Below are positions 1 through 64,000 of a stretch of DNA of 64,000 bases, one piece after another. The position numbers and the translations under genes are program-made. Each line of letters opens with the position of its first letter. Positions within the stretch are counted from its first letter, which is position 1. The stretch lies in assembly GCA_018242525.1 (NCBI GenBank), contig JAFEBS010000014.1:8646-72645 (forward strand). The letters run 5' to 3'. The DNA comes from Planctomycetota bacterium (lineage in GTDB: Bacteria; Planctomycetota; Planctomycetia; Planctomycetales; Planctomycetaceae). Under the pieces are notes generated by a model, which had not been told where the DNA came from, searched no databases, and saw nothing but the letters and a program-made list of their open reading frames with translations.

Positions 1-731
1 CAATTGATACGTCCCTGGATTCAAACGAGCCGGATGCCACGACGGTCGCGGAACCGAATGTCGCCAGCCATCATGATGGCAAGAAGGCCCCGATTTCGCT
101 GCTGCAGATTGTGTCCGTCCTGGCAGGGATGGGGTTACTGATCGGCGTGGCATTGTTCACCCGGCACTATCTGGAACGTCGAGCCGTTCGGTCTGCCATT
201 CAGAATTCTCAGATCGCACAGGCTCTTCCGCAAGCGCCGCTCACCAATGAGCAGTCGCAGATGTCCGCAACGAAGCGAGACCAAGGCCACGTCGAATCCA
301 CTGTCGAACGCTCGTCAGCCACGTTGTGGTTCGATCAACTGCTGGGGAATCAGTTGACGATTCGCGAAGAGCCGCTCGAATTTCCCAGCCAGATCGCTCT
401 GCAGGGACGAATTGTTCCAGCACCGGTTTATCGCCTGGATACAGCCGCTTCTCATCCGCCGACCCCGCATTTCACCATCCGTCAGCCAGGCGAGGTCGAA
501 CAGGCTGCGAGTCTGCCGGAGTCGGAACCGGAAGTCATTGACGAATTCGAGGATGCTCATTCGAGCCGACCATCGCGTCCTCATTTCCTGCGCCGTGCCG
601 GTGAAAAGACGGTTGCCGCGGCCGCGGTCATGGCGTCTCAGGCGGCCAGTCCGCCGGTTGTTGCCGAATTCAAACCAAGTTCGACTCCCGTCACCGACGC
701 CCTTCGTCATCTGCAGGGAGGTCAGCCGTGA
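1..731 (+). CDS. hypothetical single-pass membrane protein, 5' end outside the window
   Basis: The frame of track ORF 111..731 stays open back to nt 3 (IDTSLDSNEPDATTVAEPNVASHHDGKKAPISLLQIVSVLAGMGLLIGVALF...). It has one hydrophobic helix. Its TGA stop (729-731) overlaps the GTG start of the next ORF (GTGA). Confidence 0.45.
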   Translation, partial: IDTSLDSNEPDATTVAEPNVASHHDGKKAPISLLQIVSVLAGMGLLIGVALFTRHYLERRAVRSAIQNSQIAQALPQAPLTNEQSQMSATKRDQGHVESTVERSSATLWFDQLLGNQLTIREEPLEFPSQIALQGRIVPAPVYRLDTAASHPPTPHFTIRQPGEVEQAASLPESEPEVIDEFEDAHSSRPSRPHFLRRAGEKTVAAAAVMASQAASPPVVAEFKPSSTPVTDALRHLQGGQP

Positions 732-1651
732 GTGTTGGCCTGGACCTGGGGACCACCGAACTGCGTTCGATCCGTGATTCCGGCGGCGATCTGATTTCGC
801 GCCGCTGCCGCGCCTCGTACCTCGTCTTGAGAGATACGTCAGGGCATCGACGATTGCTCGAAAGCTTTCACGCCCGCCACGGAACCTGTGGTGACGATCT
901 GGTGGTGTTCGGCGATGATGCGGACGAATGCGGCTCAATGCTGGATGTGCCCGCCATTCCGTTGCTGCGCGACGGACGCCTTCCCACGGATGATCCTGTC
1001 GCCCGGCAGATCCTGGCACTGATGGTGGAGGCGGTGCTGCCGGTCAACGAGACGCCGGGTGCGATTTGCTGCATGACAGTTCCTGGCGGGTATGGCCTGG
1101 AAGGTGATACGCAGTCGCTGGATGTCCGTTTCCTGAAACAGTTGGTGGCCTTGCGGGGGTACACGCCGCAACTGATTTCGTCCGGGCATGCAGTCGTGCT
1201 GGCGGAATTGTCGAACTCGTCGTTTTCCGGATTGGGTATCAGCCTGGGGGCCACGAACTGCGAAGTGAGCGTCAACCATTGCGGTCGGGAACTGGCCGTA
1301 TTTACCGTCCCGGGCGAGTTGATTGACCTGGATGCTGCGGATCAACGTGGGGCCTGGGAACGCAACTGTTTGCGCGTTCTGACGACGATCTTAACCGAAG
1401 CCCGGGAAGCGCTGGATTCCGAGGGTTCGATCCGGCTAATCCAACATCCGGTCAGCATCGCCTGTACGGGTGGGATCACGGCGTCCGAGGGATTTGCGCG
1501 TCTGTTTCAGCAAGCCTGGCATCAGTCCGGCTGGCCGCTTCAGGTCGCTCAAGTTCGAATTGCGACGAATCCACGCTTTTGCATTGCCCGGGGTGGCCTG
1601 ATTAAGGCTATTCTAGTAGGCCGTCCTGTCTCCGAGCGGCGGGTTGCGTGA
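728..1651 (+). CDS. divergent actin-fold ATPase (MreB/EutJ/PilM-like)
   Basis: Phosphate-1-like GLDLGTTELR lies at the N terminus, phosphate-2-like GISLGATNCEV mid-protein, and an adenosine-like IACTGGITASEGF motif later. The 307-aa size suits a minimal actin/Hsp70-fold protein. The 4-nt start/stop overlap links it to the upstream membrane protein. Confidence 0.5.
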   Translation: MSVGLDLGTTELRSIRDSGGDLISRRCRASYLVLRDTSGHRRLLESFHARHGTCGDDLVVFGDDADECGSMLDVPAIPLLRDGRLPTDDPVARQILALMVEAVLPVNETPGAICCMTVPGGYGLEGDTQSLDVRFLKQLVALRGYTPQLISSGHAVVLAELSNSSFSGLGISLGATNCEVSVNHCGRELAVFTVPGELIDLDAADQRGAWERNCLRVLTTILTEAREALDSEGSIRLIQHPVSIACTGGITASEGFARLFQQAWHQSGWPLQVAQVRIATNPRFCIARGGLIKAILVGRPVSERRVA

Positions 1652-1705
1652 TCTGCGCAGCCTGCACTGTACTGTTTCCTGATTCATGTCTGGCAAGGCT
1701 GCATC

Positions 1706-2332
1706 GTGGCGCGAAACTGGCTTCTCGTCTTCGCGTGTTTGTGCGTGACGGGTGGAGGATGTTCCTCCCGGCATGCCCCTTCGTCGAATTCCGCGACGAA
1801 CGTTGTGGGATTTCAACTGCCGACTCATGCAGCCCGACAGATTCGTAAAGGTCAGCATTACGACTTCGATCGCTCGGCGATGGAAGCCCGGTTGCAGAAG
1901 ACCCTGGGGGGCCGACTGAGTCCGATGGATCAGGACGGGGTCACACAATACGAAAGCCGAGCTGGAAAATTCGTGCTGCAGATTAGTGGAAACCGGTCGG
2001 GGATCGAGCGGGCGACCCTGCGGTTGCATCGCAGCAATACGCTGTCTGAAAAACAGCGCACAGCGCGGGAGCGGGAAATCAAGATCATTGCCCAGGTATT
2101 GTTGATGGGTGATGACGGAACAAAATGGGTCTGTGAAGCGGCCTGCGGTTCTGTGGCAACCGCCACCCGCGAGGCAACCGAAGTCCACCAGTTCGGCAAG
2201 GCGAACTACATATTGAAGGCGTTCGAGCACGCCGACGCCGAAATTGATGACGAGCCGACGAATCCACGCCTGTGGATTACCATCGGGCCGCACATTGAAT
2301 TCGAGAAACCCGAGCCTGTTCCCGCGAAGTAG
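1706..2332 (+). CDS. hypothetical lipoprotein
   Basis: GTG start. The N terminus MARNWLLVFACLCVTGGGCSS looks like a lipoprotein signal peptide with a lipobox Cys. I recognised no family motif. Confidence 0.5.
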   Translation: MARNWLLVFACLCVTGGGCSSRHAPSSNSATNVVGFQLPTHAARQIRKGQHYDFDRSAMEARLQKTLGGRLSPMDQDGVTQYESRAGKFVLQISGNRSGIERATLRLHRSNTLSEKQRTAREREIKIIAQVLLMGDDGTKWVCEAACGSVATATREATEVHQFGKANYILKAFEHADAEIDDEPTNPRLWITIGPHIEFEKPEPVPAK

Positions 2333-2569
2333 GCCGGGCCTCACTTGCTCCGGCGCGCCGCAACCCTCATTGTATGAGCCCGCGCGGGGACCGGACCTGC
2401 CATCGGCAAGCGCTGGCGAGGGCGTGGTGAATGCCTGGAAATCAGCGATTCGCTCCGGCGAACGCTGTGGATGACATCTGAAATGTGCCCAACGCTGTAT
2501 AGCGGGCCAGGCCTGCGCGGCGGAAGGTTCGCCGCACCCGTTTCATTCGACCGAGAAAGTTCGACGATC

Positions 2570-3874
2570 ATGGTGGAAGTCTGTCCGTTTCGTGGCTGGC
2601 GTTACGATGTCGCTCAGGTCGGTGACCTGTCCGATGTCGTCACGCCACCCTACGATGTCATTGATGCCCGACAGCAGGACGATCTGTTCAAGAAGCATCC
2701 GTGTAACTTTATCCGACTGGAATTGAATCGCGATGAACCGGGCGACGCGTCACCAGATTCCAAATACGAACGCGCGGCCGGATTCTGGAAGCATTGGCGG
2801 CTGGATGGCATCCTGCGCCAGGAACACGAAGACGCGCTGTACGTCTATTCGCAGGAATTCGAGTGGGAAGGACAGACCCATGTCCGTAGCGGGTTCATGG
2901 GACGAGTACGACTGGAGGAGTTCGGGACAGGGAACATTTTTCCGCACGAACAAACGCTGACGGGTCCCAAGGCCGACCGGCTGAAACTGATTCGGGCCAC
3001 CAAAGCCAACCTGTCGCCGATCTTCGGCCTGTATCCCGATGAGACCGGGGATGTGCAGCAGGCATTGAACAATACCTGCCTGACCCTCACCCCGAATGTG
3101 GCGACCGATCATCTGGGAGTGATTCACAAGGTCTGGGTGGTGACCGATCACAATGTGATCAACAAGGTCAAGGCGGGGTTGCGAGAAACCCCCGTGTTCA
3201 TCGCGGATGGACATCACCGCTATGAAACAGCCTTGAACTACCGCCGGGAATTGCAGGCGTCCGGCAAGCTGAACGACGACATGGCTCCCGCGAACTTCGT
3301 CTTGATGATGTGTGTGGGGATGCAGGATCCTGGCTTGCAGATCCTGCCGACTCACCGCCTGGTTTCTGGTCTGCCGCAACTGACTTCGGCCGAGTTACAG
3401 AAGTGCCTGGCAGTACACTGCGAAATTGAAGTGATGGGGACTGGCGAGGAAGCGGCCCGCGACACGTGGGAAATGATCGAACTGGAAGGTGCCCAGAATG
3501 TCTTTGGCTTTGGAACTGCTGCGGACAACACCTGGATCCTGGCACGAGTGATCGATGCCAGCCCGATGGCAACCCTGGCCGCGGAACAGAGTGCCACCTG
3601 GCAGTCGCTGGGGGTCAGCATCCTTCATAAGCTGCTGCTGGAAGAGTTGATTTTCCCGCAGTTCGCCGGTAATCCGATGTTCCAATACGTGCATCGCGTG
3701 GACGAAACGACAGCCGCCCTCAAAGTGAAGTCGCACCAGTTGGCATGCCTGGTGGCACCCGCGAAGATTGAACACGTCGAGGAAATCGCGGCGGGCCGCG
3801 AAACGATGCCGCCGAAAAGTACATACTTTTATCCGAAGTTGTTGTCGGGAATGGTGGCCCATTCACTAGTCTAA
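2570..3874 (+). CDS. DUF1015 family protein
   Basis: PFRGWRYD...VVTPPYDVI N-terminal signature and FIADGHHRYETAL motif. I moved the start to ATG 2570 (MVEVCPFRGWRY); the track ORF begins at 2471. Confidence 0.8.
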   Translation: MVEVCPFRGWRYDVAQVGDLSDVVTPPYDVIDARQQDDLFKKHPCNFIRLELNRDEPGDASPDSKYERAAGFWKHWRLDGILRQEHEDALYVYSQEFEWEGQTHVRSGFMGRVRLEEFGTGNIFPHEQTLTGPKADRLKLIRATKANLSPIFGLYPDETGDVQQALNNTCLTLTPNVATDHLGVIHKVWVVTDHNVINKVKAGLRETPVFIADGHHRYETALNYRRELQASGKLNDDMAPANFVLMMCVGMQDPGLQILPTHRLVSGLPQLTSAELQKCLAVHCEIEVMGTGEEAARDTWEMIELEGAQNVFGFGTAADNTWILARVIDASPMATLAAEQSATWQSLGVSILHKLLLEELIFPQFAGNPMFQYVHRVDETTAALKVKSHQLACLVAPAKIEHVEEIAAGRETMPPKSTYFYPKLLSGMVAHSLV

Positions 3875-4009
3875 TGACACCTCCCCCAAAAAAGCCGGAG
3901 CAGTTCCAGGCGATAATAGTTAGCCGCGGGTGTATTCTTACTTGTCCATGAAGAACCGGCGGCTGGTGCCTTGCCACTCAAGAGCCCGGCTCACCAGACG
4001 AACGGGTGG

Positions 4010-4028
4010 CCGACGCTGGCAGCGTCGG
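4010..4028. repeat. 19-nt hairpin motif CCGACGC-TGGCA-GCGTCGG just downstream of the protease stop codon; near-identical copy at 24501..24519
   Basis: 7-bp stem with a 5-nt loop. It matches the copy after yidD at 18/19 nt. Both copies sit within about 30 nt of the stop of a minus-strand gene. No U-tract follows. Confidence 0.5.
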
Positions 4029-4033
4029 ACACG

Positions 4034-5191
4034 TCATTCGACAGTATCTGCGGCGTCGGTGCTGCCCAGTGTCATGCGGACCTGACTTTTGCGGCCGTCG
4101 CGGATCACGGTGACCAGGATCTGATCGCCGGGACGCTTCCCCTCGATATAGCTCAGGAAATCCTCGGCGTTGGCGATTTTCTGATCGTCCAGGCCAATGA
4201 TCAGGTCCGCGGCGGCCCGGTCTTCGCGGGCAAATGCGAGCCGACCCAGGCGCGACTTGACGATCTTGGGTCCGCGCAGTCCCGCCTTCTCGGCCGGTCC
4301 ATTCGGTCGCAGTTCTGCGATCAGCAACCCTTTTTCCGTCTGATAGACCTTGTCGATGCCGCTTTCCGGACGAATGACCCGGCCATGTTTCAGCAGTTGG
4401 GGAACGACGCGCGAGATCAGGCTGACGGGAATGGCAAAGCCAACTCCCGAACTCTGACCGGACGTGGTGGCAATCGCCGTGTTGATGCCAATCAGTCGGC
4501 CATGCGAATCCAGCAGGGGGCCCCCGGAACTGCCGGGGTTGATGGCGGCATCAATCTGGATGATCGACTTGATCTTCCAGTTTCCGTGAATCTGCAGCGA
4601 CCGGTTCAGGCTGGAAATAATCCCCGTCGTCAGCGTTCGTTCCAATCCGAACGGGTTTCCGAGGGCGAACACGTTCATTCCCACCTTCAAGGATCGGGAG
4701 TCGCCCAGCATGACGGGAAAGATCTCGTCGGTGCCCACGTCGACACGAATGACCGCCAGGTCATTCAACGGATCCGAGCCGACGGGGGTGGCATCGTAGG
4801 TCTTGCCATTGTACAGCGTGACGGCGATCTCTTTGGCACCGCCCACGACATGGTGATTCGTCAGGATGTGCCCATCCAGATCGATGAATGCTCCCGATCC
4901 ACTCCCTTCAGACGATCCTGCGAAGAGCGAACGCTCATTCTTGATCGCTTTTGCAGTGATGTTGACGACACTGCGATTGACAGCTTCGTAAACGGCCACC
5001 GTCACCGCTTCGTCCGGCGTATGGCCGTCTTCGTTGAAGACGCGACTGATCGGCGGAGAAATCCGTTCCACGGGCGAGGGTGGAACAATCTGTTCGTAGG
5101 CCACAACGGTTCGTCCCGGAGGACTGATCATCCAGATAGTCAGTGCGCTGCCGAACATCGCAGAGCAGAAGCATCCCAACAGCAGTCTCAT
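4034..5191 (-). CDS. HtrA/DegP-family periplasmic serine protease (S1C) with PDZ-like C-terminal region
   Basis: Catalytic His (GHILTNHHVV), Asp (NDLAVIRV) and Ser (NPGSSGGPLL) contexts. N-terminal hydrophobic anchor. A GGAGAGGA SD favours ATG 5191 over the track start 5209. Confidence 0.9.
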   Translation of the reverse strand: MRLLLGCFCSAMFGSALTIWMISPPGRTVVAYEQIVPPSPVERISPPISRVFNEDGHTPDEAVTVAVYEAVNRSVVNITAKAIKNERSLFAGSSEGSGSGAFIDLDGHILTNHHVVGGAKEIAVTLYNGKTYDATPVGSDPLNDLAVIRVDVGTDEIFPVMLGDSRSLKVGMNVFALGNPFGLERTLTTGIISSLNRSLQIHGNWKIKSIIQIDAAINPGSSGGPLLDSHGRLIGINTAIATTSGQSSGVGFAIPVSLISRVVPQLLKHGRVIRPESGIDKVYQTEKGLLIAELRPNGPAEKAGLRGPKIVKSRLGRLAFAREDRAAADLIIGLDDQKIANAEDFLSYIEGKRPGDQILVTVIRDGRKSQVRMTLGSTDAADTVE

Positions 5192-5277
5192 GCGTATTCC
5201 TCTCCGCATCTGTCACCCGGGCGCGGCTTTCCCAGCGTAGCCGATCTCGTAAGAGATCGGACGTCGAGTGACATACT

Positions 5278-5297
5278 CTGAATTCTCACGAATTCAG
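5278..5297. repeat. 20-nt perfect hairpin CTGAATTC-TCAC-GAATTCAG in the protease 5' region
   Basis: It has the same 8-bp stem and TCAC loop architecture as CCGAAGTC-TCAC-GACTTCGG at 14096 and 55647. It differs at two base pairs, both compensated. Confidence 0.4.
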
Positions 5298-5517
5298 CGA
5301 CAAAAGATCGTCACCCGCGTTGGGCGGCTCCCGCGCTTCTGCATTCTCACCAAAACCACCCCATCAGGCTTTGCCCAACAATGGGGTCAGCCCAATTTGT
5401 TGCGCAAAGCCACCCGACAACCATGGATGGTATAGATACTTTCGCAATCCGCCTCAAGACCGTCCGTCAATTCCAAGACGGGAACCTGGGTTGATCACAT
5501 GCTGGTCGGCCTGTTCG

Positions 5518-8500
5518 TTATTTCAAGTTCGCCAGGAATTCAACCACGTCTCGCAATTCACGGGGGGAAAGCGCCCGGTTCATTTCCGGCATGGCGGACT
5601 TCGGGGCCGAGCGCTCGTCGACATCGGCCGTTTTCAGGGTGACCCGGACTCCATTGGGTTGCTCGAGAACGATCTCCCCCATTTCCTCGCTGCGGATCAA
5701 GCCGCCGTAGATCTTGCCATCGTTCATGACCAGTGTGACGGTCTCAAACCCCTTGGCGATCCTGGCACTGGGGTCCACCAGCGATTGCAGCAACGACATG
5801 CGATCGTGACGAAGGGCGACATTGTGCAGGTCCGGTCCCGCGGTGCCCCCGGTCAGTTCGTTTCCCACCTTGTGACAGCGAACACATTGTCCCACGCGAT
5901 GGCCCAGGACGATTTCGCGTCCCCGCTCGGAGTCGCCTCCGTTCAGAGAGATGCGGTGTCGAGCGAGCAAATCACCGGCAACCTGCCGGGCACGAAATTG
6001 ATCGGCAGCCTGCTTCAGTTCGGGAAGGTCCCGGAGTGTGGCGGCTTCGAGAAGATCCAATTGAAGCGATTCAGGGACCTGATCCCCGGCCAGCTTGTTC
6101 ATCCACGACAACAACAGCTTGTCGGCGAAATTGCGTTTAAGCGTCGCCAGGGCCAACAACGCCCGTTGACGCTCCACGATCGCGGCAGAATCGCTGTTGA
6201 GCGCTTCTTCCAGCACCGTGAAGGACTCGACCGGCTTGAGGATCGCCAGCAGATCGCGTGCTTCTGCGCGGACAAGCGGACGATCGGCTTTCAGAGCGAC
6301 TTCAATCGCCTGCATGGCCAGCGGCGATTTGCGAAATGTCAGCAATCGCAGCGCCGCCGTCTGTGTGGCGGTATTCCTGGACGAGTCATTGACCCACCCT
6401 GCAAACACAGTGTCGTCCGTCGGCAATTGGTAACGGGCGATCAGCTTGACGACATCGGCTTGTAGTTCGTTGCCAGCACCGCCCAGCAGCGTCGCGACGT
6501 TGTCGGCCAGGTACGATTTTACGTGAGCCATTGCCTGCGGATCACGAGCGGGGACAGGTCGCCAGAACCCGGTCACGCGATCACGGGGGGCCGGCTGGTC
6601 CCAATCATGAAGGGCAGCCAATGCTTCCCGCCGAATTGTCAGGCTCAGCCCGGGTTCAACCACGAGCGACAGGACTCGCCGGGCCTGTTCCAAGCCGCCC
6701 AGACGAAAGTTCACGTTGATGATGCGCCGCGCCAGCGGTTCGGGAGCTTTTGCGGCGGAAGCTGCCTTCAGGGTTGGTGTCATTGCCGCCAGATGGGGGA
6801 AACTGGCTTCCAGCGGCAGGTCGCTGATCGCTCTGGCGGCTTCCGTGACGATGTTGATGTTTTGATCAAGCAGGGCGTGCTGCATGCCGGCATTGGTTGC
6901 TGACGTCGTGCTGACATCCTGGTTCAGGTTGTACGACCAATCGTGCTGCTGCAGATGCAAATGACGTAACGCAAGCACGCCGACCAGTCGAACCGCCGCA
7001 CTTTGGTCCGACAGCAGAGGACTAAGTTGTGAAGTGGTCGTTGACTGACTCAGGCGGGCGGCGGCCATGACGCAGGCGTGACGCAGCCAGGGGTCAGCGT
7101 CGTTGTTCAACCGGATCAATTCCAGCAATTCGAGTGGGGCAGACGGGAATTCCAACCGGGAGATTGCCATCGCGGTAAAAAGCCGGACTCGGGGGCTTTT
7201 GTCCGAAAGCAGCTTCAAAACTGATGCAACTTGAGGCTTGTGAACGTCGCTGACTACCCCAGCGTGTTCGCCGATCAGTCGGACGGACCACGCCCGGATT
7301 TCGTCGTCTTCGTCATGAATGACACTGGCGATGGCGGTGACCGCGTTTGTTCGCAATTCCGCAGGATTGACCTGGCGGTGCGATCGCGCTCCCGCCAGTT
7401 GGCCCAGTCCCCACAAGGCGTGCAGGCGGGCCAAACGGGGACCGGAGGAGGCTAACGCGGCCTGAAACAACGGCAGCGATTCTTCGCCACGCGAGGCCAG
7501 TTCAAATTGAGCACGCTGGCGGACTCGCAGATCCGCATGCGCCAGCAATTCGACCAGGACCTTGAAATCAAGCTTTGGGAATCCTTCCCGTACCAGATCC
7601 GCAGTCTGCTTCACCGCGTGATCCTGAATATGCTTCGGATCGAAAATGGTATAGATTCGTCCGCCTGAACTGCCGCCGTTCCAGATCAGGTTGACGAAGT
7701 CACTCACGTACAGCCTGCCGTCGTATCCAAATTCGCAATCGGTGGCTGAGATGGGGGTCAGGAACTGATGTTCGTCGGTCGTTTCGAAGCCGGCGCCACG
7801 TGGCCGAACGGTGAAGGCATCTATGTCGCCATTGCCCGTGTAATTGCACATGAAGAAATGGTGATCGTAACGCGGGGACAGGCCGGTTCCCGGATAGTAG
7901 GTGAATCCAGACGGTCCGGCTCCCAGCTTGCCCACGGCCGGCAGGCACCACGCGGGCCGATCGGGTGACGTCGCGCTGTCATCCGGTTGGTGTTCTGTGA
8001 TCCCGGCGTCGACGCTGCCATTCCATAGGTGCCACATCTTTTCCGCGTGCCACGGCCCGGTCAGATACGGATCCGGGATCGACTGAAACGACATGTTCCA
8101 GCCACTGTCGCTGCCTTCCAGACAATAGACCAATCGTGAATGATCACCTTTGTCGCAATTGTTGTCGGCCGCGAACAGATTGCCAAATTGATCGAAGGCC
8201 AATTCCTGAGGGTTGCGCAGTCCCCGGCAAACAACCTCCAGTTCACTGCCGTCCGGATAACAACGAAAGACGGCTCCATTGCGGGGACCATGCAGGATCT
8301 TGCCCTCATTCGTCGTGATATGGAAACCACGATCGCCGATCGAGAAATACAATTTGCCGTCGGGACCCCAGCACAAGCCGTGCAGATCGTGACCCAGGAA
8401 CCCGGCGTTCACGCCGAACCCGGTATGAACGATGGTACGTTCATCGGCCACACCATCGCCATTCGTGTCCCGCAGTCGCCACAGATTCGGAATGCAGGTG

Positions 8501-9021
8501 AAATAGACATCACCGTCCCTGGCCATGACACCCGCGGCCAAACCATCCAGTGTCCCGTTAAAGCCGGGAGCAAACACTGTGGACCGATCCGCCTTGCCGT
8601 CTCCATCGGTGTCCTCAAGCAGTCGAACCTGGTCGGCAACCTTGCGAAACCAGTCCATCCCTCCTTCAAACTTCGATGCGAACTTCTCGTACATCTTCAG
8701 GCGGTCGTCGAGTGTCTGGATCTGCAGATCATCGTCCAGCAGGAATGGGCGAGTGCGATTCTCCTCGGTCCCCTGGTTGAACCGGTATTCCTCCGCCACG
8801 TAGACCCGGTTGCGTTCATCCAGTCCGATCGCGACAGGCGATGCCAGCTTCGGCTCCGCGGCGAACAATTCCACTTTCAGTCCGTCGGGGACTTTGAACG
8901 CGGCAAGGCGCCTGGTGGCGGCTTCGGTGCCGTCCGGAAGTTCCGATGGAGCGGCCATTCCCTGTCCGACGAGTCCGCCCACGATGACCACGACACGCAC
9001 TGCAAAACCGAAATGACGCAC
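5518..9021 (-). CDS. PVC-type heme-binding CxxCH protein (membrane-bound dehydrogenase-like beta-propeller + HEAT repeats + C-terminal cytochrome c)
   Basis: N-terminal FKVPDGLKVELFAAEPKLASPVAIGLDERNRVYVAE and DTDGDGKADR motifs. A long HEAT-like middle section. C-terminal CVRCHKV heme-binding site followed by the RSAPKSAMPEM region. Confidence 0.85.
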   Translation of the reverse strand: MRHFGFAVRVVVIVGGLVGQGMAAPSELPDGTEAATRRLAAFKVPDGLKVELFAAEPKLASPVAIGLDERNRVYVAEEYRFNQGTEENRTRPFLLDDDLQIQTLDDRLKMYEKFASKFEGGMDWFRKVADQVRLLEDTDGDGKADRSTVFAPGFNGTLDGLAAGVMARDGDVYFTCIPNLWRLRDTNGDGVADERTIVHTGFGVNAGFLGHDLHGLCWGPDGKLYFSIGDRGFHITTNEGKILHGPRNGAVFRCYPDGSELEVVCRGLRNPQELAFDQFGNLFAADNNCDKGDHSRLVYCLEGSDSGWNMSFQSIPDPYLTGPWHAEKMWHLWNGSVDAGITEHQPDDSATSPDRPAWCLPAVGKLGAGPSGFTYYPGTGLSPRYDHHFFMCNYTGNGDIDAFTVRPRGAGFETTDEHQFLTPISATDCEFGYDGRLYVSDFVNLIWNGGSSGGRIYTIFDPKHIQDHAVKQTADLVREGFPKLDFKVLVELLAHADLRVRQRAQFELASRGEESLPLFQAALASSGPRLARLHALWGLGQLAGARSHRQVNPAELRTNAVTAIASVIHDEDDEIRAWSVRLIGEHAGVVSDVHKPQVASVLKLLSDKSPRVRLFTAMAISRLEFPSAPLELLELIRLNNDADPWLRHACVMAAARLSQSTTTSQLSPLLSDQSAAVRLVGVLALRHLHLQQHDWSYNLNQDVSTTSATNAGMQHALLDQNINIVTEAARAISDLPLEASFPHLAAMTPTLKAASAAKAPEPLARRIINVNFRLGGLEQARRVLSLVVEPGLSLTIRREALAALHDWDQPAPRDRVTGFWRPVPARDPQAMAHVKSYLADNVATLLGGAGNELQADVVKLIARYQLPTDDTVFAGWVNDSSRNTATQTAALRLLTFRKSPLAMQAIEVALKADRPLVRAEARDLLAILKPVESFTVLEEALNSDSAAIVERQRALLALATLKRNFADKLLLSWMNKLAGDQVPESLQLDLLEAATLRDLPELKQAADQFRARQVAGDLLARHRISLNGGDSERGREIVLGHRVGQCVRCHKVGNELTGGTAGPDLHNVALRHDRMSLLQSLVDPSARIAKGFETVTLVMNDGKIYGGLIRSEEMGEIVLEQPNGVRVTLKTADVDERSAPKSAMPEMNRALSPRELRDVVEFLANLK

Positions 9022-9182
9022 GATCAGACCCCCACGGACTTCAAACCAGTGAACAAACCATCAAGTCAGCTTTTGTACCACCGGTCCTGGGGAAAGGCGA
9101 TGTTACCGACCGTGACTGGCCAATGGCACTGACTTTGCTCGCCCGACGCGCGCGTTTTGAAGTTACGACTTTTCTCGTTCAT

Positions 9183-9490
9183 CGTTCCCAAGCTCCCGCT
9201 TGGGAACGCCCGTCTTTGAAGCTCCGCTTCACGGTCCCTAGCACACCCGTACGTCCAGTCAGTCACCATGTCGACCAGTCCAAGTTGGCACGCACAGGGG
9301 CGGGCGATGGAGTATCTCCAATGCACTGAATCGTCAACATAGCTGCGTGCAACCGGATTGTTGTGCGTACATTCCAGTGACTGCCGCATCATTTCGTCGC
9401 TCTGGACCGTCAGAGACTGATCTCCTGCCGAATACCGACCGCGAAGCGGAGCTTCGAAGACGGGCGTTCCCAAGCGGGAGCTTGGGAACG
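9183..9490. mobile_element. REP-like 48-nt inverted repeat pair (9183..9230 and 9443..9490) bracketing a RAYT-type transposase remnant
   Basis: The two arms are reverse complements at 47/48 nt. Each arm holds an internal 11-bp hairpin (CGTTCCCAAGC-TCCC-GCTTGGGAACG) and a small GAAGC-NNN-GCTTC hairpin. Confidence 0.65.
9294..9413 (-). pseudogene. C-terminal fragment of a REP-associated tyrosine transposase (RAYT / IS200-like Y1 family)
   Basis: The minus-strand peptide SDEMMRQSLECTHNNPVARSYVDDSVHWRYSIA matches the conserved RAYT C-terminal pattern (YIHxNPVxxGLVxxxxxWxWSS). The HUH and catalytic-Tyr regions are absent. Confidence 0.55.
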
Positions 9491-9559
9491 AGAAAACGAG
9501 AAAAACATTCTGCGATACGATTTAGCAACGCGTGTCAGCGTCCATTCAGGGCGATGGTG

Positions 9560-10972
9560 TCACGCAAACAGGTCCGCAATCACCTGTCCGGTGCTCGCCG
9601 GCCGCGTAAACCCGTCCGGGCTGATCCGCGTTTCTGGCGGGATGTTCATGGCGTGAAACAGAGTGGCCGCGAAATCTTCCGGGCTCACGGGCCGATCTTT
9701 CACATACGCCGCCTGTTGATCGCTGGCCCCGTAGATTGCACCGCCACGAATCCCGGCCCCCGCCACCATCGCGGAATAACAATTCGGCCAGTGATCCCGG
9801 CCGATCGCCGCCGATCCCTTGCTGATGCGGGGAGTCCGCCCAAACTCGCCCACGAGGACCACCAGGGTGCTGTCGAGCAGTCCCCGGGCAGACAGGTCTT
9901 CGAGCAACGCCGAGACGGCTTCGTCGCATTTGGGCAGAGCCCAGCCGAGTCCGTTCCAGCCGTTGGCAAAGATGTCAATCCCGGCATTGCCGTGCATGTC
10001 CCAGGTCTCGACGCTCATGAACTTTTCACCGGGTGCCAGTCCCGTCCAGGCGACGACATTCACCAGCCGAACTCCGGCTTCCACCAGTCGTCGGGCCAGC
10101 AACAGATTCTGCCCCAGCGGGTGCCGTCCATAGCGATCGCGAATCGTGGGAGCTTCCTGCTGAATATCAAACGCCTTGCGCGCCTGGCTGCCCGCCAGCA
10201 GGTCGAATGCCCGTTCGCGAAACTGCGCATGCGACGCCGGTCCGCGTGCGGTCGTAGTGGGCGTGGACGCGACCTCCGTGGCTTGTCCCACCGGGGCTTC
10301 GACGTGAGCCAGCAATTGTCGACGGGCGTCCAGTCGATTCCGCGTCACCCCATCCGCGGTGTCGAAGGACTTCACGCGAAACTGCGGGTTCGCCGGATGA
10401 TCGTCGTGATTGTCGCCGATCAATAGCGGACTGTGTGCCATTCCCAGGAAACCGCCGGTCAAGTACGCGGGCTCCGGTGGGGCGGCCCCGCCGCCGAATT
10501 TCTGCAGCCAGACGTGCGCAGGTACGCTGGTGGTCGCGGGGCGCAACTTGGAAACCACGGCCCCGAAGGACGGCGCATCGGCTGCGGGAAGCGACTGCCC
10601 CGCCAGCAACATCTTGTTGGCGACGTCATGGACCGGCACGCTGTGACTCATCGAACGAATGACGGCATAGCGATCGGCCAGCGTCGCCAGTCGGGGCATC
10701 AATTCTCCGACTTGAAAACCCGGAACGGACGTCGAAATCGGCTGATACGGGCCACGCACTTCGGCGGCGGCGGTCGGCTTCGGATCCCAGGAATCCAGTT
10801 GACTCAGACCACCATACTGAAAGATGAAAATGCACGACTTCGGCGTCGTGGGGGCATTCGCCGCCAGTAAGCGGGGCAGACCGAGTCCCAGCAGCGGGAG
10901 CGTTCCCGCCTGCAGGACCTGTCTGCGGGAAATCCCTCCTTGAGTCGCGTGTGTGTCTGTATCTGATCCCAT
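9560..10972 (-). CDS. DUF1501 domain protein (sulfatase-fold, Tat-exported)
   Basis: Twin-arginine leader GISRRQVLQAG, then QYGGLSQLDSWDPKP, GEFGRTPRI and GRDHWPNCYS motifs. I moved the start to ATG 10972; the track ORF extends to 11179. Confidence 0.85.
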   Translation of the reverse strand: MGSDTDTHATQGGISRRQVLQAGTLPLLGLGLPRLLAANAPTTPKSCIFIFQYGGLSQLDSWDPKPTAAAEVRGPYQPISTSVPGFQVGELMPRLATLADRYAVIRSMSHSVPVHDVANKMLLAGQSLPAADAPSFGAVVSKLRPATTSVPAHVWLQKFGGGAAPPEPAYLTGGFLGMAHSPLLIGDNHDDHPANPQFRVKSFDTADGVTRNRLDARRQLLAHVEAPVGQATEVASTPTTTARGPASHAQFRERAFDLLAGSQARKAFDIQQEAPTIRDRYGRHPLGQNLLLARRLVEAGVRLVNVVAWTGLAPGEKFMSVETWDMHGNAGIDIFANGWNGLGWALPKCDEAVSALLEDLSARGLLDSTLVVLVGEFGRTPRISKGSAAIGRDHWPNCYSAMVAGAGIRGGAIYGASDQQAAYVKDRPVSPEDFAATLFHAMNIPPETRISPDGFTRPASTGQVIADLFA

Positions 10973-11139
10973 CTGCGGTATGAATCTCCTCTGCATCAAC
11001 GCCAATGGATGCCTCATCATCATAGCCAAGGGGATGGAAGAGTCGATCCCAAGTGGCGTTCCCGATTGATTCTTTGTCGACGGCATCAGAAACTGTGGTA
11101 CACCGAAACATCCCCGCCAAACTCTTGTGGAAGAAAACG

Positions 11140-12435
11140 ATGCGCTGTTCGCGTCTGTCAACAATGTTGGTTCTGGCATTGCTGGTGATCACGGGGGCCG
11201 CCCGCGCCGCGGAACCCCAGCCGGAATGGCCACCGGTTGTCGACCTTGCTCCCAACATAAAGCCATTTCCCGGCCGCAAGGTGGAGTACTTCCGGCATGG
11301 CACGAAGGCCGATTGGGGATATGCCAAACCACAACAGGATTTCTTCATCCTGGTCCACCCGGAAACACCGAGTCCCAAGGCTCCCGTCTACGTTTGCTTG
11401 CATTCCGCCGGGCATGATGGGAAGTCGGCGTATGAAATCGGCACGGAAGGGGCCGAAGGACCTCGTGGGCATTTCCTGTATTATCCACCGGCTGACTGCT
11501 ATGGCCTGTATCCCGATTGCCGGGCCAACGGATCCGTCGGCGACTGGTGGTGGGGCGGGCCTCAACCCAACGAAAAGCAGCAAAAGAACCTGGGGCCGGA
11601 GGCAACGCCCACCGAAAAGCGGGTCGAAGACACGGTGAACTGGGTCCTGTGCCAGTATCCGACCGATCGCAATCGTGTGTACCTGACCGGCATCTCGATG
11701 GGTGGGAGTGGCTCGCTTGGCTTTGGCGTCCCCCGCGGCAACCTGTTCGCGTCGATCCTGGTCCATGTTCCAGCAGGAGCGGCCCATGTGGAGCAACGCA
11801 TGAGTTTCCCGCCGCTGGAGGTTCCGGTGGGACGCAAGTTCGCAGATCCACCGGTGGTCGTCGCGTATTCCGGGGTCAACGATGGCTGGGCGAAAGACCA
11901 GGCGACGCTGATCAAGGGGATGCATGCGCGCAAGTACGCCTTCGTCGATTTCTGGGGTCACAGCGGTCACGATTCGACAAAGCAATCGATTGCCAGCCAG
12001 AACGACCTGGCGTTTTCGTACCCCTGGCTGGAGATCAGGAAGAACGAAGCCTATCCCGTCTTCACAGATGCCACGTCGGACAACAAGGCTCCGTGGTTGG
12101 CGACGGATGGGTCCGAACCGGCGGGACAGATCAATGCATTCTTCCGGTGGAAGAACCTGACCGATACAGACTCGGCATTCTCCATCGAATTGCGGTTGCT
12201 CACCCCGTCAGAATTCAAAAGTGCAATCGTCTTTCCCAGCGAATCCACCGCCGACGTCACATTGCGGCGGTTGCAAAAGTTCCCCGCCGCTACCGTTCAG
12301 GACTGCACGTGGGAATTCACACGTGATGGAACCACGGTCGCGAAGGGGACTGTTCAATCCGATGCCATTGGGTTGATCACAATCCCTCGACTGGCCATCA
12401 GCCAGACGCCGGGGATCCTGACGCTGAAACGGTGA
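11140..12435 (+). CDS. secreted alpha/beta-hydrolase (esterase-like)
   Basis: Signal peptide MRCSRLSTMLVLALLVITGAARAAEP. Nucleophile-elbow-like GISMGGSGS after VYLT. Start taken at ATG 11140. Confidence 0.55.
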   Translation: MRCSRLSTMLVLALLVITGAARAAEPQPEWPPVVDLAPNIKPFPGRKVEYFRHGTKADWGYAKPQQDFFILVHPETPSPKAPVYVCLHSAGHDGKSAYEIGTEGAEGPRGHFLYYPPADCYGLYPDCRANGSVGDWWWGGPQPNEKQQKNLGPEATPTEKRVEDTVNWVLCQYPTDRNRVYLTGISMGGSGSLGFGVPRGNLFASILVHVPAGAAHVEQRMSFPPLEVPVGRKFADPPVVVAYSGVNDGWAKDQATLIKGMHARKYAFVDFWGHSGHDSTKQSIASQNDLAFSYPWLEIRKNEAYPVFTDATSDNKAPWLATDGSEPAGQINAFFRWKNLTDTDSAFSIELRLLTPSEFKSAIVFPSESTADVTLRRLQKFPAATVQDCTWEFTRDGTTVAKGTVQSDAIGLITIPRLAISQTPGILTLKR

Positions 12436-12450
12436 GGTCGACGAATCCAC

Positions 12451-13947
12451 TCACTCGGGAATCGGATCCTCGCGCCGTACCGGTTCGCCCTCCCAGATCG
12501 CGACATCCGATTCCCTGTCGTACGTCAGGACTCGATGAGCGCTGTTGAGGGCGGGAGGGACGTCCACCTTGGGAAGCCAGCGGCGGTGGGCGGCAATCAC
12601 GGCAGCATGCTCGGATTTGGCGGCCAGGTTGGTCCATTCATGCGGATCGGCCTGCATATCGTAAAGTTCTTCGGTACCGTCGGCGTAGCGGATGTATCGC
12701 CACGACTCGCTGCGGATCCCATGGTTTCCCTGATTGTGCGACGTGATTGCCGGTCGATCCCGCTTGGCGTTTGCGTCCTTCAATTGCGGATTCAGGCTGA
12801 TCCCTTCCAGGTCATCGCGCGGTTTCAGGCCACAGAGATCAATCAGCGTGGGATAGATATCGAGTAACTCGGCAGGCTGGGTGCAACGCCCACCCGACGC
12901 GACACCCGGGCCGGCGAAAATCAGCGGGACACGCGTGCCGCGATCCCACAGTGTGTTCTTGCCGGTAATTCCTTTTTCGCCCAGATGCCAGCCGTGGTCG
13001 CCCCACAGGACGATGATCGTATTGTCGGCCAATCCGGCTTCCTCAAGGGCCGCTGTCAGTCGGCCGACCTGGGCATCGACAAAGCTGGTACACGCCAGGT
13101 ACGACCGGACCAGGTTCCGCCACTGGTGATTCTCGCGCACCCACTTCAACCGGGGTTCGGGCAGCTTCCAATGCAGGTACCACGAAAACCGCGGCGTATC
13201 GTCGCGATCGCTTTCCAGGATCGGTGGCAGAACGGAATCATCGTCGGGGTACAGGTCAAACCAGCGCTGGGTGGCGTAGCAGGGAACATGCGGCAGAAAG
13301 AATCCCGCCGCGAGAAAGAACGGCTGGTCCCTGGGGGCGGATTTGATCTGTTCCACGGCCCAACTGGCAACCTTGTAATCCCCCTTGTCCTCGTCCTTGT
13401 GCGGAAAGACACCCCAGTCCATCAGCGGGTGGTTTCCCATCGGCGTCGGCGGAATCAGCTTTTTTTCGGGCTTCACGCCGATCCCCCCGGCCGCCCCCCA
13501 GACGTCGAATTCCGCCGCCTGCAGTTTCGGTCCCCCCACGCCGCCGTGATAGACTTTGCCGACAGTCAACGTGCGGTAACCATGAGCCTTGAAGTGCTGC
13601 GGCAGGGCCACTCGATCTTTCCAGCCATCGAGTGTCCGAAACCAGGGAGCCAGCCCGTAGACTCCGGTGGTCGTTGGTCGCAGACTGAGCATCAGGCTGG
13701 TGCGGGAGGGATTGCACAGCGGGGCCTGGCAATGGGCATTCAGGAACACGGTCCCGCGCGCGGCCAACCGATCGATGTGCGGAGTCTTCACCAGCGGGTG
13801 CCCTCCCAACGTTCCGATCCAGTCATTCTGGTCATCGATCGCAATGAACAGCACATTTGGCCGCTGGCTGGCCTGTTGCGCCTGAACGACGGAGTGCGCC
13901 AAGCCCATCACAGTCATGCAACCCAGAACCAGAATCGTCGATTTCAT
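12451..13947 (-). CDS. formylglycine-dependent sulfatase
   Basis: PNVLFIAIDDQND metal-binding start and the CNPSRTSLMLS (C-x-P-x-R) signature. Signal peptide MKSTILVLGCMTVMGLAHSVVQA. Start taken at ATG 13947. Confidence 0.9.
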   Translation of the reverse strand: MKSTILVLGCMTVMGLAHSVVQAQQASQRPNVLFIAIDDQNDWIGTLGGHPLVKTPHIDRLAARGTVFLNAHCQAPLCNPSRTSLMLSLRPTTTGVYGLAPWFRTLDGWKDRVALPQHFKAHGYRTLTVGKVYHGGVGGPKLQAAEFDVWGAAGGIGVKPEKKLIPPTPMGNHPLMDWGVFPHKDEDKGDYKVASWAVEQIKSAPRDQPFFLAAGFFLPHVPCYATQRWFDLYPDDDSVLPPILESDRDDTPRFSWYLHWKLPEPRLKWVRENHQWRNLVRSYLACTSFVDAQVGRLTAALEEAGLADNTIIVLWGDHGWHLGEKGITGKNTLWDRGTRVPLIFAGPGVASGGRCTQPAELLDIYPTLIDLCGLKPRDDLEGISLNPQLKDANAKRDRPAITSHNQGNHGIRSESWRYIRYADGTEELYDMQADPHEWTNLAAKSEHAAVIAAHRRWLPKVDVPPALNSAHRVLTYDRESDVAIWEGEPVRREDPIPE

Positions 13948-14095
13948 TGCTGTCGGCCTCGCGTCAAGAGGAGTGGATGGTCCGTGAGTTTGCGGCATGT
14001 CCCAGTCAGCCGTCAATCGAGTGGACGGACGATGTCGATTCCGGTAGTGACCGGTCGCCGGATTCGGGAGAATTCGGGGCTGTTGCAACCGACGA

Positions 14096-14115
14096 CCGAA
14101 GTCTCACGACTTCGG
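14096..14115. repeat. 20-nt perfect hairpin CCGAAGTC-TCAC-GACTTCGG (identical copy at 55647..55666)
   Basis: Exact 20/20 repeat. Partial copies occur at 39522..39534 and 55607..55619. All copies are intergenic. Confidence 0.6.
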
Positions 14116-14354
14116 CTACGAAACAACATCCTCGGCGCGTTCCGATGTTCCCGATCGGACTTCCGTTTTAGAACGAATGAATCGGTGATAACGGATGCAA
14201 TGGATCGTCCGTGCAAAATGGAACGAACGATGAGAATCGACTGGTGCAGTCTGAGATCACACCACTGAATCTGCCGATTTTACGGACAGCGGGCTTCCCC
14301 CCCCAAATCCGACGTTGCGCGCAGCGCAGGCCGACTTGGAGAGCTCGCACTCGA

Positions 14355-15263
14355 ATGTCCAAACGGAGTGTTGAAATGCTCAGCCGACGGATGGCCTGGT
14401 TGTTCACCTGTGGAACCGCAGCCGGTTTCCTCTGCTCGTTCGCTCCACAAGATGGTTATTCGGAAGTTTTCCGGAAACGAGCCCCCGTTCGTTCCGGGTT
14501 ACCCGCACATGTCCCGTACGGGCAGGATCGGCCCGCGACCATCGTGGCGATCACCTCAGATGCCGCCGTCGAAGAGCAGGTGTTGCTGGTCTTGAACACC
14601 CCGACTCTGGTTCCCCTCAGTGCCCCGGAAAGCTATCCGTGGCAGGCCTCCGCCAAGCCTTCGGCCGATTCTGTTTTGAATCGACCCTCATTCAGTCCCA
14701 TCATTCGCGGCGGGAATTCCAGAACCGATACCAAGACCGTCGTCGAAACCTCAATCGGGCCCGATGGAACTGCGGTCACCAAACGACTGACCAACGAGAA
14801 TACCGAGTCTGGATCCGGCCCGATGCTCGCCATCGCCGGACAGCACTGGTCGGCTCAGCCCCCCGACGTGCTGGCACCGGCGATGTTTCGTCGCAAGTCG
14901 TTCTCGCTGAAGCAGCCCAGTCTGCAGGCCGACAACGTGACCCTCGACCGTATCGGCCTGGCAATCTACGAAACCGGTCACGTCGCATTGACCGGGCTGG
15001 TTTCCGACACCGGAGGCCAGGACGGACTGACAAAGGGCAGTGACATCACGATTCGAGTCCGAGGCTACGGCATGAACCGCTTGAATTCCCCGACGCTTCC
15101 CAATGGCCCGCTGCACTTTGAAATGAGCAGTAACTGCCGAGTCCTGCGGGGCCGATCCGACGCAATTTCACTCGTCCCACTCCGTTGTTCCGAGACAGTA
15201 CGAGAACACTACGACGAAATCACGCATCTGGAAGTCGTATTGGAGAGTCGACGTAGCAAATAA
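14355..15263 (+). CDS. hypothetical secreted protein
   Basis: ATG 14355 gives MSKRSVEMLSRRMAWLFTCGTAAGFLCSFA, which looks like a signal peptide. No recognised family. Same strand as the secretin gene. Confidence 0.45.
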   Translation: MSKRSVEMLSRRMAWLFTCGTAAGFLCSFAPQDGYSEVFRKRAPVRSGLPAHVPYGQDRPATIVAITSDAAVEEQVLLVLNTPTLVPLSAPESYPWQASAKPSADSVLNRPSFSPIIRGGNSRTDTKTVVETSIGPDGTAVTKRLTNENTESGSGPMLAIAGQHWSAQPPDVLAPAMFRRKSFSLKQPSLQADNVTLDRIGLAIYETGHVALTGLVSDTGGQDGLTKGSDITIRVRGYGMNRLNSPTLPNGPLHFEMSSNCRVLRGRSDAISLVPLRCSETVREHYDEITHLEVVLESRRSK

Positions 15264-15446
15264 TTCGAAGGCTACAATTGATACAGTGAACTCCGCCGTC
15301 CTCAAAGTCGATAAAACCGGTACGGGCCGCAAAGTCGACATGGAGGATTTGATCCGCCATCGGTGTGGCCCCAGTTTTGTCCGCACGATGGCGTTCCAGT
15401 TCGATCGGGAAATGGATTGCCGTCTTGCCCTTGGGGGGGGCTTGTC

Positions 15447-16250
15447 ATGGACGGATTCGTTCCGCCACGGTGGATCGTGCGCCTGTCGGCCGCGACCCTC
15501 TTGTGGAGTGGGTTAGGATGGTGTGAGCACGATCTTTTCGCCCAGCACGGGCGTGTCGGCGGTCTGGATGAACTGGTCATCCTGGATCCCGGCAAGCACG
15601 ACCGGGGCCTGCCCTCCGTTGATTTGATTCCATCCCCGATCGGTACGCAGATCGACATCGCACCGACGACGCATGTCCACCGTTTCTACTACAACGGTGA
15701 CAAGGAGTACCAGGGCCCCTTGATCCAGGGAGGCCCGACAATCGTCGTGGCGACGCATCCCAGGACGAACAAGCGGATGTACATCGACGTGAATCTGCCG
15801 TCGGGTGCTCCGATCATCGTCTACGACAAATGCTCGATCACCTACGTCTACCAGGACCGCCGAGTCGTGCTGGGCTTCGCCCCGCTGAGCGATGAGCGAG
15901 CCAGCGTGACCTATCTGCCCGGCCGCGGCCTGTGCCGTTTGAAGCAGGAACACATCCAGGCCGTCAAGCAGAAACATGTCGCCGCCGCCCAGCAGCACGG
16001 CCTGGGCCACGCAATTCACGATGCTGGTTCCTCGGTGGTCAAAACCGTCTCCGGTGCCTTTGGCACGGTCGGCAAAGTGACCGGCGAATCGATCAACCAT
16101 GTCAAGACGACCGTCGAGCGACTGCCACCCGTCACGCAACTGCAATCAATCGCCAACCAGCGCGCTGAACGGGGATTGCGTGAAGCCAATTCGCAAGCTC
16201 AAAAGCTGAACGAATTGAAGAACCCGGACTTCATCAAGACGAACCGGTAA
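15447..16250 (+). CDS. hypothetical secreted protein (HVHRFYYNGDKEYQGPLIQGGPTIVV motif)
   Basis: ATG 15447 gives MDGFVPPRWIVRLSAATLLWSGLGW. A compact beta-rich core is followed by a helical Gln/Ala-rich C terminus. I cannot name a family. Confidence 0.45.
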   Translation: MDGFVPPRWIVRLSAATLLWSGLGWCEHDLFAQHGRVGGLDELVILDPGKHDRGLPSVDLIPSPIGTQIDIAPTTHVHRFYYNGDKEYQGPLIQGGPTIVVATHPRTNKRMYIDVNLPSGAPIIVYDKCSITYVYQDRRVVLGFAPLSDERASVTYLPGRGLCRLKQEHIQAVKQKHVAAAQQHGLGHAIHDAGSSVVKTVSGAFGTVGKVTGESINHVKTTVERLPPVTQLQSIANQRAERGLREANSQAQKLNELKNPDFIKTNR

Positions 16251-16356
16251 GCCGCGCAGTCACGATATAACGTTGTCGGTTTGGATCTGACGAATACTCC
16301 GATCTACGCAGGCGGGCATGATGCCTCCCTTTTTCCGTCCACGGAAGGACCCAAAA

Positions 16357-19300
16357 ATGAATTTCGGGCCATTCATCAAGGCGAGCTTGCCTCGCATTGC
16401 AATTGTTCTCGGACTATTTGCCGCTATCGAATCCGCTGCTCCCAGCGTTGCATTCGCACAGGGCAAAGGCCCGAAACCAACGGTGGCGGCAGGATTATTT
16501 GCGACCGCCGACCCTGCGGCCATTGCGATTGCACCCGGGACACCGATTCCCACCACGGCCTATATCAAAGTGTCTATGCCTGATGCTGCAGGCGAATTAC
16601 GGATCTTCATCGGAAACACCCGTCAGTTTGCAAAGCGAATCGCAAGTGACTCTACGACCACCAAAATTGTGCCGTTGGATTTGTTCAATATCTCGATGAA
16701 GAGTCCACAAAAGCTGACTGTTGTTTGGACTCCTGACACAATGTCTGCGTCTGACCCGAGTGATCCGATTGACGTTGATATTGACACAGTCGCACCGAGA
16801 GTGACTGGCATTCGACTGGTCGGGGTTTCTGGTGGTCCCGCGACACTTGAAATCCGTTTTGCAGAAGATGACCTTGCCGTGTCAAACTCCTCCGCCGTAG
16901 GAAGTCCGCTTAAGCCAGAGAACTACGTAATTACCCGATCGGCAGGGCTTCCAGGATTTACGAGTGCCGATGGAATTCCAGCAGGGGCGAATCTGAAGCC
17001 AATCCTGAGCGATGACCGAATGACGGTACGGATTGCCTTGGGATCGCTGGCGTCTGATAACTATCAAATCATCATCAGATCGATTCAGGATGGCCACGGA
17101 AATACCATTGATCCCGACAACGTCAAACTGAATTTCACGGCGGCACCCGAGCCTGGAACTGGGAAACATGTCGAGTTCCCCGAATACACGGCCCGCGTCG
17201 AGCGAAACAAGACGGAAGTCTTCAATCCGGGAGATCGTGTGGATACCCGGATGGCACGACTCTATTACTTCCGCGACGCCCACCGCGTCGCTCAGATCAT
17301 CAATCGCAATGTACAATCGTACAACCGTGCTGCGGTGACGATGGCTCAGCAGAACGCCGAAGATTCTCGAAACCTGGCCAATCAAAAGACAGCCGATCGC
17401 AAGCAACGCGAAGCGACTGCGATTCGTGCCGCCGAAGCAACGCGGGCTGCCGAGTCCGAACTTGCTGCCGCCCGCCAGGCCCTGGAAGAAATCCGGGCCG
17501 TCAATGCCCAGGCGACGCAAGGTGCCGCAGCCGCAACTCAAGCAGCGACTGACGCCACTCGCCAGCAGTCAACTCCTGAAATCGAAGCGCTGACGCGACA
17601 GAGCACTGACCTGGGAACGAAAATCACGAGTCTCAACACGGCGATCGATGCAGATCAAACGAGCCTGAACACACTCAATTCAACAATCGCAGCACTGAAT
17701 GTTGATCTCGCTGGGCTACATGCCGAACTCGACGGAGTCCCTGCCGCAATGCAGAACTCGGACTCCGCGAAAGCACTTGTGACAAAAACATCGGACTTGA
17801 ACATAAACACTGCCAAGAAGAAGGCAATCATTGACCGGATGTTGCTGGCCAAGGCGGACTTGGAATCCACGAGTACGCAGAAAGACAAGATCGACGCGAA
17901 AGTCAATGCCCTCAAGAACGAAAACACGGACTTCACCGCGCAGGCCACAGCACTGACTACCCGTGCCACATCCGCACGCACTGCAGCAGTCAGCTTCGCC
18001 GCCAAAGTTGCCGAATTGGAATCCAAGGTTGCCAACCTTCGCGACTCCGAACGCCTGAAACAAGCCGACGTGGACCAGGCGCAGGAAGCCGAGGACCGTG
18101 CCCGCGAAAACCAGTTCCGTGCCGAAGTCGCCGCAGCGACGGCCGACCCAGATACTTATGTTCCAGGCGACGTGAAATCCGTCGATCCGGTCACACGGGT
18201 CTCAGTCAGTGTCATTGGCGAAGGTCTGATTCAACTGCGCGGTCCGATCCGCGGAATCAACAAAATTCGAACGATGATCAGTCAGATCGATGCTCCTGTT
18301 GGTCAGGTCAAGGTGGGAATCTTCACCGTCCAGGTCAACGGCGAGCACGGTGATCGTATGGAAAAAGTTGCCACCCGGATCGAGGGAAATATCGATCTGT
18401 CGCGGTATCTGACGAACCAGTCGCTTGGGCTACTTCGACGGTCGATCCAGGAGATCGCCGGAATGGTCGTCAAGAGTGTCGACCTGGAGATGCGTGGCAA
18501 CCGGCAAGTGGATCGTGATAGACGTTACCTGTATGCCTTTTTTGGCAGAGATTTCGTCGATGAACTCTACGAGATGGATAGCGAATTCCTGCACACGGAA
18601 AACAAGATCCTCTCCATTCACTCGATGGATACAACGAATCAGTCGCAGGCGTTCTTTATCATGGCGCTGGCCAAGAACGACATTCGCCAGATGATCCTGG
18701 AACGGTTCCGACACCTGATTCAATGCGAGATGCCGTGCCTAGAATGGGACTTCCGCCGCTCCGCCGATATGACCCGCAGGATCAAGCATCAGAAACTCAA
18801 CACGCTGGAAGAGGTCACATTCAACGTCCATCAGAAATATCACTTCAGCAATCTGCACGGCTTCTTCAACGCTTGGGTCGACGACACCGACGCAATGACT
18901 CCCATGCAACGCGAGTTCATCCGTCTGGCCCAGATCTTCAAGTCACAGATGGTCGCCGAGATGGAGTACAAACAACGAGTCATCGAGCGAGGGTTGATAG
19001 AGGACCAGGCGAATACAGAGGACGAACTCAACGAACTACTCCAGCCGGTGAGGTCGTCCGCGAATTTGATGATCGTCAAATCCTTGCAGGGCCTGATCGA
19101 GAGTCAGGACAAGATCGCAGAACTTGAGCTTAGCATCCTTGATCTTCTCGGTGGATTGGATGAAGTTCAACTTGATATCGCCGAGCGCGTCAATACATAT
19201 CAGGCAGTTCAGTCAAAAGTTCTGTCTGCACTTCAGTCAAGATCCAGAACCTATTCGCGATTGAGTCTGGCCTTGAAAGCCTCTGAAAACAGAAACATCA

Positions 19301-21567
19301 CGGAACCTGTGCTGGATAGAGCGATTCTTGCAACATCAAATGACAACGAACTTGCGATGTCAATCTTGGGTGCCATGCGCACCTTGCAAAAAGTAAAAGA
19401 CGCTGCTGATGCTGCTGATGCCGACCCAACGAAACCAAAGACCTTGACTACCGAGACCGCCTCCGAAGTGAAGCGATCGATAGACGCATTCATCGAACTT
19501 CTCAAACCACTCGTCGTTAAGAAAGATCTATTTCCGAATGCGTACAGTGACAAGTTTGAAACGGCATATCAACAGTTATCTGAGTTTCCAGTCAATACAT
19601 CAACTACAAATCGGCTTGCCGAAGACATGCTGGGCGCCGCGCTTGCGTATTTTGACCAGCCGTTTTTTAACGGCCAGACGGTCATCGCCGTGGCACAGGC
19701 ATATTTAGGATACGCCGACTCACTAAAGCCTTGTATTACCGCGTATCTTCGAGTGGTACAGGACCCGAAGGTGACATCAAACAATGTGGTCAGAGCTACT
19801 GGAGTCTTGAAAAATGCGGTCGGCAGAATCTATCCTGCAGATCCAACCATGCGTCCTCCGTTTGTTACGACGCTGCTGAGCAATGCAGATGCGTTGATGC
19901 TCAGGCTGTCAGGCGATGAGATTCGCATCGCCAGGGCGAAGTACGTCGGGCGGCGTGTGCGGCAAGACATCGATCATCGTAAGCTCCTTGAATTCCTGAC
20001 GGATGAACAGGAAGAGAAATACATTGAACTTGAAGAGGGATGCCGGTCGCACATCGCTCAGATTGACAACTATTTGAAGCGGTTGGCAATTGCACTCGAA
20101 GACGATTTCAAGGTGCAATTCTACGATCCTGCGTTTGCAGAAGTTCGCCGGGCCAGCCGTGAATGGGACGTTAATCTTGGACAGGTGGAACGCACGACGA
20201 TTCTGACCAACAATCGGGCACTGGCCAAGGTGAGTCCTCAGGCAACGATGGAATTTGATCTCCCGAAACGCGACATCATGATTACCGAGGCAATGACCGG
20301 GGCAAAGGCGATCGTCAACGAATATGGAACGTTGTTGCAAGACCCGACGTTTCTGAGTGTAACGGGAATGTTGAGCGGGTCGCCCGCGGTCGGGGGCGTC
20401 GCCGGACGAGGGCCAATTCCGGGACTGCCGGGGCAGGGCCTGGGAGCCGCCGGAGTGCGAAATGTGCTGCCGGGACAGTCCACGGATGCCACCGAGCAGT
20501 TGATGGCGCAAACCGGCGGTCCGGCGCGTCAATTTGGATCCGAGTTCGAGAAACTGATTCCTGACCCGGCCGTGTACAAGATCGAAACCGGGACTGGTTT
20601 TGAAGTCCGGCCCGTGATTCAACCCGATGGTCACAGCATCATTTACGATTTCGATTACATGTACACCACGAACATTCGCGAGCCGGTTCGGCCGGATGAA
20701 AAGCACCTGGGACGGGTCAAACGTCACTTCATTCATACCGAAGTGCAGACGTCCAGCTTTGAATTGCGGGAAATCAGTCGTTATCAAGTTGCTTTAAAGG
20801 TGTCGCGAACAAGTCGCGGTGTCCCATTGATGGAAGATATCCCTGGTGTCGGAGTCCTGTTCCGCCCGTTGCCGAGTGCCGAATCATCCCTGCAGCAGAA
20901 CATCATTCTTGGTCAGTCGACCGTGTATCCAACACTGTTTGACTTGATGGGACTTCGCTGGTCGAAGTATGTGGTCGATCTCGATCATCTGGGGTTGCGG
21001 GATCTGGAACATGTCGTCCGTGGACGAAACACGACGATCCACGACTTCACCTTTGACGAGGGCTCGCGGCGGGTCGACGAATTCCTGGACATTGAAACCA
21101 AGGACAAGCAGCACGTACGGAGCGATTTGTATCGTCAACAACGCCAACCGTCGCCATATCATCCGGGGGGATACCAGAACACCAGGCTCAAAGATGGAAG
21201 CGATCCAACCGGTCGGGAGTACGATCGCCCGGACACTCGCCCGGAGGACTTTCGGGAACCTCCCTACGACAACAAGTATCGAGTGCCGGTCGAAAACCTG
21301 CCGACGCGTGGAACGCGAACGGAAACTATCGAGATCCGCGGGGGCCTGGAAGCACCACAGATTCCAAATTCAGGGCTCAGTAATCCGAGCTTGAATTCCG
21401 TTCCGGAGCGAGTCAATATCCGCCCCATGAGTTATGAAGCCCCGGCGCCGGTCAAATCGGATCGCGGTGCAACCAAGCCTAACTCGAAGTCAACGAACGC
21501 GCCGCCGCCGCCGACAAAACGCCCCCAGTTACTCAGATTTCCCTCGATGGGCGTCCGCAAGAGCTGA
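16357..21567 (+). CDS. giant secretin-family outer-membrane protein with Ig-like domain and two large helical insertions
   Basis: Signal peptide MNFGPFIKASLPRIAIVLGLFAAIESAAPSVAFA. An Ig-like DTVAPRVTGIRLVG segment. A secretin N-type domain split as ARLYYFRDAHRVAQIINRNV ... VSVSVIGEGLIQLRGPIRGINKIRTMISQIDAPVGQVKVGIFTVQVNGE. The C-terminal secretin core has FEVRPVIQPDGHSIIYDFDY, RHFIHTEVQTSSFELREI and GVPLMEDIPGVGVLFRP (the VPxLxDIPxxGxLF signature). Confidence 0.75.
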   Translation: MNFGPFIKASLPRIAIVLGLFAAIESAAPSVAFAQGKGPKPTVAAGLFATADPAAIAIAPGTPIPTTAYIKVSMPDAAGELRIFIGNTRQFAKRIASDSTTTKIVPLDLFNISMKSPQKLTVVWTPDTMSASDPSDPIDVDIDTVAPRVTGIRLVGVSGGPATLEIRFAEDDLAVSNSSAVGSPLKPENYVITRSAGLPGFTSADGIPAGANLKPILSDDRMTVRIALGSLASDNYQIIIRSIQDGHGNTIDPDNVKLNFTAAPEPGTGKHVEFPEYTARVERNKTEVFNPGDRVDTRMARLYYFRDAHRVAQIINRNVQSYNRAAVTMAQQNAEDSRNLANQKTADRKQREATAIRAAEATRAAESELAAARQALEEIRAVNAQATQGAAAATQAATDATRQQSTPEIEALTRQSTDLGTKITSLNTAIDADQTSLNTLNSTIAALNVDLAGLHAELDGVPAAMQNSDSAKALVTKTSDLNINTAKKKAIIDRMLLAKADLESTSTQKDKIDAKVNALKNENTDFTAQATALTTRATSARTAAVSFAAKVAELESKVANLRDSERLKQADVDQAQEAEDRARENQFRAEVAAATADPDTYVPGDVKSVDPVTRVSVSVIGEGLIQLRGPIRGINKIRTMISQIDAPVGQVKVGIFTVQVNGEHGDRMEKVATRIEGNIDLSRYLTNQSLGLLRRSIQEIAGMVVKSVDLEMRGNRQVDRDRRYLYAFFGRDFVDELYEMDSEFLHTENKILSIHSMDTTNQSQAFFIMALAKNDIRQMILERFRHLIQCEMPCLEWDFRRSADMTRRIKHQKLNTLEEVTFNVHQKYHFSNLHGFFNAWVDDTDAMTPMQREFIRLAQIFKSQMVAEMEYKQRVIERGLIEDQANTEDELNELLQPVRSSANLMIVKSLQGLIESQDKIAELELSILDLLGGLDEVQLDIAERVNTYQAVQSKVLSALQSRSRTYSRLSLALKASENRNITEPVLDRAILATSNDNELAMSILGAMRTLQKVKDAADAADADPTKPKTLTTETASEVKRSIDAFIELLKPLVVKKDLFPNAYSDKFETAYQQLSEFPVNTSTTNRLAEDMLGAALAYFDQPFFNGQTVIAVAQAYLGYADSLKPCITAYLRVVQDPKVTSNNVVRATGVLKNAVGRIYPADPTMRPPFVTTLLSNADALMLRLSGDEIRIARAKYVGRRVRQDIDHRKLLEFLTDEQEEKYIELEEGCRSHIAQIDNYLKRLAIALEDDFKVQFYDPAFAEVRRASREWDVNLGQVERTTILTNNRALAKVSPQATMEFDLPKRDIMITEAMTGAKAIVNEYGTLLQDPTFLSVTGMLSGSPAVGGVAGRGPIPGLPGQGLGAAGVRNVLPGQSTDATEQLMAQTGGPARQFGSEFEKLIPDPAVYKIETGTGFEVRPVIQPDGHSIIYDFDYMYTTNIREPVRPDEKHLGRVKRHFIHTEVQTSSFELREISRYQVALKVSRTSRGVPLMEDIPGVGVLFRPLPSAESSLQQNIILGQSTVYPTLFDLMGLRWSKYVVDLDHLGLRDLEHVVRGRNTTIHDFTFDEGSRRVDEFLDIETKDKQHVRSDLYRQQRQPSPYHPGGYQNTRLKDGSDPTGREYDRPDTRPEDFREPPYDNKYRVPVENLPTRGTRTETIEIRGGLEAPQIPNSGLSNPSLNSVPERVNIRPMSYEAPAPVKSDRGATKPNSKSTNAPPPPTKRPQLLRFPSMGVRKS

Positions 21568-21599
21568 TGACCAACTGGCGACACCACAAATATCGATTT

Positions 21600-21605
21600 A
21601 GGAGG
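21600..21605 (+). promoter_or_regulatory. Shine-Dalgarno AGGAGG, 7 nt upstream of ATG 21613
   Basis: Perfect AGGAGG in TTTAGGAGGATTAAGAATG. Confidence 0.6.
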
Positions 21606-21612
21606 ATTAAGA

Positions 21613-22248
21613 ATGGCTAGGGGAAAGATCGTTGTTAAGTTGACAATCCCATTCGTCCGCCCGGACGGTGGAGGTTCGCTACTGGATATTGAAGGCGATA
21701 CGACAGGGCTTGTTGACGGAATGTCAGTCGATTATCACGTTGTGGATGGGTTGGCCGTCATCGATAGTGGCCTCCAATCCGTCGCTGCGGAGAGTCCGAC
21801 CAAAGGAACAATCGTTGTTAAGTTGACAATTCCGTTCGTCCGTCCAGCAGGTGGCGGTTCACTGCTGGACATTGATGGCGATACGACAGGGCTTATTGAC
21901 GGGATGTCCGTCGATTATCATGTTGTGGATGGGTTGGCCGTCATCGGCAGCGCCCCGCCCGTCGCGGCGGAGAGCCCGATCTCAATCCCCAATCGGGCAC
22001 CTGCCAGGAAGGCTGCAAAGAAAGCAGCGAGCACGGCATCATCCTCCAGGAAGGCTGCGAAGAAGTCTTCGGCCAAGCCTGCAAGTTCCAAGAAGACCGT
22101 CAAAAGGCAGGCCACCTCCAAGAAGGCTGCAAAAGCGGCAACCGCGAAGTCAGTTTCCAAGAAGGTGATGAAGAAGGCTGCCGTCAAGTCCGCGAGTTCC
22201 AAGAAGGCCATCAAGAAGAAAGCTTCCTCCAAGAAGAAACTCAAATAA
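21613..22248 (+). CDS. protein with two tandem ~61-aa beta-rich modules and a histone-H1-like Lys/Ala/Ser-rich C-terminal tail
   Basis: G(K/T)IVVKLTIPFVRP(D/A)GGGSLLDI(E/D)GDTTGL(V/I)DGMSVDYHVVDGLAVI occurs twice. The tail is ...PARKAAKKAASTASSSRKAAKKSSAKPASSKKTVKRQATSKKAAKAATAKSVSKKVMKKAAVKSASSKKAIKKKASSKKKLK. No signal peptide. Strong SD. Confidence 0.7.
   Translation: MARGKIVVKLTIPFVRPDGGGSLLDIEGDTTGLVDGMSVDYHVVDGLAVIDSGLQSVAAESPTKGTIVVKLTIPFVRPAGGGSLLDIDGDTTGLIDGMSVDYHVVDGLAVIGSAPPVAAESPISIPNRAPARKAAKKAASTASSSRKAAKKSSAKPASSKKTVKRQATSKKAAKAATAKSVSKKVMKKAAVKSASSKKAIKKKASSKKKLK
21622..21987 (+). repeat. intragenic tandem duplication, period 183 nt (second unit 180 nt)
   Basis: Hand alignment of the 141-nt cores gives about 17 mismatches (about 88% identity) and 43/47 identical residues. 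Most nucleotide differences are synonymous. Confidence 0.8.
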
Positions 22249-22281
22249 TCGACGAAGCCTAAAAAGCATCCGCCAGGTCAG

Positions 22282-23313
22282 TCATTTCTGAGAATCCCGC
22301 TCACCCTGCAGTTTGTCGCGCCGCTGTTGCAATTCATCTCGTTCACGCTGCAGTTTGTCCCGCGCATCCTGAAGAGTCTCACGTTCGATCTGCAGTTTGT
22401 CCCGCACACTCTGCAGACTGGCGGCTTTTGCCGCCTCGGCTTTCAGCGCATCTCTTTGGTGACTGAAATCGGCCTCTCGACCGATCTGCAGGGCATCCCG
22501 CTCAGACTGCAACTTGTCACGTCGCTGTTGAAGTGCGTCACGTTCGTCTTGAAGTGTGTTACGGGCATCCTGCATCGCATCTCGAGCAGCTTGATCCTTA
22601 ATGGAGGCCAAGTCCCGTGCATCCAGGTCCCGCTTTCGTTTGCTCAGCACTTTCGGCTGAATGGCCATCAGAGCCTTGATGTCCTTCGTCAGTTCCGAGA
22701 TTTCGGATTTCAATTCAGATACTTCCTGCGTCGTTGCATTTGCTTTCGTGATCGAAGCTTGGTCTGGATGCCTCGAGACGACAAGCGTGCCTGTGCCGCC
22801 AACCGATACGTTGATCGTGGCATTCTTCAAGACACGCTGATGTTGATCTACGACGACAATCTCAACCGCCTTGGAAAGGACACCAATCGGTAAGTTCAAT
22901 TCGTATTGGCGAACCGGATCCGTTGAAGTTGTTCGCTGCCCATCAATAATCACGACCGCATTACCGGGGCAGGCAACGCTCAGACGAAATGTTGAAGGCA
23001 GGACCACCACCCCAAGTGGACTCACGACGAGATGCGAGGCTGATCCATCGGTGGCTGCGAGAATCGGAGCGGAATTCATCGCAAGTGGAGCCATGTCCGA
23101 ACAGACTGAGCAGCTAACGGAAAGAGTCGGGGACGCGACCAGTACCGGATTGGTCATGCGTGGAGCCCAGGGCTGATCGTATCCAAACGTGCGTTTCGGA
23201 CACTGTTCCACGCGGTCTCGACTGATCGCGTGTTTCGCCGGAATCAAAAGTACCGCAGATAGAAGTACCAAGTAGAGCGAACGGAATCGGATCATTGTTT
23301 CTCCAAGTTTCAT
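22282..23313 (-). CDS. secreted protein: TIGR03000-like beta domain + long ERDxLQ heptad coiled coil
   Basis: Signal peptide (MKLGET)MIRFRSLYLVLLSAVLLIPAKHAIS. FRLSVACPGNAVVIIDGQRTTSTDPVRQYELNLP resembles the planctomycete TIGR03000 domain pattern. The C-terminal half carries repeated RDALQ/RDKLQ/RDELQ heptads. Paralogue of the next gene. Confidence 0.6.
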   Translation of the reverse strand: MKLGETMIRFRSLYLVLLSAVLLIPAKHAISRDRVEQCPKRTFGYDQPWAPRMTNPVLVASPTLSVSCSVCSDMAPLAMNSAPILAATDGSASHLVVSPLGVVVLPSTFRLSVACPGNAVVIIDGQRTTSTDPVRQYELNLPIGVLSKAVEIVVVDQHQRVLKNATINVSVGGTGTLVVSRHPDQASITKANATTQEVSELKSEISELTKDIKALMAIQPKVLSKRKRDLDARDLASIKDQAARDAMQDARNTLQDERDALQQRRDKLQSERDALQIGREADFSHQRDALKAEAAKAASLQSVRDKLQIERETLQDARDKLQRERDELQQRRDKLQGERDSQK

Positions 23314-23375
23314 TTTATCGGAAGGATCAACAAGTTCATTGTTTCACAGGATGGTAACGAATCCGTCCAGCCAGT

Positions 23376-24011
23376 CTATTTCTTTGCATCGCGCTCTTTT
23401 TGCAACTGGTCGCGACGCATCTGCAATTGATCGCGTTCGGTCTGCAGTTTGTCACGTTGAAGTTGCAACGTGTCGCGTTCGTCCTGCAGTTTGTCGACTT
23501 CACGTTTGCGGGCTTCGAGTGCCTCGGCGGTACTCCGAAGTTTTTTCAATTCCGCGCTGACCACGCTGGGTACGACAACAGTCTTTGACTGTCCAGACGT
23601 GGCTGGCATTCGATCATTCAGGACTGGTTCCAGACCATCTTGAAGGACGAGGACATCAAGTTCGACCATCGACTTGGGGACGGAAATATCGTATTGGCGG
23701 ATTCTTTCCGTCGACGACGTCAGTCGACCGTTGATGATCACTACTGCATCGCTCGGGCAGACGACACACAGTCGAAATGGGGCACCGTCGGACTCCGCCA
23801 GATTCAGGGTCTCAACACGCGGATCGGTGGTTTGCCGATTCGCCTGAGATGAAGGAGCGGCAGGTATTGAACGGTCGGTTGTCGGTCCCATTGTTGGTGC
23901 GCAGTTTATTGCCTGGACAAACACACCCCGCCTGTCACGAGCAATCGCTGCATTCGTCAACGTCGCCAAGGTTACGATGAAAAGCGTTAGGCCCAAAGCG
24001 CGACACCGCAT
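23376..24011 (-). CDS. secreted protein: TIGR03000-like beta domain + ERDxLQ heptad coiled coil (shorter paralogue)
   Basis: Signal peptide MRCRALGLTLFIVTLATLTNAAIA, then FRLCVVCPSDAVVIINGRLTSSTERIRQYDISVP. The C terminus is DKLQDERDTLQLQRDKLQTERDQLQMRRDQLQKERD. Start taken at ATG 24011. Confidence 0.6.
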   Translation of the reverse strand: MRCRALGLTLFIVTLATLTNAAIARDRRGVFVQAINCAPTMGPTTDRSIPAAPSSQANRQTTDPRVETLNLAESDGAPFRLCVVCPSDAVVIINGRLTSSTERIRQYDISVPKSMVELDVLVLQDGLEPVLNDRMPATSGQSKTVVVPSVVSAELKKLRSTAEALEARKREVDKLQDERDTLQLQRDKLQTERDQLQMRRDQLQKERDAKK

Positions 24012-24500
24012 GGTCAAGTCTCCAGCAAACAATGGGGGTTCACAGGGAAATGAAGCGTTCCGGAAAAACGCATCACTCGTGAAAATGTTAATGTGCGCAG
24101 AATATCCAGACAAGCCTGGCGGCGCGACTTGGTACGCCACACAGGAAGATTATTTGCCAGAGTGTCGCGGCGCAGGATGGGCCGAGTCCGAACGGACGGC
24201 GTCACGTGGTTGGCGACGGAACGTCCATCCGACCATTTTTCAGGACACGGATCGCCCTACTTGATCGCTCGGTTCAGCAGGTTCTGTGTGATCTTCTGCA
24301 CTCGTGCGTCCGGGTCGTGGGGTCGGCTCCAGTGCGACCATGGCAGCATGTGACAGAAACAAAAAGGAAGGTGCGGCGAACCCACAATCCGATCCGTCAC
24401 TTCAAACTTCCAGATATAAAGTCGTTACCCGCGTTGAGTGCCACCCCGGCAATTACAGCCGTAGTGCCAGCCGGTATCATCGGATGCGATCAGTGACGCG

Positions 24501-24519
24501 CCGACGCAGGCAGCGTCGG
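24501..24519. repeat. 19-nt hairpin motif CCGACGC-AGGCA-GCGTCGG downstream of the yidD stop (copy of 4010..4028)
   Basis: Matches the 4010 copy at 18/19 nt, with the single difference in the loop. It lies 11 nt after the yidD stop. Confidence 0.5.
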
Positions 24520-24530
24520 GTACGCTTGCT

Positions 24531-24767
24531 TCAAGGAGGATCGTAGCCGCCAGGATGCCAGGGGTGGCAACGGCAGATTCGCCAGACCCCTTTGGTGGCA
24601 CCGCGAACCGCGCCATACTTGCTGACCGCCTGTATGAAGTAGTGACTGCAGGACGGTTCGAAGCGACAGTGTCTCCCCAGCAGGGGGCCAATGAACAACT
24701 GGTAGAAGCGGACTCCCAGGATCAGCAGTTGTCCCGGCAGTTGCCAGATCCAAGTCTGGACGTTCAT
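24531..24767 (-). CDS. yidD: membrane protein insertion efficiency factor YidD
   Basis: 78 aa with YQLFIGPLLGRHCRFEPSCSHYFIQAVSKYG...RICRCHPWHPGGYDP, the canonical YidD Cys pattern. Its ATG overlaps the rnpA stop (ATGA). Confidence 0.9.
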   Translation of the reverse strand: MNVQTWIWQLPGQLLILGVRFYQLFIGPLLGRHCRFEPSCSHYFIQAVSKYGAVRGATKGVWRICRCHPWHPGGYDPP

Positions 24768-25144
24768 GACGGGGCGTCCTCCGGGGGGCGGTCCCGATCC
24801 AGTCGTCGAGTCAACCGCTTGACCAGGCCGATCAGTGACTGGCGGTAAGCCGATAAAGACGCTCGATCTCCCGCCAGGGGGATTGCGATCAGATCCACTC
24901 CCGTCGAGAACTGGTGTCGTTCCAGGCGAAACGCTTCGCGCAGCCAGCGTTTCAGGCGGTTTCGCTGGACGGCTCCGCCATGTTTTTTGGAAACGCTCAG
25001 GCCAATCCGAGTCACCGGCAGGTCATTGCGCGCCACGAACAACAGCAGGACTCCGTCGGCCCCTTTGCACTTCAGTGCATAGACCCGCTCAAAGTCGCGG
25101 CCAGTCCGCAGGTGATGTGTCGCTGGAAACGGAAAGGTTTGCAT
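24764..25144 (-). CDS. rnpA: ribonuclease P protein component
   Basis: 126 aa with LRTGRDFERVY...RIGLSVSKKHGGAVQRNRLKRWLREAFR (the RNR motif region). Sits directly upstream of yidD. Confidence 0.9.
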   Translation of the reverse strand: MQTFPFPATHHLRTGRDFERVYALKCKGADGVLLLFVARNDLPVTRIGLSVSKKHGGAVQRNRLKRWLREAFRLERHQFSTGVDLIAIPLAGDRASLSAYRQSLIGLVKRLTRRLDRDRPPEDAPS

Positions 25145-25162
25145 GAGTGCGATCAGGCCGAT

Positions 25163-25579
25163 TCAGGACTCGTTCGGGGGGTGACGTTCGGTCGCATCAG
25201 ATTCTGGCAGCGAGGATTTCTCAATGGTTTTCTTCGGCGGCTTCAGGAACCAGAAATCGCGTTCCGGAGGATCATTGTCCGGAAGCGACCGCCGCAACTG
25301 GCGTCGCAAACGGGACGCCCACAAAACAGTCAGCGCCAGCAGAAACAGGCCGACAATCACGATCCCGCCCAGGGCAAACAAACCCGCATACGCTTTGACC
25401 TTCTTTTCATTGGGGCGTTTTACAGGTGGCGGTGGACTGGCGTCTCCCTCGTCCACGGTCGTGGCCGTCGGCGGTTGTGCGGCAGCGAACTGCGTGAACA
25501 ACCCCAAGTCGGCGGAAAACCCGCCCAGAGCAATCACAACCAGCGATCGAAGCACGATTCCTTGCAGCGGTTTGGCCAT
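25163..25579 (-). CDS. hypothetical membrane protein
   Basis: Start taken at ATG 25579 (MAKPLQGIVLRSLVVIALGGF). A second TM (GLFALGGIVIVGLFLLALTVLW) is followed by a basic stretch. No family recognised. Confidence 0.45.
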   Translation of the reverse strand: MAKPLQGIVLRSLVVIALGGFSADLGLFTQFAAAQPPTATTVDEGDASPPPPVKRPNEKKVKAYAGLFALGGIVIVGLFLLALTVLWASRLRRQLRRSLPDNDPPERDFWFLKPPKKTIEKSSLPESDATERHPPNES

Positions 25580-25636
25580 GGAGATCGTCTTTCGATGGGC
25601 ACGGACAGGCAAAATCGGGAGGAAATCCAACGACCG

Positions 25637-26587
25637 TCACCACAGGTTTGTCCGAGGGGAGACTTCGCTGGCCGCCAATTGCTTGTACAGCGCCTGGTCG
25701 GCTTCGCTCAGTTGCTTGGGAACGACAATCTTGATGACGACAAACTGGTCTCCTGTCTGGTTCGTCTGGGGATCCAAGATTCCCTTGCCGCGCAATCGCA
25801 GTTTGACGCCGCTGCTCGTTCCCGGCGGGATTGTCACCACCATCCGGCCTTCGGTCATCGTCGGGACTTCGATCTTGGCCCCCAGCACCGCTTCGGATGG
25901 GGTAATCGGAACATTGATCAGCAGATTGGCCCCATCGCGTCGAAAATAGGCGTGCGGTTCGATTTCGATGGTCAGATACAAATCACCGGGGGTGCCGTTG
26001 TGCGAGGAGGCCGCTCCCTGCCCCGACAATCGCACGACCTGACCATCGCTGACACCGGCCGGAATCTTGACTCCCAGGGTTTCGGCGGCGCCATTTCTTT
26101 CGATCGCGACGTCGACGGAACCGCCCTTAACTGCCGTTTCAAAGGGGATCCGGACAACGGCCTTGAGGTCCGCACCACGCGCCGGTCCGCGTTTGGTTCG
26201 AGTTCGCCCGCCGCCACCGCCGAACAGGTCGCCCAGATCGATGCCTCCCTGCCCGAACAAATCGCCCAGGTCGACCGGAGTACCGCCTCCAAATGGGTTG
26301 AAGCCGCCCCCGCCGCCACCCCCGAACGGATGGCCGCCGCCCGCAGCGCCAGCGCGCGCGGCCTGTTCGTAATTCTTGCCGAACCGGTCGTACAGTTCCC
26401 GTTTCTTTTCATCGCTCAACACTTCGTACGCTTCCTGAACCTGCTTGAACCGTTCTGAAGCTTGTGCGTTTTTGGGGTTGGCGTCGGGATGAAATTCGCG
26501 TGCCAGTTTACGGTACGCTTTTTTGATCTCGTCCTTCGAAGCCCCCTTGGGGACGCCGAGTGTCTGATAGAAATCGTGGTCTGGCAT
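25637..26587 (-). CDS. J-domain co-chaperone, CbpA/DnaJ class II-like (no zinc-finger region)
   Basis: [35 protein letters not shown] domain with HPD. A Gly/Phe-rich linker. C-terminal DnaJ_C-like beta domains. No CxxCxGxG repeats. The ATG at 26587 is preferred over the TTG at 26629. Confidence 0.85.
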
Positions 26588-26928
26588 GGAGTTTTCTGAT
26601 CGGAAAGGCTTGGAGGGAATGTCCGCCAATTCTATGGCGACTGCTGGCCGGGAACAAGCGGATGTCGAGGCGAATGGATGGGCTTGAAGTCTTTCACGTG
26701 TGATAATCGCAATTTGCTCTCTTGTTCCGATGAGCGATCAACGGGAGCGGCAGCTCGAATTGGGTTGAGGGCACTGCCCTCATTCGGTTCGTTGCTAATC
26801 GGAAACGGAGATTGATACCATCCGCTGGTTCGGAAAACAGGGTGAAAAGGCATAGCGGCAGCGTGGCCACCAGACCATCCCTTGCCGTTGGCTCAGGGTG
26901 CAGTTCAGCAACAACAGGAACATCCGTC

Positions 26929-27693
26929 ATGTCTTCAGGTCAAATTCAGCGATTGACAACTCTGGCTCGCAGTCTGATTCTGGCGGGATTGATGTTGGGG
27001 GTTGGAACGCTGGCCATCTGCAAGGAATGGGTGAGCGGCATCGTCTGGCCGGAACCCGCCGTGATTGATCCGGGCCCAGTCGGCGGCCCCCCTTCGGATG
27101 CCGTCGTCTTGTTCGACGGGAAAGACCTGTCCCAATGGGACGGTGGCGACAAATGGGTCGTGGAAAACGGAATTGTCTCCCCGCGCGGCGGTGACATTCG
27201 AACGAAGGATTCGTTTGGCGACTGTCAGTTGCACCTGGAGTGGGCCAGCCCGGAAATGGTGGTTGGCACCAGTCAGCAACGCGGCAATAGCGGTGTGTTC
27301 CTGGGAAATCAGTACGAAGTCCAGATCCTCGATTCTTACGACAACAAGACCTATTTCGATGGACAGGCGGCCGCCCTGTACAAGACCAAGCCTCCGCTGG
27401 TCAATGCGTGTCGCAAACCGGGGGAATGGCAGACGTACGACATCATTTACAACGCCCCCCGCTTCAATGAGCACGGGACGATTGTTAAGCCGGGTTACTT
27501 GACCGTGCTGCACAACGGAGTGCTGGTCCAGAATCACACCGAGATCCTGGGGGAAACCGCCTATGAGTTTCCTCCGATCCTGAAGCCGCACGAGCGGGCG
27601 CCGATCCGACTGCAGTTTCACGGCAACCCGGTCAAGTATCGGAATATCTGGCTGCGTGAAATCCCCGAACCGGATCCCGTCCGTCCCGAATAG
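26929..27693 (+). CDS. DUF1080 (3-keto-disaccharide hydrolase-like) domain protein
   Basis: LFDGKDLSQWDGG...WVVENGIV..., GNSGVFLGNQYEVQILDSY, and IRLQFHGNPVKYRNIWLREI at the C terminus. N-terminal anchor. Start at ATG 26929. Confidence 0.85.
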   Translation: MSSGQIQRLTTLARSLILAGLMLGVGTLAICKEWVSGIVWPEPAVIDPGPVGGPPSDAVVLFDGKDLSQWDGGDKWVVENGIVSPRGGDIRTKDSFGDCQLHLEWASPEMVVGTSQQRGNSGVFLGNQYEVQILDSYDNKTYFDGQAAALYKTKPPLVNACRKPGEWQTYDIIYNAPRFNEHGTIVKPGYLTVLHNGVLVQNHTEILGETAYEFPPILKPHERAPIRLQFHGNPVKYRNIWLREIPEPDPVRPE

Positions 27694-27787
27694 TGAGATC
27701 TCCGGTGGCCCGGACAGATCAGGAAATTCGCCAGAAAAATGAACAAACCAGGCCGCTCGCGCGGTATCTTGGCTGGAGTGGCAACTC

Positions 27788-27863
27788 GTGGTAAAAGGGG
27801 GCTGACCCTCGCAGGGCGTACGATTTTCGTATGCCCTCCAAAGGGTCAGACCCCTTTTACCAC
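27788..27863. repeat. 76-nt imperfect palindromic element (GTGGTAAAAGGGG.CTGACCCT ... AGGGTCAG.CCCCTTTTACCAC with a nested inner hairpin)
   Basis: The outer arms match at 21/22 nt. The inner arms AGGGCGTACGA/TCGTATGCCCT match at 10/11. A third partial arm (GACCCCTTTAACCAC) follows at about 27868-27882. Confidence 0.6.
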
Positions 27864-27927
27864 GGCAGACCCCTTTAACCACGGGCTGCTCGACTCTCGA
27901 ACACGTTTCCCTTGTTGGAATCCCGCT

Positions 27928-29274
27928 GTGCCGATCCAGAATTTGCAATTCATCCGGCTGGTCCTGCTCCTGGCGGTTGTCGCCGCGACGCTGTCGCAGG
28001 GAATCAGTCACGCTCAAGCTCGAGTTTCTCCGGTAGTTGTTTCTCCGGTGGCCGAACGAACGACGGCGACAGCCCAGACGTTCGTGGGTACCGTCTTGCC
28101 GGTCAAGAAGAGTGCGGTAGGTTCGGCTGTGGACGGTCGAGTCGTGGAATATCCCATCAACGAAGGGGACCGCGTCACCAAAGGGCAACCGCTGGCCATC
28201 CTGCTGACTGAAACGATCAAACTCTCCATCGTGGCCGCTGAGGGAGAACTGAAGCTGCGAAAGGAAGAACTGGCCGAAATGGTGAACGGCTGGCGCAAGG
28301 AAGAAATCCTGCAATCGGCCGCCCAGATGGAAGTTTCGCGCGCCCGCCGTGACTACGCGATTGCCCGCTTCAAACGTACGGCCTCGCTGGTCGAAAAGGG
28401 ACAATCCGGGACGCTGGATCAGATGGAAGAAGATCGTGCGACGTCAACGGCCGCTGAGCAGCAGTATGAATCGGACCGACTGGCGCTGGAACTGATGAAG
28501 CAGGGGCATCGCCCGGAAAAGATTGAGCAGTCGCGAGCCAAGGTTGCCGAACAGGAGGCGATCGTGGAACAGCTACGCGATCAACTGAAGAAGCATACGA
28601 TGATTGCGCCCTTCGATGGTTACATCGTGGCGGAACGGACGGAGGTCGGTGAATGGGTGACCCGTGGCCAGGTTGTGGCCGAAGTGATTTACCTGGACGA
28701 AGTGGACGTGGAAGCACACGTGCTCGATACGCAAATTGAACATGTGCGGATCGGTGCCCCTGTTCGTGTCGAAATCCCCGCCTTGAAAACCACGGTGTTT
28801 GTAGGCGAGGTCAAGGTCATCACCCCGCAGGCCGACGTTCGGTCTCGGACGTTTCCGGTTAAGGTTCGGATCAAGAATGTCATCCGCGACGATGGTCCGC
28901 TGCTGAAGGCGGGGATGTTGGCTCGAGCCGCATTGCCCACGGGTGAACAGCGACAATCTATTCTAGTTCCCAAGGACGCGATCGTCCTGGGAGGCCAGTC
29001 CCCGATGGTTTGGGTGGTCGTGCCGACTGACGAAGCCGACTTGAAGGGGGTGGATCCCAAGGGACCCCAGCCGTCTGGCAAAGTGCGTCCCGTTCCGGTC
29101 GAAATGGGGGTCGCCGACGGCAACTGGATCGCGATCAATGGCCCGTTGAAAGCCGATCAGCAGGTTGTAGTGGTGGGGAATGAGCGGCTGCAACCGGGAC
29201 AGTTGATCTCGATCATCGAAATCCAGAAGCCACCTGTGACGGAGGCTGTTCTGAAGGGTGACGAAGCCCGGTGA
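27928..29274 (+). CDS. efflux RND periplasmic adaptor (membrane fusion protein, HlyD family)
   Basis: Lipoyl/beta-barrel MFP layout: VGTVLPVKKSAVGSAVDGRVVEYPINEGDRVTKGQPLA, a long coiled-coil hairpin, then MIAPFDGYIVAERTEVGEWV. The GTG 27928 start is proposed so that the upstream palindrome is not translated. The gene sits immediately upstream of the RND pump. Confidence 0.8.
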   Translation: MPIQNLQFIRLVLLLAVVAATLSQGISHAQARVSPVVVSPVAERTTATAQTFVGTVLPVKKSAVGSAVDGRVVEYPINEGDRVTKGQPLAILLTETIKLSIVAAEGELKLRKEELAEMVNGWRKEEILQSAAQMEVSRARRDYAIARFKRTASLVEKGQSGTLDQMEEDRATSTAAEQQYESDRLALELMKQGHRPEKIEQSRAKVAEQEAIVEQLRDQLKKHTMIAPFDGYIVAERTEVGEWVTRGQVVAEVIYLDEVDVEAHVLDTQIEHVRIGAPVRVEIPALKTTVFVGEVKVITPQADVRSRTFPVKVRIKNVIRDDGPLLKAGMLARAALPTGEQRQSILVPKDAIVLGGQSPMVWVVVPTDEADLKGVDPKGPQPSGKVRPVPVEMGVADGNWIAINGPLKADQQVVVVGNERLQPGQLISIIEIQKPPVTEAVLKGDEAR

Positions 29275-29340
29275 CATTGCCGTGGCACCGCCGCGTTGAC
29301 CGCTTTATCTGACGACAGTTTTTCCGATTGAGCCCATCCG

Positions 29341-32300
29341 ATGTCGCTCGTTGAAACGTTTGTGAAGAATCCCGTCAAAGTCACGGTCGCCGTGCTGTTG
29401 ATGTCGCTGTTCGGGATCATTTCCCTGATCTCGATGCCGATGCAATTGACTCCGGAAGTGCAGACTCCGTCGCTGACCATCACGACGACCTGGCCCGGTG
29501 CCAGTCCGCAGGAAATCGAGCAGGAGATTGTCCGCGAGCAGGAAGAAAAGCTGAAGAGCGTGGAAGGGATTACCAAGCTGTCCTCGGAAAGTACCGATTC
29601 CCTGGGGACCATCACGCTTGAGTTCGCGGTCGGAACGGACATGGACGAAGCGCTGTTGAAGGTCAATAGCCACCTGCAGCAGGTGACCTCCTATCCTGAA
29701 AACGCCGATCAACCAGTGATCAGCACCTCGAACTCCGCCAATCAGCCGATTGCCTGGTTTGTGCTGACGGTCAAGCCTCCGACAGACGACGACGTCCGAG
29801 ATTTTCAAGCGAAGCATCCGGAAATCGCCGACAAGTTCAATACCGTCTTGAGCGGTGCCAGCAGCGGAGTAAAGATGTATCGTCTTCGGGAACTGGTGAA
29901 AGAACACCCCGAAGCCGGCAGCCTGCTGCCTCCGCACATTGAAGTCACCAAGTTGCGGCGGTTTGCGGAAGACTACATCGAATCGACGTTTGAGCGGGTT
30001 CCCGGCGTCGCCAACGCCGATGTGATCGGCGGTCTGATCGATGAATTGCAGGTGGTCGTCGATCCCGAGGAACTGGCGGCGCGTCAACTGACGATCTACG
30101 ACATCCGTAATGCGCTGCGAGGCCAGAACAAAGACACTTCGGGGGGCGATTTCTGGGAAGGGAAACGGCGCTGGGTCGTCCGGACACTGAACCAGTTTCG
30201 ATCCAAGGAGCAGGTTGAACGGCAGTTGCTGGCAGTCCGCGACGGCAAGCCCGTCTATGTGTCGGATGTGGCAACCGTGCAGGATGGATTTCGCAAGCCG
30301 GATGGACTCGTTCGGCGGTTCGGATCGGACAGTATCGCGGTTCGGGTCCTGCGCGAGAACAACGCGAACGTGCTGGATGTGATGGAGGGACTGCGGGCCG
30401 CCAATGCCAAGCTCAACGAATCGCTGCTGGCCCGGCGACACCTGGAATTGACCCAGGTCTACGATGAAACCGAGTACATTTATTCCGCCATCAACCTGGT
30501 CCGCGAAAACATCTTCCTGGGCGGTGCCCTGACGATGGTAGTCCTGATGGTGTTCCTGCACCTGAACCGCCGGACGCTGTTGATTGCCCCGCTGATTCTG
30601 GCGACGGGACTGGCGGCGGTGTATGTCAGCCCGTGGTACTTTGCCGCGTGTCTGGCTCTGATCGTTGCTTCTGGATTGTGGTACGCCCGCGGTGCCCTGG
30701 TGATCGGTCTGGCAATTCCCACGTCGATCATCGGGACATTTCTGATCATGGCCCTGCTGGGACGTTCATTGAACGTCATCAGTCTGGCGGGACTGGCGTT
30801 TGCGGTGGGGATGCTGGTCGACAACGCAATCGTGGTGCTGGAAAACATCTTCAGCCGGTGGGAACAGGGGGAAACTCCGCTCGAAGCCACGGTTCGCGGC
30901 ACCCAGGAGGTCTGGGGTGCCATCCTCGCCTCGTCGCTGACGACGGTGGCCGTCTTCCTGCCGGTCATTTTCGTTCAGGAAGAGGCGGGGCAACTGTTTC
31001 GTGATATCGCGCTGGCAATCGCCGGGGCCGTTGGATTGTCGGTAGTCGTCGCCATCGTCGTGATTCCTCCGGCAGCGGCACGAATCCTGGGGCGACGACG
31101 CGATCCGGGCCACGCTGCCGACGGTGCCGGTTCGATTCCGTCCACAAATGGGGCGGGACACGTCATCGTCGGTGGAGCCTCGGCAACAACTGCGAGCACA
31201 GCCACGGGAATTGTGTGGGTGTTCGAGTCGATCGGGACTCTGGCGCTGAACACGGTCACGGCGATCAATCGCCTGATCCAGTCTCACGTTGTGACGCGCC
31301 TGGCGACGGTGGGCCTGTTGATTGGTGCCTGTGTCGCTCTGACGTGGCTCTGGTGGCCCTCGGTCGAATACCTGCCCAACGGAAATCGGAATCTGATCTT
31401 TGCGATCCTGATCCCGCCCCCAGGATACAACATGGACAAGTTGACCGAGATGGGGGAGCAGGTGGAAGCCGATCTGAAGCCGTTCTGGAATGTCGATCCC
31501 GGCAGCCCTGAGGCCAAACAGATGAAGACGCCGCTGATCGCGGACCTGTTTTTCGTCGCACGTGGTAAGGCTGTGTTCATTGGAGCGCGCGCGTCGGACG
31601 CAACCAGAGCCGCCGAGTTGATTCCCATCATCCGTGGTGTCGGGGCGAAGATCCCGGGTACGTTTGCGGTGGTGTTTCAGTCCAGCCTGTTTTCGCAGGG
31701 CCTGACGGCGGGACGATCCATTGACATTGAAATCACCGGGCCCGAACTGACCAAACTGGTTCAATTCGGGGGCCGGATCCTGGGGGGCGACCGTCCGGAC
31801 ATGCCGGTGCAGATTCTGAAGCCCATCGGAGCGTTGATTCCGGGTGCCCAAGCCCGCCCCGTCCCCAGCCTGGATCTTTCCAGTCCGGAACTCCACGTCC
31901 GCCCACTGCTGATTCAATCGGCCGAAATGGGAATGAGTGCCGCGGAACTGGGATACACCGTCGATGCACTGGTCGACGGAGCCTACGCGGGCGACTATTT
32001 CCTGGGAAGCGACAAGATCGACCTGACAATCCGGGGCCGCGATCAATTCAGCCGACAGACACAAGATGTCGCGAATCTTCCAATTGCGACCCCCACCGGC
32101 CAACTGATCCCGTTGGCGGCACTGGCGGATGTGACGCTGGCAAGCGGACCCGAACAGGTGAACCATCGCGAGCGTGAACGAGCGATCACGATCCAGGTGT
32201 CGCCCCCGGCCGAAGTTCCACTCGATGCCGCCATGCGGATCATTCAAACTCAAATCGTTGATCCCCTCAATAAATCGGGGCAACTGGATGGCGGTTACCG

Positions 32301-32970
32301 GATCGTCCTGGCAGGGACTGCAGACAAACTGCGGGAAACGTGGAAGGCTCTGCAGTTCAACGTGATCCTGGCGCTGGTGATCACGTATCTGCTGATGGCG
32401 GCGCTTTACGAATCGTGGGTCTATCCGTTTATCATCATCTTCAGTGTCCCGCTGGGGGCAGTTGGTGGTCTGGGGGGACTGGTGCTGCTGAATGTCTATC
32501 TCAGATTCCTGGGACAACCTCCGCAAATGCTCGACGTACTGACGATGCTGGGGTTTGTGATTCTGATCGGGACCGTGGTGAACAATGCCATCCTGATCGT
32601 CGATCAGGCCCTGCACTTGATCCGGCAGCAGGGGGCCACGGACCGCGCCGCAGTGATCGAAGCGGTCCACTCGCGCATGCGTCCGATGCTGATGACCACG
32701 ATTACCACGGTCCTGGGACTGTTGCCGCTGGTCCTGTTCCCGGGGGCCGGAAGTGAGCTTTATCGGGGTCTGGGTGCGGTCGTCCTGGCAGGCCTGGTCG
32801 TGTCGACCGTCGTCACATTGTTCCTGATCCCGACGATGTTTACCCTGACCCGAGATTTCCAGAGGTTCCTGTGGATCCTGATCTTCGGTCGCCAGGGAGC
32901 CACCCGGGCGCCTGATGGATCGGGCGCGTCAACTCCGTCAGAACCTGAGCCTGCCAGCATGCTGTCGTAG
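29341..32970 (+). CDS. RND efflux transporter permease (AcrB/HAE family)
   Basis: 1209 aa. The N terminus is FVKNPVKVTVAVLLMSLFGIISLISMPMQLTPEV. 12-TM/2-loop architecture with GLAFAVGMLVDNAIVVLENI and GFVILIGTVVNNAILIVD motifs. Confidence 0.95.
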   Translation: MSLVETFVKNPVKVTVAVLLMSLFGIISLISMPMQLTPEVQTPSLTITTTWPGASPQEIEQEIVREQEEKLKSVEGITKLSSESTDSLGTITLEFAVGTDMDEALLKVNSHLQQVTSYPENADQPVISTSNSANQPIAWFVLTVKPPTDDDVRDFQAKHPEIADKFNTVLSGASSGVKMYRLRELVKEHPEAGSLLPPHIEVTKLRRFAEDYIESTFERVPGVANADVIGGLIDELQVVVDPEELAARQLTIYDIRNALRGQNKDTSGGDFWEGKRRWVVRTLNQFRSKEQVERQLLAVRDGKPVYVSDVATVQDGFRKPDGLVRRFGSDSIAVRVLRENNANVLDVMEGLRAANAKLNESLLARRHLELTQVYDETEYIYSAINLVRENIFLGGALTMVVLMVFLHLNRRTLLIAPLILATGLAAVYVSPWYFAACLALIVASGLWYARGALVIGLAIPTSIIGTFLIMALLGRSLNVISLAGLAFAVGMLVDNAIVVLENIFSRWEQGETPLEATVRGTQEVWGAILASSLTTVAVFLPVIFVQEEAGQLFRDIALAIAGAVGLSVVVAIVVIPPAAARILGRRRDPGHAADGAGSIPSTNGAGHVIVGGASATTASTATGIVWVFESIGTLALNTVTAINRLIQSHVVTRLATVGLLIGACVALTWLWWPSVEYLPNGNRNLIFAILIPPPGYNMDKLTEMGEQVEADLKPFWNVDPGSPEAKQMKTPLIADLFFVARGKAVFIGARASDATRAAELIPIIRGVGAKIPGTFAVVFQSSLFSQGLTAGRSIDIEITGPELTKLVQFGGRILGGDRPDMPVQILKPIGALIPGAQARPVPSLDLSSPELHVRPLLIQSAEMGMSAAELGYTVDALVDGAYAGDYFLGSDKIDLTIRGRDQFSRQTQDVANLPIATPTGQLIPLAALADVTLASGPEQVNHRERERAITIQVSPPAEVPLDAAMRIIQTQIVDPLNKSGQLDGGYRIVLAGTADKLRETWKALQFNVILALVITYLLMAALYESWVYPFIIIFSVPLGAVGGLGGLVLLNVYLRFLGQPPQMLDVLTMLGFVILIGTVVNNAILIVDQALHLIRQQGATDRAAVIEAVHSRMRPMLMTTITTVLGLLPLVLFPGAGSELYRGLGAVVLAGLVVSTVVTLFLIPTMFTLTRDFQRFLWILIFGRQGATRAPDGSGASTPSEPEPASMLS

Positions 32971-33168
32971 CGCTGGCGAAATGCCAGACTCCTGTTGACG
33001 GCTGAAACCAGCACGATATTGCCGTCGACCGTTGGACGCGGTTTTACTATATTCCGCGCGCCGGCCGGTGTCGGCCGACAGCGACGAGGGAGCGTCGAGT
33101 GCCTCTTCGTCGCCACTTCGTGCGTTGGCACGTGCCGCGCTGATCAGTCCCTTGTTGGCTGGTGAATC

Positions 33169-36100
33169 ATGGCGAACACAGAATCTGAGTCAATTTCCAC
33201 ATCCCCGGCTTCCTCCGCCGCGACTCCAGCCGTTCCCAAACCACGTCGCCGATGGGGAATGCGGCTACTGATGCTGTTTGTCTGCACCCTGCTGGTCGCA
33301 GTCTGGTTCGCCCCCACGATGATTGCTCAATCGGCGGTGCTGCAGCAGATTCCTAAATTCGTCCTGCCCCAATATCCGGGAACCATCGAGATCGGCTCCG
33401 CGTCGCTCGGCTGGTTGCAACCGGTTGTCGTTCGCAATGTGAAGGCGACGGACGCCGACGGGCATCCGCTGTTCGATTTGAAAGAGTTCTCCACCAGTGA
33501 ACCGTTGTGGAAACTGGCCCTCAGCCAGGCCAATCTCGGTCGACTGACGTTGACGGAACCACAGGTTTCGGTCGATTTGCGCGCCGATGGCTCGAACGTC
33601 GAAGACGTCCTGCAGAAGTTGATGAGTACCCCCAGCAATTCAACCTCGCCAGTGCCGGACCTGGAACTGGAGGTCCTGAACGCCACAATTGCGCTGGACC
33701 ACAAGGCGGCATCCCTCAGCTCAAACATCAAACCCGTCTCGGTCCTGCTGCAACTGCGACGCGGCACCGTTGACGAAGTCGAATTGACCGTCGGTCAAAT
33801 TCCCTCGAAAGAGGAGGCTGCGTTGTCGCCGGGCACGGACTGGCTGGCATTCCACATGGGAAACGAGCCGACGCAGGAAGGTGTCGCCATGTCACCGGGG
33901 TCCAAGCACATCCGGTTGAAGGCCGTCGGCTGGAACATCGACAAGTTCTTGCCAGCCCTGGCCCGGTTTGAACCAAAAGCGGAATTGGCGGGATTGATCG
34001 ATGCCGATGCCCGCAGCCAGATCAATCTGGCGGAGAATCCGGCCAGTTGGACTGAACGGGAATGGAGTTGTGACGGGCGGATCACGCTGAACAAGTTTGT
34101 CCTGGCTGGAATCTCGGCTTTGAAACAGGATCGGGTGACACTGGAAACAACGTCGGTCGCCGGACGTTTGGCCGCTCAGCAGGGCCGGCTGTCGATGCAG
34201 AACGCCCAGCTTCAAACCGAAGTGGGAGAATTGACCGCCACGGGTGACATTCCACTGGCCGGGTTTGCATCCGCCTCGCCTGTTAACACACTGCAATCGA
34301 TACTCGGTGAGCAGGACTATGCCATTCATGGTCATCTCGACCTGCAACGGCTCGGTGCTTTGCTTCCTGGCACATTGCGGATTCGCGAAGGAACGGCGAT
34401 CACGGGTGGTCGAGTCGACGTGAACCTGAAGAGCGAAGAAAAAGTGGCGGGAACTCGCAACTGGACAGCCGAGGCAAAACTGGATCAACTGGCAGCCCGT
34501 AACGACGGACAGGTTGTTGCCTGGAATCAGCCCGTACAGTTGACCATGCAGGCTCACAAGTCAGGCGAAGCGATTGCCGTGGATCAGGTCACCTGCCAAT
34601 CGGACTTCCTGACGGCGTCTGGCAGTGGCACATTGACCGACGCCATATTCCAGGCGTCGGCAGACCTGACGCGTCTGGAAGAGAACCTGCAGCGGTTTGT
34701 GGACCTGGGCCTGGAGAAACTCGCTGGACAGATCAAGATCAACGGTGAAATCCGTCGTGCCGAAGCAGACAGCGTCTCGCTGGACTCCACGATTCAATTG
34801 GACAATTTCCAGATGAACGTGTCGAAAACGTCGGTCTGGCAGGAACAGCACCTGGTCCTGACGGTCAACATGGCCGGAACGACCCTGTCTGAGACGGCCT
34901 TGAAGGGAATCGATACCGCGAAAGTCAAGTTGACGAGCGGTCTGGATTCATTGAATGCCCAACTTCTGCAACCGTTCGATCTGCAATCCAGAACAGCGAC
35001 CGTTCCAGTTAAAGGACGATTGGAAGGCGATCTGCAAACCTGGCAAAACCGTCTGAAGCCGTTCGTGGGAGATATTGGCTGGCAACTGGGCGGGACAACG
35101 GTGATCGAAGCGACAGTGACCACCGACCCGCAGCAGATCGAGATTGTCAATGTGACGGGGGACATCACCGCCCTTGACGCCCGTGGTGCGGGTCTGTGGA
35201 TCCGCGAACCGCAAGTCAAGTTGCAAACCGCCGGGGTCTGGTCGATACCCCGGCGGGAATGGTCTGCACCTGACACAACGTTGACCGGAACGTCCCTTTC
35301 CTGCCGGATTCACGAATTGAATCTGAGCCTGAAGACAAACGGCCAATTGGAAAAGTTGACTGGAGATGCCGCGTATCGCGGTGACCTCGACAAGCTTTCC
35401 AAATGGAAGAACGACGCGTTGGAGATGCCCGCCTATACATTCATGGGAACGTTCGAGGGGCGGGCGCATCTTGCCGAACAGGATTCCGTGATCACCGTCG
35501 ACATGGAATCCACCGTCAAAAAACTTGTCGTCGCCGACCTGGAAAAACTGCCGGATCAACGCCTGCACTGGGTCGCTTTGTGGCGTGAACCCGAACTGCT
35601 GCTGACGGCCAAAGGAGCGTACAACCTGACCAGCGATGGGCTGCAACTGGAGACCGCATCGGCTCAGACGGACGGGCTCACTGTCAAGTTGCAGGGATCG
35701 CTGGCACAGATGTCGACACAGCAGAAAGTCGACCTGCAGGGTGAACTCGGTTATGACTGGGCGATTGTCTCACAACGGTTGGGCGATTCGGTTCGCAATG
35801 CCGTGCAATTGACCGGCAAGCAGAATCGCCCGTTGACGATCAAGGGAACGCTGGCCAGTCTGAGTGCTCCGTCCGGAACGCCCCCGGATTTGAGTGGCAG
35901 CGTTGGGGCCGGTTGGGACTCGGCCATCATCGAAGGTCTGACCGTGGGGAAGGCCGACATTGCCATTCTCATCGACCAGGGAGTCGTCCAGTTTGCCCCC
36001 ATCGACACGACCGTGGCTGAGGGACGGATTCATCTGACTCCGCAAGTTCGACTTGACCAGAATCCCGCGGTGGTACTTCTGCCCCAGGAAAAGGTCCTGG

Positions 36101-36750
36101 ATCAGATCAAGATTTCGCCGCAATTGTGTAACCGGTGGCTGAAATTCGTCGCTCCGCTACTGGCGGATTCGGTCGACATAGACGGCCAACTGTCACTCAA
36201 CGTGCAGGGCGGAACACTGCCGTTATCGGCCCCCTTGTCCGGGAATATGGCCGGCACGGTGGACGTTCATCACGTGCAGGTCAAGCCCGGCGCTGGTGCG
36301 AATCAGATCCTGGGAGTGATCGATCAGGCCAAGTCGATCATCCAGAGGAAGCCAGCCGCCAATGGTCGTGATCAGATCCTGATGCAAATGCCGGAACACG
36401 CCATTCCGTTCAAGCTGGCGGGCGGCCGAGTCTATCATCAGGACGTGATTTTCCTGATCGCGGGTGGATCGATTCAGTCGTCGGGCTCCGTTGGCATGGA
36501 CGAATCGATCGACCTGGTCCTGCAGATCCCCATCAAGGACGAATGGCTGGGTGACCAGAAACTGCTGGGATCGCTGAAGGGTCAGTCCTTGAAGATCCCT
36601 GTCCGGGGGACGTTGACCCGGCCGCAAATCGATTCGCGCGTTTTGGGCGGACTGGCCGCACAGATCGGTGGCACGGCCCTGGAAGGGGCACTCGAGAACA
36701 AGCTCGACAACCTGCTGAATGACAAACTCAAGAAGTTCTTGCCGCGGTGA
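33169..36750 (+). CDS. large N-terminally anchored envelope protein, AsmA/TamB-like
   Basis: 1193 aa. A basic N terminus is followed by one TM (MRLLMLFVCTLLVAVWFAPTMI), then a long beta-rich repetitive body. The C-terminal LKIPVRGTLTRPQIDSRVL resembles the AsmA_2 C-terminal motif. Confidence 0.55.
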   Translation: MANTESESISTSPASSAATPAVPKPRRRWGMRLLMLFVCTLLVAVWFAPTMIAQSAVLQQIPKFVLPQYPGTIEIGSASLGWLQPVVVRNVKATDADGHPLFDLKEFSTSEPLWKLALSQANLGRLTLTEPQVSVDLRADGSNVEDVLQKLMSTPSNSTSPVPDLELEVLNATIALDHKAASLSSNIKPVSVLLQLRRGTVDEVELTVGQIPSKEEAALSPGTDWLAFHMGNEPTQEGVAMSPGSKHIRLKAVGWNIDKFLPALARFEPKAELAGLIDADARSQINLAENPASWTEREWSCDGRITLNKFVLAGISALKQDRVTLETTSVAGRLAAQQGRLSMQNAQLQTEVGELTATGDIPLAGFASASPVNTLQSILGEQDYAIHGHLDLQRLGALLPGTLRIREGTAITGGRVDVNLKSEEKVAGTRNWTAEAKLDQLAARNDGQVVAWNQPVQLTMQAHKSGEAIAVDQVTCQSDFLTASGSGTLTDAIFQASADLTRLEENLQRFVDLGLEKLAGQIKINGEIRRAEADSVSLDSTIQLDNFQMNVSKTSVWQEQHLVLTVNMAGTTLSETALKGIDTAKVKLTSGLDSLNAQLLQPFDLQSRTATVPVKGRLEGDLQTWQNRLKPFVGDIGWQLGGTTVIEATVTTDPQQIEIVNVTGDITALDARGAGLWIREPQVKLQTAGVWSIPRREWSAPDTTLTGTSLSCRIHELNLSLKTNGQLEKLTGDAAYRGDLDKLSKWKNDALEMPAYTFMGTFEGRAHLAEQDSVITVDMESTVKKLVVADLEKLPDQRLHWVALWREPELLLTAKGAYNLTSDGLQLETASAQTDGLTVKLQGSLAQMSTQQKVDLQGELGYDWAIVSQRLGDSVRNAVQLTGKQNRPLTIKGTLASLSAPSGTPPDLSGSVGAGWDSAIIEGLTVGKADIAILIDQGVVQFAPIDTTVAEGRIHLTPQVRLDQNPAVVLLPQEKVLDQIKISPQLCNRWLKFVAPLLADSVDIDGQLSLNVQGGTLPLSAPLSGNMAGTVDVHHVQVKPGAGANQILGVIDQAKSIIQRKPAANGRDQILMQMPEHAIPFKLAGGRVYHQDVIFLIAGGSIQSSGSVGMDESIDLVLQIPIKDEWLGDQKLLGSLKGQSLKIPVRGTLTRPQIDSRVLGGLAAQIGGTALEGALENKLDNLLNDKLKKFLPR

Positions 36751-36794
36751 TCTGACTGCATTCCTTACCAGGCAACTGCGGACGAGTGTATCCA

Positions 36795-38393
36795 ATGACT
36801 TCTGCTGAAGAGCCGACGTCCGACTTGGTCGCCATCATCGGGCGATGGTTGGGGCCGGCGGTTTGCTTGATCGTACTGTTTCTGCCGACGCCAGCCGGTC
36901 TGAATCCCGCCGGGCAACGCCTGGCGGCGGTGGTGATCCTGATGGCCATCTGGTGGGTGACTCAGGCGCTACCCATTGCCGTCACCAGCCTGGTGCCGCT
37001 CGCCCTGTTTCCGGCGTTGGGAATCCAACCCGCCAAGGTTGTCGGACAGTCGTACCTGGGGGACAGTTCGTTCCTGTACCTGGGCGGCTTCATCATTGCC
37101 CTGGGGATCGAACGCTGGGGGCTTCACCGACGGATTGCGTTGTTGACAGTCACGGCGGTCGGGACCAGTCCCCGGCGGATTGTCCTGGGGTTTCTGCTTG
37201 CCACATTCGGCCTTTCGATGTGGATCAGTAATACGGCGACCACGCTGCTAATGCTGCCGATCGCCATGGCACTGCTGGCGACCTTGGGAGGCTTGCACAC
37301 GACAGCATTGACTGCCGGGACCGGGGAAGAGTCGCCGCAACATGATGCGGCCTTTCAACATTTTGCGCTCGCCCTGACGCTGGGGATTGGATATGCCGCA
37401 AGTATTGGCGGCCTGGCGACGTTGGTGGGGACGCCGACCAACATCGCGTTTGTCAACATCTGGGTCCGGGAGTTTCCGGACGCCCCGGTCCTATCAGCCG
37501 GGCAATGGATGGTGATGTGGACGCCGTTCGGTTTCGTGTTCCTGCTTTTCACCTGGCTGCTGCTGACCTTTGGGATGCGAATCCCCGCCGGTTTCCGCGG
37601 ACTGGACCGCAGCTTCTTCCGAAACCGCGTTCGCGACCTGGGGACGATGGGCACTGGCGAATGGATCATGCTCCTTCTGTTTGTCCTCACGGCATTGCTT
37701 TGGATATTTCGCACGGATTTTCGATTGGGTGAGCCGGTACTGATTTATGGCTGGAATCGCGTGGCCGCAGGATGGCTGAGGGCCTGGGGCGTCCCAGCCA
37801 AAGTCGCTTTGGAATACATCAGCGATGCCACTGTAGGGATGTCCGTCGCGCTGTTGATGTTCGTGATTCCCGTCGATCGATCTCCGCAGGGCAAGGTTCG
37901 CTTTCTGATGGACTGGGAAACGGCAGCGCAACTTCCGTGGGAGATCCTGCTGCTGTTTGGCGGCGGATTTGCGATTGCCGGGGCATTCGAAGATACGAAG
38001 TTGTCCGTCTGGGTGGGAGAGGTGTTTTCAGAGATCGCGAAGGGCCAACCGGTGTGGGTGCTGTTGGTGGCGGTCTGCCTGTTGTTGACGTTTCTGACGG
38101 AATTCACTTCCAACGTGGCCACGGTCAATGCATTGTTGCCGATCATCGCGGCGGCATCGGTGGCCCTGAATCTGGATCCACGTCTGCTGATGATCCCCGC
38201 CACGGTCTCGGCCAGTTGCGCGTTCATGCTGCCGATCGGGACTCCTCCGAATGCCATCGTTTTTGGAGCAGGTCGGATTCGGATGAGCCAAATGGCGGGC
38301 TACGGTTTGATTCTGAATCTGGTTGGTGTCGTCCTGGCCACTGTGACTGCTCAGTGGTGGATGGTCCCGCAACTGGGAATCCGGTTACCATAG
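36795..38393 (+). CDS. SLC13/DASS family anion:sodium symporter
   Basis: Duplicated hairpin motifs WISNTATTLLMLPIA and EFTSNVATVNALLPI, typical of DASS transporters. Polytopic. ATG 36795; the track begins at GTG 36786. Confidence 0.85.
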   Translation: MTSAEEPTSDLVAIIGRWLGPAVCLIVLFLPTPAGLNPAGQRLAAVVILMAIWWVTQALPIAVTSLVPLALFPALGIQPAKVVGQSYLGDSSFLYLGGFIIALGIERWGLHRRIALLTVTAVGTSPRRIVLGFLLATFGLSMWISNTATTLLMLPIAMALLATLGGLHTTALTAGTGEESPQHDAAFQHFALALTLGIGYAASIGGLATLVGTPTNIAFVNIWVREFPDAPVLSAGQWMVMWTPFGFVFLLFTWLLLTFGMRIPAGFRGLDRSFFRNRVRDLGTMGTGEWIMLLLFVLTALLWIFRTDFRLGEPVLIYGWNRVAAGWLRAWGVPAKVALEYISDATVGMSVALLMFVIPVDRSPQGKVRFLMDWETAAQLPWEILLLFGGGFAIAGAFEDTKLSVWVGEVFSEIAKGQPVWVLLVAVCLLLTFLTEFTSNVATVNALLPIIAAASVALNLDPRLLMIPATVSASCAFMLPIGTPPNAIVFGAGRIRMSQMAGYGLILNLVGVVLATVTAQWWMVPQLGIRLP

Positions 38394-38468
38394 TGGGGAC
38401 AGTGTTTGCCACTCCCTGGATTGCCGGGAATTGACTTCGCCTTCCAAGGATCAACAGGAACCGCACCC

Positions 38469-39146
38469 ATGAATCAACTCGTCACCCCCAGTTTCCTGTT
38501 TCGCTGGTCCTTTCCAGTGATTCAGATTCCAACATTGCCGAATCGATCCGGCCGATTGCTGAATCTGCCGGAACGTTGTCGCCTGCCGTCGGTCAGTGAA
38601 CTCGATTCCCAGCGGGATTTTGCGGATGTGCGACTGGCCTGGAATGCCGAGGGTCTGGGAATTGCCGTCGACGTTCGTGGACGGACTGCCAAGCCCGACT
38701 GTTCGGCGGCCACGGTCGGTTTGTCGGACGGCGTGACCGTCTGGATCGATACCCGGAATACCCAGGGTGTCCACCGCGCCACGCGTTTCTGTCATCAGTT
38801 TTGCCTGCTCCCGATGGGAGGCGGCCGCAAACAGCAGGATCCGGTGGTGATTCAGATTCCGTTGGCCCGGGCTCGTGAAGAATCCGCTCCGAGCGACGTG
38901 TCGTCGATCCAGGTGCAGTCCGAAATCGAAAAGGATGGCTATCACCTGGAAGCCTGGTTTCCGGCAGCGGTGTTTGTCGGATTTGATCCATCCACGTCGC
39001 CGCGACTCGGCTTTCACTACCTGGTCCGCGACACGCAGCAGGGGGATCAGACCCTGGCGGTGGGAACAGAGTTCCCGGTAGCGTCCGACCCCAGCCTCTG
39101 GCAGTCTCTGGAGCTGGTCCAGGAGACGCCGAACGCAGGCAAGTAA
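38469..39146 (+). CDS. hypothetical protein, CBM9/DOMON-like beta-sandwich
   Basis: VRLAWNAEGLGIAVDV...DGVTVWIDTRNT...GYHLEAWFPAAVFVGFDP...LGFHYLVRD fits the carbohydrate-binding family 9-like pattern. The domain assignment is uncertain. Confidence 0.45.
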   Translation: MNQLVTPSFLFRWSFPVIQIPTLPNRSGRLLNLPERCRLPSVSELDSQRDFADVRLAWNAEGLGIAVDVRGRTAKPDCSAATVGLSDGVTVWIDTRNTQGVHRATRFCHQFCLLPMGGGRKQQDPVVIQIPLARAREESAPSDVSSIQVQSEIEKDGYHLEAWFPAAVFVGFDPSTSPRLGFHYLVRDTQQGDQTLAVGTEFPVASDPSLWQSLELVQETPNAGK

Positions 39147-39521
39147 CGACCACAGAAATACGGTTCCGGACGCATCTTATGCGTGCTTCGATTCCGACGA
39201 TTTTAAAACGGTCAATGTTTCCCGCAGATTTGCGAGTCATTCCAGGTTCTGCGATACTCCGGGCAGGGCCATCGCCTTTTTCAAATTGGGGTGCCACGGT
39301 CTTACCGTCTTCGGGAAGGCCGTGTGAGTGCTCAATCGGCACGGCCATGTCGAAGACTCCATAACCGTGGCACCCGATTCCCAATTTGAAAAAGGCGATG
39401 GCGCTGATACTTCGGGATCGGGCGTTTTCCCATGTTGGGATGCGTCCACATGTGAATTTGCCAGAGATCATTTCTCGGGTCCGTGGCCAGTGAATCGTCA
39501 GTCCTAAGACTTGGGGTGGCT

Positions 39522-39548
39522 GAAGTCGTGAGACTCTCACGAGTTCGG
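39522..39548. repeat. partial copy of the CCGAAGTC-TCAC-GACTTCGG family containing palindrome CGTGAGA-C-TCTCACG
   Basis: GAAGTCGTGAGAC (39522-39534) equals the reverse complement of 13 nt of the 14096/55647 hairpin. It is followed by TTCGGCGACG, as at 55662. Confidence 0.45.
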
Positions 39549-39621
39549 CGACGCCAATTCCAAATCCTGACGATGCCCCCGGCTGCGAATCCGTTACGCT
39601 TGCAGGAATCCGGTCTGCTTC

Positions 39622-40851
39622 ATGACTCAAAACGTCGTCAATCATGCGACTTTACCGAATGGACTGACCGTCCTTGTCGAAACGATGCCTGCCGTTCAAT
39701 CGGCCGCGTTTGCCCTGTTGGTCTCAGCCGGGAGCGTTTACGACCCGCCACAACAAAATGGAACGGCGACGGCGCTGGCCGACTGGATGGCTCGCGGAGC
39801 GGGTGACCGCAGCAGTCGCGAGTTGCTGGCTGAACTGGATCGGTTGGGGATCCAGGGGAACGAAACGGCCAGCACTCAGCACCTGGTCTTTCGCGGTTCC
39901 TGCCTGTCCGTCAACCTGGGTGCCGCGCTGCGGGTCTACAGTGACATCGTCCTGCAACCGCATCTGAACGAGGAAGAATTTGAAGCGGTCATGTCCGGCG
40001 TCGAACTGGGTTTGATGGCGATCGAAGACGAACCTCGGCAAAAGGTGATGGTCGAACTGCTGCGCCGGTGCTACCCGCATCCCTGGGGACAGCCTTCGGA
40101 GGGAACGCTGGCGGACCTGGAGAATCTGACTCCTGATTCGGTTCGCACTCACTATCAACGCGTCGTCAAACCGAATGGAGCGATCCTGGGAATCGCGGGG
40201 AACGTCACGCTGAATGATGTTCTGCCAGTCGTCAGCGACGTGTTTGGCGCGTGGACGGGCTCCAACGATCTCACGATCCCGGCGCTCACCTGCAGCCCGG
40301 TGCGGGAGCATTTGGCACTGGAATCAACTCAAACGCAGATCGGTGTCGCCTATCCCAGCGTGGCCTATTCCGATCCCGAATACTATGCGGCCTGGGCGGC
40401 AGTGAATGTCCTGAGTGGCGGAATGAGTTCCCGGCTTTTCACGGAAATCCGGGAAAAGCGAGGGTTGTGCTACTCGGTCTATGCGACGCTGAACACCTTG
40501 AAGGATCGCGGGCAGGTCCTGTGTTACGCGGGAACGACCGCTGAGCGGGCTCAGGAGACACTGGACGTCCTGCGGGCTGAACTGATGCGCTTGGGTGACG
40601 GGATCGGGCAGGATGAACTTGACCGCTGCAAGGCACGGGCGAAGAGTTCCCTGATCATGGCCCAGGAATCGAGTGGTTCGCGGTCTGCGTCGCTGGCTCG
40701 AAACTGGTACCACCTGGGGCGCATCGTCACGCTGGACGAGGTTCGTTCGAAGATTGACGCACTGACTGTTGCCACAGTCCTCGACTATGTCCACGCTCAC
40801 CCCGCCCGGGATTTTTCGATTCTGACAATTGGCCCCGCGGCGCTGCAATAG
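39622..40851 (+). CDS. M16 family peptidase-like protein lacking the HxxEH zinc motif (probable non-catalytic subunit)
   Basis: LPNGLTVLVETMPAVQSAAFALLVSAGSVYD start typical of M16. The zinc-motif position reads ALADWMARG, so no HxxEH. Paired with a catalytic M16 gene downstream. Confidence 0.8.
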   Translation: MTQNVVNHATLPNGLTVLVETMPAVQSAAFALLVSAGSVYDPPQQNGTATALADWMARGAGDRSSRELLAELDRLGIQGNETASTQHLVFRGSCLSVNLGAALRVYSDIVLQPHLNEEEFEAVMSGVELGLMAIEDEPRQKVMVELLRRCYPHPWGQPSEGTLADLENLTPDSVRTHYQRVVKPNGAILGIAGNVTLNDVLPVVSDVFGAWTGSNDLTIPALTCSPVREHLALESTQTQIGVAYPSVAYSDPEYYAAWAAVNVLSGGMSSRLFTEIREKRGLCYSVYATLNTLKDRGQVLCYAGTTAERAQETLDVLRAELMRLGDGIGQDELDRCKARAKSSLIMAQESSGSRSASLARNWYHLGRIVTLDEVRSKIDALTVATVLDYVHAHPARDFSILTIGPAALQ

Positions 40852-40916
40852 TGCTGCCGGTCCCCGGCCCCAACCGGTTCCAAAATTCGAGTTTAATTCC
40901 CTCCACGAAGAGTTCC

Positions 40917-42143
40917 ATGCTGTTCCATCACACCACGCTTCCCAACGGTCTCGAAGTCGTCGCCGAACTGAACGACGCTGCGTACAGCGTTGCATTTGGG
41001 TTTTACGTCAAAGCCGGTGCCCGCGATGAAGCTGTCTCGGTCTCCGGCGTCAGCCATTTCCTGGAACATATGGCCTTCAAAGGGACCGAACGGTTTTCCG
41101 CGGAAGACGTGAACCGGATCTTCGATGAATACGGTGCCGACTACAACGCCATGACGGGCGAAGAAAGCACCATCTTCTATTCATCAGTCCTGCCGGAATA
41201 CCTGCCACAGACGTTTGAATTGCAATCCAGCATCCTGTACCCGACCCTGCGGCAGGATGATTTCGACATGGAAAAGAAAGTCATCCTGGAAGAGATCGGG
41301 ATGTACGAGGATCAACCGTCGTCGGTCGCGTATGACCGGGCGATGCAGTTGCATTTCTCCGGGCATGAACTGGGACAGTCGATACTGGGATCGGTCGAAA
41401 GCGTTTCGGCGCTGACCTCCGAACAAATGCGGCAATACCACGCCGAGCACTACCGGGCGGGCAACATTGTCCTGGCCGTTGCCGGGAACACCGACTGGGC
41501 TACCGTTCTCGAACTGGCTCACAAACATTGTGGAGCCTGGCCGGCAGGAGTCTGTCCTCGCACGGTGACGCAATCGACACCGGCACCACAGTCGTTGTTC
41601 GTGGTCAAGGATCAGTGTCAGCAGGAACAGATGATTCAGTTGGCGGCAGCCCCGGACTGCAAGGATGCCCGACGCTTTGCGGCCGAACTGCTGACAGTCA
41701 TCGTCGGAGACGACTCCAACAGCCGGCTCTATTGGGAACTGGTCGACCCCGGCCTGGCGGAATCGGCCGAATGTGGCTACTACGAATATGAAGGCAGCGG
41801 AACCTTTCTGACATTCCTGACCGGTCCGCCGGAGTCAACTCGGGAGAATCTCGATCGAATCACGCAGATCTACAGCGACGTGAATGCGAACGGTGTGACG
41901 GCCGACGAGCTTGAGCAGGCGAAGAACAAGATCGCCACCAGAATCGTGCTCCGCGGCGAGCGTCCGATGGGACGGCTGAGTTCGCTCGGCGGCAATTGGC
42001 TGATCCGGCGGGAATATCGCACGATTGAAGACGATCTGGCAATCATTCGTGGAGTGACTCTGGAGGATATTCGCGGCCTGCTGTCGGACTTCCCTTTGCA
42101 GCAGACGACAACGGTTGGAGTGGGACCGATGAACGGACTGTGA
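40917..42143 (+). CDS. M16 family zinc metallopeptidase (pitrilysin/insulinase-like), catalytic subunit
   Basis: LPNGLEVVAE...GVSHFLEHMAFKGTERFS, with HFLEH as the HxxEH motif. Start taken at ATG 40917. Confidence 0.9.
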   Translation: MLFHHTTLPNGLEVVAELNDAAYSVAFGFYVKAGARDEAVSVSGVSHFLEHMAFKGTERFSAEDVNRIFDEYGADYNAMTGEESTIFYSSVLPEYLPQTFELQSSILYPTLRQDDFDMEKKVILEEIGMYEDQPSSVAYDRAMQLHFSGHELGQSILGSVESVSALTSEQMRQYHAEHYRAGNIVLAVAGNTDWATVLELAHKHCGAWPAGVCPRTVTQSTPAPQSLFVVKDQCQQEQMIQLAAAPDCKDARRFAAELLTVIVGDDSNSRLYWELVDPGLAESAECGYYEYEGSGTFLTFLTGPPESTRENLDRITQIYSDVNANGVTADELEQAKNKIATRIVLRGERPMGRLSSLGGNWLIRREYRTIEDDLAIIRGVTLEDIRGLLSDFPLQQTTTVGVGPMNGL

Positions 42144-42192
42144 TTCTCGATAGTCGGAAGTCGATACTTGCAATTGGGCGTCATGTCTCGGT

Positions 42193-42258
42193 CCCTCGCT
42201 GGCGCGTCGGGCTAGTGTTGCGAGGCCTTGGCACACTAGCCCGACGCGCCAGCGAGGG
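42193..42258. repeat. 66-nt palindrome: perfect 26-bp arms (CCCTCGCTGGCGCGTCGGGCTAGTGT / ACACTAGCCCGACGCGCCAGCGAGGG) around a 14-nt loop
   Basis: Arms verified base by base. It is intergenic, 50 nt after the M16 stop. No U-tract. Confidence 0.75.
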
Positions 42259-42455
42259 GCCGTACATTCGGCACCCAATTTCAAACCGACAGGACGATCT
42301 CTTGGAAATGCGGCTGCTCGGGAGTCGAGTTGGATACGGCAATCTACGGCAGTGTGAACACGCAGCCTCGCACGACGCGAGTTCCAAGTGAGCACAAGTG
42401 CCGATTAAATCACCGGTTATAGCCACGTGTCCTGGTGGCGTTCCCGACGATTTGA

Positions 42456-42485
42456 TTGACATTGGCAGTCGAAGATCGGTATAGT
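42456..42485 (+). promoter_or_regulatory. candidate sigma-70-type promoter TTGACA-18 nt-TATAGT
   Basis: Consensus -35 (42456-42461) and near-consensus -10 (42480-42485), 78 nt upstream of the DUF1501 ATG at 42563. How widely this consensus is used in planctomycetes is not established. Confidence 0.35.
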
Positions 42486-42562
42486 CCGATGGAATGGATC
42501 GGTTTTGGCCGATGTTTATTGTCGAAGTGTTCCTCCGTGGTGAATCCTTTGGAGACTGATCG

Positions 42563-44026
42563 ATGCTGGTGATCCCTGGCCGCTATGGTAAAGACACGTG
42601 CGACGGGTTCAGTCGACGAGCCCTGCTGCAAGTCGGTGGCGCATCGCTCGCCGGCCTGTCACTTCCGAATTTGCTGCGGAACGACAGGCTGCAGGCTGCA
42701 GAAGACGAACGCTACGGGGGGGCGGGGTTTGGCAAGGCCAAGCACGTGATCCTGGTCTACCTGCAAGGGGGACCCAGCCATCTGGATCTGTGGGATCCGA
42801 AAACTGATGTCCCCGACAATGTTCGCAGCGTGTTCAAGCCGATTGACACGAAACTGCCGGGCGTTCAATTCACCGAAGTGCTCCCCAAGCTGGCTCAGGT
42901 GCTTGACAAGACCACGCTGCTGCGAGCAGTCAGCTACACCCCGAACGGCCTGTTCAATCACACGGCCGCCATTTATCAGATGATGACCGGGTACACCGCC
43001 GACAAGGTCAGTGCCTCGGGCCAGTTGGAACCGCCAAGTCCCAAGGATTTCCCCAACTGGGGTTGTCACGTCATCAAGGCGAAGCCACCTGAAGTTCCGA
43101 TGCTGCCCTATGTCATGATGCCTCGTCCGTTGCAGGAAAGCGGCGTGATCGGCAAGGGGGGAACAGCCGGTTTCATGGGTCGTGCCTTTGACCCGTACAC
43201 GCTGTATCCGACCGGCGACGACATGGACATGACCAAGATGGATCGCATCCGGGTCGACGACCTGCAACTGCGGGCTGAAGTACCCCAGGAACGCATGGCC
43301 CGTCGTGCGGCGCTCCGCGATACCGTCAACGCCAGCCTGAATGATCTGGACAAGGCGGTCAGCAAGTACGCTCTGGACGAATATTACGGCAAAGCCCTGT
43401 CACTGGTGCTCTCCGGCAAGGCGCGTGAGGCGTTCAACTTGGGTGCCGAATCCAAGGAAACGCGTGAGTTGTATGGCAACAACACGTTTGGTCAAAGCTG
43501 CCTGCTGGCACGCCGACTGATTGAAGCGGGAACGCGTGTCGTGCAGGTGAACTGGCCGAAGGTTGCCAACAGCGACAACCATTCGTTCGACGTCCATGTC
43601 GGATTGTCCGGTCGCATGAAGAACCAGTCCGGCCCGATGCTGGATGCGGGCGTGTCTGGTTTGATTTCGGATCTGGACAACCGCGGGATGTTGAAGGACA
43701 CGCTGGTCCTGGTCATCGGTGAATTCGGTCGCAGCCCCAAGCGAGGCGTCAGTACCTCGGGGAACGGCAACAGCGACGATGGTCGCGATCACTGGCCATA
43801 TTGCTACACGGGCCTGATCGCCGGAGCCGGTGTGAAGCGAGGCCTGGTCTGGGGCAAGTCCGATCAAACCGCTTCGGCCCCGGTCGAAAATCCGGTCCAC
43901 CCGATCGAACTGCTCGCCACGATCTATCACAGCGTCGGAATGAATCCTCGCCGGACGGTGTACAACCACCTGAATCAGCCGCGCGAGATGGTCAGTGCCG
44001 ATGCCGTGACCGGCATTCTGTCGTAA
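42563..44026 (+). CDS. DUF1501 domain protein (sulfatase-fold, Tat-exported)
   Basis: [16 protein letters not shown] Tat-like leader, then [25 protein letters not shown] and [10 protein letters not shown] motifs. Confidence 0.9.
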
Positions 44027-44073
44027 GTGAATTGGCCCGAGGGCTGAGTGACAGAACAGAACAGAATCAGAAC

Positions 44074-44113
44074 AAGCCCGACTCGGCAACCAGTCGGGCT
44101 TGTTTCATTCTTT
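44074..44113 (+). terminator. rho-independent terminator candidate
   Basis: 10-bp stem AAGCCCGACT/AGTCGGGCTT with an 8-nt loop, followed by the T-rich GTTTCATTCTTT, about 50 nt after the DUF1501 stop. Confidence 0.55.
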
Positions 44114-44199
44114 GGTCAGGCAAGTGCTGCGGTGGCGACTTTTTTGGGAACTTGGTTGAAGTGACAGCGTCGAATTCCAGACGGGATTTTGAATTCGCT

Positions 44200-45066
44200 A
44201 TGACGCGGAGGCGACCGATGCAGGTAATCAGGACTTCGATAGCGGTTCTGTTGATGGCGGCGACCGCAGGCAATTCAGCAATTCACGCTGCGGAACCGGA
44301 TCCGTCAACCGGGTCAAAGTCTGCCGAAGCGCTGGCTCAATTCAAGCAACGGTGGAAGCTGCAGCTTTTGCCCGATCGATTGCCCGCGAAACTTCCCGAC
44401 ATGGGGCTGCATCTGATCGGAACGACATGGGGGCAACGCGGTCCGCGAAATATCCTGGGTCGCGGAACAGACCGACTCATCACCGTTACGGGTGATCAGG
44501 ACTCATCAGCACCGCGAGAAATCGTCTTCACGACGATTCAGCACCATAGTGTCAATACACAGATTCCCGCGACTGAAACAACGAAGATGTACCCGGCGAC
44601 AATCACCAGTCCGTTCCTGGAATACGACGGCCTGATTCATACCGCATTCATGACTGCCGATCGAAAGAAGTTCATTCCGGATGCCGTCCTGCGTGTGGCA
44701 GGCGGCACGTGGTACCAGGTCACGTCTCGCAAGCTGCCGGATCAGAACGGTGTGGTGGGAGGGGTTGAGGTTACTGAGTACCTGCTTAAGTTCGACGACG
44801 ATCCGGTGCGCAATGACACGGGACACCTGATGCTGCATCGCCATATTCGCAAGTTGAATGAGCCGGCAGGCGAGACGACGCGCCTGCCTACGAATTTTGC
44901 CCTGTTCCGACACTCCGGCGATGATTCCCAACCGTACGAAGTGCAGATCGGGCTCCCGGGGCAGCGCAGCCTGACGATTTATTTCTACGCAGGCCTGGAT
45001 TACGCCGTGCCGGAGGGAGATCGGCCATCAGTACCGTGCATCTACAGCCTGGAAGAGATCGAATAG
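44200..45066 (+). CDS. hypothetical secreted protein
   Basis: ATG 44200 gives MTRRRPMQVIRTSIAVLLMAATAGNSAIHAAEP, a signal peptide. The track ORF 43801.. is an upstream extension overlapping the DUF1501 gene and the terminator. Confidence 0.5.
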   Translation: MTRRRPMQVIRTSIAVLLMAATAGNSAIHAAEPDPSTGSKSAEALAQFKQRWKLQLLPDRLPAKLPDMGLHLIGTTWGQRGPRNILGRGTDRLITVTGDQDSSAPREIVFTTIQHHSVNTQIPATETTKMYPATITSPFLEYDGLIHTAFMTADRKKFIPDAVLRVAGGTWYQVTSRKLPDQNGVVGGVEVTEYLLKFDDDPVRNDTGHLMLHRHIRKLNEPAGETTRLPTNFALFRHSGDDSQPYEVQIGLPGQRSLTIYFYAGLDYAVPEGDRPSVPCIYSLEEIE

Positions 45067-45101
45067 TCAGCCGACGCTCCGTCGATTGTTGAGCCGTCGC
45101 G

Positions 45102-45755
45102 TCAGACCGGATAATTGCTGGCGTCTGTGGTGGGGGCGTTGCGAACATCGATCAACCGCCAGCAATACCAGGACGCGACGCTGCGGTATGGAGCCCACGG
45201 CTCGGCAATCGCGTGACTGGTTTTCTTGTCCGGCAATTCTTCCAGACCGTACAGATCGCGGATCGACGAGCGGACGCCAAGGTCGTCGTGCGGAAAGACA
45301 TCCAGTCGACCGAGCGAAAAGATCAGGAACATCTGCGCGGTCCAGCGGCCGATCCCCCGGACCTGGATCAACTGTTCGATGGCCGCTTCGTCCGACAATC
45401 GACCGATCCGGTCCAGCCGCAGCCGTTCGTCCAGGACCCGTGCGGAGAGATCCCGCAGATAGGAAACTTTCTGCGTCGACAGGCCCGCAGACCGCAGTTG
45501 TTCGTCCGTCACTGCCGCGATGGCTTCCGGGGAAAGTTTGTCCGGGAGCAGCAGTTGATCCAGTCGCAATCGAATGGCGCGGGCGGCCCTGGTGGAGATC
45601 TGCTGCGACAGGATCGAACGGACCAGCATCCCGAACCGGTTACGCTCAGTTTTCAGGGTGAAAGGCCCCGCCTTGACGATCAAGTCACCCATGATCGCAT
45701 CCACGCGACACAGGTGTTCCAATGCGGATTCGATGTGCACAGACTTGATGGCCAT
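45102..45755 (-). CDS. HhH-GPD base-excision DNA glycosylase (DNA-3-methyladenine glycosylase II / AlkA-like)
   Basis: RSILSQQISTRAARAIRLRL, the helix-hairpin-helix VRGIGRWTAQMFLIF, and a catalytic Asp context (VFPHDDLGVR). Confidence 0.85.
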   Translation of the reverse strand: MAIKSVHIESALEHLCRVDAIMGDLIVKAGPFTLKTERNRFGMLVRSILSQQISTRAARAIRLRLDQLLLPDKLSPEAIAAVTDEQLRSAGLSTQKVSYLRDLSARVLDERLRLDRIGRLSDEAAIEQLIQVRGIGRWTAQMFLIFSLGRLDVFPHDDLGVRSSIRDLYGLEELPDKKTSHAIAEPWAPYRSVASWYCWRLIDVRNAPTTDASNYPV

Positions 45756-45758
45756 GGT

Positions 45759-46697
45759 TCACGTCATCGGAATGAAGCGGGACAGCAGCAGTGCCGGAAC
45801 GATCAGGGCAGCCGTTCCCAGGGCGACCGCCGTTCCAAACGGGCCGCTGTCGTTCATTTTCCAGAACACCAGCGTTGCATCCAGCATAACGTACGACAGC
45901 AGCAACAACTTAATCGTCGTTTGCACATTGGACGGTGAGGGATCGGCCAGAGCCGTCAGAGCGCGTCGGTTCAGCGTAAATGCGATCACGGCCAGCATCG
46001 CCACCGCGACGGGGCCGTTGCCTCGGGGCGGCCAGGTCCAGACGGGCCAGGCGACTATCAGGCAGCCTAGAACGACGATTCCCGCATTGAACAAAATCTG
46101 AGCCAATCCCAGTTGCCAGCGACTGCTGGTCTTCGCCTCGGTCCGCGCAAAGACCGTCACGCCGACGATGTAAACCCCCAAGCCGATGGCCGCGGCCAGT
46201 TGCGGACGAACGAGCAGACCCGGTGGTGTCCAGAACAATTGATCACTCGCCCCCAGCAGGACGTTCAGCAGACGGCAGGAACCCATGGCGAGCGGACCGA
46301 GCGGAGTTCGCTTCAGCAGCCCGTCATAGGAAAGAATGGCCACAGCCAGCAGGCCGGCCACCTGCAAACTGACCCGAGTCACCAGTGCCGCAGAGACGAT
46401 TCCGACCGTCATCAAGACGACTCCAAGCACGATGGCCGAATTCCGGGAAACCCGTCCGGACGGAATCGGCCGACCGGGACGTTCTGCCGTATCCTGCTGG
46501 AGATCAAATACGTCATTGAAGACCATCCCGGACATGTACAGACAGCACGATGCGGCCAGCAGAACCAGGAACTTCGGGGCGTCTTCCGACCCGTCAGTGC
46601 CCGCAACAAATGTGTGTGTCAGCGTGTAGCCGAGAATAATGTCCGCCATGGCCGTAAAGACGGTGGGCAGTCGGACCAGTTGCAAATAACCAAGCAT
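45759..46697 (-). CDS. UbiA-family aromatic prenyltransferase
   Basis: LVRLPTVFTAMADIILGY start and the NDVFDLQQD (NDxxDxxxD) motif. About 8-9 TM helices. Its stop lies 3 nt from the glycosylase start. Confidence 0.85.
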   Translation of the reverse strand: MLGYLQLVRLPTVFTAMADIILGYTLTHTFVAGTDGSEDAPKFLVLLAASCCLYMSGMVFNDVFDLQQDTAERPGRPIPSGRVSRNSAIVLGVVLMTVGIVSAALVTRVSLQVAGLLAVAILSYDGLLKRTPLGPLAMGSCRLLNVLLGASDQLFWTPPGLLVRPQLAAAIGLGVYIVGVTVFARTEAKTSSRWQLGLAQILFNAGIVVLGCLIVAWPVWTWPPRGNGPVAVAMLAVIAFTLNRRALTALADPSPSNVQTTIKLLLLSYVMLDATLVFWKMNDSGPFGTAVALGTAALIVPALLLSRFIPMT

Positions 46698-46830
46698 TGG
46701 GCACTCCTTGAGGTTCGGGGCAGATTATGCCGACACCGCGTGGGATCGTCGAGGATGGTGTCTTTTTGGTGGCATTCCGCGTAAAACAACAGCATCCGGT
46801 TTGGACGGTACTTCCCGTGGAGGTGACTTG

Positions 46831-48243
46831 ATGCGACTGCTGAATCTGGTACTCGTGAGCGGGCTGACCCTGGCCTGCGGTCTGGTGTCCGTGGAACCTG
46901 CCGATGCCGGCTGGAAAGCGGGGATTGCCAAGTCGATCATCACCCCGAAGAAGCCGATGTGGATGGCCGGCTACGGTGGCCGGACAGGTCCCGCTGAAGG
47001 AGCCCAGCATGACCTGTGGATCCGCGTGCTGGCGCTGGAAGATGAGCACGGGCATCGTGGCATAGTTCTTTCCAGCGATACCCTGGGGTTTCCCCAGTCC
47101 ATTGCAGATGAACTCGCCGGCCGATTGAAACAGCAATTCGGACTGGATCGATCGCAGGTCCTGCTGCATGCCTCCCATACACACTGTGGTCCGGTCCTGC
47201 GGGGGGCGCTGTACGACGCCTATCCGCTCGACGCGGCGCAGATCGCGTTGATCAACGAGTATTCGGACTGGTTCACCACGGAGGTCGCCGCCACGATCGG
47301 TCGTGCCTTGAAGGATTTGCAGCCGGCGACTGTGTCGCGTGGTCAGGGATCAACCGACTTTGCCGTGAATCGTCGTACGAATCGAGAACCGGACGTACCG
47401 ATGCTGCGGGAGCAAAATCTGCTGTTTGGCCCGGTCGATCACACGGTACCGGTGCTGGCAATTCACGCACCGGATGGAACTCTGCGAGCCGTGGTGTTTG
47501 CCTATGCCTGCCACAATACCACGCTCAGTTTCATGAAGTGGTGCGGCGACTACGCCGGTTTCGCGCAATACGATCTGGAAGCCCGGCACCCAGGCGCGGT
47601 TGCGCTTTTTTGCATGGGTTGCGGGGCAGATCAGAATCCGCTGCCGCGACGGATGGTGGAACTGGCCGAGTCGTATGGAAAGCGACTCGCTTCTGCCGTG
47701 AATGAAGTCCTGTCGACGCCGATGGAACCGGTCGAAGCGGCTCTGCGGACCAGTCATGAATTCGTACAACTCAGGATGGCGGGACTGCCGAAGATCGAAG
47801 AACTTCGTACGATGGCCGCCGGATCTCCGGACTATCGCCAGCGTTGGGCGGCACGGATGCTGGAACTGTCCGCGGGAAAGCAGGTCCCCACCGAATATCC
47901 CTACCCCATCACCGCCTGGAAACTGGGAACAAGCCAAATCTGGATTACCATGGGCGGCGAAGTGGTGGTCGACTATGCTCTGCGGCTGAAGGGGGAATAC
48001 GGGGAACGCACGTGGGTCACGGCCTATGCCAATGATGTCATGGCATACATTCCCTCCCGGCGAGTGTTGATCGAAGGCGGTTACGAAGGACAAAGTTCGA
48101 TGATGGTTTATGGCTTGCCGACGGAACGGTGGGCCGACGATGTTGAAGATCGAATTGCGATGGCCGTTGAGCGGTGTTTGAAAAAACTGACGGCCGACAA
48201 ACCTTCAGCGAGCGCAACGAACAGCGGCAAGGATCAGCAGTGA
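46831..48243 (+). CDS. neutral/alkaline non-lysosomal ceramidase N-terminal-domain-like hydrolase
   Basis: Signal peptide MRLLNLVLVSGLTLACGLVSVEPADA. WKAGIAKSIITPKKPMWMAGYGGR...HDLWIRVLAL...LLHASHTHCGP matches the family N-terminal pattern. A GGAGGTGA SD precedes ATG 46831. Confidence 0.7.
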   Translation: MRLLNLVLVSGLTLACGLVSVEPADAGWKAGIAKSIITPKKPMWMAGYGGRTGPAEGAQHDLWIRVLALEDEHGHRGIVLSSDTLGFPQSIADELAGRLKQQFGLDRSQVLLHASHTHCGPVLRGALYDAYPLDAAQIALINEYSDWFTTEVAATIGRALKDLQPATVSRGQGSTDFAVNRRTNREPDVPMLREQNLLFGPVDHTVPVLAIHAPDGTLRAVVFAYACHNTTLSFMKWCGDYAGFAQYDLEARHPGAVALFCMGCGADQNPLPRRMVELAESYGKRLASAVNEVLSTPMEPVEAALRTSHEFVQLRMAGLPKIEELRTMAAGSPDYRQRWAARMLELSAGKQVPTEYPYPITAWKLGTSQIWITMGGEVVVDYALRLKGEYGERTWVTAYANDVMAYIPSRRVLIEGGYEGQSSMMVYGLPTERWADDVEDRIAMAVERCLKKLTADKPSASATNSGKDQQ

Positions 48244-48677
48244 TGCGACAGGTAAAATCATGCGGCGTGGTTTTGTTTCGCAGGAAGCCCGATGTGGAGT
48301 TCCTGTTGATGAAGCATGCGCACCGATTTGATCTGCCCAAAGGCCATATCGAAACCGGCGAATCCGAAATTCAGTGTGCCCTGCGGGAAATGTGGGAAGA
48401 AACCGGTGTGCCGATCGACCAGGTCGAACTGGACCCCGAGTTTCGCTACGAGGAAAAGTACTACCCGATTGAACCCCGCTTCGGGACCGAACGAGTGGAA
48501 AAGACGCTCGTAATCTTCCTGGGCTGGATCGACAAGGTGGATCAGATCCAGGTCACGGAACACGGCGGCCACGAATGGCGTCGCTGGAGTCCGCCGCACA
48601 CCATCCAGAAATACACGATCAATCCCCTGCTGGCGGCCGTCGAAGCCCATTTCGCAAAAACCGGTGGCACAAAGTAA
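48243..48677 (+). CDS. NUDIX hydrolase
   Basis: Complete Nudix box GHIETGESEIQCALREMWEETGV (Gx5Ex7REUxEExGU). The ATG overlaps the upstream stop (TGATG). Confidence 0.85.
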   Translation: MRQVKSCGVVLFRRKPDVEFLLMKHAHRFDLPKGHIETGESEIQCALREMWEETGVPIDQVELDPEFRYEEKYYPIEPRFGTERVEKTLVIFLGWIDKVDQIQVTEHGGHEWRRWSPPHTIQKYTINPLLAAVEAHFAKTGGTK

Positions 48678-48753
48678 TCCGAAGCGTCAGAGAGAGGGCG
48701 ACAACGCACCCCAACGGATGATCAGGGCCCCCGTCGCATCGTGGTACCGTACC

Positions 48754-49755
48754 TCAATACCACTTCGTCTTGTCAACAATCGTTGCCGGCGGCTCACCGC
48801 GTTGAAATCGCCGAATGTTTTCCAGCAACGTGTCCAGGTGGCGAACGGCGACATGAGTCGACGCTGCGGCCACGTGGGGAGTGATGATGACGTTGGGCAT
48901 CCGCCACAGTGGGTGGTCCGACGGCAGCGGTTCGACTTCACAGACATCCAGCGCTGCACCCGCGATGTCACCCGATTGCAGAGCGGCCACCAGGTCCATC
49001 AGATCGACAATTGCACCACGTCCAATGTTGATCAGGATTCCCGTCCGTTTCATCTGTTGAATCCGTGATCGTCGGAACAGTTTTTCTGTCTCGGGAGTGT
49101 GCGGGGCGGCGATCACGACGTAGTCACTTTCGGCGAGCAGATCATCGAGACGATCCAGGGGCCAGACGGACGGCAGAGTTTCTGGAACAGAACGACAGAC
49201 CGGGTCGACACCGCGCAGTTTCATGCCGAAGGCTGCCGCCCGCCGCAGCACCTCCGCCCCAATGCTTCCGACGCCGACTACACCGAGCGTGCAGTCAGAA
49301 AGGTGTTGATGGGCCCGGTCCATGGGAGTCACCGTTCCGGGGGCACTGACGAAGTCCGTGACATAACGGGTATCCCCGACGGGCGACCACAATCCCTGCT
49401 GCTGTTGTCGCAGGTAAACATGCAGATTTCTCGCAAAACACAGGACAAATCCCATTACATGATCGGCGATCACGTCTGAGAACAAGCCGCGCATGTTGCT
49501 CAGGATGCAGGGGTGCGCCACCAGTTCTGGAAACAGGTAATGTTCCAGGCTGGCCGTTGGGGACTGCACCCAGCGGAGCTTCGAGGCGCGGGCCAGAAGC
49601 GGCGGTGTCAGCTTGCCGAAAAACGCGTCCGCATCCGCGATTTCACTCAGCGCTTCATCAGCGTCGCGCGCGTTCACCACAACCATTGAAGAGGCTGCAT
49701 GGCGGATCTTGTTCAATCGTGTTTCATCAATGGCGGGGTGGATGACAAGCTTCAT
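48754..49755 (-). CDS. D-isomer-specific 2-hydroxyacid dehydrogenase family protein
   Basis: NAD-binding GVVGVGSIGAEV...GVD fold. Catalytic-region motifs LINIGRGAIVD and VIITPHVAA. Confidence 0.9.
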   Translation of the reverse strand: MKLVIHPAIDETRLNKIRHAASSMVVVNARDADEALSEIADADAFFGKLTPPLLARASKLRWVQSPTASLEHYLFPELVAHPCILSNMRGLFSDVIADHVMGFVLCFARNLHVYLRQQQQGLWSPVGDTRYVTDFVSAPGTVTPMDRAHQHLSDCTLGVVGVGSIGAEVLRRAAAFGMKLRGVDPVCRSVPETLPSVWPLDRLDDLLAESDYVVIAAPHTPETEKLFRRSRIQQMKRTGILINIGRGAIVDLMDLVAALQSGDIAGAALDVCEVEPLPSDHPLWRMPNVIITPHVAAASTHVAVRHLDTLLENIRRFQRGEPPATIVDKTKWY

Positions 49756-49988
49756 GTTTGATCTCTTCAGGGACTCATTCAGGCCGTGTTCATGGACCGT
49801 TTCAGGTCACTGCGTATGTCATGCGCGGATACGATCTGTCAAGAGATGCAAGACCCTGGTTTCTCAGAATCGCGAAGTCTCATTTTTCTGCTTGCTCTCG
49901 TTATGGATGCTCGGCAGAATGTCGCCGCAATGGTTGGCTCCGGGTAGCCGACACACATCCGAACGAACAAATGTCATGAGGGCGCGCG

Positions 49989-50252
49989 ATGCGAGTTTAT
50001 ACGCGTGGGGTTGATGAGGGGCTGATGATTGGCAAGACCGTGCAGGTCAACGTTCTGGAAGTCCAGACGAACTGCGTGCGACTGGCAATCATCGATCCCG
50101 ATGCATCCCCCACCTATCGCGAAGAGGTCCTGTACCTTCCTTCCGAGTCTGATGATTGCGATTTTGAATTTGATCAGTCAGACTCTTGCAATGTGTTTGA
50201 TGATGATTTCACGTTCGAGGACGAAGATTCACGATTGATCCCGATGGCCTGA
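49989..50252 (+). CDS. csrA: carbon storage regulator CsrA homologue with a long acidic C-terminal tail
   Basis: MRVYTRGVDEGLMIGKTVQVNVLEVQTNCVRLAIIDPDASPTYREEV aligns with the CsrA core (MLILTRRVGE.LMIG..V.V.VL.V.GN.VR.GI.AP....V.REEI). The last 37 aa contain 14 Asp/Glu. Confidence 0.8.
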   Translation: MRVYTRGVDEGLMIGKTVQVNVLEVQTNCVRLAIIDPDASPTYREEVLYLPSESDDCDFEFDQSDSCNVFDDDFTFEDEDSRLIPMA

Positions 50253-50330
50253 CGCCGCGCGTGACAACGTGAAACTGACGCCCCGGGCCACAACTCTGAT
50301 CGGGGCGGATTCGCCAGGGTGGAACCGTTC

Positions 50331-51170
50331 ATGGAATCCGTTCCGATTTCAACAACGGTCGACGCCGTGAGTGACAGTGTCGCGATGGATTCACCGCCCC
50401 AACCGCGCCGTTCAGCGGACGATCCCTTCACGCCGGAAGAGATCCAGGCGTTGGGGCTCCGTCAGGATCGCCTTCCCAGGCACGTGGCCATCATTATGGA
50501 TGGAAACGGTCGCTGGGCTCAGGCACGTGGTTTTCCACGGATCGAAGGGCACCGCCGCGGTGTTTCGACCGTGCGCGCCATTGTCGAGCAATGCTCCCGC
50601 CTGCAACTGGACCAGTTGACGCTGTACTGCTTCAGCAGCGAGAACTGGAAACGGCCACCGTTGGAATTGAAACTGCTGATGCAATTGCTGGAGCAGTACC
50701 TGATCGAGGAGCGGGCCGAGATCATGCGTCAAAACCTGCGGTTCGCCGTCATCGGTCGCCGGGGCGGCCTGGGAGAAGGAGTCCTCCGCGAAATCGCCCG
50801 AACCAGCGAGATCAGCCAGGACAACACGGGCATGCGGCTGTGCCTGGCAGTCAATTATGGCAGTCGGGGTGAACTGGCCGATGCCGCCAGGTCGATCGCC
50901 GAGGAAGTTGCCGCTGGCCGGTTGACACCTGACCAGGTGGACGAGGATGTCTTCGCCAGCCATTTGTACACAGCGGGAATGTCCGATCCCGACCTGGTGA
51001 TTCGTACCGCGGGAGAAATGCGAGTTAGCAACTACCTGTTGTGGCAGATCAGTTACGCCGAATTCTGGGTGACTGAACGATGCTGGCCCGAGTTTTCGCG
51101 CGACGATCTGCATCAGGCCTTTCAGGATTTCGCCGCCCGCGATCGTCGCTTCGGCGGCTTGTCGACGTAA
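50331..51170 (+). CDS. uppS: isoprenyl transferase (undecaprenyl-diphosphate synthase-type cis-prenyltransferase)
   Basis: LPRHVAIIMDGNGRWA, FSSENWKRP and IRTAGEMRVSNYLLWQISYAEF motifs. ATG 50331 preferred over GTG 50319. Confidence 0.9.
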   Translation: MESVPISTTVDAVSDSVAMDSPPQPRRSADDPFTPEEIQALGLRQDRLPRHVAIIMDGNGRWAQARGFPRIEGHRRGVSTVRAIVEQCSRLQLDQLTLYCFSSENWKRPPLELKLLMQLLEQYLIEERAEIMRQNLRFAVIGRRGGLGEGVLREIARTSEISQDNTGMRLCLAVNYGSRGELADAARSIAEEVAAGRLTPDQVDEDVFASHLYTAGMSDPDLVIRTAGEMRVSNYLLWQISYAEFWVTERCWPEFSRDDLHQAFQDFAARDRRFGGLST

Positions 51171-51277
51171 CGGTCCGTAGTAGTGATCAGAAAGTATTTC
51201 GGTGGACTGGTCGAGTCCGTTGCAGACTGCTGGTAGACTCTGTGCGGGAATTGACGATTGTTTAACAGGCATGTTGC

Positions 51278-52204
51278 ATGCTCCGTTGGCGCCTGGCTGT
51301 CTCTGCGGTACTGATTCCATCGTTTTTCGGCCTGTTCTGGCTGGACGCACGAATGGGCGAGCATGCGCCGATTCTACTCGTGCTGGTGATCTGTCTGGCG
51401 TTGCGTGGCGCGGGCGAAATGGTCGATCTGCTCTGGACTCGCTCGTTCACTCCCAACCGTATCATCGTCTCGGCCTCGTGCGTGCTGGTGGCCGGTGCCG
51501 CCTGGTGGGGGCGATTCGGCCACATGCCAATCAAGATTCCGTCGGATGACAACACGCTCGCTCAGGTCATGCTCGCCTATTCATTGACCATCCTGGCGAT
51601 GTTCCTGCTGGCGACGTACCGCTACCGCGAACCCGGGGCCAGCATGGAGACTCTGGGGGCGGAACTGTTGATTGTCAGCTATATCGGCGTCCTGCTGGGC
51701 GTCGTGGTTCAATTGCGCTGGGTGGCAGGCGCCGATGCCGGTTACCTGGTGATCGGTTCCCTGGTGGTGGTGACCAAGGGAGGCGATGTCGGGGCGTACT
51801 TCTTCGGTCGGCTCTTTGGAAAACGGAAGATGGTTCCGCACTTGTCACCCGGAAAGACATGGGCAGGGGGTGTGGGGGCCCTGGTCGGTTCCGCAGCCAC
51901 TGCCGTCGCCTGGCTGTATTTTGCCACTCCGTTGTTCACTCCCAAGAATAGCGCTCCGTGGGTCCCCCCGGATTGGCTGAGTTCCGCCATTTATGGCCTG
52001 ATCCTGGGAGTCACGGGGTTGATTGGCGACTTGTGTGAATCGCTGATCAAGCGTGATGTCGGTAAGAAGGATTCTGCTCGACTGTTGCCGGGATTTGGCG
52101 GTCTGCTCGACCTGATCGACAGTGTGCTCTACGCGGGGCCGGTGGCCTATGTCTTGTGGAAGGCGTTGCCACTGGTGACCTGGCACGTGTCGCGACTCTC
52201 ATAG
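51278..52204 (+). CDS. cdsA: phosphatidate cytidylyltransferase
   Basis: SPGKTWAGGVGAL... and the C-terminal signature GDLCESLIKRDVGKKDSARLLPGFGGLLDLIDS. Polytopic. Downstream of uppS, as in many bacteria. Confidence 0.85.
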   Translation: MLRWRLAVSAVLIPSFFGLFWLDARMGEHAPILLVLVICLALRGAGEMVDLLWTRSFTPNRIIVSASCVLVAGAAWWGRFGHMPIKIPSDDNTLAQVMLAYSLTILAMFLLATYRYREPGASMETLGAELLIVSYIGVLLGVVVQLRWVAGADAGYLVIGSLVVVTKGGDVGAYFFGRLFGKRKMVPHLSPGKTWAGGVGALVGSAATAVAWLYFATPLFTPKNSAPWVPPDWLSSAIYGLILGVTGLIGDLCESLIKRDVGKKDSARLLPGFGGLLDLIDSVLYAGPVAYVLWKALPLVTWHVSRLS

Positions 52205-52304
52205 TCCAGAGGCGCGGATTGCCGGAACGGCCCCTTCACTGCGGTCTGGACACCTGTACAATTCGCACATTACGTCCAACAGACTGTCATCACATCGGCG
52301 CAGA

Positions 52305-53180
52305 TTGAATTCATCCATTTCGGCGAGGTCCGTCGTGATCGAAACCGTGCCGACCTATCGCGTTTCTTCCCTTTACCTGTGGAACCTGTTTCGACAAGCC
52401 TTATATGGCGCGCTGGGTCTCACTGTTGGTTGGGTTGTGTTCCTCGGCATCTCGCTGTGGTTATTGCCCGGTTTGCCTTGGAATGAACTTCTGCCGTTTG
52501 CCCTGTCGATGATTTCCAGTCTTCATTCGGCCTCTGAAAGTGAATCCAGAGAGTTGGCCCGATACGGGCTTGGCCCTGCGATCGCTCTGTGCGTGATCCC
52601 GGCGGGGCTTGCAGACATCTCGTCCTGGATGGCCGTACAGTATGAATTCCATCCAGACAAACTGCGGATGCGCTGGCGACGAATCACGCGCGACATCTCC
52701 TGGGACCTGATTCACAGCGTTGAAGAACGACCTCACGCGGATCCGGTCCGCCGCAGTTTGAAGATTTACCAGAATGATGCACAACCGATCCTGGTGCGCG
52801 GTTTGGAGAATCTGCCGGAGTTCATTGGACAGTTAAAGGCACGGCTCCCCAGGCTGGCCAGGTGGGAAGTCTCACGAGTGCGTGTCGATCTCACAAGCCG
52901 GGCGACGAACTTTGTCGTTGGCTTGCTGTTGTTAATCCCGCTCTACGCCACCTGGATTGCGTGCTACGTGTTTCATTCGACCGTCATCGAGTTGTGCTGG
53001 TCCGTGGCACTGCTGCTGTCGGCGTTCTGGATCTGGGTGAAGCACCCGTTGACGCGATCGCACATGTGCATTCTTGAAGTCGAAGCCTTTCTGGCCGTGC
53101 TGCTGCTGCTCGCCTCTGGCTTGTTGTCTTGCAGTACGGCCCTGGAGTCGTCGCAGATGACACGCCTGCTGGGATGGTGA
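52305..53180 (+). CDS. hypothetical polytopic membrane protein
   Basis: TTG/GTG start is uncertain. Several TM helices flank a soluble segment of about 90 aa (YEFHPDKLRMRWRRITRDISWDLIHSVEE...) that may be PH-like. No family recognised. Confidence 0.4.
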   Translation: MNSSISARSVVIETVPTYRVSSLYLWNLFRQALYGALGLTVGWVVFLGISLWLLPGLPWNELLPFALSMISSLHSASESESRELARYGLGPAIALCVIPAGLADISSWMAVQYEFHPDKLRMRWRRITRDISWDLIHSVEERPHADPVRRSLKIYQNDAQPILVRGLENLPEFIGQLKARLPRLARWEVSRVRVDLTSRATNFVVGLLLLIPLYATWIACYVFHSTVIELCWSVALLLSAFWIWVKHPLTRSHMCILEVEAFLAVLLLLASGLLSCSTALESSQMTRLLGW

Positions 53181-53235
53181 TAGACTGGCGACGAGATTCG
53201 TCGCTCAAGTCATTCGATCTCGTGGAATCCTGATC

Positions 53236-53490
53236 ATGTATCGAACTGTTTCAACATGGGCCGGCGTGTTGTGCCTGGTGACGGGACTTCCAGTCGTTCA
53301 CGCTGCCGAACCGCTGGTGGTGGATGTCTGGCCGGGAAAGCCTGCTGGTGACGACGCATCCCAGATCGGCGAAGAAAAATGGCTGGATCCTCGTCCCGGC
53401 GACAAGTGGCAGAAATGGGTCACCAATGTTTCCAGGCCGACACTGACGATCTATCGACCGGAACCTGGCTTGATCGCAGCGGAATACTGA
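53236..53490 (+). pseudogene. N-terminal fragment of an alpha/beta-hydrolase (esterase) gene, truncated after 84 codons
   Basis: A signal peptide followed by VDVWPGKPAGDD...IGEEKW...VTNVSRPTLTIYRPE is the typical leader of planctomycete secreted esterases. The ORF stops where the catalytic domain should begin. Confidence 0.5.
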
Positions 53491-53518
53491 AACCTCAATC
53501 CCGGCCCGAAGGGAAGTC

Positions 53519-55369
53519 ATGATCAAGAATCTCGGAATTGTGGTGCTCCTGCTGGCACCGAGTCCGCTGGTGGCCGACCAGCGTCCCAATATCGTCTGGA
53601 TCGTCAGCGAGGACCATGGGCCTCACATGGGTTGCTACGGCGATTCGTTTGCGACGACGCCGAACGTCGATGGTCTGGCCGCCAGGGGCCTGCGGTATAC
53701 ACATTGCTGGTCGAACGCTCCCGTCTGTGCTCCGGCACGAACCACGTTGATCACCGGTTTGTACGCGACGTCATCTGGCGGAGAGCCTATGCGCAGCATG
53801 GTGCCGCTGCCGCGTGGCCAACACCTGTACCCGGAACTGCTTCGACAGGCCGGGTACTATTGCACCAACAACGCCAAGGAAGACTACAACATTCAGAAGC
53901 CCGGTAAAGTCTGGGATGAATCGTCCCGGAATGCTCACTGGAAAAAGCGGCCGGTGGGAACTCCCTTTTTCGCGGTGTTCAATTCGGAAAAGAGCCACGA
54001 AAGCAAGATTCGTGTTCGGCCCCACAAACTGGTGCATGACCCGGCCAGGGTTCGCATTCCTGCTTATCATCCGGACACTCCCGAAGTCCGCCAGGACTGG
54101 GCTCAATACTACGACGTGGTCACAGAAGCGGATGCCGACGCCGGCGTCCGACTGAGAGAACTGGCTGACGCAGGCCTGATGGAAGACACGATCATCTTTT
54201 ACTACGGCGATCACGGGTCAGGCATGCCTCGCTCCAAACGCTGGCCTTACAATTCCGGGCTGCATGTTCCCCTGGTGGTTTACATCCCGGAGAAATTTCA
54301 GGACCTGCGCCCTGCAGACTACGCTCCCGGCCAGTCATCAGACCGGCTGGTGAGCTTTGTGGACTTTGCCCCGACACTGCTCAGCCTGGCGGGCGTCCAG
54401 CCCCCGGAATGGATGCAGGGTCACGCCTTCCTGGGAAAGTTCATCACCCCGCCGCAACCGTTTCTGTACGGGTTTCGTGGCCGGATGGACGAGCGGTACG
54501 ACCTGGTTCGCAGTGTGACCGATGGTCATTTTGTCTACGTACGACAGTACCTGCCTCATGTCATTTACGGTCAACACATCGACTACATGTTTCAGACGCC
54601 CACCACCCGGGTGTGGAAGCAACTGCACGATCTGGGGAAACTGACACCCGAACAGGACGCGTTCTGGAACCGAAAACCTGCCGAAGAACTTTATGATCTG
54701 CAGACAGATCCTGACGAAGTTCACAATCTGGCGAATTCAGTCAGCCACCGGCAGATTCGAGATCGGCTGCGAGCCGCCCAGCACGACCACGTGCTGAAGA
54801 TTCGCGACGTCGGGTTTCTGCCGGAAGGAGAACGATTCCGACGTGCGAATGGCGATTCGATTTATGATCTGGGACGCGACCCGAATCGATATCCGCTGGA
54901 ACGGATCCTGGAGGCTGCGGACCTGGCATCGATGATGTCGCCAGACGCCGTTCCCCAGTTAAAGAGAGATCTGAAAAGCGACGACAATGCCGTTCGCTAT
55001 TGGGGAGTACTTGGTTTGCAGATGCGAGGGAGCGCTGCTGTCATGTCGGCCAACGATGAATTGCACCAGGCTCTCACTGATCAATCGGCATTCGTCGAGA
55101 TTGCGGCCGCTCAGGCGTTGGCGTCAGCAGGTGGATCCGGCGATCTGGAACTTGCTCTGCCGCATCTTGTCCGGCTGGCCAACTGGACGAAGAACGATGT
55201 CTTCGTGTCGATGGCGGCATTAAATGCTTTGGACGCCATCGGTGAGCGAGCCGCCACCGTTGAGGCGGCGATCCAAATGTTACCGGCAGCGGGGCCAACA
55301 CCTGACGCTCGTTACAACGACTACGTGCCGCGGCTGTTGCAGGCGCTGCAGGCAAAGAACAAACATTGA
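53519..55369 (+). CDS. formylglycine-dependent sulfatase with C-terminal HEAT-like repeats
   Basis: PNIVWIVSEDHGPHMGCYGD, the CAPARTTLITG (C-x-P/A-x-R) signature and YGDHGSGMPRSKRW. The C-terminal ~150 aa are HEAT-like (DNAVRYWGVLGL...). Confidence 0.9.
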   Translation: MIKNLGIVVLLLAPSPLVADQRPNIVWIVSEDHGPHMGCYGDSFATTPNVDGLAARGLRYTHCWSNAPVCAPARTTLITGLYATSSGGEPMRSMVPLPRGQHLYPELLRQAGYYCTNNAKEDYNIQKPGKVWDESSRNAHWKKRPVGTPFFAVFNSEKSHESKIRVRPHKLVHDPARVRIPAYHPDTPEVRQDWAQYYDVVTEADADAGVRLRELADAGLMEDTIIFYYGDHGSGMPRSKRWPYNSGLHVPLVVYIPEKFQDLRPADYAPGQSSDRLVSFVDFAPTLLSLAGVQPPEWMQGHAFLGKFITPPQPFLYGFRGRMDERYDLVRSVTDGHFVYVRQYLPHVIYGQHIDYMFQTPTTRVWKQLHDLGKLTPEQDAFWNRKPAEELYDLQTDPDEVHNLANSVSHRQIRDRLRAAQHDHVLKIRDVGFLPEGERFRRANGDSIYDLGRDPNRYPLERILEAADLASMMSPDAVPQLKRDLKSDDNAVRYWGVLGLQMRGSAAVMSANDELHQALTDQSAFVEIAAAQALASAGGSGDLELALPHLVRLANWTKNDVFVSMAALNALDAIGERAATVEAAIQMLPAAGPTPDARYNDYVPRLLQALQAKNKH

Positions 55370-55599
55370 TGCTGATTGAAGCTCCAATGGATAAAGCAGT
55401 GCATTGGATGGCTCCCGTCGATGCCGATGAAGAATTGGTCTTGGGGATTGGACCGAACAGCAAGACGGCCCATTCGCGCGGAGTCAATGTCGTGATGGCC
55501 AACGGGAGTGCTCGTTTTCTGAGTGTCAATGTGGATCGGAAGGTTTTGCGCGCCCTCATGACGATTAATGCCAATGACTCTGTGGGTTCAAATTGGTAG
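55369..55599 (+). pseudogene. stand-alone C-terminal fragment of a DUF1559 / H-X9-DG (prepilin-type processing-associated) protein
   Basis: AHSRGVNVVMANGSARFLSVNVDRKVLRALMT matches the H-X9-(D/N)G C-terminal motif region. The N-terminal prepilin-like leader and body are missing. The ATG overlaps the sulfatase TGA by 1 nt, so it may still be translated as a 76-aa peptide. Confidence 0.5.
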
Positions 55600-55606
55600 C
55601 CGGAAC

Positions 55607-55666
55607 CGTGAGACTTCGGACGAGCGCGGAATTGACGTCGAATACACCGAAGTCTCACGACTTCGG
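55607..55666. repeat. hairpin-repeat cluster: half copy CGTGAGACTTCGG (55607-55619) plus full copy CCGAAGTC-TCAC-GACTTCGG (55647-55666)
   Basis: The full copy is identical to 14096..14115. The half copy is its reverse-complement half, so the two can also pair with each other across a 27-nt loop. Confidence 0.55.
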
Positions 55667-55688
55667 CGACGACATTGGGGCAATTCAG

Positions 55689-57362
55689 TTATTCGACCGG
55701 TGGCCGATACCCTTCGGGTGGCTGGACGACCTCAAAGTCAGCGCCCTTGACCTTGCGCAATTCCTCGTGGATGTCTGGAATCCGCGGATCGGGTGCCATC
55801 GACAGCGACCATTCCAGTCCGTTGTCCGCGACGAACATGCCATACTTCTTCAGTCCCTTCAGGATCGTTTGCACGGTGGGCGAGAACCCCTTGAGGTCGA
55901 AGTCCTGGCGCAGGCGAAACCGTTCCCCCATGCGCGGCAGGTCTTCGTCGGATCCATGTCCCGCGTGATGGGTTGCCGGATAGACATAGGATTTGCGGCT
56001 GCGTCGGATCGTAAACCGCATGGCATGCTCAATCTCACCCCGTTGCAGTTCGTCGTAGCGGATGACGGCAGGAAAGATCGGTAGCCCGGCGGCGTCGGCG
56101 GATGTCCATGTGTCCGGCCGCAATCGATTGCTTTTTAGATCGAAGACCGACGACTGATCCGCTGCCCATCCACTTCCGATTCGACCCATGACAAAGAACT
56201 CGTACAGTTTGCCGCCCACAGGATCGAGGACGATCGCGTGCCGGTCTCCTTCGTACTGTGCTGGACGTTGTTGCAATTCGGCCAAAGTCAGCGGCTTGCC
56301 ATCCCTGGAATGCCATTTCGGCCAGCCTTCAATCGGCAGGCTGTCGGGCACCGGAAACGGGCCTGGATCGGATTCATCCGGATAACTCACCAGCTTCACG
56401 TCGACCTTCGGCTGCTGTGGCGGAACGATGACAAAACACATGTCATCGTTGACTCGCAGAACTTTGTCGCTGCCGATGCTGGCCACCATGGCTTGTGAAT
56501 TCGGATGCAGTGGCCAATCGGAAACGAGCAGATTCCAGGGATTGTCGGGAGGAAACAGTTCCAGCGCCGACAGGATGGCATCGGCCTCGGGAGTGTCGAA
56601 CGCGATCACCTTGTCGACCTTCGGCATCTTCGCGGCGCGAATTCGTGCAATTCGAGCGGGATCACCGGCAACTTTGACGGGCCTGGATTCCTGACCGGCG
56701 ACGCTGTCGTCCAGCGGTTCTACAATGAGATCAACCTTGGCATCACCAATCGTCCCCCGGACACGAAAGCGGCTTTTCGGCGGCGGCGTCGTTCCGGCCG
56801 GGGTGGCTACGGGAACGGCTGCGGCACCTGCTTCCAGGACAAGATCACTGAAGTAGAGTGTCGGCGATTTGCCTTCCTCACAGTTGACGTACCACTTGAG
56901 AACATTCGCCAGATCGGGACTCGAACCGTTCACGTTGACCAGGCGATCCAAATCGATCGAAACCGGATTGCGACCTGTTTCAAGCTTGATCTGATGGACC
57001 GCACGCGTCTGGTAGTTGAAGGTGCGCTTGTGGTTTACGTTGAATTCAAGCGTCGTTGCTTCGCCGGGATTGTGAATCGTGAATTTGACGCGGGAAAACG
57101 GTTTCCAGTTCTTTACCCGTGAATCTCGATCGCCGAAGCTGTCACCCGGGGCGAACACCACCTTCAATGCATCGCCACCCAGCTCAGTCAACTTCACGAT
57201 CGTCATCTTGGTTTTGCCATCGCTCCCGGTGTCATTGGGAATCTGTCCTTTGGACGGACTGATCAAGGGAAGGCTCGTCATGGCCGATTGGCCAATTGCG
57301 GCCCGAGCTGACAGGCAACAGACAAGGAACAACACACAGTGCAGTCGATGAATTCTGATCAT
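55689..57362 (-). CDS. conserved hypothetical secreted protein (N-terminal beta-sandwich + C-terminal catalytic-looking domain)
   Basis: ATG 57362 gives MIRIHRLHCVLFLVCCLSARAAIG. C-terminal motifs GDRHAIVLDPVGGKLYEFF, SADAAGLPIFPAVIRYDEL and HAMRFTIRRSRKSYVYPATHHAG recur in uncharacterised secreted proteins, from memory. It lies 20 nt downstream of the GT39 gene. Confidence 0.55.
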   Translation of the reverse strand: MIRIHRLHCVLFLVCCLSARAAIGQSAMTSLPLISPSKGQIPNDTGSDGKTKMTIVKLTELGGDALKVVFAPGDSFGDRDSRVKNWKPFSRVKFTIHNPGEATTLEFNVNHKRTFNYQTRAVHQIKLETGRNPVSIDLDRLVNVNGSSPDLANVLKWYVNCEEGKSPTLYFSDLVLEAGAAAVPVATPAGTTPPPKSRFRVRGTIGDAKVDLIVEPLDDSVAGQESRPVKVAGDPARIARIRAAKMPKVDKVIAFDTPEADAILSALELFPPDNPWNLLVSDWPLHPNSQAMVASIGSDKVLRVNDDMCFVIVPPQQPKVDVKLVSYPDESDPGPFPVPDSLPIEGWPKWHSRDGKPLTLAELQQRPAQYEGDRHAIVLDPVGGKLYEFFVMGRIGSGWAADQSSVFDLKSNRLRPDTWTSADAAGLPIFPAVIRYDELQRGEIEHAMRFTIRRSRKSYVYPATHHAGHGSDEDLPRMGERFRLRQDFDLKGFSPTVQTILKGLKKYGMFVADNGLEWSLSMAPDPRIPDIHEELRKVKGADFEVVQPPEGYRPPVE

Positions 57363-57382
57363 GAGGTCATTCCCTGATCGCA

Positions 57383-58891
57383 TTATCGTGTCGAGGAGTT
57401 CCGTTTGCCGTACGCAAATGGAAACTGCGTATGCTGCTTCGTGCACAGGAACACATGGACTTGACGAAACGGTTTACCGGATCGCGTCATCGGAAATGTC
57501 GCCAACGGTTCTACGCTTTGAAAATACGGTTTGTAAACATCGGGGTTCGGTACATCGTCGGCGGTCACAAAAATCCCATCTTTGCCAAGCCAGTCCTCAG
57601 GACGGCTCCAATAGGCAAATCCGCGGGCGTCTCCCTCATTGTAACAGGCTACGGGAACGAGATTCCGCTCGCAGAATGCCAACTGGCCACTGTCATACCA
57701 GCGGTTGGAAAAAAGAAACGTATTGGATCGTCCCAGGATCCCGCGGGACTTCAACGCGCGTCCGACCGATTCCCAGCCGCTGATCTCCCGTGCCGGATCT
57801 CTTTCCAATGGGAAATTGACGACCCCGAATCGAGCCTGTGCAATAAACAGGATCGCAATGAACAGCAGACTGGTGGGCATGATCACCACCCAGCGTCGGA
57901 CCAGGACCGGGGTCAGGTCGGCGTTTCGAGCCCACAGAGCCCCGACCAGCGGAAACAAAGGAACCACTCCGATCAATGGCCAATGGGGCAGGATGGGACG
58001 CATGCACGACACGCAAAAAAACAGACCGAGTGGAACCACGGACAGGCAGATCAACAATCGTTCGTTTCCGGGCAGCGTGGAAAAGTGGCGTAACCGCGTC
58101 ACCAGGGACGTGACACACGGAAACCAGATCCACGGCAGCAAATAGGCTATCGGGCCCAGGAGCATCATCGACAGACCGAGCGGGCTGAATTGAAAGCCCA
58201 CCGCCCGTCCTCCTTGAAACGCGATTGATGCCCAGTCGTGCTGAGCATTCCAGATCAGGACCGGAACCAGACCTCCCGCTGCCAGCAATGCGGCCAGATA
58301 GGGACCCGGAGTTTTCAGGACGGCCGACGCGCGCGGAGTGACGATCACATACATCAGCGTCCCCAGCGGCAACAGGACTGCGTGATACTTGCTGGCCATG
58401 GCACCGGCACATGCCACGCCAACCCAGGTCCATGCGAGGATCGGACGATCTGGTTCAAACAACGCGTTGCTCAGCGCCCGCATTGTCAACAAGGCAAAGA
58501 ACAGGAACGGACCGTCAGGCAGGACGAACACTCCGGCGGCGACTGAGTAGTAGGCCGCCATATTGAATGCGAACGCGGCATAAAAGCCCGCCCGCTCACC
58601 GAACCAGCGTGCGGTCCAGTCAAACAGGATCCATGTACTGCCGGCAAACAGCAGGATGAATCCGAGTCGCAGGGACAATGGATGCACCCAGCCGCCGCAG
58701 AGGGTCAGGCCGAATTTGGCCACGACCATCAACATGGGTGGATGATCAAAGTAGCTCCAATCGGGGTGAAGCGTGTACAGGTAGTGATAGGCCTCATCAT
58801 TCCCAAGCTCCAGGACTGCCGCCCAGCACAGTCGCAGGAAAAACGTCACCACGATCAGCAGCAGCACGTTACGGCGAGGAGACCAGGGCAT
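57383..58891 (-). CDS. GT39/GT83-like (ArnT/PMT family) polytopic glycosyltransferase
   Basis: LELGNDEAYHYLYTLHPDWSYFDHPPM first-loop motif (the DE/acidic loop typical of the ArnT/PMT family). More than 10 TM helices. Start taken at ATG 58891. Confidence 0.8.
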   Translation of the reverse strand: MPWSPRRNVLLLIVVTFFLRLCWAAVLELGNDEAYHYLYTLHPDWSYFDHPPMLMVVAKFGLTLCGGWVHPLSLRLGFILLFAGSTWILFDWTARWFGERAGFYAAFAFNMAAYYSVAAGVFVLPDGPFLFFALLTMRALSNALFEPDRPILAWTWVGVACAGAMASKYHAVLLPLGTLMYVIVTPRASAVLKTPGPYLAALLAAGGLVPVLIWNAQHDWASIAFQGGRAVGFQFSPLGLSMMLLGPIAYLLPWIWFPCVTSLVTRLRHFSTLPGNERLLICLSVVPLGLFFCVSCMRPILPHWPLIGVVPLFPLVGALWARNADLTPVLVRRWVVIMPTSLLFIAILFIAQARFGVVNFPLERDPAREISGWESVGRALKSRGILGRSNTFLFSNRWYDSGQLAFCERNLVPVACYNEGDARGFAYWSRPEDWLGKDGIFVTADDVPNPDVYKPYFQSVEPLATFPMTRSGKPFRQVHVFLCTKQHTQFPFAYGKRNSSTR

Positions 58892-59101
58892 CAAAGAATC
58901 GCAATCTAATTCAGTAGTCGGTGAGTTGTCGTCCGCGACAAGTTCTGTGATTCGGGTGATTTGTGCAAGCCAAGTTGAGACCAAAGTGGCCTGACTTCCC
59001 GCGTGGGGAAGATCGCCAACACTCTCTGCGTACCGGCATCTTTTCCTGTCGCAGATTTCGTAAGTATTCGGGGCGAATGGCGGTCACGCGTGCTGAATTC
59101 A

Positions 59102-59842
59102 TCATCCTCGAAACTCAGTGGGCGTCACCCCGGTCGCCGCGCGAAAGGCGCGGGTAAATGCACTGTGGTCGTAAAAGCCGCACGCCAGAGCAATCTCGGC
59201 CACGGTCCGATTCGTTTCCCGCAACAGCCGTGCGGCGGCCGTCAGGCGAGTCTTCGTGATGAAATGGCTCGGGGTCAGCCCAAATAACCGTTTCGTAAGG
59301 CGAGCCAGTCGCGGCTGACTCAGTTTGGAGCGCAGGGCCAGCAAGGCCGGAGTAATCGGATCGTCCAGGTTTTGTTCCATCGCGGTGATGGCGGCGGCGA
59401 AGTTTGGCGGGATTTCGTCCGGCTCAATCGGGACGCGGACATCGCGCGAGATGCCAATGACTCCCGCGATCGCTCCGTCCGCGGCGTGAATCGGCAGTTT
59501 CGTCGTCAGGCACCAGCCCGGTTTGTGAGGTTGGTACCAGTGCAGTTCCAGGTGATTCAGCAGCGGGCGTCCCGTTCGAATTACCGCGGCGTCTTGTTCC
59601 GAGGGAATTCGTCCCAGGTCACCCGGACAGATATCGCTGGGTCGCTTGCCAATCACCTGCGATTTGTGTTTCAACCCGTGTCGGATCGCGAGCGAATCGT
59701 TGGCGGACAGATACCGGCCATCGACATCCTTGACGAAGAAGGTGACGTCCGGGGACTGGTCGAACAGTTGTTCCAGCAGCGTCACGCCGATCGGCGGGAC
59801 AGGGATCGGAGTGTTCGAGGGGCGAGTTGTGCGCGATTTCAT
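59102..59842 (-). CDS. AraC-family transcriptional regulator with N-terminal PAS-like sensor domain
   Basis: The [32 protein letters not shown]-like start. The C-terminal AraC HTH is ...[36 protein letters not shown] 59842 preferred over TTG 59854. Confidence 0.85.
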
Positions 59843-59933
59843 GGTGGGATGCAATTTCTGGCCAAGTCACGACAATGGTGTCCAAGTAGAATCGGATCGT
59901 CGTGGCCCGTCCATTCCAATCGGAACATTGTTC

Positions 59934-61037
59934 ATGAAGATTACTCGGATCTTTGCCCATCGCGTTGAATTGCCGCTGGTCGAAGGGTGCTACAGATGGT
60001 CCGGCGGCAAATCCGTCTCGGTGTTCGACAGCACCATCGTCGGAGTGGAAACGGACACCGGCCTGGTCGGTTATGGCGAAGTCTGCCCGCTGGGGCCGTT
60101 CTATCTGCCCGCCTATGCCGAAGGAGTGCGAGCTGGATTGAGGGAACTGGGGCCACATCTGCTGGGTTTCGATCCCCGCGAATTGTCCAGGTTGAATCAC
60201 CGCATGGACGCCGCTTTGAAAGGGCATCCCTACGTCAAATCCGGGATCGACATCGCCTGCTGGGACATCCTGGGGAAGGCGACGGGCCTGCCGGTCTGCG
60301 TCCTGCTGGGGGGCCGTTTCGGAGAAAGCGTCCGGCTGTACCGGGCGATCTCGCAGGAATCCCCGGAAGAGATGGCGCGCAAGGTTTCCAGTTATCGAGC
60401 CGAAGGATACACGCGGTTCCAGTTGAAAGTGGGAGGCGACCCGGATTTGGATATTGAACGGATTCGAGCCGTTCGCGCCATGCTGTTGCCTTCGGATCGA
60501 CTGGTTGCCGACGCAAATACCGGGTGGACCCAGCACGAGGCGGTTCGAGTGGTCCGCGCCGTACGGGACGTGGATGTCTACATCGAACAGCCCTGCCTGA
60601 CCTATGAGGAATGCCTGGCGGTTCGACGCCTGACCGACCACCCGTTCGTGCTCGACGAAAACGTTGACGGCCTGGACATGCTGCTCCGCGCCAAGTCAGA
60701 CCTGGCGATGGATGTCGTCAATTTGAAGATCAGCAAGCTGGGAGGACTCACCAAGACTCGACAGGCGCGCGATCTGTGTGTATCGATGGGGATCGCCATG
60801 ACGCTGGAAGACAGTTGGGGGGGCGACATCACCACCGCGGCGATCGCTCACCTGGCCTACAGCACCCCGGAGGAATATCGTTTCACCAGCACAGATTTTA
60901 ACAGCTACGTCACGGTCAGCACTGCCATCGGGGCACCACAGCGTCAAAACGGCTTCATGACAACGAGTGCCGCACCGGGACTGGGCGTTTCTCCCAGATT
61001 CGACGTCCTGGGGCCACGCGTTGTTGAGGTTCATTGA
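59934..61037 (+). CDS. enolase-superfamily enzyme, mandelate racemase/muconate lactonizing (MLE-subgroup) family
   Basis: FQLKVGG, metal ligands in VADANTGW / YIEQP / LDEN, and a second catalytic Lys in NLKISKLGG. The layout resembles proline-derivative epimerase/dehydratase members, but the substrate cannot be assigned from sequence. Confidence 0.85.
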
Positions 61038-61138
61038 ACCCCCGATGATGAGTGGTACCGCCGTTTAAGTTTTGGGAAACTTGATTCGCTTCACAACAAC
61101 AGACCCCGGGGACTCAAGGTACCGGGCAGGAATCTCCA

Positions 61139-64000
61139 ATGAAATACTTCGCGGCCTTGCTGATTGTCGTCACCGCGGCCAGTCCGTCGTATGCCCAGGA
61201 ACCCATTCCGGCCCGCCGACCGCAACTTCAGATCCTGAATGAGTCGCCCCAACCGATCGATCTCTTCTGGCTGAAGTCCGATACCGAGCGTATTCCAAAC
61301 GGAACTGTCGATCCTGGCAAACAGACAACGATCTCAACCACGCTTGGGCACCGCTTCGCCATCGTCGGACGAGATGACAAGACCGAAGCCCTGGTGGCCA
61401 GTCAGGTCCCGATCCAGGCGTTTCGATTTGACCCTGCCAACAAGCACGGGGCCCCGGAATTCTACACGCAAAGCATCAGCGCCAACGGCCTGCCCATCGT
61501 TGCGTCGAAAGACGTCAGCCCCTATGCGCTCAAGGAGGCGCAGTATCTGGTAAACATCATGCTCGCCCAGCGGCCCGACGTGCGGGACGCGATGGTGAAA
61601 AGCGGTTCCCGCCTGTGCATCATTGCCCATAACGAATTCACCACAGACCTGCCGGAGTTCGCACACATGGCAGAGGGGCAGGCTCCCGACGCCAATCTGA
61701 AGCGGTATAGCGCCAAGGATTTCTGGGATGCTCGGGCTCGGGGAACCGGTGGCAGTGAAACCGACCCGTATTGTTCCTGCGGTGAAGAGAATCTGCTGGG
61801 ATACGCGGGCGACCCCTATTCCACCGAATGCATCCTGATCCACGAACTGGCTCATAACATTCATCTGCGGGGCCTGATGAACGTGGACCCCACCTTCGAC
61901 AGCCGGTTGAAGACCACCTATCGCCAGGCGATGGATGCCGGCTTGTGGAAGGGCAAGTACGCCTCGGTCAATCGCCACGAGTACTTCGCCGAGGGAGTGC
62001 AATCGTGGTTCGACAACAATCGTGAAAACGATCACGACCATAATCATGTGAACACCCGCGCCGAATTGCTGCAGTACGATCCCAGGCTGGCCGCACTTTG
62101 TAAGGAAGTGTTTGGCGACACAGAACTGAAGTACACCAAGCCCGTCACCCGTTTGAAAGATCATCTGCAGGGATACAATCCCGCGACCGCCCCGAAATTC
62201 GTCTGGCCCGGACGACTTGCTGAAGTCAAGCAGGCGATCCGCCAGGGAGCGGAAGCGCGAAATCGCGCGGCAACCGATCTGACGCTCGACCGGATCTTTA
62301 ATTCGTCCGAACTGCACGAAGAAAAACAGGGAAACTTCGTCTGGAGCAAACTGTCCGGTTCCTATTTTGCCCTGGAAACTCCTGCGGAACCGAAGGCCGA
62401 AGGTGATGATGCCGCGAAGAAGCCCACTGGCCGTGAACTTGTTCGGATCGATGCAGCGAGCGGAATGCGGGAAGTCGTCGTTCCGGCACTGGCGTTTGTT
62501 CCAGAAGAAGGAAAGTCGCCGTTGTCGGTGGAAGCGTATGAATTCTCGGCCGACGAATCGAAGCTGCTGATCTACACCAACAGCCAGCGCGTCTGGCGTC
62601 GCAACACCCGGGGCGATTACTGGTTGCTGGACGTGGGATCACGGAAACTCACGAAGTTGGGCGGCGACGCCGAGCCTGCCACGATGATGTTTGCGAAGTT
62701 CTCACCCGACGCCACGCGGATCGCATATGTCTGCAAGAATAACATCTATGTGCAGGATCTGAAGGATTGGAAAGTGATTCCGCTGACAACAGATGGAGCC
62801 ACGCATCTGATCAACGGGACGGGCGATTGGGTGAATGAAGAAGAACTCGATATTCGCGATGGGTTCCGCTGGAGTCCTGACGGACAGTCGGTCGCCTTCT
62901 GGCAATTTGACACGACAGGCGTTCCCGAATTCTTCCTGATCGACAATGCCGCAGGAACCCATTCCCGCCCGACCGCATTTGCGTATCCGAAAGTCGGCGG
63001 AACGAATTCCGCCGCGCGCATTGGCGTTGTGGGAGTGGCCGGGGGACTCGTCCGCTGGCTCGACGTTCCGGGTGACTCACGAAACCACTATCTGGCGCGG
63101 ATGGAATGGACCCCGAACGGACAACAGATTCTGCTGCAGCAGTTCAATCGACTGCAGAATACCAATCGAGTCCTGCTGGCCGATCCCAAGACTGGGGCCA
63201 CTCAGACAATCCACACCGAGACCGATGAAGCGTGGCTGGAAAATGAGAACCCGGTCCGGTGGCTGGATGCAGGGCGAGCCTACCTGTGGCTGAACGAGAG
63301 TGACGGCTGGCGGCACGCCTACACCGCCACGGTCGACGGGAAGCCGCTGACACTGCTGACACCCGGTGAATTCGATCTGCTGAAGATTGAAGCCGTGGAC
63401 GAGAAGTCCGGAACGCTCTATTACACCGCGTCACCCGATAACCCGACGCAGTCGTACCTGTACCGCACGTCACTGAAAGCCGGTGGAGCCCAACAGCGTT
63501 TGACCCCCGCCGATCAGCCGGGCTGGCATACTTACAGTTTCTCCCCCAACCACGAATGGGCGTTTCACACCTATTCGACGTTGACGACTCCCCCGGTGGT
63601 CGACGTGATCCGAATGTCCGACCACTCGGTTGTGCGGCCCCTGGTGACCAATCAGAAGTTGAAAGACGCACTGGCGGCACTCCGGCCGACCCCTACGGAA
63701 TTCACGCGTCTGGATATCGGGAACAATGTGCAACTGGATGCCTGGACCATGCAGCCTGCTCAGTTGGATCCGCAAAAGAAATATCCGCTGCTGATGTATG
63801 TCTATGGCGAACCACACGGACAGACAGTCCGGGATGTGTGGCAGGGGACCCGGGGACTGTGGCACCGGATGCTGGCTCAACAGGGGTACATGGTCGCCAG
63901 CGTTGACAATCGCGGCACCATGTCGCCACGCGGTCGAGCCTTCCGAAAATGTGTCTACCGCCAGATCGGCATCATCGCTCCCGGGGAACAGGCCGCCGCC
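61139..64000 (+). CDS. fusion protein: N-terminal HExxH metallopeptidase-like domain + dipeptidyl-peptidase IV (S9B) beta-propeller and start of the S9 hydrolase domain; 3' end outside the window
   Basis: Absent from the ORF track because no stop occurs before the window end; I translated all 954 codons by hand without finding a stop. Signal peptide MKYFAALLIVVTAASPSYAQE. ILIHELAHNIH at 61841-61855 plus a downstream EYFAEGVQSWF. DPP-IV N-domain FSPDATRIAYVCKNNIYVQDL...TTDG...INGTGDWVNEEEL...RWSPDGQSVAFWQFD. S9 domain start YPLLMYVYGEPHGQ...GYMVASVDNRGT. Confidence 0.85.
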   Translation, partial: MKYFAALLIVVTAASPSYAQEPIPARRPQLQILNESPQPIDLFWLKSDTERIPNGTVDPGKQTTISTTLGHRFAIVGRDDKTEALVASQVPIQAFRFDPANKHGAPEFYTQSISANGLPIVASKDVSPYALKEAQYLVNIMLAQRPDVRDAMVKSGSRLCIIAHNEFTTDLPEFAHMAEGQAPDANLKRYSAKDFWDARARGTGGSETDPYCSCGEENLLGYAGDPYSTECILIHELAHNIHLRGLMNVDPTFDSRLKTTYRQAMDAGLWKGKYASVNRHEYFAEGVQSWFDNNRENDHDHNHVNTRAELLQYDPRLAALCKEVFGDTELKYTKPVTRLKDHLQGYNPATAPKFVWPGRLAEVKQAIRQGAEARNRAATDLTLDRIFNSSELHEEKQGNFVWSKLSGSYFALETPAEPKAEGDDAAKKPTGRELVRIDAASGMREVVVPALAFVPEEGKSPLSVEAYEFSADESKLLIYTNSQRVWRRNTRGDYWLLDVGSRKLTKLGGDAEPATMMFAKFSPDATRIAYVCKNNIYVQDLKDWKVIPLTTDGATHLINGTGDWVNEEELDIRDGFRWSPDGQSVAFWQFDTTGVPEFFLIDNAAGTHSRPTAFAYPKVGGTNSAARIGVVGVAGGLVRWLDVPGDSRNHYLARMEWTPNGQQILLQQFNRLQNTNRVLLADPKTGATQTIHTETDEAWLENENPVRWLDAGRAYLWLNESDGWRHAYTATVDGKPLTLLTPGEFDLLKIEAVDEKSGTLYYTASPDNPTQSYLYRTSLKAGGAQQRLTPADQPGWHTYSFSPNHEWAFHTYSTLTTPPVVDVIRMSDHSVVRPLVTNQKLKDALAALRPTPTEFTRLDIGNNVQLDAWTMQPAQLDPQKKYPLLMYVYGEPHGQTVRDVWQGTRGLWHRMLAQQGYMVASVDNRGTMSPRGRAFRKCVYRQIGIIAPGEQAAA

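Follow-up and report, generated by a model that had tools for sequence, protein, structure and literature searches.

We describe a planctomycete envelope module of three genes, so far undescribed, that encodes a giant protein and two secreted proteins, g1 (or its counterpart C2) and g2. The giant has a secretin fold, the three genes are strictly linked and occur in two gene orders, and no ATPase or platform gene is linked to them. We put the probability at about 0.6 that the module works as a unit in which the giant is a divergent outer-membrane secretin and g1/C2 and g2 are its dedicated partners. The original prediction had grouped six neighbouring genes (g1, g2, the giant, g4, g5 and g6); the distribution of homologues supports that grouping in part, with g1, g2 and the giant as the conserved unit and g4, g5 and g6 as lineage-specific neighbours.

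The window analysed here is a 64,000-nt stretch from Planctomycetota bacterium GCA_018242525.1 (contig JAFEBS010000014.1, positions 8,646–72,645, forward strand). Its ORF list contains the six genes as predicted, with g5 and g6 convergent to the other four (Table 1). The predicted surroundings were also seen, with a sulfatase upstream (PF00884, E=1e-41) and yidD and rnpA, together with dnaJ, downstream; the sulfatase and rnpA–yidD borders were kept only as far as the closest relative, not beyond. A Pfam and NCBIfam search of all six proteins returned zero families above threshold, in keeping with the description of the genes as lacking a nameable function. Signal-peptide-like N termini, defined as basic residues followed by a hydrophobic stretch, were found on g1 and g2, as had been claimed, and on the giant, g5 and g6, and were missing from g4. 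GC content is 0.50–0.565 across 16–24 kb and 0.58–0.64 in the flanks; the block is thus GC-poor over this span, as had been suggested, but not in g1 and g2 (0.59). For the giant, translation more likely starts at the ATG at 16357, which has GGAAGGA ahead of it, than at 16318.

Table 1 Genes of the block and segments of the giant protein, with positions in the window.
Feature	Position	Strand	Description
g1	14355..15263	+	302-aa secreted protein, unknown family
g2	15447..16250	+	267-aa secreted protein
Giant secretin-superfamily ORF	16318..21567	+	1749 aa; 1736 aa if start is ATG 16357
Giant aa 283–346	17164..17355	+	Conserved segment ARLYYFRDAHRVAQIINR; conserved columns in alignment A1
Giant aa 347–610	17356..18147	+	Variable coiled coil; poorly conserved columns in A1
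Giant aa 618–700	18169..18417	+	Conserved segment VSISVIGEGLIQLRGPI.GINKIRTMI.QIDAPVGQVKVGI.TVQVNGE; invariant columns in A1 and A2
Giant aa 701–1284	18418..20169	+	~580-residue helical insertion between first strand and remaining secretin core
Giant aa 1285–1545	20170..20952	+	Secretin-fold beta core, including ...GVPLMEDIPGVGVLFRPLPSAESSLQQNIILGQSTVYPT
Giant aa 1546–1749	20953..21564	+	C-terminal extension: one predicted helix, then Pro-rich low-confidence tail
g4	21613..22248	+	211-aa orphan protein
g5	22282..23313	-	343-aa secreted protein
g6	23376..24011	-	211-aa paralogue of g5
yidD	24531..24767	-	Downstream flank
rnpA	24764..25144	-	Downstream flank

The giant belongs to a family for which we collected 75 homologues of 1200–2500 aa, every named source being a planctomycete. 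A profile of its C-terminal domain retrieved 572 clusters at 50% identity from 1.84 billion representative proteins. An AlphaFold2 monomer model of residues 590–1749 (1160 aa) was obtained at moderate confidence (pLDDT 68). Upstream of the modelled region, the first conserved segment may be the opening half of a secretin-N-like domain that a coiled coil interrupts. A Pfam search with the spliced conserved segments, this one included, was empty; a profile of the conserved segments weakly matched the PilQ structures 6w6m (E=0.44) and 8co1 (E=2.5), with the 6w6m match of the first segment falling at the N3-to-secretin junction. For the coiled coil itself, NCBIfam gave SMC-type coiled-coil noise.

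The second conserved segment resembles the point where a secretin N domain meets the first strand of the barrel. It aligns weakly with residues 302–330 of V. cholerae PilQ, and the model places a strand at its residues 74–86 (giant residues 663–675). The insertion that follows is built of helices (model residues 89–691), its first ~200 aa conserved and the remainder variable. Long beta hairpins at model residues 696–726 and 829–948 form the beta core, where conservation within the family is highest (~70% mean column identity, alignment A4). In the C-terminal extension, the helix spans model residues 979–1000 and pLDDT drops below 50 from residue 1072 on. More than half of the giant is helical or coiled coil.

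Secretins are homo-oligomeric (12–16-mer) gated channels through which several major export and pilus machines of bacteria pass the outer membrane. A Foldseek search of the PDB with the giant model returned secretins as all of its top 28 matches (InvG, PilQ, GspD and RcpA; E 4.6e-5 to 1e-3, probability 1.0), covering the T3SS, T4P, T2SS and Tad systems. The matching region is the C-terminal ~260-aa core, which has the secretin-type beta-hairpin fold. TM-scores were low (0.09 query-normalised, 0.26 target-normalised) because the query is 1160 aa long and monomeric. Like GspD/PulD, InvG, PilQ and RcpA, the giant carries a putative signal peptide and is predicted to locate to the outer membrane.

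HMMER profiles built from the giant family fail to retrieve canonical secretins. Conversely, PF00263 scored 12.4 bits (E=0.12, aa 1421–1516 against profile positions 54–148 of 169), short of the curated cut-off of 27.5 bits; 13 of 20 relatives matched it below or near threshold (best E=1.2e-5), and one relative, P0062, has a precomputed PF00263 match. The full protein gave no Pfam match to N0, N1, Secretin_N (PF03958) or AMIN, and profiles of the giant's domains found no secretin at a significant E-value among PDB sequences. Among the 150 matches listed for the C-terminal-domain profile, all were giant-family proteins, so canonical secretins, though abundant, were evidently missed by it. The original label of ‘giant secretin’ is therefore borne out by fold but not by a database-level call, and we assign the giant to the secretin superfamily only distantly. 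It would form an oligomeric outer-membrane pore and move cargo.

We analysed linkage in the 49 loci with at least 2.5 kb on both sides of the giant. All 49 had a g2 homologue no more than 2.5 kb from the giant, and 48 of the 49 had a g1/C2 homologue at this distance. Of all matches recorded, nearly every one was on the giant's strand (70/71 for g2, 71/72 for g1/C2), and none lay more than 2.5 kb from the giant in the ~20 kb covered per locus. Reciprocal look-up from two g2 homologues led in each case to a position next to a giant gene. The genes are ordered either g1–g2–giant (type A) or C3–giant–C2–g2 (type B, with a median giant–C2 gap of 37 nt), and the two orders match two sequence clades exactly. 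Comparison of the g1 and C2 families by hhalign (probability 99%, E=6.6e-18) showed that g1 belongs to the C2 family as its type-A form; g1 is always encoded directly 5' of g2. Linked loci were found in Pirellulales, Planctomycetales, Gemmatales and Isosphaerales, and homologues are present in the cultured species Blastopirellula marina, Rhodopirellula baltica, Stieleria sedimenti and Gemmata algarum. Conservation of the neighbourhood thus extends to g1, g2 and the giant, reaches g5 and g6 in the window's clade only, and fails for g4.

In the alignment of 37 g2 homologues (A3), a beta-rich domain of high conservation (HVHRxYYxGDKEYQGP...GGPT.VVA.HP) precedes helices, and the C-terminal end (F..T.R) is conserved as well. 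The AlphaFold2 model of g2 has a pLDDT of 74 overall and ~90 in the beta domain (residues 43–158). As small, secreted, secretin-adjacent and co-inherited proteins, g1 and g2 recall pilotins (GspS/PulS, AspS and PilF) and docking proteins (PilP, the GspC HR domain and TsaP), but share no sequence or fold likeness with them: Pfam was empty, and the g2 model found nothing in the PDB better than E=0.17 by Foldseek and no relative among PDB sequences. Neither a lipobox nor an N-terminal Cys is conserved across the homologues in A3. g2 shows neither the lipoprotein character nor the HR- or PilP-type beta fold of pilotins and docking proteins.

We see g1 and g2 as putative dedicated partners of the giant. 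Like other secretins, the giant would most likely form an outer-membrane ring from its C-terminal beta core, with the ~580-residue helical insertion, the ~260-residue coiled coil and the N-terminal region as large appendages on this ring. The two partners, periplasmic or at the outer membrane, would act in assembly, docking or gating, and a macromolecule or fibre would cross the outer membrane of planctomycetes by way of the complex.

Alternatively, the giant could be the secretin of a conventional T2SS, T4P or Tad machine encoded elsewhere, with g1 and g2 as its pilotin or docking proteins. Its secretin fold would fit, and secretin genes unlinked from their machines occur in other bacteria. 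In 4 loci, pseudopilin-like DUF1559 genes, which carry an N-terminal methylation motif, are found close to the giant; however, DUF1559 genes are very abundant in planctomycetes, so these 4 loci may be chance. Genes for an ATPase, platform, prepilin peptidase or pilin assembly are neither conserved beside the giant across 84 loci nor present in the 64-kb window; in place of the linked genes of T2SS, T4P and Tad secretins, the giant has invariant partners from unnamed families. It is also 2–4 times larger than T2SS, T3SS, T4P and Tad secretins, and its additional helical insertion after the first strand, its coiled coil and the lack of a recognizable N0 or N1 set it apart from every secretin of those systems. 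We consider a conventional machine unlikely.

A structural role as a tether or scaffold, in which a degenerate secretin ring anchors long helical and coiled-coil arms that link the outer membrane with either the cell wall or the cytoplasmic membrane, would agree with the helical and coiled-coil content of the giant and with the strong divergence of its core from transport secretins. However, the beta core is more conserved than any other part of the protein, a sign that strong constraint acts on the ring itself, and searches for domains that bind peptidoglycan or anchor in a membrane found none. We regard this role as quite improbable.

A secretin with two dedicated partners, the reading we favour, invites comparison with crateriform structures, fibre-bearing outer-membrane complexes that are specific to planctomycetes and make contact with the cytoplasmic membrane (PMC5394234). 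Phycisphaeraceae are reported to be without them (PMC8882080). The giant family overlaps with these structures of Planctomycetia in taxon range, all named loci being from Planctomycetia-type genomes, and the link consists of this overlap together with plausibility. It is a speculative idea, to which we give a small chance, that the giant and its partners are the outer-membrane core of crateriform structures; types A and B could then be the counterparts of the ‘large’ and ‘small’ crateriform types. The idea is allowed by the restriction of the loci seen to Planctomycetia, by a fold of the pore-forming kind that bears very long helical arms and by the fact that no protein composition has been reported for crateriform structures. 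If true, the module would be the core of class-specific pits whose fibres are implicated in whole-polysaccharide uptake. Recent reviews state that the players in planctomycete outer-membrane complexes and large-polymer uptake are unknown (PMC12673574), and the module provides concrete, genetically tractable candidates for them in a group with cultured hosts. Even if unrelated to crateriform structures, a secretin relative of this size, with a helical insertion, two invariant partners and no motor-gene linkage throughout a bacterial class, widens the architectural range of secretins and defines two new partner families.

The original prediction combined all six genes into one self-contained envelope-spanning system, with a pore, coiled-coil proteins in the periplasm and a protein with a basic tail. 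The closest relatives lend it some support: in both L081 and L082, g1–g2–giant is followed first by a co-oriented gene for a small basic protein and then by convergent paralogues of g5/g6, between one and three in number. As proposed, g5 and g6 are convergent, secreted paralogues (BLASTP E=5e-22, 32% identity), with signal-like N termini and C-terminal coiled coils coded by 21-nt heptad repeats. In g5, a ~70-aa beta domain (FRLSVACPGNAVVIIDGQRTTS..RQY) precedes a coiled coil of RDxLQxE heptads. A tblastn search of the first 80 loci did not detect the family; with an iterated HMM of the central domain, it emerged in convergent genes immediately 3' of the giant in L081 (three copies), L082/83, L002, L005, L013, L014 and L037, and nearly all matches of this HMM are genes in that position. 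The gene at the position of g6 in L081 is 69% identical to it, and a weaker profile link (hhalign probability 71%) connects g5 and g6 to a second set of downstream secreted proteins.

Against a six-gene system, g5 and g6 are missing from all type-B loci, bar one distant match 5 kb away, and they lie on the opposite strand, downstream of yidD–rnpA. They are either fast-evolving secreted accessories or merely neighbours, restricted to the window's clade. The six proteins include no inner-membrane component: beyond signal peptides, they have no TM-like segments except one window at residue 94 of g5, and with no ATPase or inner-membrane platform gene conserved in any locus, the description as self-contained and envelope-spanning is not supported. 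We consider the six-gene system very unlikely.

The sequence features ascribed to g4 were all seen. It starts 45 nt after the giant's stop codon, with a strong Shine–Dalgarno sequence, AGGAGG, 7 nt upstream of its ATG, and comprises two tandem ~66-aa modules (86% identical) and a Lys/Ala-rich tail. A search of 5.8 billion proteins found no homologue. Assignments as a cold-shock-domain (CSD) or histone-H1-like protein found no support: PF00313 did not match even at E up to 5 and the tail gave low-complexity matches only. Its place as a basic-tail envelope component is made doubtful by the absence of both a homologue and a signal peptide and by the small, sequence-unrelated, Lys-rich or CSD proteins in the same slot of relatives, which together give g4 the look of a cytoplasmic nucleic-acid binder rather than of an envelope component. 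It is probably a lineage-specific, cytoplasmic basic protein that binds nucleic acid, or possibly a regulator, and probably stands outside the core module. Lys-rich ORFs are enriched just past the giant, with 7 of 14 across all loci lying within 200 nt downstream, which would favour a six-gene system. Among the slot proteins, that of L082 has two modules, a KA-rich tail and a weak CSD match (E=0.028), and those of L085 and L086 are multi-CSD proteins (PF00313; E=1.8e-8 for L085).

The best 80 of 161 stretches encoding relatives of the giant, a secretin-superfamily protein, were examined after scanning one genome per species. These 80 loci lie in Pirellulales, Planctomycetales, Gemmatales and Isosphaerales, with cultured carriers such as Blastopirellula marina, Rhodopirellula baltica, Stieleria sedimenti and Gemmata algarum; the Nealsonbacteria label of one locus probably stems from faulty binning. 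Clustering of the ORFs separated two gene orders: type A (g1, g2, giant) in the window and about 20 loci, and type B (C3, giant, C2, g2) in most loci. C2, the type-B counterpart of g1, belongs with it to one family (hhalign probability 99%, E = 6.6e-18), the only kinship that hhalign detected among the C3, g1/C2, g2 and g5/g6 families. Using family HMMs on six-frame ORFs in the 49 loci whose flanks reach 2.5 kb or more on each side, we found g2 no farther than 2.5 kb from the giant in 49/49 loci, g1/C2 in 48/49 and C3 in 32/49. Matches to g2 or g1/C2 beyond 2.5 kb of the giant numbered zero in about 20 kb per locus, 70 of 71 g2 matches were on the giant's strand, and a reverse look-up from two g2 homologues reached g1-like, g2 and giant genes. 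The g1/C2, g2 and giant secretin genes form a real three-gene module. Sequence clades of the giant's C-terminal domain match gene order exactly, and genomes of Pirellulales and Planctomycetales occur in both types, which suggests that the types stem from an old duplication.

Pfam yielded no match for the g1/C2, g2 or C3 families, and the confident beta domain of g2 matched nothing in the PDB, either as a model (Foldseek) or by sequence. The C-terminal end of g2 (window 16225-16250) carries a nearly invariant F..T.R motif in an alignment of 37 homologues (A3), a possible signal for docking or sorting. C3 adjoins the giant upstream in type-B loci (for example L077:5141-7867, L041:5629-7134, L009:6209-8236) and has no counterpart in the window; its C-terminal domain of ~150 aa is conserved, and its N-terminal part is very variable (coiled coil, Ig-like or other; 200-1300 aa). 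In two loci (L087:8376-13454 and L088:7181-12259), the giant was called in pieces (285 aa, 925 aa and others) despite near-continuous tblastn similarity, pointing to frameshifts, assembly errors or a pseudogene.

Secretin identity of the giant is weakly indicated by sequence and more clearly by predicted fold. The Pfam Secretin model matched residues 1421-1516 below its cut-off (E = 0.12, 12.4 bits against 27.5); the giant secretin of the original prediction is supported by predicted fold but not at the Pfam threshold. The same model matched 13 of 20 aligned relatives (best E = 1.2e-5), and one relative carries a precomputed PF00263 match. Profiles of the giant family reached no secretin among PDB sequences; the PDB sequence matches obtained with the giant, the family profile and the C-terminal-domain profile were discarded as coiled-coil noise or spurious designed-repeat-protein matches. 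The C-terminal-domain profile matched 572 clusters among 1.84 billion representative proteins, and giant-family proteins made up 150/150 among the matches listed; by HMMER the family is an island.

An AlphaFold2 model of residues 590-1749 (46 sequences, pLDDT 68, pTM 0.56) predicts a single strand at 663-675, then helices as far as about residue 1280, followed by long hairpins at 1285-1315 and 1418-1537. Foldseek searches of the PDB with this model returned secretins as the top 28 of 28 matches (E 4.6e-5 to 1e-3, probability 1.0), comprising InvG, PilQ, GspD/ExeD/EpsD and the Shigella T3SS secretin, with RcpA and BfpB further down the list. TM-scores were low, as expected because a 1160-residue monomer was compared with barrel protomers. 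Among viral structures, there was one unnamed match (E = 5.5e-4), and the rest was coiled-coil noise. We file the giant as a putative distant member of the secretin superfamily, outside all known secretin systems.

The architecture of the giant was read from the conservation pattern together with the model (see table). Some relatives carry bacterial Ig-like matches in the variable N-terminal region. By eye, we suspect that the coiled coil interrupts a single secretin N-type domain made up of the two conserved N-region segments. Spliced together, the segments gave no Pfam match when Secretin_N was sought, and their profile weakly matched the N3-to-barrel junction of V. cholerae PilQ (E = 0.44). 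A second ATG at 16357, preceded by GGAAGGA and followed immediately by a signal-like sequence (MNFGPFIKASLPRIAIVLGLFAAIESAAPSVAFAQ), is more likely the giant's start than the first ATG of the ORF.

Coordinates of the six window genes, the predicted parts of the giant and the genes directly following it in related loci
Feature	Location	Strand	Remark
g1	14355-15263	+	ORF; signal-like start
g2	15447-16250	+	ORF; signal-like start
Giant	16318-21567	+	ORF, 1749 aa; signal-like start
g4 (gene after giant)	21613-22248	+	ORF; N-terminus not signal-like
g5	22282-23313	-	ORF; signal-like start
g6	23376-24011	-	ORF; signal-like start
Giant, signal peptide	N-terminal		heuristic call
Giant, variable N-terminal region	after signal peptide
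Giant, conserved segment	residues 283-346
Giant, variable coiled coil	residues about 347-610
Giant, conserved segment	residues 618-700		first strand at its end
Giant, helical insertion			~580 residues; conservation in first ~200
Giant, putative secretin core	residues 1285-1545
Giant, helix, then proline-rich tail	after secretin core
Gene after giant, L082	15488-16072
Gene after giant, L081	15365-15634
Gene after giant, L085	14019-14810
Gene after giant, L080	13726-14652
Gene after giant, L014	15826-16356

The reading with most support is an outer-membrane module found throughout Planctomycetia in which, by analogy with secretins elsewhere, the giant would build a secretin-type ring in the outer membrane, g1/C2 and g2 would act as its two dedicated secreted partners, and the ring would move a macromolecule or fibre. 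Two rivals overlap with it. The giant could serve in trans as the secretin of a conventional T2SS, T4P or Tad machine with its other genes at a separate site; its best structural matches are secretins, and no locus conserves a secretion ATPase, a platform of the inner membrane, a prepilin peptidase or any further recognisable machine part near the giant, nor does the 64-kb window contain one. Alternatively, it could be mainly a structural tether. The six-gene self-contained system of the original prediction fares worst: its envelope-system reading survives for g1/C2, g2 and the giant, the two partners being conserved beside the giant, but g4, g5 and g6 fall outside the invariant unit, g4 having no homologue and g5/g6 being clade-specific.

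The six ORFs themselves were recovered at the predicted positions. N-termini are basic then hydrophobic in g1, g2, the giant, g5 and g6 and not in g4, and transmembrane-like segments beyond the N-terminus were absent from the six proteins except for one window in g5 at residue 94 (all heuristic calls). Pfam and NCBIfam gave no above-threshold family for any of the six, in keeping with the earlier view that none has a confidently nameable function.

The predicted SD-led, duplicated-module gene was found in g4, which starts 45 nt past the giant's stop behind an AGGAGG and encodes two modules that are 86% identical; a search of 5.8 billion proteins found no homologue of g4. Small Lys-rich proteins that lack a signal peptide often hold the position just after the giant: of the 14 Lys-rich ORFs in all loci taken together, 7 sit at most 200 nt from the end of the giant. 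Proteins in this position share no sequence kinship between loci. In L085 and L086 this position is occupied by a protein with several cold-shock domains (PF00313, E = 1.8e-8, above threshold), and the L082 protein has a weak match to this domain together with two tandem modules and a KA-rich tail, as in g4; g4 itself has no such match. These features point to a cytoplasmic nucleic-acid-binding role for g4, not an envelope one, and g4 is probably a cytoplasmic orphan.

The convergent, secreted coiled-coil proteins g5 and g6 proved to be paralogues (E = 5e-22), as predicted. Their C-terminal coiled coils are encoded by 21-nt repeats; tandem copies at 22295-22563 and 23420-23496 correspond to RDxLQxE heptads, and their number seems to have expanded or contracted between the two genes. 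The window layout is repeated in the two closest relative contigs. L081 has a sulfatase, g1 (78% identical), g2 (90%), the giant (58%), an 89-aa basic protein and three convergent g5/g6 paralogues; L082 has g1, g2, the giant, a 194-aa two-module protein with a Lys/Ala tail and one convergent g5-like gene. By tblastn, no g5/g6 homologue was detected in the 80 loci. An iterated HMM of the central domain found only convergent genes directly 3' of the giant in the window, L081 and L082/83, and in the same position in L002, L005, L013, L014 and L037, the exceptions being one marginal match (L015) and one type-B match 5 kb off. This distribution therefore marks them as clade-specific, fast-evolving neighbours; g5 and g6 lie outside the invariant unit but could be accessories. 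A further group of secreted proteins encoded downstream (L003, L015, L018-L020, L022, L045) showed a weaker link to g5/g6, at an hhalign probability of 71%. The central domain, which we had taken to resemble the planctomycete TIGR03000 domain, lost that label because NCBIfam yielded no such match up to E = 0.1.

Both predicted borders of the block were found, a sulfatase upstream (PF00884, E = 1e-41) and yidD, rnpA and dnaJ on the minus strand downstream; across loci, the rnpA-yidD border is not conserved and the sulfatase border recurs in L081 only. The lower GC content noted earlier holds for 16-24 kb (0.50-0.565 against 0.58-0.64 in the flanks) but not for g1 and g2. We ruled out horizontal transfer as its source, given the vertical conservation of the giant gene throughout the class; coiled-coil amino-acid composition is the more likely cause. 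Promoter and terminator scans gave counts at background level, and Rfam and tRNA scans found no RNA genes in 13.5-25.5 kb. The ~520-nt interval between yidD and g6 (24012-24530) has no convincing ORF, Rfam match or tRNA, and presumably holds the g6-g5 promoter. Beyond the housekeeping genes, window 27739-36747 encodes an HlyD-type adaptor, an AcrB-family RND pump and a 1193-aa DUF748 protein, which have no relation to the secretin module.

We found no description of a planctomycete giant secretin family in the literature, and the three-gene module should merit the attention of those who study secretion systems or the cell biology of planctomycetes. Crateriform structures are outer-membrane complexes unique to planctomycetes, with press-stud-like contacts to the cytoplasmic membrane and fibres that bind dextran, and their protein make-up is still undescribed (PMC5394234; PMC12673574). 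Phycisphaeraceae are reported to lack them (PMC8882080), and no Phycisphaerae-labelled locus occurs among the best 80 of 161. Taxon overlap, a pore fold with very long helical arms and two paralogous types make the giant a reasonable candidate component of these structures, although on such circumstantial grounds the assignment is a long shot.

Recurrent neighbours of the giant, namely DUF1501, PSCyt/PSD1, WD40, patatin-like and DUF1559 proteins, were judged to lie outside the module; these families are very abundant in planctomycetes. A protein of ~1150 aa near the giant in 11 loci (L036:1693-5142 and 10 other type-B loci) has an N-terminal patatin-like phospholipase domain (PF01734, E = 6.7e-9) and lies mainly upstream, often on the opposite strand. 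DUF1559/N-methyl pseudopilin-like genes occur a few kb or less from the giant in four loci (L077:18251-19456, L002, L032, L062), a proximity that may be due to chance given the abundance of the family. Two copies of an integrase/transposase-like ORF (L020:16148-17467 and 21789-22571) surround a region downstream of the giant locus of Blastopirellula marina.

Follow-up and report, generated by a model that had tools for sequence, protein, structure and literature searches.

No gated pores in the outer membranes of Gram-negative bacteria are larger than the secretins and, to our knowledge, each secretin characterised so far is part of a T2SS, T3SS, T4P/Tad or filamentous-phage machine. Known insertions in these proteins amount to tens of residues, in the form of β-hairpins or small domains. 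Lineage-specific additions are tolerated by the secretin scaffold at loop tips and at the N-terminus, as in the cap gate of Vibrio-type GspD and the AMIN domains of PilQ (PMC6532946, PMC10499894). Literature searches yielded no description of a secretin in which the N-domain and the β-domain are each split by hundreds of helical residues. The best structural matches of the giant planctomycete protein analysed here are the T2SS secretins GspD, PulD and EpsD (PF00263 and PF03958; 5wq7, 6hcg, 6i1y), with which it has in common a signal peptide, an inferred βαββα N-type domain that leads directly into the first strand of the β-domain ('…LD.P..QV.I…V.V'), a similar modelled pattern of long antiparallel strands and a VPLLxDIPxxGxLF motif followed by a final strand. 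It differs from them by possessing only one N-type domain and no N0 domain, with one or more presumed Ig-like domains instead, by a coiled-coil hairpin of ~273 aa that interrupts the N-domain and a helical module of ~607 aa after the first strand, and by the lack of a recognisable S-domain, in place of which a probably disordered Pro/Arg/Tyr tail is present. Moreover, it is not encoded together with GspC-M, it is 2-3 times as long (1736 versus ~650 aa) and its HMM score stays below the family threshold. A single periplasmic N-domain before the core is also found in the Tad/Cpa secretins RcpA/CpaC (8odn; Foldseek probability of RcpA 0.99), but no cpaB, cpaF or tad gene is linked to the giant gene.

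The gene was identified in a window of 64 kb, which is the whole stretch of DNA that was analysed. We consider its product, with a probability of about 0.62, to be a Sec-exported and highly divergent member of the secretin superfamily, specific to the Planctomycetia, that is inferred to form a ring or pore, would work with the product of a neighbouring gene (here called geneB) and has no linked motor. A word search retrieved 73 homologues, and the family comprises 503 clusters at 50% identity (E<=1e-10); members were counted in 148 GTDB species. Homologues, nearly all of them unannotated, occur in all four orders of the Planctomycetia, and the family is specific to this class. Since the 73 homologues cover the full length and were found in separately assembled genomes, some of them complete (Tautonia CP036426), a mis-assembly or gene fusion is ruled out. 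Even the distant relative P0073 keeps the same domain layout; its genomic context was uninformative. In P. limnophila, a GspD (ADG69500.1), a 'Type II/III ss homologue' (ADG66639.1) and a 'Putative Secretin' (ADG66488.1) are separately annotated, and their kinship with the giant family is unchecked.

The giant gene (16357..21567, + strand) encodes 1736 aa plus a stop, counted from a Met at 16357 with the Shine-Dalgarno-like motif GGAAGGA just 5' of it, within an enclosing ORF of 1749 aa (16318..21567, +). From this Met, a Sec-type signal peptide (aa 1-34; 16357..16458, +; …SVAFA/QG, in full …IAIVLGLFAAIESAAPSVAFA/QG) with n-h-c regions and an AFA/QG site is recognised by inspection, without the use of a predictor. 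The original prediction of a giant ORF of ~1,736 aa with a signal peptide is herewith borne out, and the peptides that it quoted were all found in place, among them ARLYYFRDAHRVAQIINRNV (aa 300-319), VSVSVIGEGLIQLRGPIRGINKIRTMISQIDAPVGQVKVGIFTVQVNGE (aa 615-663) and the core peptides (aa 1279-1525, nt ~20190-20930). When 13900-22500 was scanned for promoters and terminators, nothing exceeded shuffled expectation. The Ig-like segment proposed to follow the signal peptide was retrieved only by way of homologues: Big_5 (PF13205) scores above threshold in P0054 and P0057 (28.3 and 35.8 bits, cutoff 23.6), and the position aligned to it in the window protein, aa 145-252 (16789..17112, +), includes the quoted VAPRVTGIRLVG, whereas Pfam detects no Big_5 or Ig-like domain in the window protein itself. 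The N-terminal region that houses this domain measures 248-752 aa across the family.

The N-type domain is inferred to lie in two halves. The first half, 'TRMARLYYFRDAHRVAQIINRN' (17239..17310, +), consists of β1 (aa 295-301) and α1 (aa 308-318), is paired by hhalign with 'TRVYYLKYAKATNLVEVL' of GspD N3 and contains the invariant residues R301, R306-R310, N316 and R317. The second half (18202..18291, +) consists of β2 (aa 616-621), β3 (aa 624-630) and α2 (aa 631-645). Between them lies insert 1 (aa 323-595; 17323..18141, +), the Ala/Thr/Gln/Glu-rich helical stretch that had been noticed before, and in the AF2 model of aa 262-720 the resulting order is β-α-hairpin-β-β-α, the hairpin being modelled at pLDDT >90 as an antiparallel two-helix coiled coil with arms of ~130 residues, or ~20 nm, each (model helices 62-197 and 208-334). 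The variable part of insert 1 ranges from 50 to 265 aa across the family, from which a coiled-coil length of 9-25 nm in the different species was estimated. By hhalign, the remainder of the N-domain with the first strand aligns to the end of GspD N3 and onwards (P 6.6e-4) and, when insert 1 is spliced out, the N-domain with the first strand aligns over 84 columns to GspD N3 (P 9.4e-4, controls 0.75), the junction between N-domain and first strand coinciding exactly with the N3/secretin junction of GspD. Secretin_N (PF03958) was undetected in the window protein and eight homologues, even with insert 1 spliced out; in P0073 it is the best Pfam match, covering the second half only (profile 41-69 of 69, E 0.018) and falling on the segment equivalent to β2-β3-α2. 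The AF2 order and the hhalign values (P 9e-4, controls 0.11-0.77) support, at the level of remote homology, the claim that an N-type domain is split by a helical insert.

Long intramolecular antiparallel two-helix coiled coils also form the arms of SMC, MukB and Rad50, and Foldseek matched insert 1 to SMC arms, the MukB elbow and chemoreceptor hairpins, with weak SMC matches on aa 323-591 in NCBIfam as well. This likeness is one of fold and composition only: insert 1 has no ATPase head or hinge and, unlike these arms, protrudes as an extended loop from a small domain in the periplasm. In Foldseek searches with the N-region model and with the long model against a viral library, SMC/Rad50-like coiled coils dominated, leaving the small N-domain uninformed.

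The first strand of the secretin domain, QVKVGIFTVQVNG (aa 650-662; 18304..18342, +), is a 13-residue strand in the AF2 model and is aligned by hhalign to the first secretin strand of GspD, 'QVLVEAIIVEVQD' (QVLVEAIIVEV). It is followed by insert 2 (aa 664-1270; 18346..20166, +), an all-helical module of ~607 aa according to AF2, without a Pfam family, which is composed of a conserved helical domain (aa 664-885), a long helix (849-974), a variable tip (~975-1160) and conserved return helices (1168-1267). The pLDDT of insert 2 amounts to ~80-90 for aa 665-800 and 849-960 and drops below 50 for aa 960-1031. Its variable part spans 199-442 aa across the family, and many invariant residues lie in aa 683-878 and 1209-1264. 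A large helical insert at a fixed position had thus been read correctly, but it is not mere decoration, as few parts of the protein are better conserved than its first ~220 aa and last ~70 aa. The rest of the secretin-like β-core (aa 1273-1535; 20173..20961, +), delineated by AF2, sub-threshold Pfam matching, Foldseek and hhalign, contains long AF2 strands at aa 1273-1285, 1408-1421, 1427-1441, 1452-1466, 1469-1480 and 1511-1524. With strand 650-662 aligned to GspD and the remaining long strands starting at aa 1273, the proposed splitting of the barrel is likewise supported at the remote-homology level; that strand 650-662 pairs with the C-terminal sheet was deduced from the strands that DSSP assigns in the model and was not observed. 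Because the Gly/Pro-rich aa ~1300-1400, where canonical secretins carry lip and gate elements, are modelled at pLDDT <50, a gated double barrel could not be demonstrated.

Near the C-terminus, the VP(L/I)LxDIPxxGxLF signature is present as GVPLMEDIPGVGVLFRP (aa 1488-1504; 20818..20868, +), which is 58% identical over 19 columns to KVPLLGDIPLVGQLFRY of E. coli GspD and of which G1488, P1496, G1499 and F1502 are invariant in 35 members; we take it to be an amphipathic helical loop region. The Gly/Pro/Arg/Tyr-rich tail (aa 1550-1736; 21004..21564, +), delimited by composition, is probably disordered and has no Pfam family. It carries the short conserved motifs DLYR and SPYHPxGY, with nearly invariant D1590, L1591, Y1592, H1602, P1603, G1605 and Y1606, and varies from 138 to 334 aa across the family. 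In the window protein it counts 187 aa (aa ~1550-1736), a little less than the ~210 aa ascribed to it.

The secretin kinship rests on converging lines of evidence, each of which is weak alone. PF00263 is the top Pfam match at the predicted place (aa 1408-1503 to profile positions 54-148 of 169) but remains below the gathering score, with 12.4 bits for the full protein and 17.9 bits for the isolated core against a cutoff of 27.5. A sub-threshold match is obtained in 16 out of 16 members (best E 1.8e-6), the rescanned P0036 and P0058 reach 25.3 and 20.4 bits (P0036 being the best), and one family member bears a precomputed PF00263.27 label. The hmmscan check therefore ends formally borderline, as no curated threshold is reached and Secretin_N is undetected in the window protein. 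At the level of fold, we used an AF2 model of aa 575-1550 (976 aa; mean pLDDT 66.8, 15-sequence alignment), whose top PDB matches in Foldseek are almost all secretins with probabilities of 0.99-1.0 and E-values of 2e-3 to 4e-2, none of them being <=1e-3. Secretins make up 12 of the 14 top matches and most of the top 30 (T2SS, T3SS and T4P, with Tad RcpA lower), including PulD (6hcg), EpsD (6i1y), GspD (5wq9/5wq8/5wq7), ExeD (6i1x), InvG (6pee/5tcq), PilQ (6w6m) and RcpA (8odn), and the alignments extend over 270-300 columns of PulD, InvG and PilQ. The length (976 aa) and mostly helical nature of the query keep the TM-scores low.

Profile comparison points in the same direction. As hhalign of the core against the single GspD sequence aligned only the 19-residue motif, a 12-sequence profile of T2SS/T4P/Tad secretins was built from plasmid and E. 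coli records; a homologue search with E. coli GspD returned only enterobacterial sequences of >=68% identity, which are of little use for a profile. Against this target, the core gave a P of 3.3e-4 versus 0.35 for the reversed control. All matches were colinear with GspD, with probabilities of only 22-38%, and the controls gave P 0.27-0.75 (reversed profile) and 0.11-0.77 (other family segments). Searches of PDB sequences by hmmsearch, with the whole protein and the core profile, returned coiled-coil and designed-repeat matches only and no secretins, their sensitivity being insufficient. Taken together, Pfam, Foldseek, hhalign and the motif support the proposed secretin homologue, with the significance of a remote homology and not of a textbook case.

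Among the neighbouring genes, geneB (15447..16250, +), which encodes an exported protein of 267 aa and had been overlooked, emerged from synteny as a strictly co-located partner: it adjoins the giant gene in all 50 loci with enough flank (50/50), either directly upstream or 1-2 genes downstream. Its product shares 40-41% identity with its orthologues in Tautonia (6e-48) and Stieleria (7e-61) and consists of a conserved β-rich domain and a helical C-terminal half with a conserved extreme C-terminus, …T-[N/V/I]-R (T at -3 in 53 and R at -1 in 50 of 62 sequences). Pilotins, the dedicated small proteins needed to target or assemble secretins, are usually lipoproteins. No Pfam or PDB relative of geneB was found, no lipobox is seen by inspection, and there is no similarity to the PulS, PilF and TadD families beyond a single PulS_OutS match (E 0.019) in one of 30 members. 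Assembly of RcpA depends on a partner, TadD, that is bound through a four-residue peptide at the extreme C-terminus (PMC10499894). The conserved terminal motif of geneB parallels this docking peptide; in RcpA, however, it is the secretin that carries the peptide, and a TPR lipoprotein serves as its partner, whereas in the planctomycete pair the conserved terminus belongs to geneB, which does not resemble a TPR protein. Two genes upstream of the giant gene, geneA (14358..15263, +) encodes an exported protein of ~301 aa and unknown function, delineated by homology and without a Pfam or NCBIfam family, of which the C-terminal half is 34% identical to the product of the same-position Tautonia gene (2e-15) and 37% identical over 59 aa in Stieleria. 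With tblastn it is detected in only 9 of 50 loci, and the case for a partnership with the giant gene is weak. The downstream genes at 21613-22248, 22282-23313 and 23376-24140 were ruled out as partners (0/83 loci).

Pfam recognises no T2SS/T4P gene in the 64-kb window among ORFs of >=200 aa, and tblastn with GspC/D/E/F/G, CpaB, PilN, HofO and prepilin peptidase found none in the window either, although small divergent pilins could escape. The absence of a T2SS/T4P/Tad operon, on which the original prediction insisted, thus holds for the window and extends to the family, as the 10-kb surroundings of 82 out of 83 homologue loci (1.32 Mb searched) contained no such genes. Since no T2SS/T4P/Tad motor is encoded alongside, either the machine is encoded elsewhere or the protein is a motor-independent envelope portal or anchor. 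The first option, a dedicated outer-membrane secretin of a T4P, Tad or T2SS-like fibre machine, with motor and pilin genes at other places in the genome and with stalks that replace the N0/N1 domains by which the inner-membrane platform is normally reached, is unlikely. In its favour, planctomycete genes of one pathway are often dispersed, and the ~20-nm coiled coil approximates the length needed to span the periplasm. It is also established that all characterised secretins work for a filament, pseudopilus, needle or phage machine (PMC10499894), and Boedeker et al. described 12-nm fibres from large crateriform structures (PMC5394234). Conversely, GspE/F/G, CpaB, PilN/O and prepilin peptidase are all missing from those 82 neighbourhoods, the only strictly linked gene is geneB, of unknown function, and canonical machines may own secretins already, as the GspD and 'putative secretin' of P. 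limnophila, with the reservation made above, would indicate.

In an alignment of 35 members, the conserved blocks have near-constant lengths (aa 270-365, 94-98 aa; aa 560-700, 141-142 aa; aa 1200-1275, 76-78 aa) while the helical segments vary (50-265 and 199-442 aa), and the insert positions are therefore fixed. As a second alternative, the protein might be a structural envelope component without a channel, in which the β-core only anchors it to the outer membrane and the coiled coils act as rigid struts that set the spacing of outer membrane, cell wall and cytoplasmic membrane, like a giant Lpp-like or ring-building scaffold that translocates nothing. Long helices and coiled coil indeed account for more than half of the protein, the species differences in coiled-coil length are as expected for a spacer, the would-be lip and gate region is Gly/Pro-rich and poorly modelled, motor genes are not linked, and ring-building βαββα domains occur in non-channel scaffolds too. 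Yet conservation is strongest in the β-core and at the base of insert 2 and not in the coiled coils, the membrane-association motif and the strand pattern of the secretin sheet are retained, and the Foldseek matches cover 270-300 columns of PulD, InvG and PilQ, which makes us regard this reading as improbable. That the protein is no secretin relative at all, but an unrelated planctomycete coiled-coil surface family with a short convergent motif and generic long β-hairpins, we hold to be very improbable: every secretin line is sub-threshold when taken singly and the HMM searches of PDB sequences gave no secretins, but four independent lines are colinear (Pfam in 16/16 members, Foldseek with five secretin classes, hhalign with clean controls, and the motif), the N-domain/first-strand junction aligns exactly to that of GspD and Secretin_N is the best Pfam match of the divergent P0073.

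For the divergent secretin-superfamily member that we favour, the chain would successively comprise the Ig-like domain(s), one N-type domain, the first strand, the helical module, the rest of the core and the probably disordered tail. The α1-β2 loop of the β-α-β-β-α N-type domain appears to be expanded into the ~20-nm antiparallel coiled-coil hairpin, and the ~607-aa helical module, with its conserved base and variable tip, would be placed at what is the turn of the first β-hairpin in E. coli GspD, the rest of the β-core then including the putative VPLxxDIPxxGxLF membrane-association motif. By analogy with all characterised secretins, and on the basis of monomer predictions only, the protein may assemble into a 12-15-mer ring or pore at the outer membrane; both oligomerisation and location are inferred. 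In such an assembly, a periplasmic ring would be built by the N-domains, and the long helical stalks, in two sets, would stand out as crowns of spokes. These could bridge the enlarged periplasm of planctomycetes as spacers or tethers, or else surround the barrel like a collar, the direction of the helical modules being a matter of inference as well. The giant protein is supposed to work with the always adjacent, exported geneB, whose extreme C-terminus (…PTNR) is a candidate docking peptide, in principle like secretin-pilotin docking. This role of geneB, as well as the passing of any substrate, is inferred.

The periplasm of planctomycetes is enlarged, the route by which they take up intact polysaccharides and proteins is unknown, and their outer membrane displays crateriform complexes. 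These 'press-stud' complexes, of which there are ~100 per cell, join the outer and cytoplasmic membranes, bear fibres and are suspected to be the portal through which whole macromolecules are taken up. It is an untested speculation, and a doubtful one, that the giant protein and geneB constitute the outer-membrane core of the crateriform structures, the ring being the pit and the crowns of ~20-nm stalks the struts to the cytoplasmic membrane. According to a 2025 review, the mechanisms and players of macromolecule uptake in planctomycetes are still unknown (PMC12673574), and for Boedeker et al. (2017) the crateriform structures were enigmatic and the uptake system had yet to be characterised (PMC5394234). 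The giant family is distinct in being widespread yet confined to one lineage, in having its scaffold split twice by helix and in being uncoupled from any known motor. As such, it illustrates to what extent the secretin fold can be reshaped and indicates an envelope machine not yet described, and the giant gene and geneB form a concrete candidate pair that makes a long-standing question on the planctomycete envelope and its uptake route testable in cultured strains.

A 1749-codon open reading frame covers window positions 16318..21567 on the + strand; a Shine-Dalgarno-like GGAAGGA lies upstream of the Met at 16357, which opens a Sec-type signal peptide (MNFGPFIKASLPRIAIVLGLFAAIESAAPSVAFA/QG, by inspection) and a product of 1736 aa. 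The deposited call (P0001, 1515 aa) begins about 221 codons 3' of this Met; without positions 16357-17019, the product would lack its signal peptide and the greater part of its Ig-like domain. Because a 1736-aa call is present in another assembly and homologues are alignable through the N-terminus of the long form, the long form was adopted, in agreement with the protein of the original prediction, whose quoted peptides were all recovered in place. The Ig-like segment VAPRVTGIRLVG could be supported only indirectly: the bacterial Ig-like family Big_5 scored above threshold in the homologues P0054 and P0057 and maps through the alignment to aa 145-252, a span that includes this segment, but Pfam gave no Big_5 match in the window protein itself. 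The tail (aa 1550-1736) is rich in Gly, Pro, Arg and Tyr and contains the small conserved motifs DLYR and SPYHPxGY. Between 16 and 24 kb, the window has a GC content of only 0.52-0.556, compared to 0.58-0.61 in the remainder, a dip that could reflect the amino-acid composition of the coiled coils or a different history.

Four independent tests (Pfam, signature motif, fold and profile-profile comparison) agree that the protein is related to secretins, and none of them singly reaches a curated threshold. PF00263 was the top Pfam match (aa 1408-1503, profile positions 54-148 of 169), scoring 12.4 bits with the full protein and 17.9 bits with the isolated core, both below the Pfam cutoff of 27.5 bits; it recurred in 16 of 16 family members with a best E of 1.8e-6, and scored 25.3 bits in the homologue P0036 and 20.4 bits in P0058. 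The signature motif GVPLMEDIPGVGVLFRP (aa 1488-1504) shares 58% identity with KVPLLGDIPLVGQLFRY of E. coli GspD. An AlphaFold2 model of aa 575-1550, based on a 15-sequence alignment (mean pLDDT 66.8), contains long strands at 650-662, 1273-1285, 1408-1421, 1427-1441, 1452-1466, 1469-1480 and 1511-1524. Foldseek matched this model best to the PDB structures of PulD, EpsD, GspD (several), ExeD, InvG, PilQ and RcpA, with probabilities of 0.99-1.0 and E values of only 2e-3 to 4e-2, which are weak because the 976-residue query is mostly helix.

For the profile-profile comparison we used hhalign against a profile of 12 secretins from E. coli and plasmid records (T2SS GspD/EtpD, T4P PilQ/HofQ and Tad CpaC-type). 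The core (P 3.3e-4), the N-domain remainder with the first strand (P 6.6e-4) and the N-domain spliced to omit its helical insert (84 columns, P 9.4e-4) were aligned to it, at probabilities of only 22-38%; as controls, the reversed secretin profile gave P 0.27-0.75 and three other family segments P 0.11-0.77. The aligned pieces run colinear to GspD and are structurally sensible: they pair TRMARLYYFRDAHRVAQII with TRVYYLKYAKATNLVEVL (N3 β1-α1) and LIQLRGPIRGINKIRTMISQIDAPVGQVKVGIFTVQV with LVITADQSVQEKLATVIARLDIRRAQVLVEAIIVEV (N3 β3-α2 followed by the first barrel strand) and, in the core, extend via the motif up to the last strand. Sequence-profile searches of the PDB returned no secretin among their matches. 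The secretin identity claimed originally is therefore supported, as a remote kinship, by top match, motif, fold and alignment but not by formal family membership, as the curated HMM cutoff is not met, and we consider remote homology to secretins likely (probability about 0.8).

The N-type domain was modelled separately (aa 262-720, mean pLDDT 79.7). The predicted elements β1 (aa 295-301), α1 (308-318), β2 (616-621), β3 (624-630) and α2 (631-645) follow the βαββα order of the secretin N-type ring-building domain. Between α1 and β2, the model places an antiparallel coiled-coil hairpin (insert 1), consisting of outbound helices (323-403 and 406-458), a turn and a returning helix (469-595), with pLDDT mostly >90, in line with the predicted helical insertion within this domain. 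Foldseek related the hairpin to SMC arms, the MukB elbow and chemoreceptor hairpins. With arms of ~130 residues, it would extend ~20 nm at ~1.5 Å per residue, and segment lengths suggest 9-25 nm across the family. The N-type assignment itself is favoured by the spliced hhalign comparison but not by Pfam, where Secretin_N remained undetected in the window protein and eight homologues, even with the insert spliced out.

The second helical module (insert 2) starts directly after strand 650-662, at a position that hhalign matches to EVQDGNG, the first β-hairpin turn in E. coli GspD, and ends at ~1270. In the model of aa 575-1550 the whole module is helical and divides into four: a compact, conserved domain (aa 665-836, pLDDT 80-90), a helix of 126 residues (849-974), a variable tip, likewise helical (~975-1160, partly pLDDT <50), and conserved return helices (1168-1267). 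Its base matched no Pfam family, nor did the rest of the insert, and is rich in invariant residues, including R683, R694, Q717, R720, D721, Y724, F728 and G730, and further K1209, K1221, D1249, D1250 and F1255, which argues for a functional domain rather than a passive spacer. We infer, without having inspected the coordinates, that strand 650-662 pairs with the C-terminal sheet, since a 13-residue DSSP strand needs partners of similar length and these are present only in the C-terminal core. Of the proposed barrel split by a helical insertion, the strand followed by helices is seen in the model, and the pairing is inferred only.

A word-indexed search yielded 73 homologues of 1,500-2,250 aa, nearly all labelled 'hypothetical protein', from Stieleria, Tautonia, Thalassoroseus, Fuerstiella and Pirellulales MAGs. 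An exhaustive search with a profile of the C-terminal core gave 503 clusters (50% identity, E<=1e-10), and the top 150 are all long proteins or fragments with the core close to their C-terminus. Scanning one genome per GTDB species identified 148 species in the Pirellulales, Planctomycetales, Isosphaerales and Gemmatales, among them Blastopirellula marina DSM 3645 and two Stieleria species; a few MAG matches labelled Kuenenia, Nealsonbacteria or Chitinophaga probably stem from mistakes in binning or naming. In a 35-sequence alignment (window aa numbering), the conserved blocks at aa 270-365, 560-700, 1200-1275 and 1275-1545 measure 94-98, 141-142, 76-78 and 252-272 aa, and the N-terminus (248-752 aa), coiled coil (50-265 aa), middle helices (199-442 aa) and tail (138-334 aa) vary. 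This pattern excludes chance and a chimeric mis-assembly of the reading frame, and places both inserts at fixed structural positions, as predicted. The same split (β1α1, coiled coil, β2β3α2 with first strand, helices, core) is found in P0073, a distant relative of 1227 aa from a soil metagenome (L094:1049-4732), indicating that the split architecture is old. Its N-domain is nearer to the canonical secretin consensus in sequence; its top Pfam match, sub-threshold, is Secretin_N (E 0.018), a match that follows its coiled coil and covers only positions 41-69 of 69, the second half of that model.

The gene content of the window is typical of planctomycetes (sulfatases, DUF1501, DUF7133, an RND efflux system, M16 peptidases), and no T2SS, T4P or Tad components were recognised in its 64 kb, consistent with the orphan context originally described. 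By tblastn with GspC/D/E/F/G, CpaB, PilN, HofO and prepilin peptidase against the window and 83 homologue loci (1.32 Mb), a single locus was positive: L088:15011-18930 alone carries a canonical GspD and GspE <10 kb from the giant gene, probably by coincidence. The protein might still serve as secretin for a pilus or T2SS machine whose genes lie elsewhere; with such genes absent from nearly every locus, we regard this as unlikely.

What does accompany the giant gene is geneB (15447-16250, +), encoding 267 aa with a signal peptide, which adjoins it in 50/50 loci with enough flank, either directly upstream, as in the window, or one to two genes downstream. GeneB combines a conserved β-rich domain (…VDIPPTVxVHRYYYTGDRxFQGPxLPGGPTIVVAxHP…) with a helical C-terminal half, is 40-41% identical to its Tautonia and Stieleria orthologues, and has no relative in Pfam, NCBIfam or PDB. 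Its extreme C-terminus is conserved as …[F/T]-[I/V]-[P/R/K]-T-[N/V/I]-R (T at -3 in 53/62, R at -1 in 50/62, exact T-[N/V/I]-R in 46/62) and could be a docking peptide. The gene preceding it, geneA (14358..15263), was detected in only 9/50 loci, and the window's downstream genes were rejected as partners, never being adjacent to homologues. One of these (21613-22248, +), starting 45 nt after the giant gene, encodes 211 aa with two ~70-aa internal repeats (IVVKLTIPFVRPxGGGSLLDIxGDTTGLxDGMSVDYHVVDGLAVI) and a Lys/Ala-rich histone-H1-like tail. Two adjacent genes (22282-23313 and 23376-24140, both -) end in repeated 'RDxLQ' coiled-coil units with weak SMC/HOOK-type matches. In Tautonia, the product of L001:15987-16631, just downstream of the giant gene, has HHH_3/HHH (ComEA-like DNA-binding) Pfam matches; as the window's downstream gene is no homologue of it, no conserved DNA-uptake link is implied.

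What the analysis establishes is that the giant protein is exported, has a secretin-like core and N-domain and carries two helical modules at fixed positions, and that its gene is strictly linked to that of an exported partner and to no motor gene. By analogy with established secretins (PMC6532946, PMC10499894), the giant protein may form a ring of 12-15 subunits whose contact with the outer membrane would be made by the conserved motif region and whose N-domains would build a ring in the periplasm. Two ~20-nm helical stalks per subunit would then give the assembly two crowns of spokes, with insert 2 facing either the periplasm or the cell surface. These spokes may bridge or stiffen the periplasm, which is unusually wide in planctomycetes, or make a collar. 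The geneB terminus suggests peptide-in-groove docking as in RcpA, whose four C-terminal residues bind the pilotin TadD (PMC10499894), with the roles reversed, since there the peptide is on the secretin and here on the partner.

A secretin ring with ~20-nm struts would geometrically fit crateriform structures, outer-membrane complexes with press-stud-like connections to the cytoplasmic membrane (~104 per cell), some bearing 12-nm dextran-binding fibres (Boedeker et al. 2017, PMC5394234). However, no data here tie the giant gene to them, and we hold its belonging there to be quite improbable. It is very doubtful that the protein is merely a structural anchor or strut without channel function. 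An absence of any kinship to secretins, for which the sub-threshold scores and the PDB sequence searches speak, is hardly credible given the agreement of the tests.

According to a 2025 review, the mechanisms and players of macromolecule uptake are still unknown, and pili from crateriform structures have been proposed as part of the uptake system (PMC12673574). We found no paper describing the giant-protein family. Compared to known secretins, the probable secretin homologue described here is a variant of a known superfamily whose scaffold is split twice by helical modules; new are this unprecedented doubly split architecture, its orphan genomic context and its strictly linked new partner, geneB.
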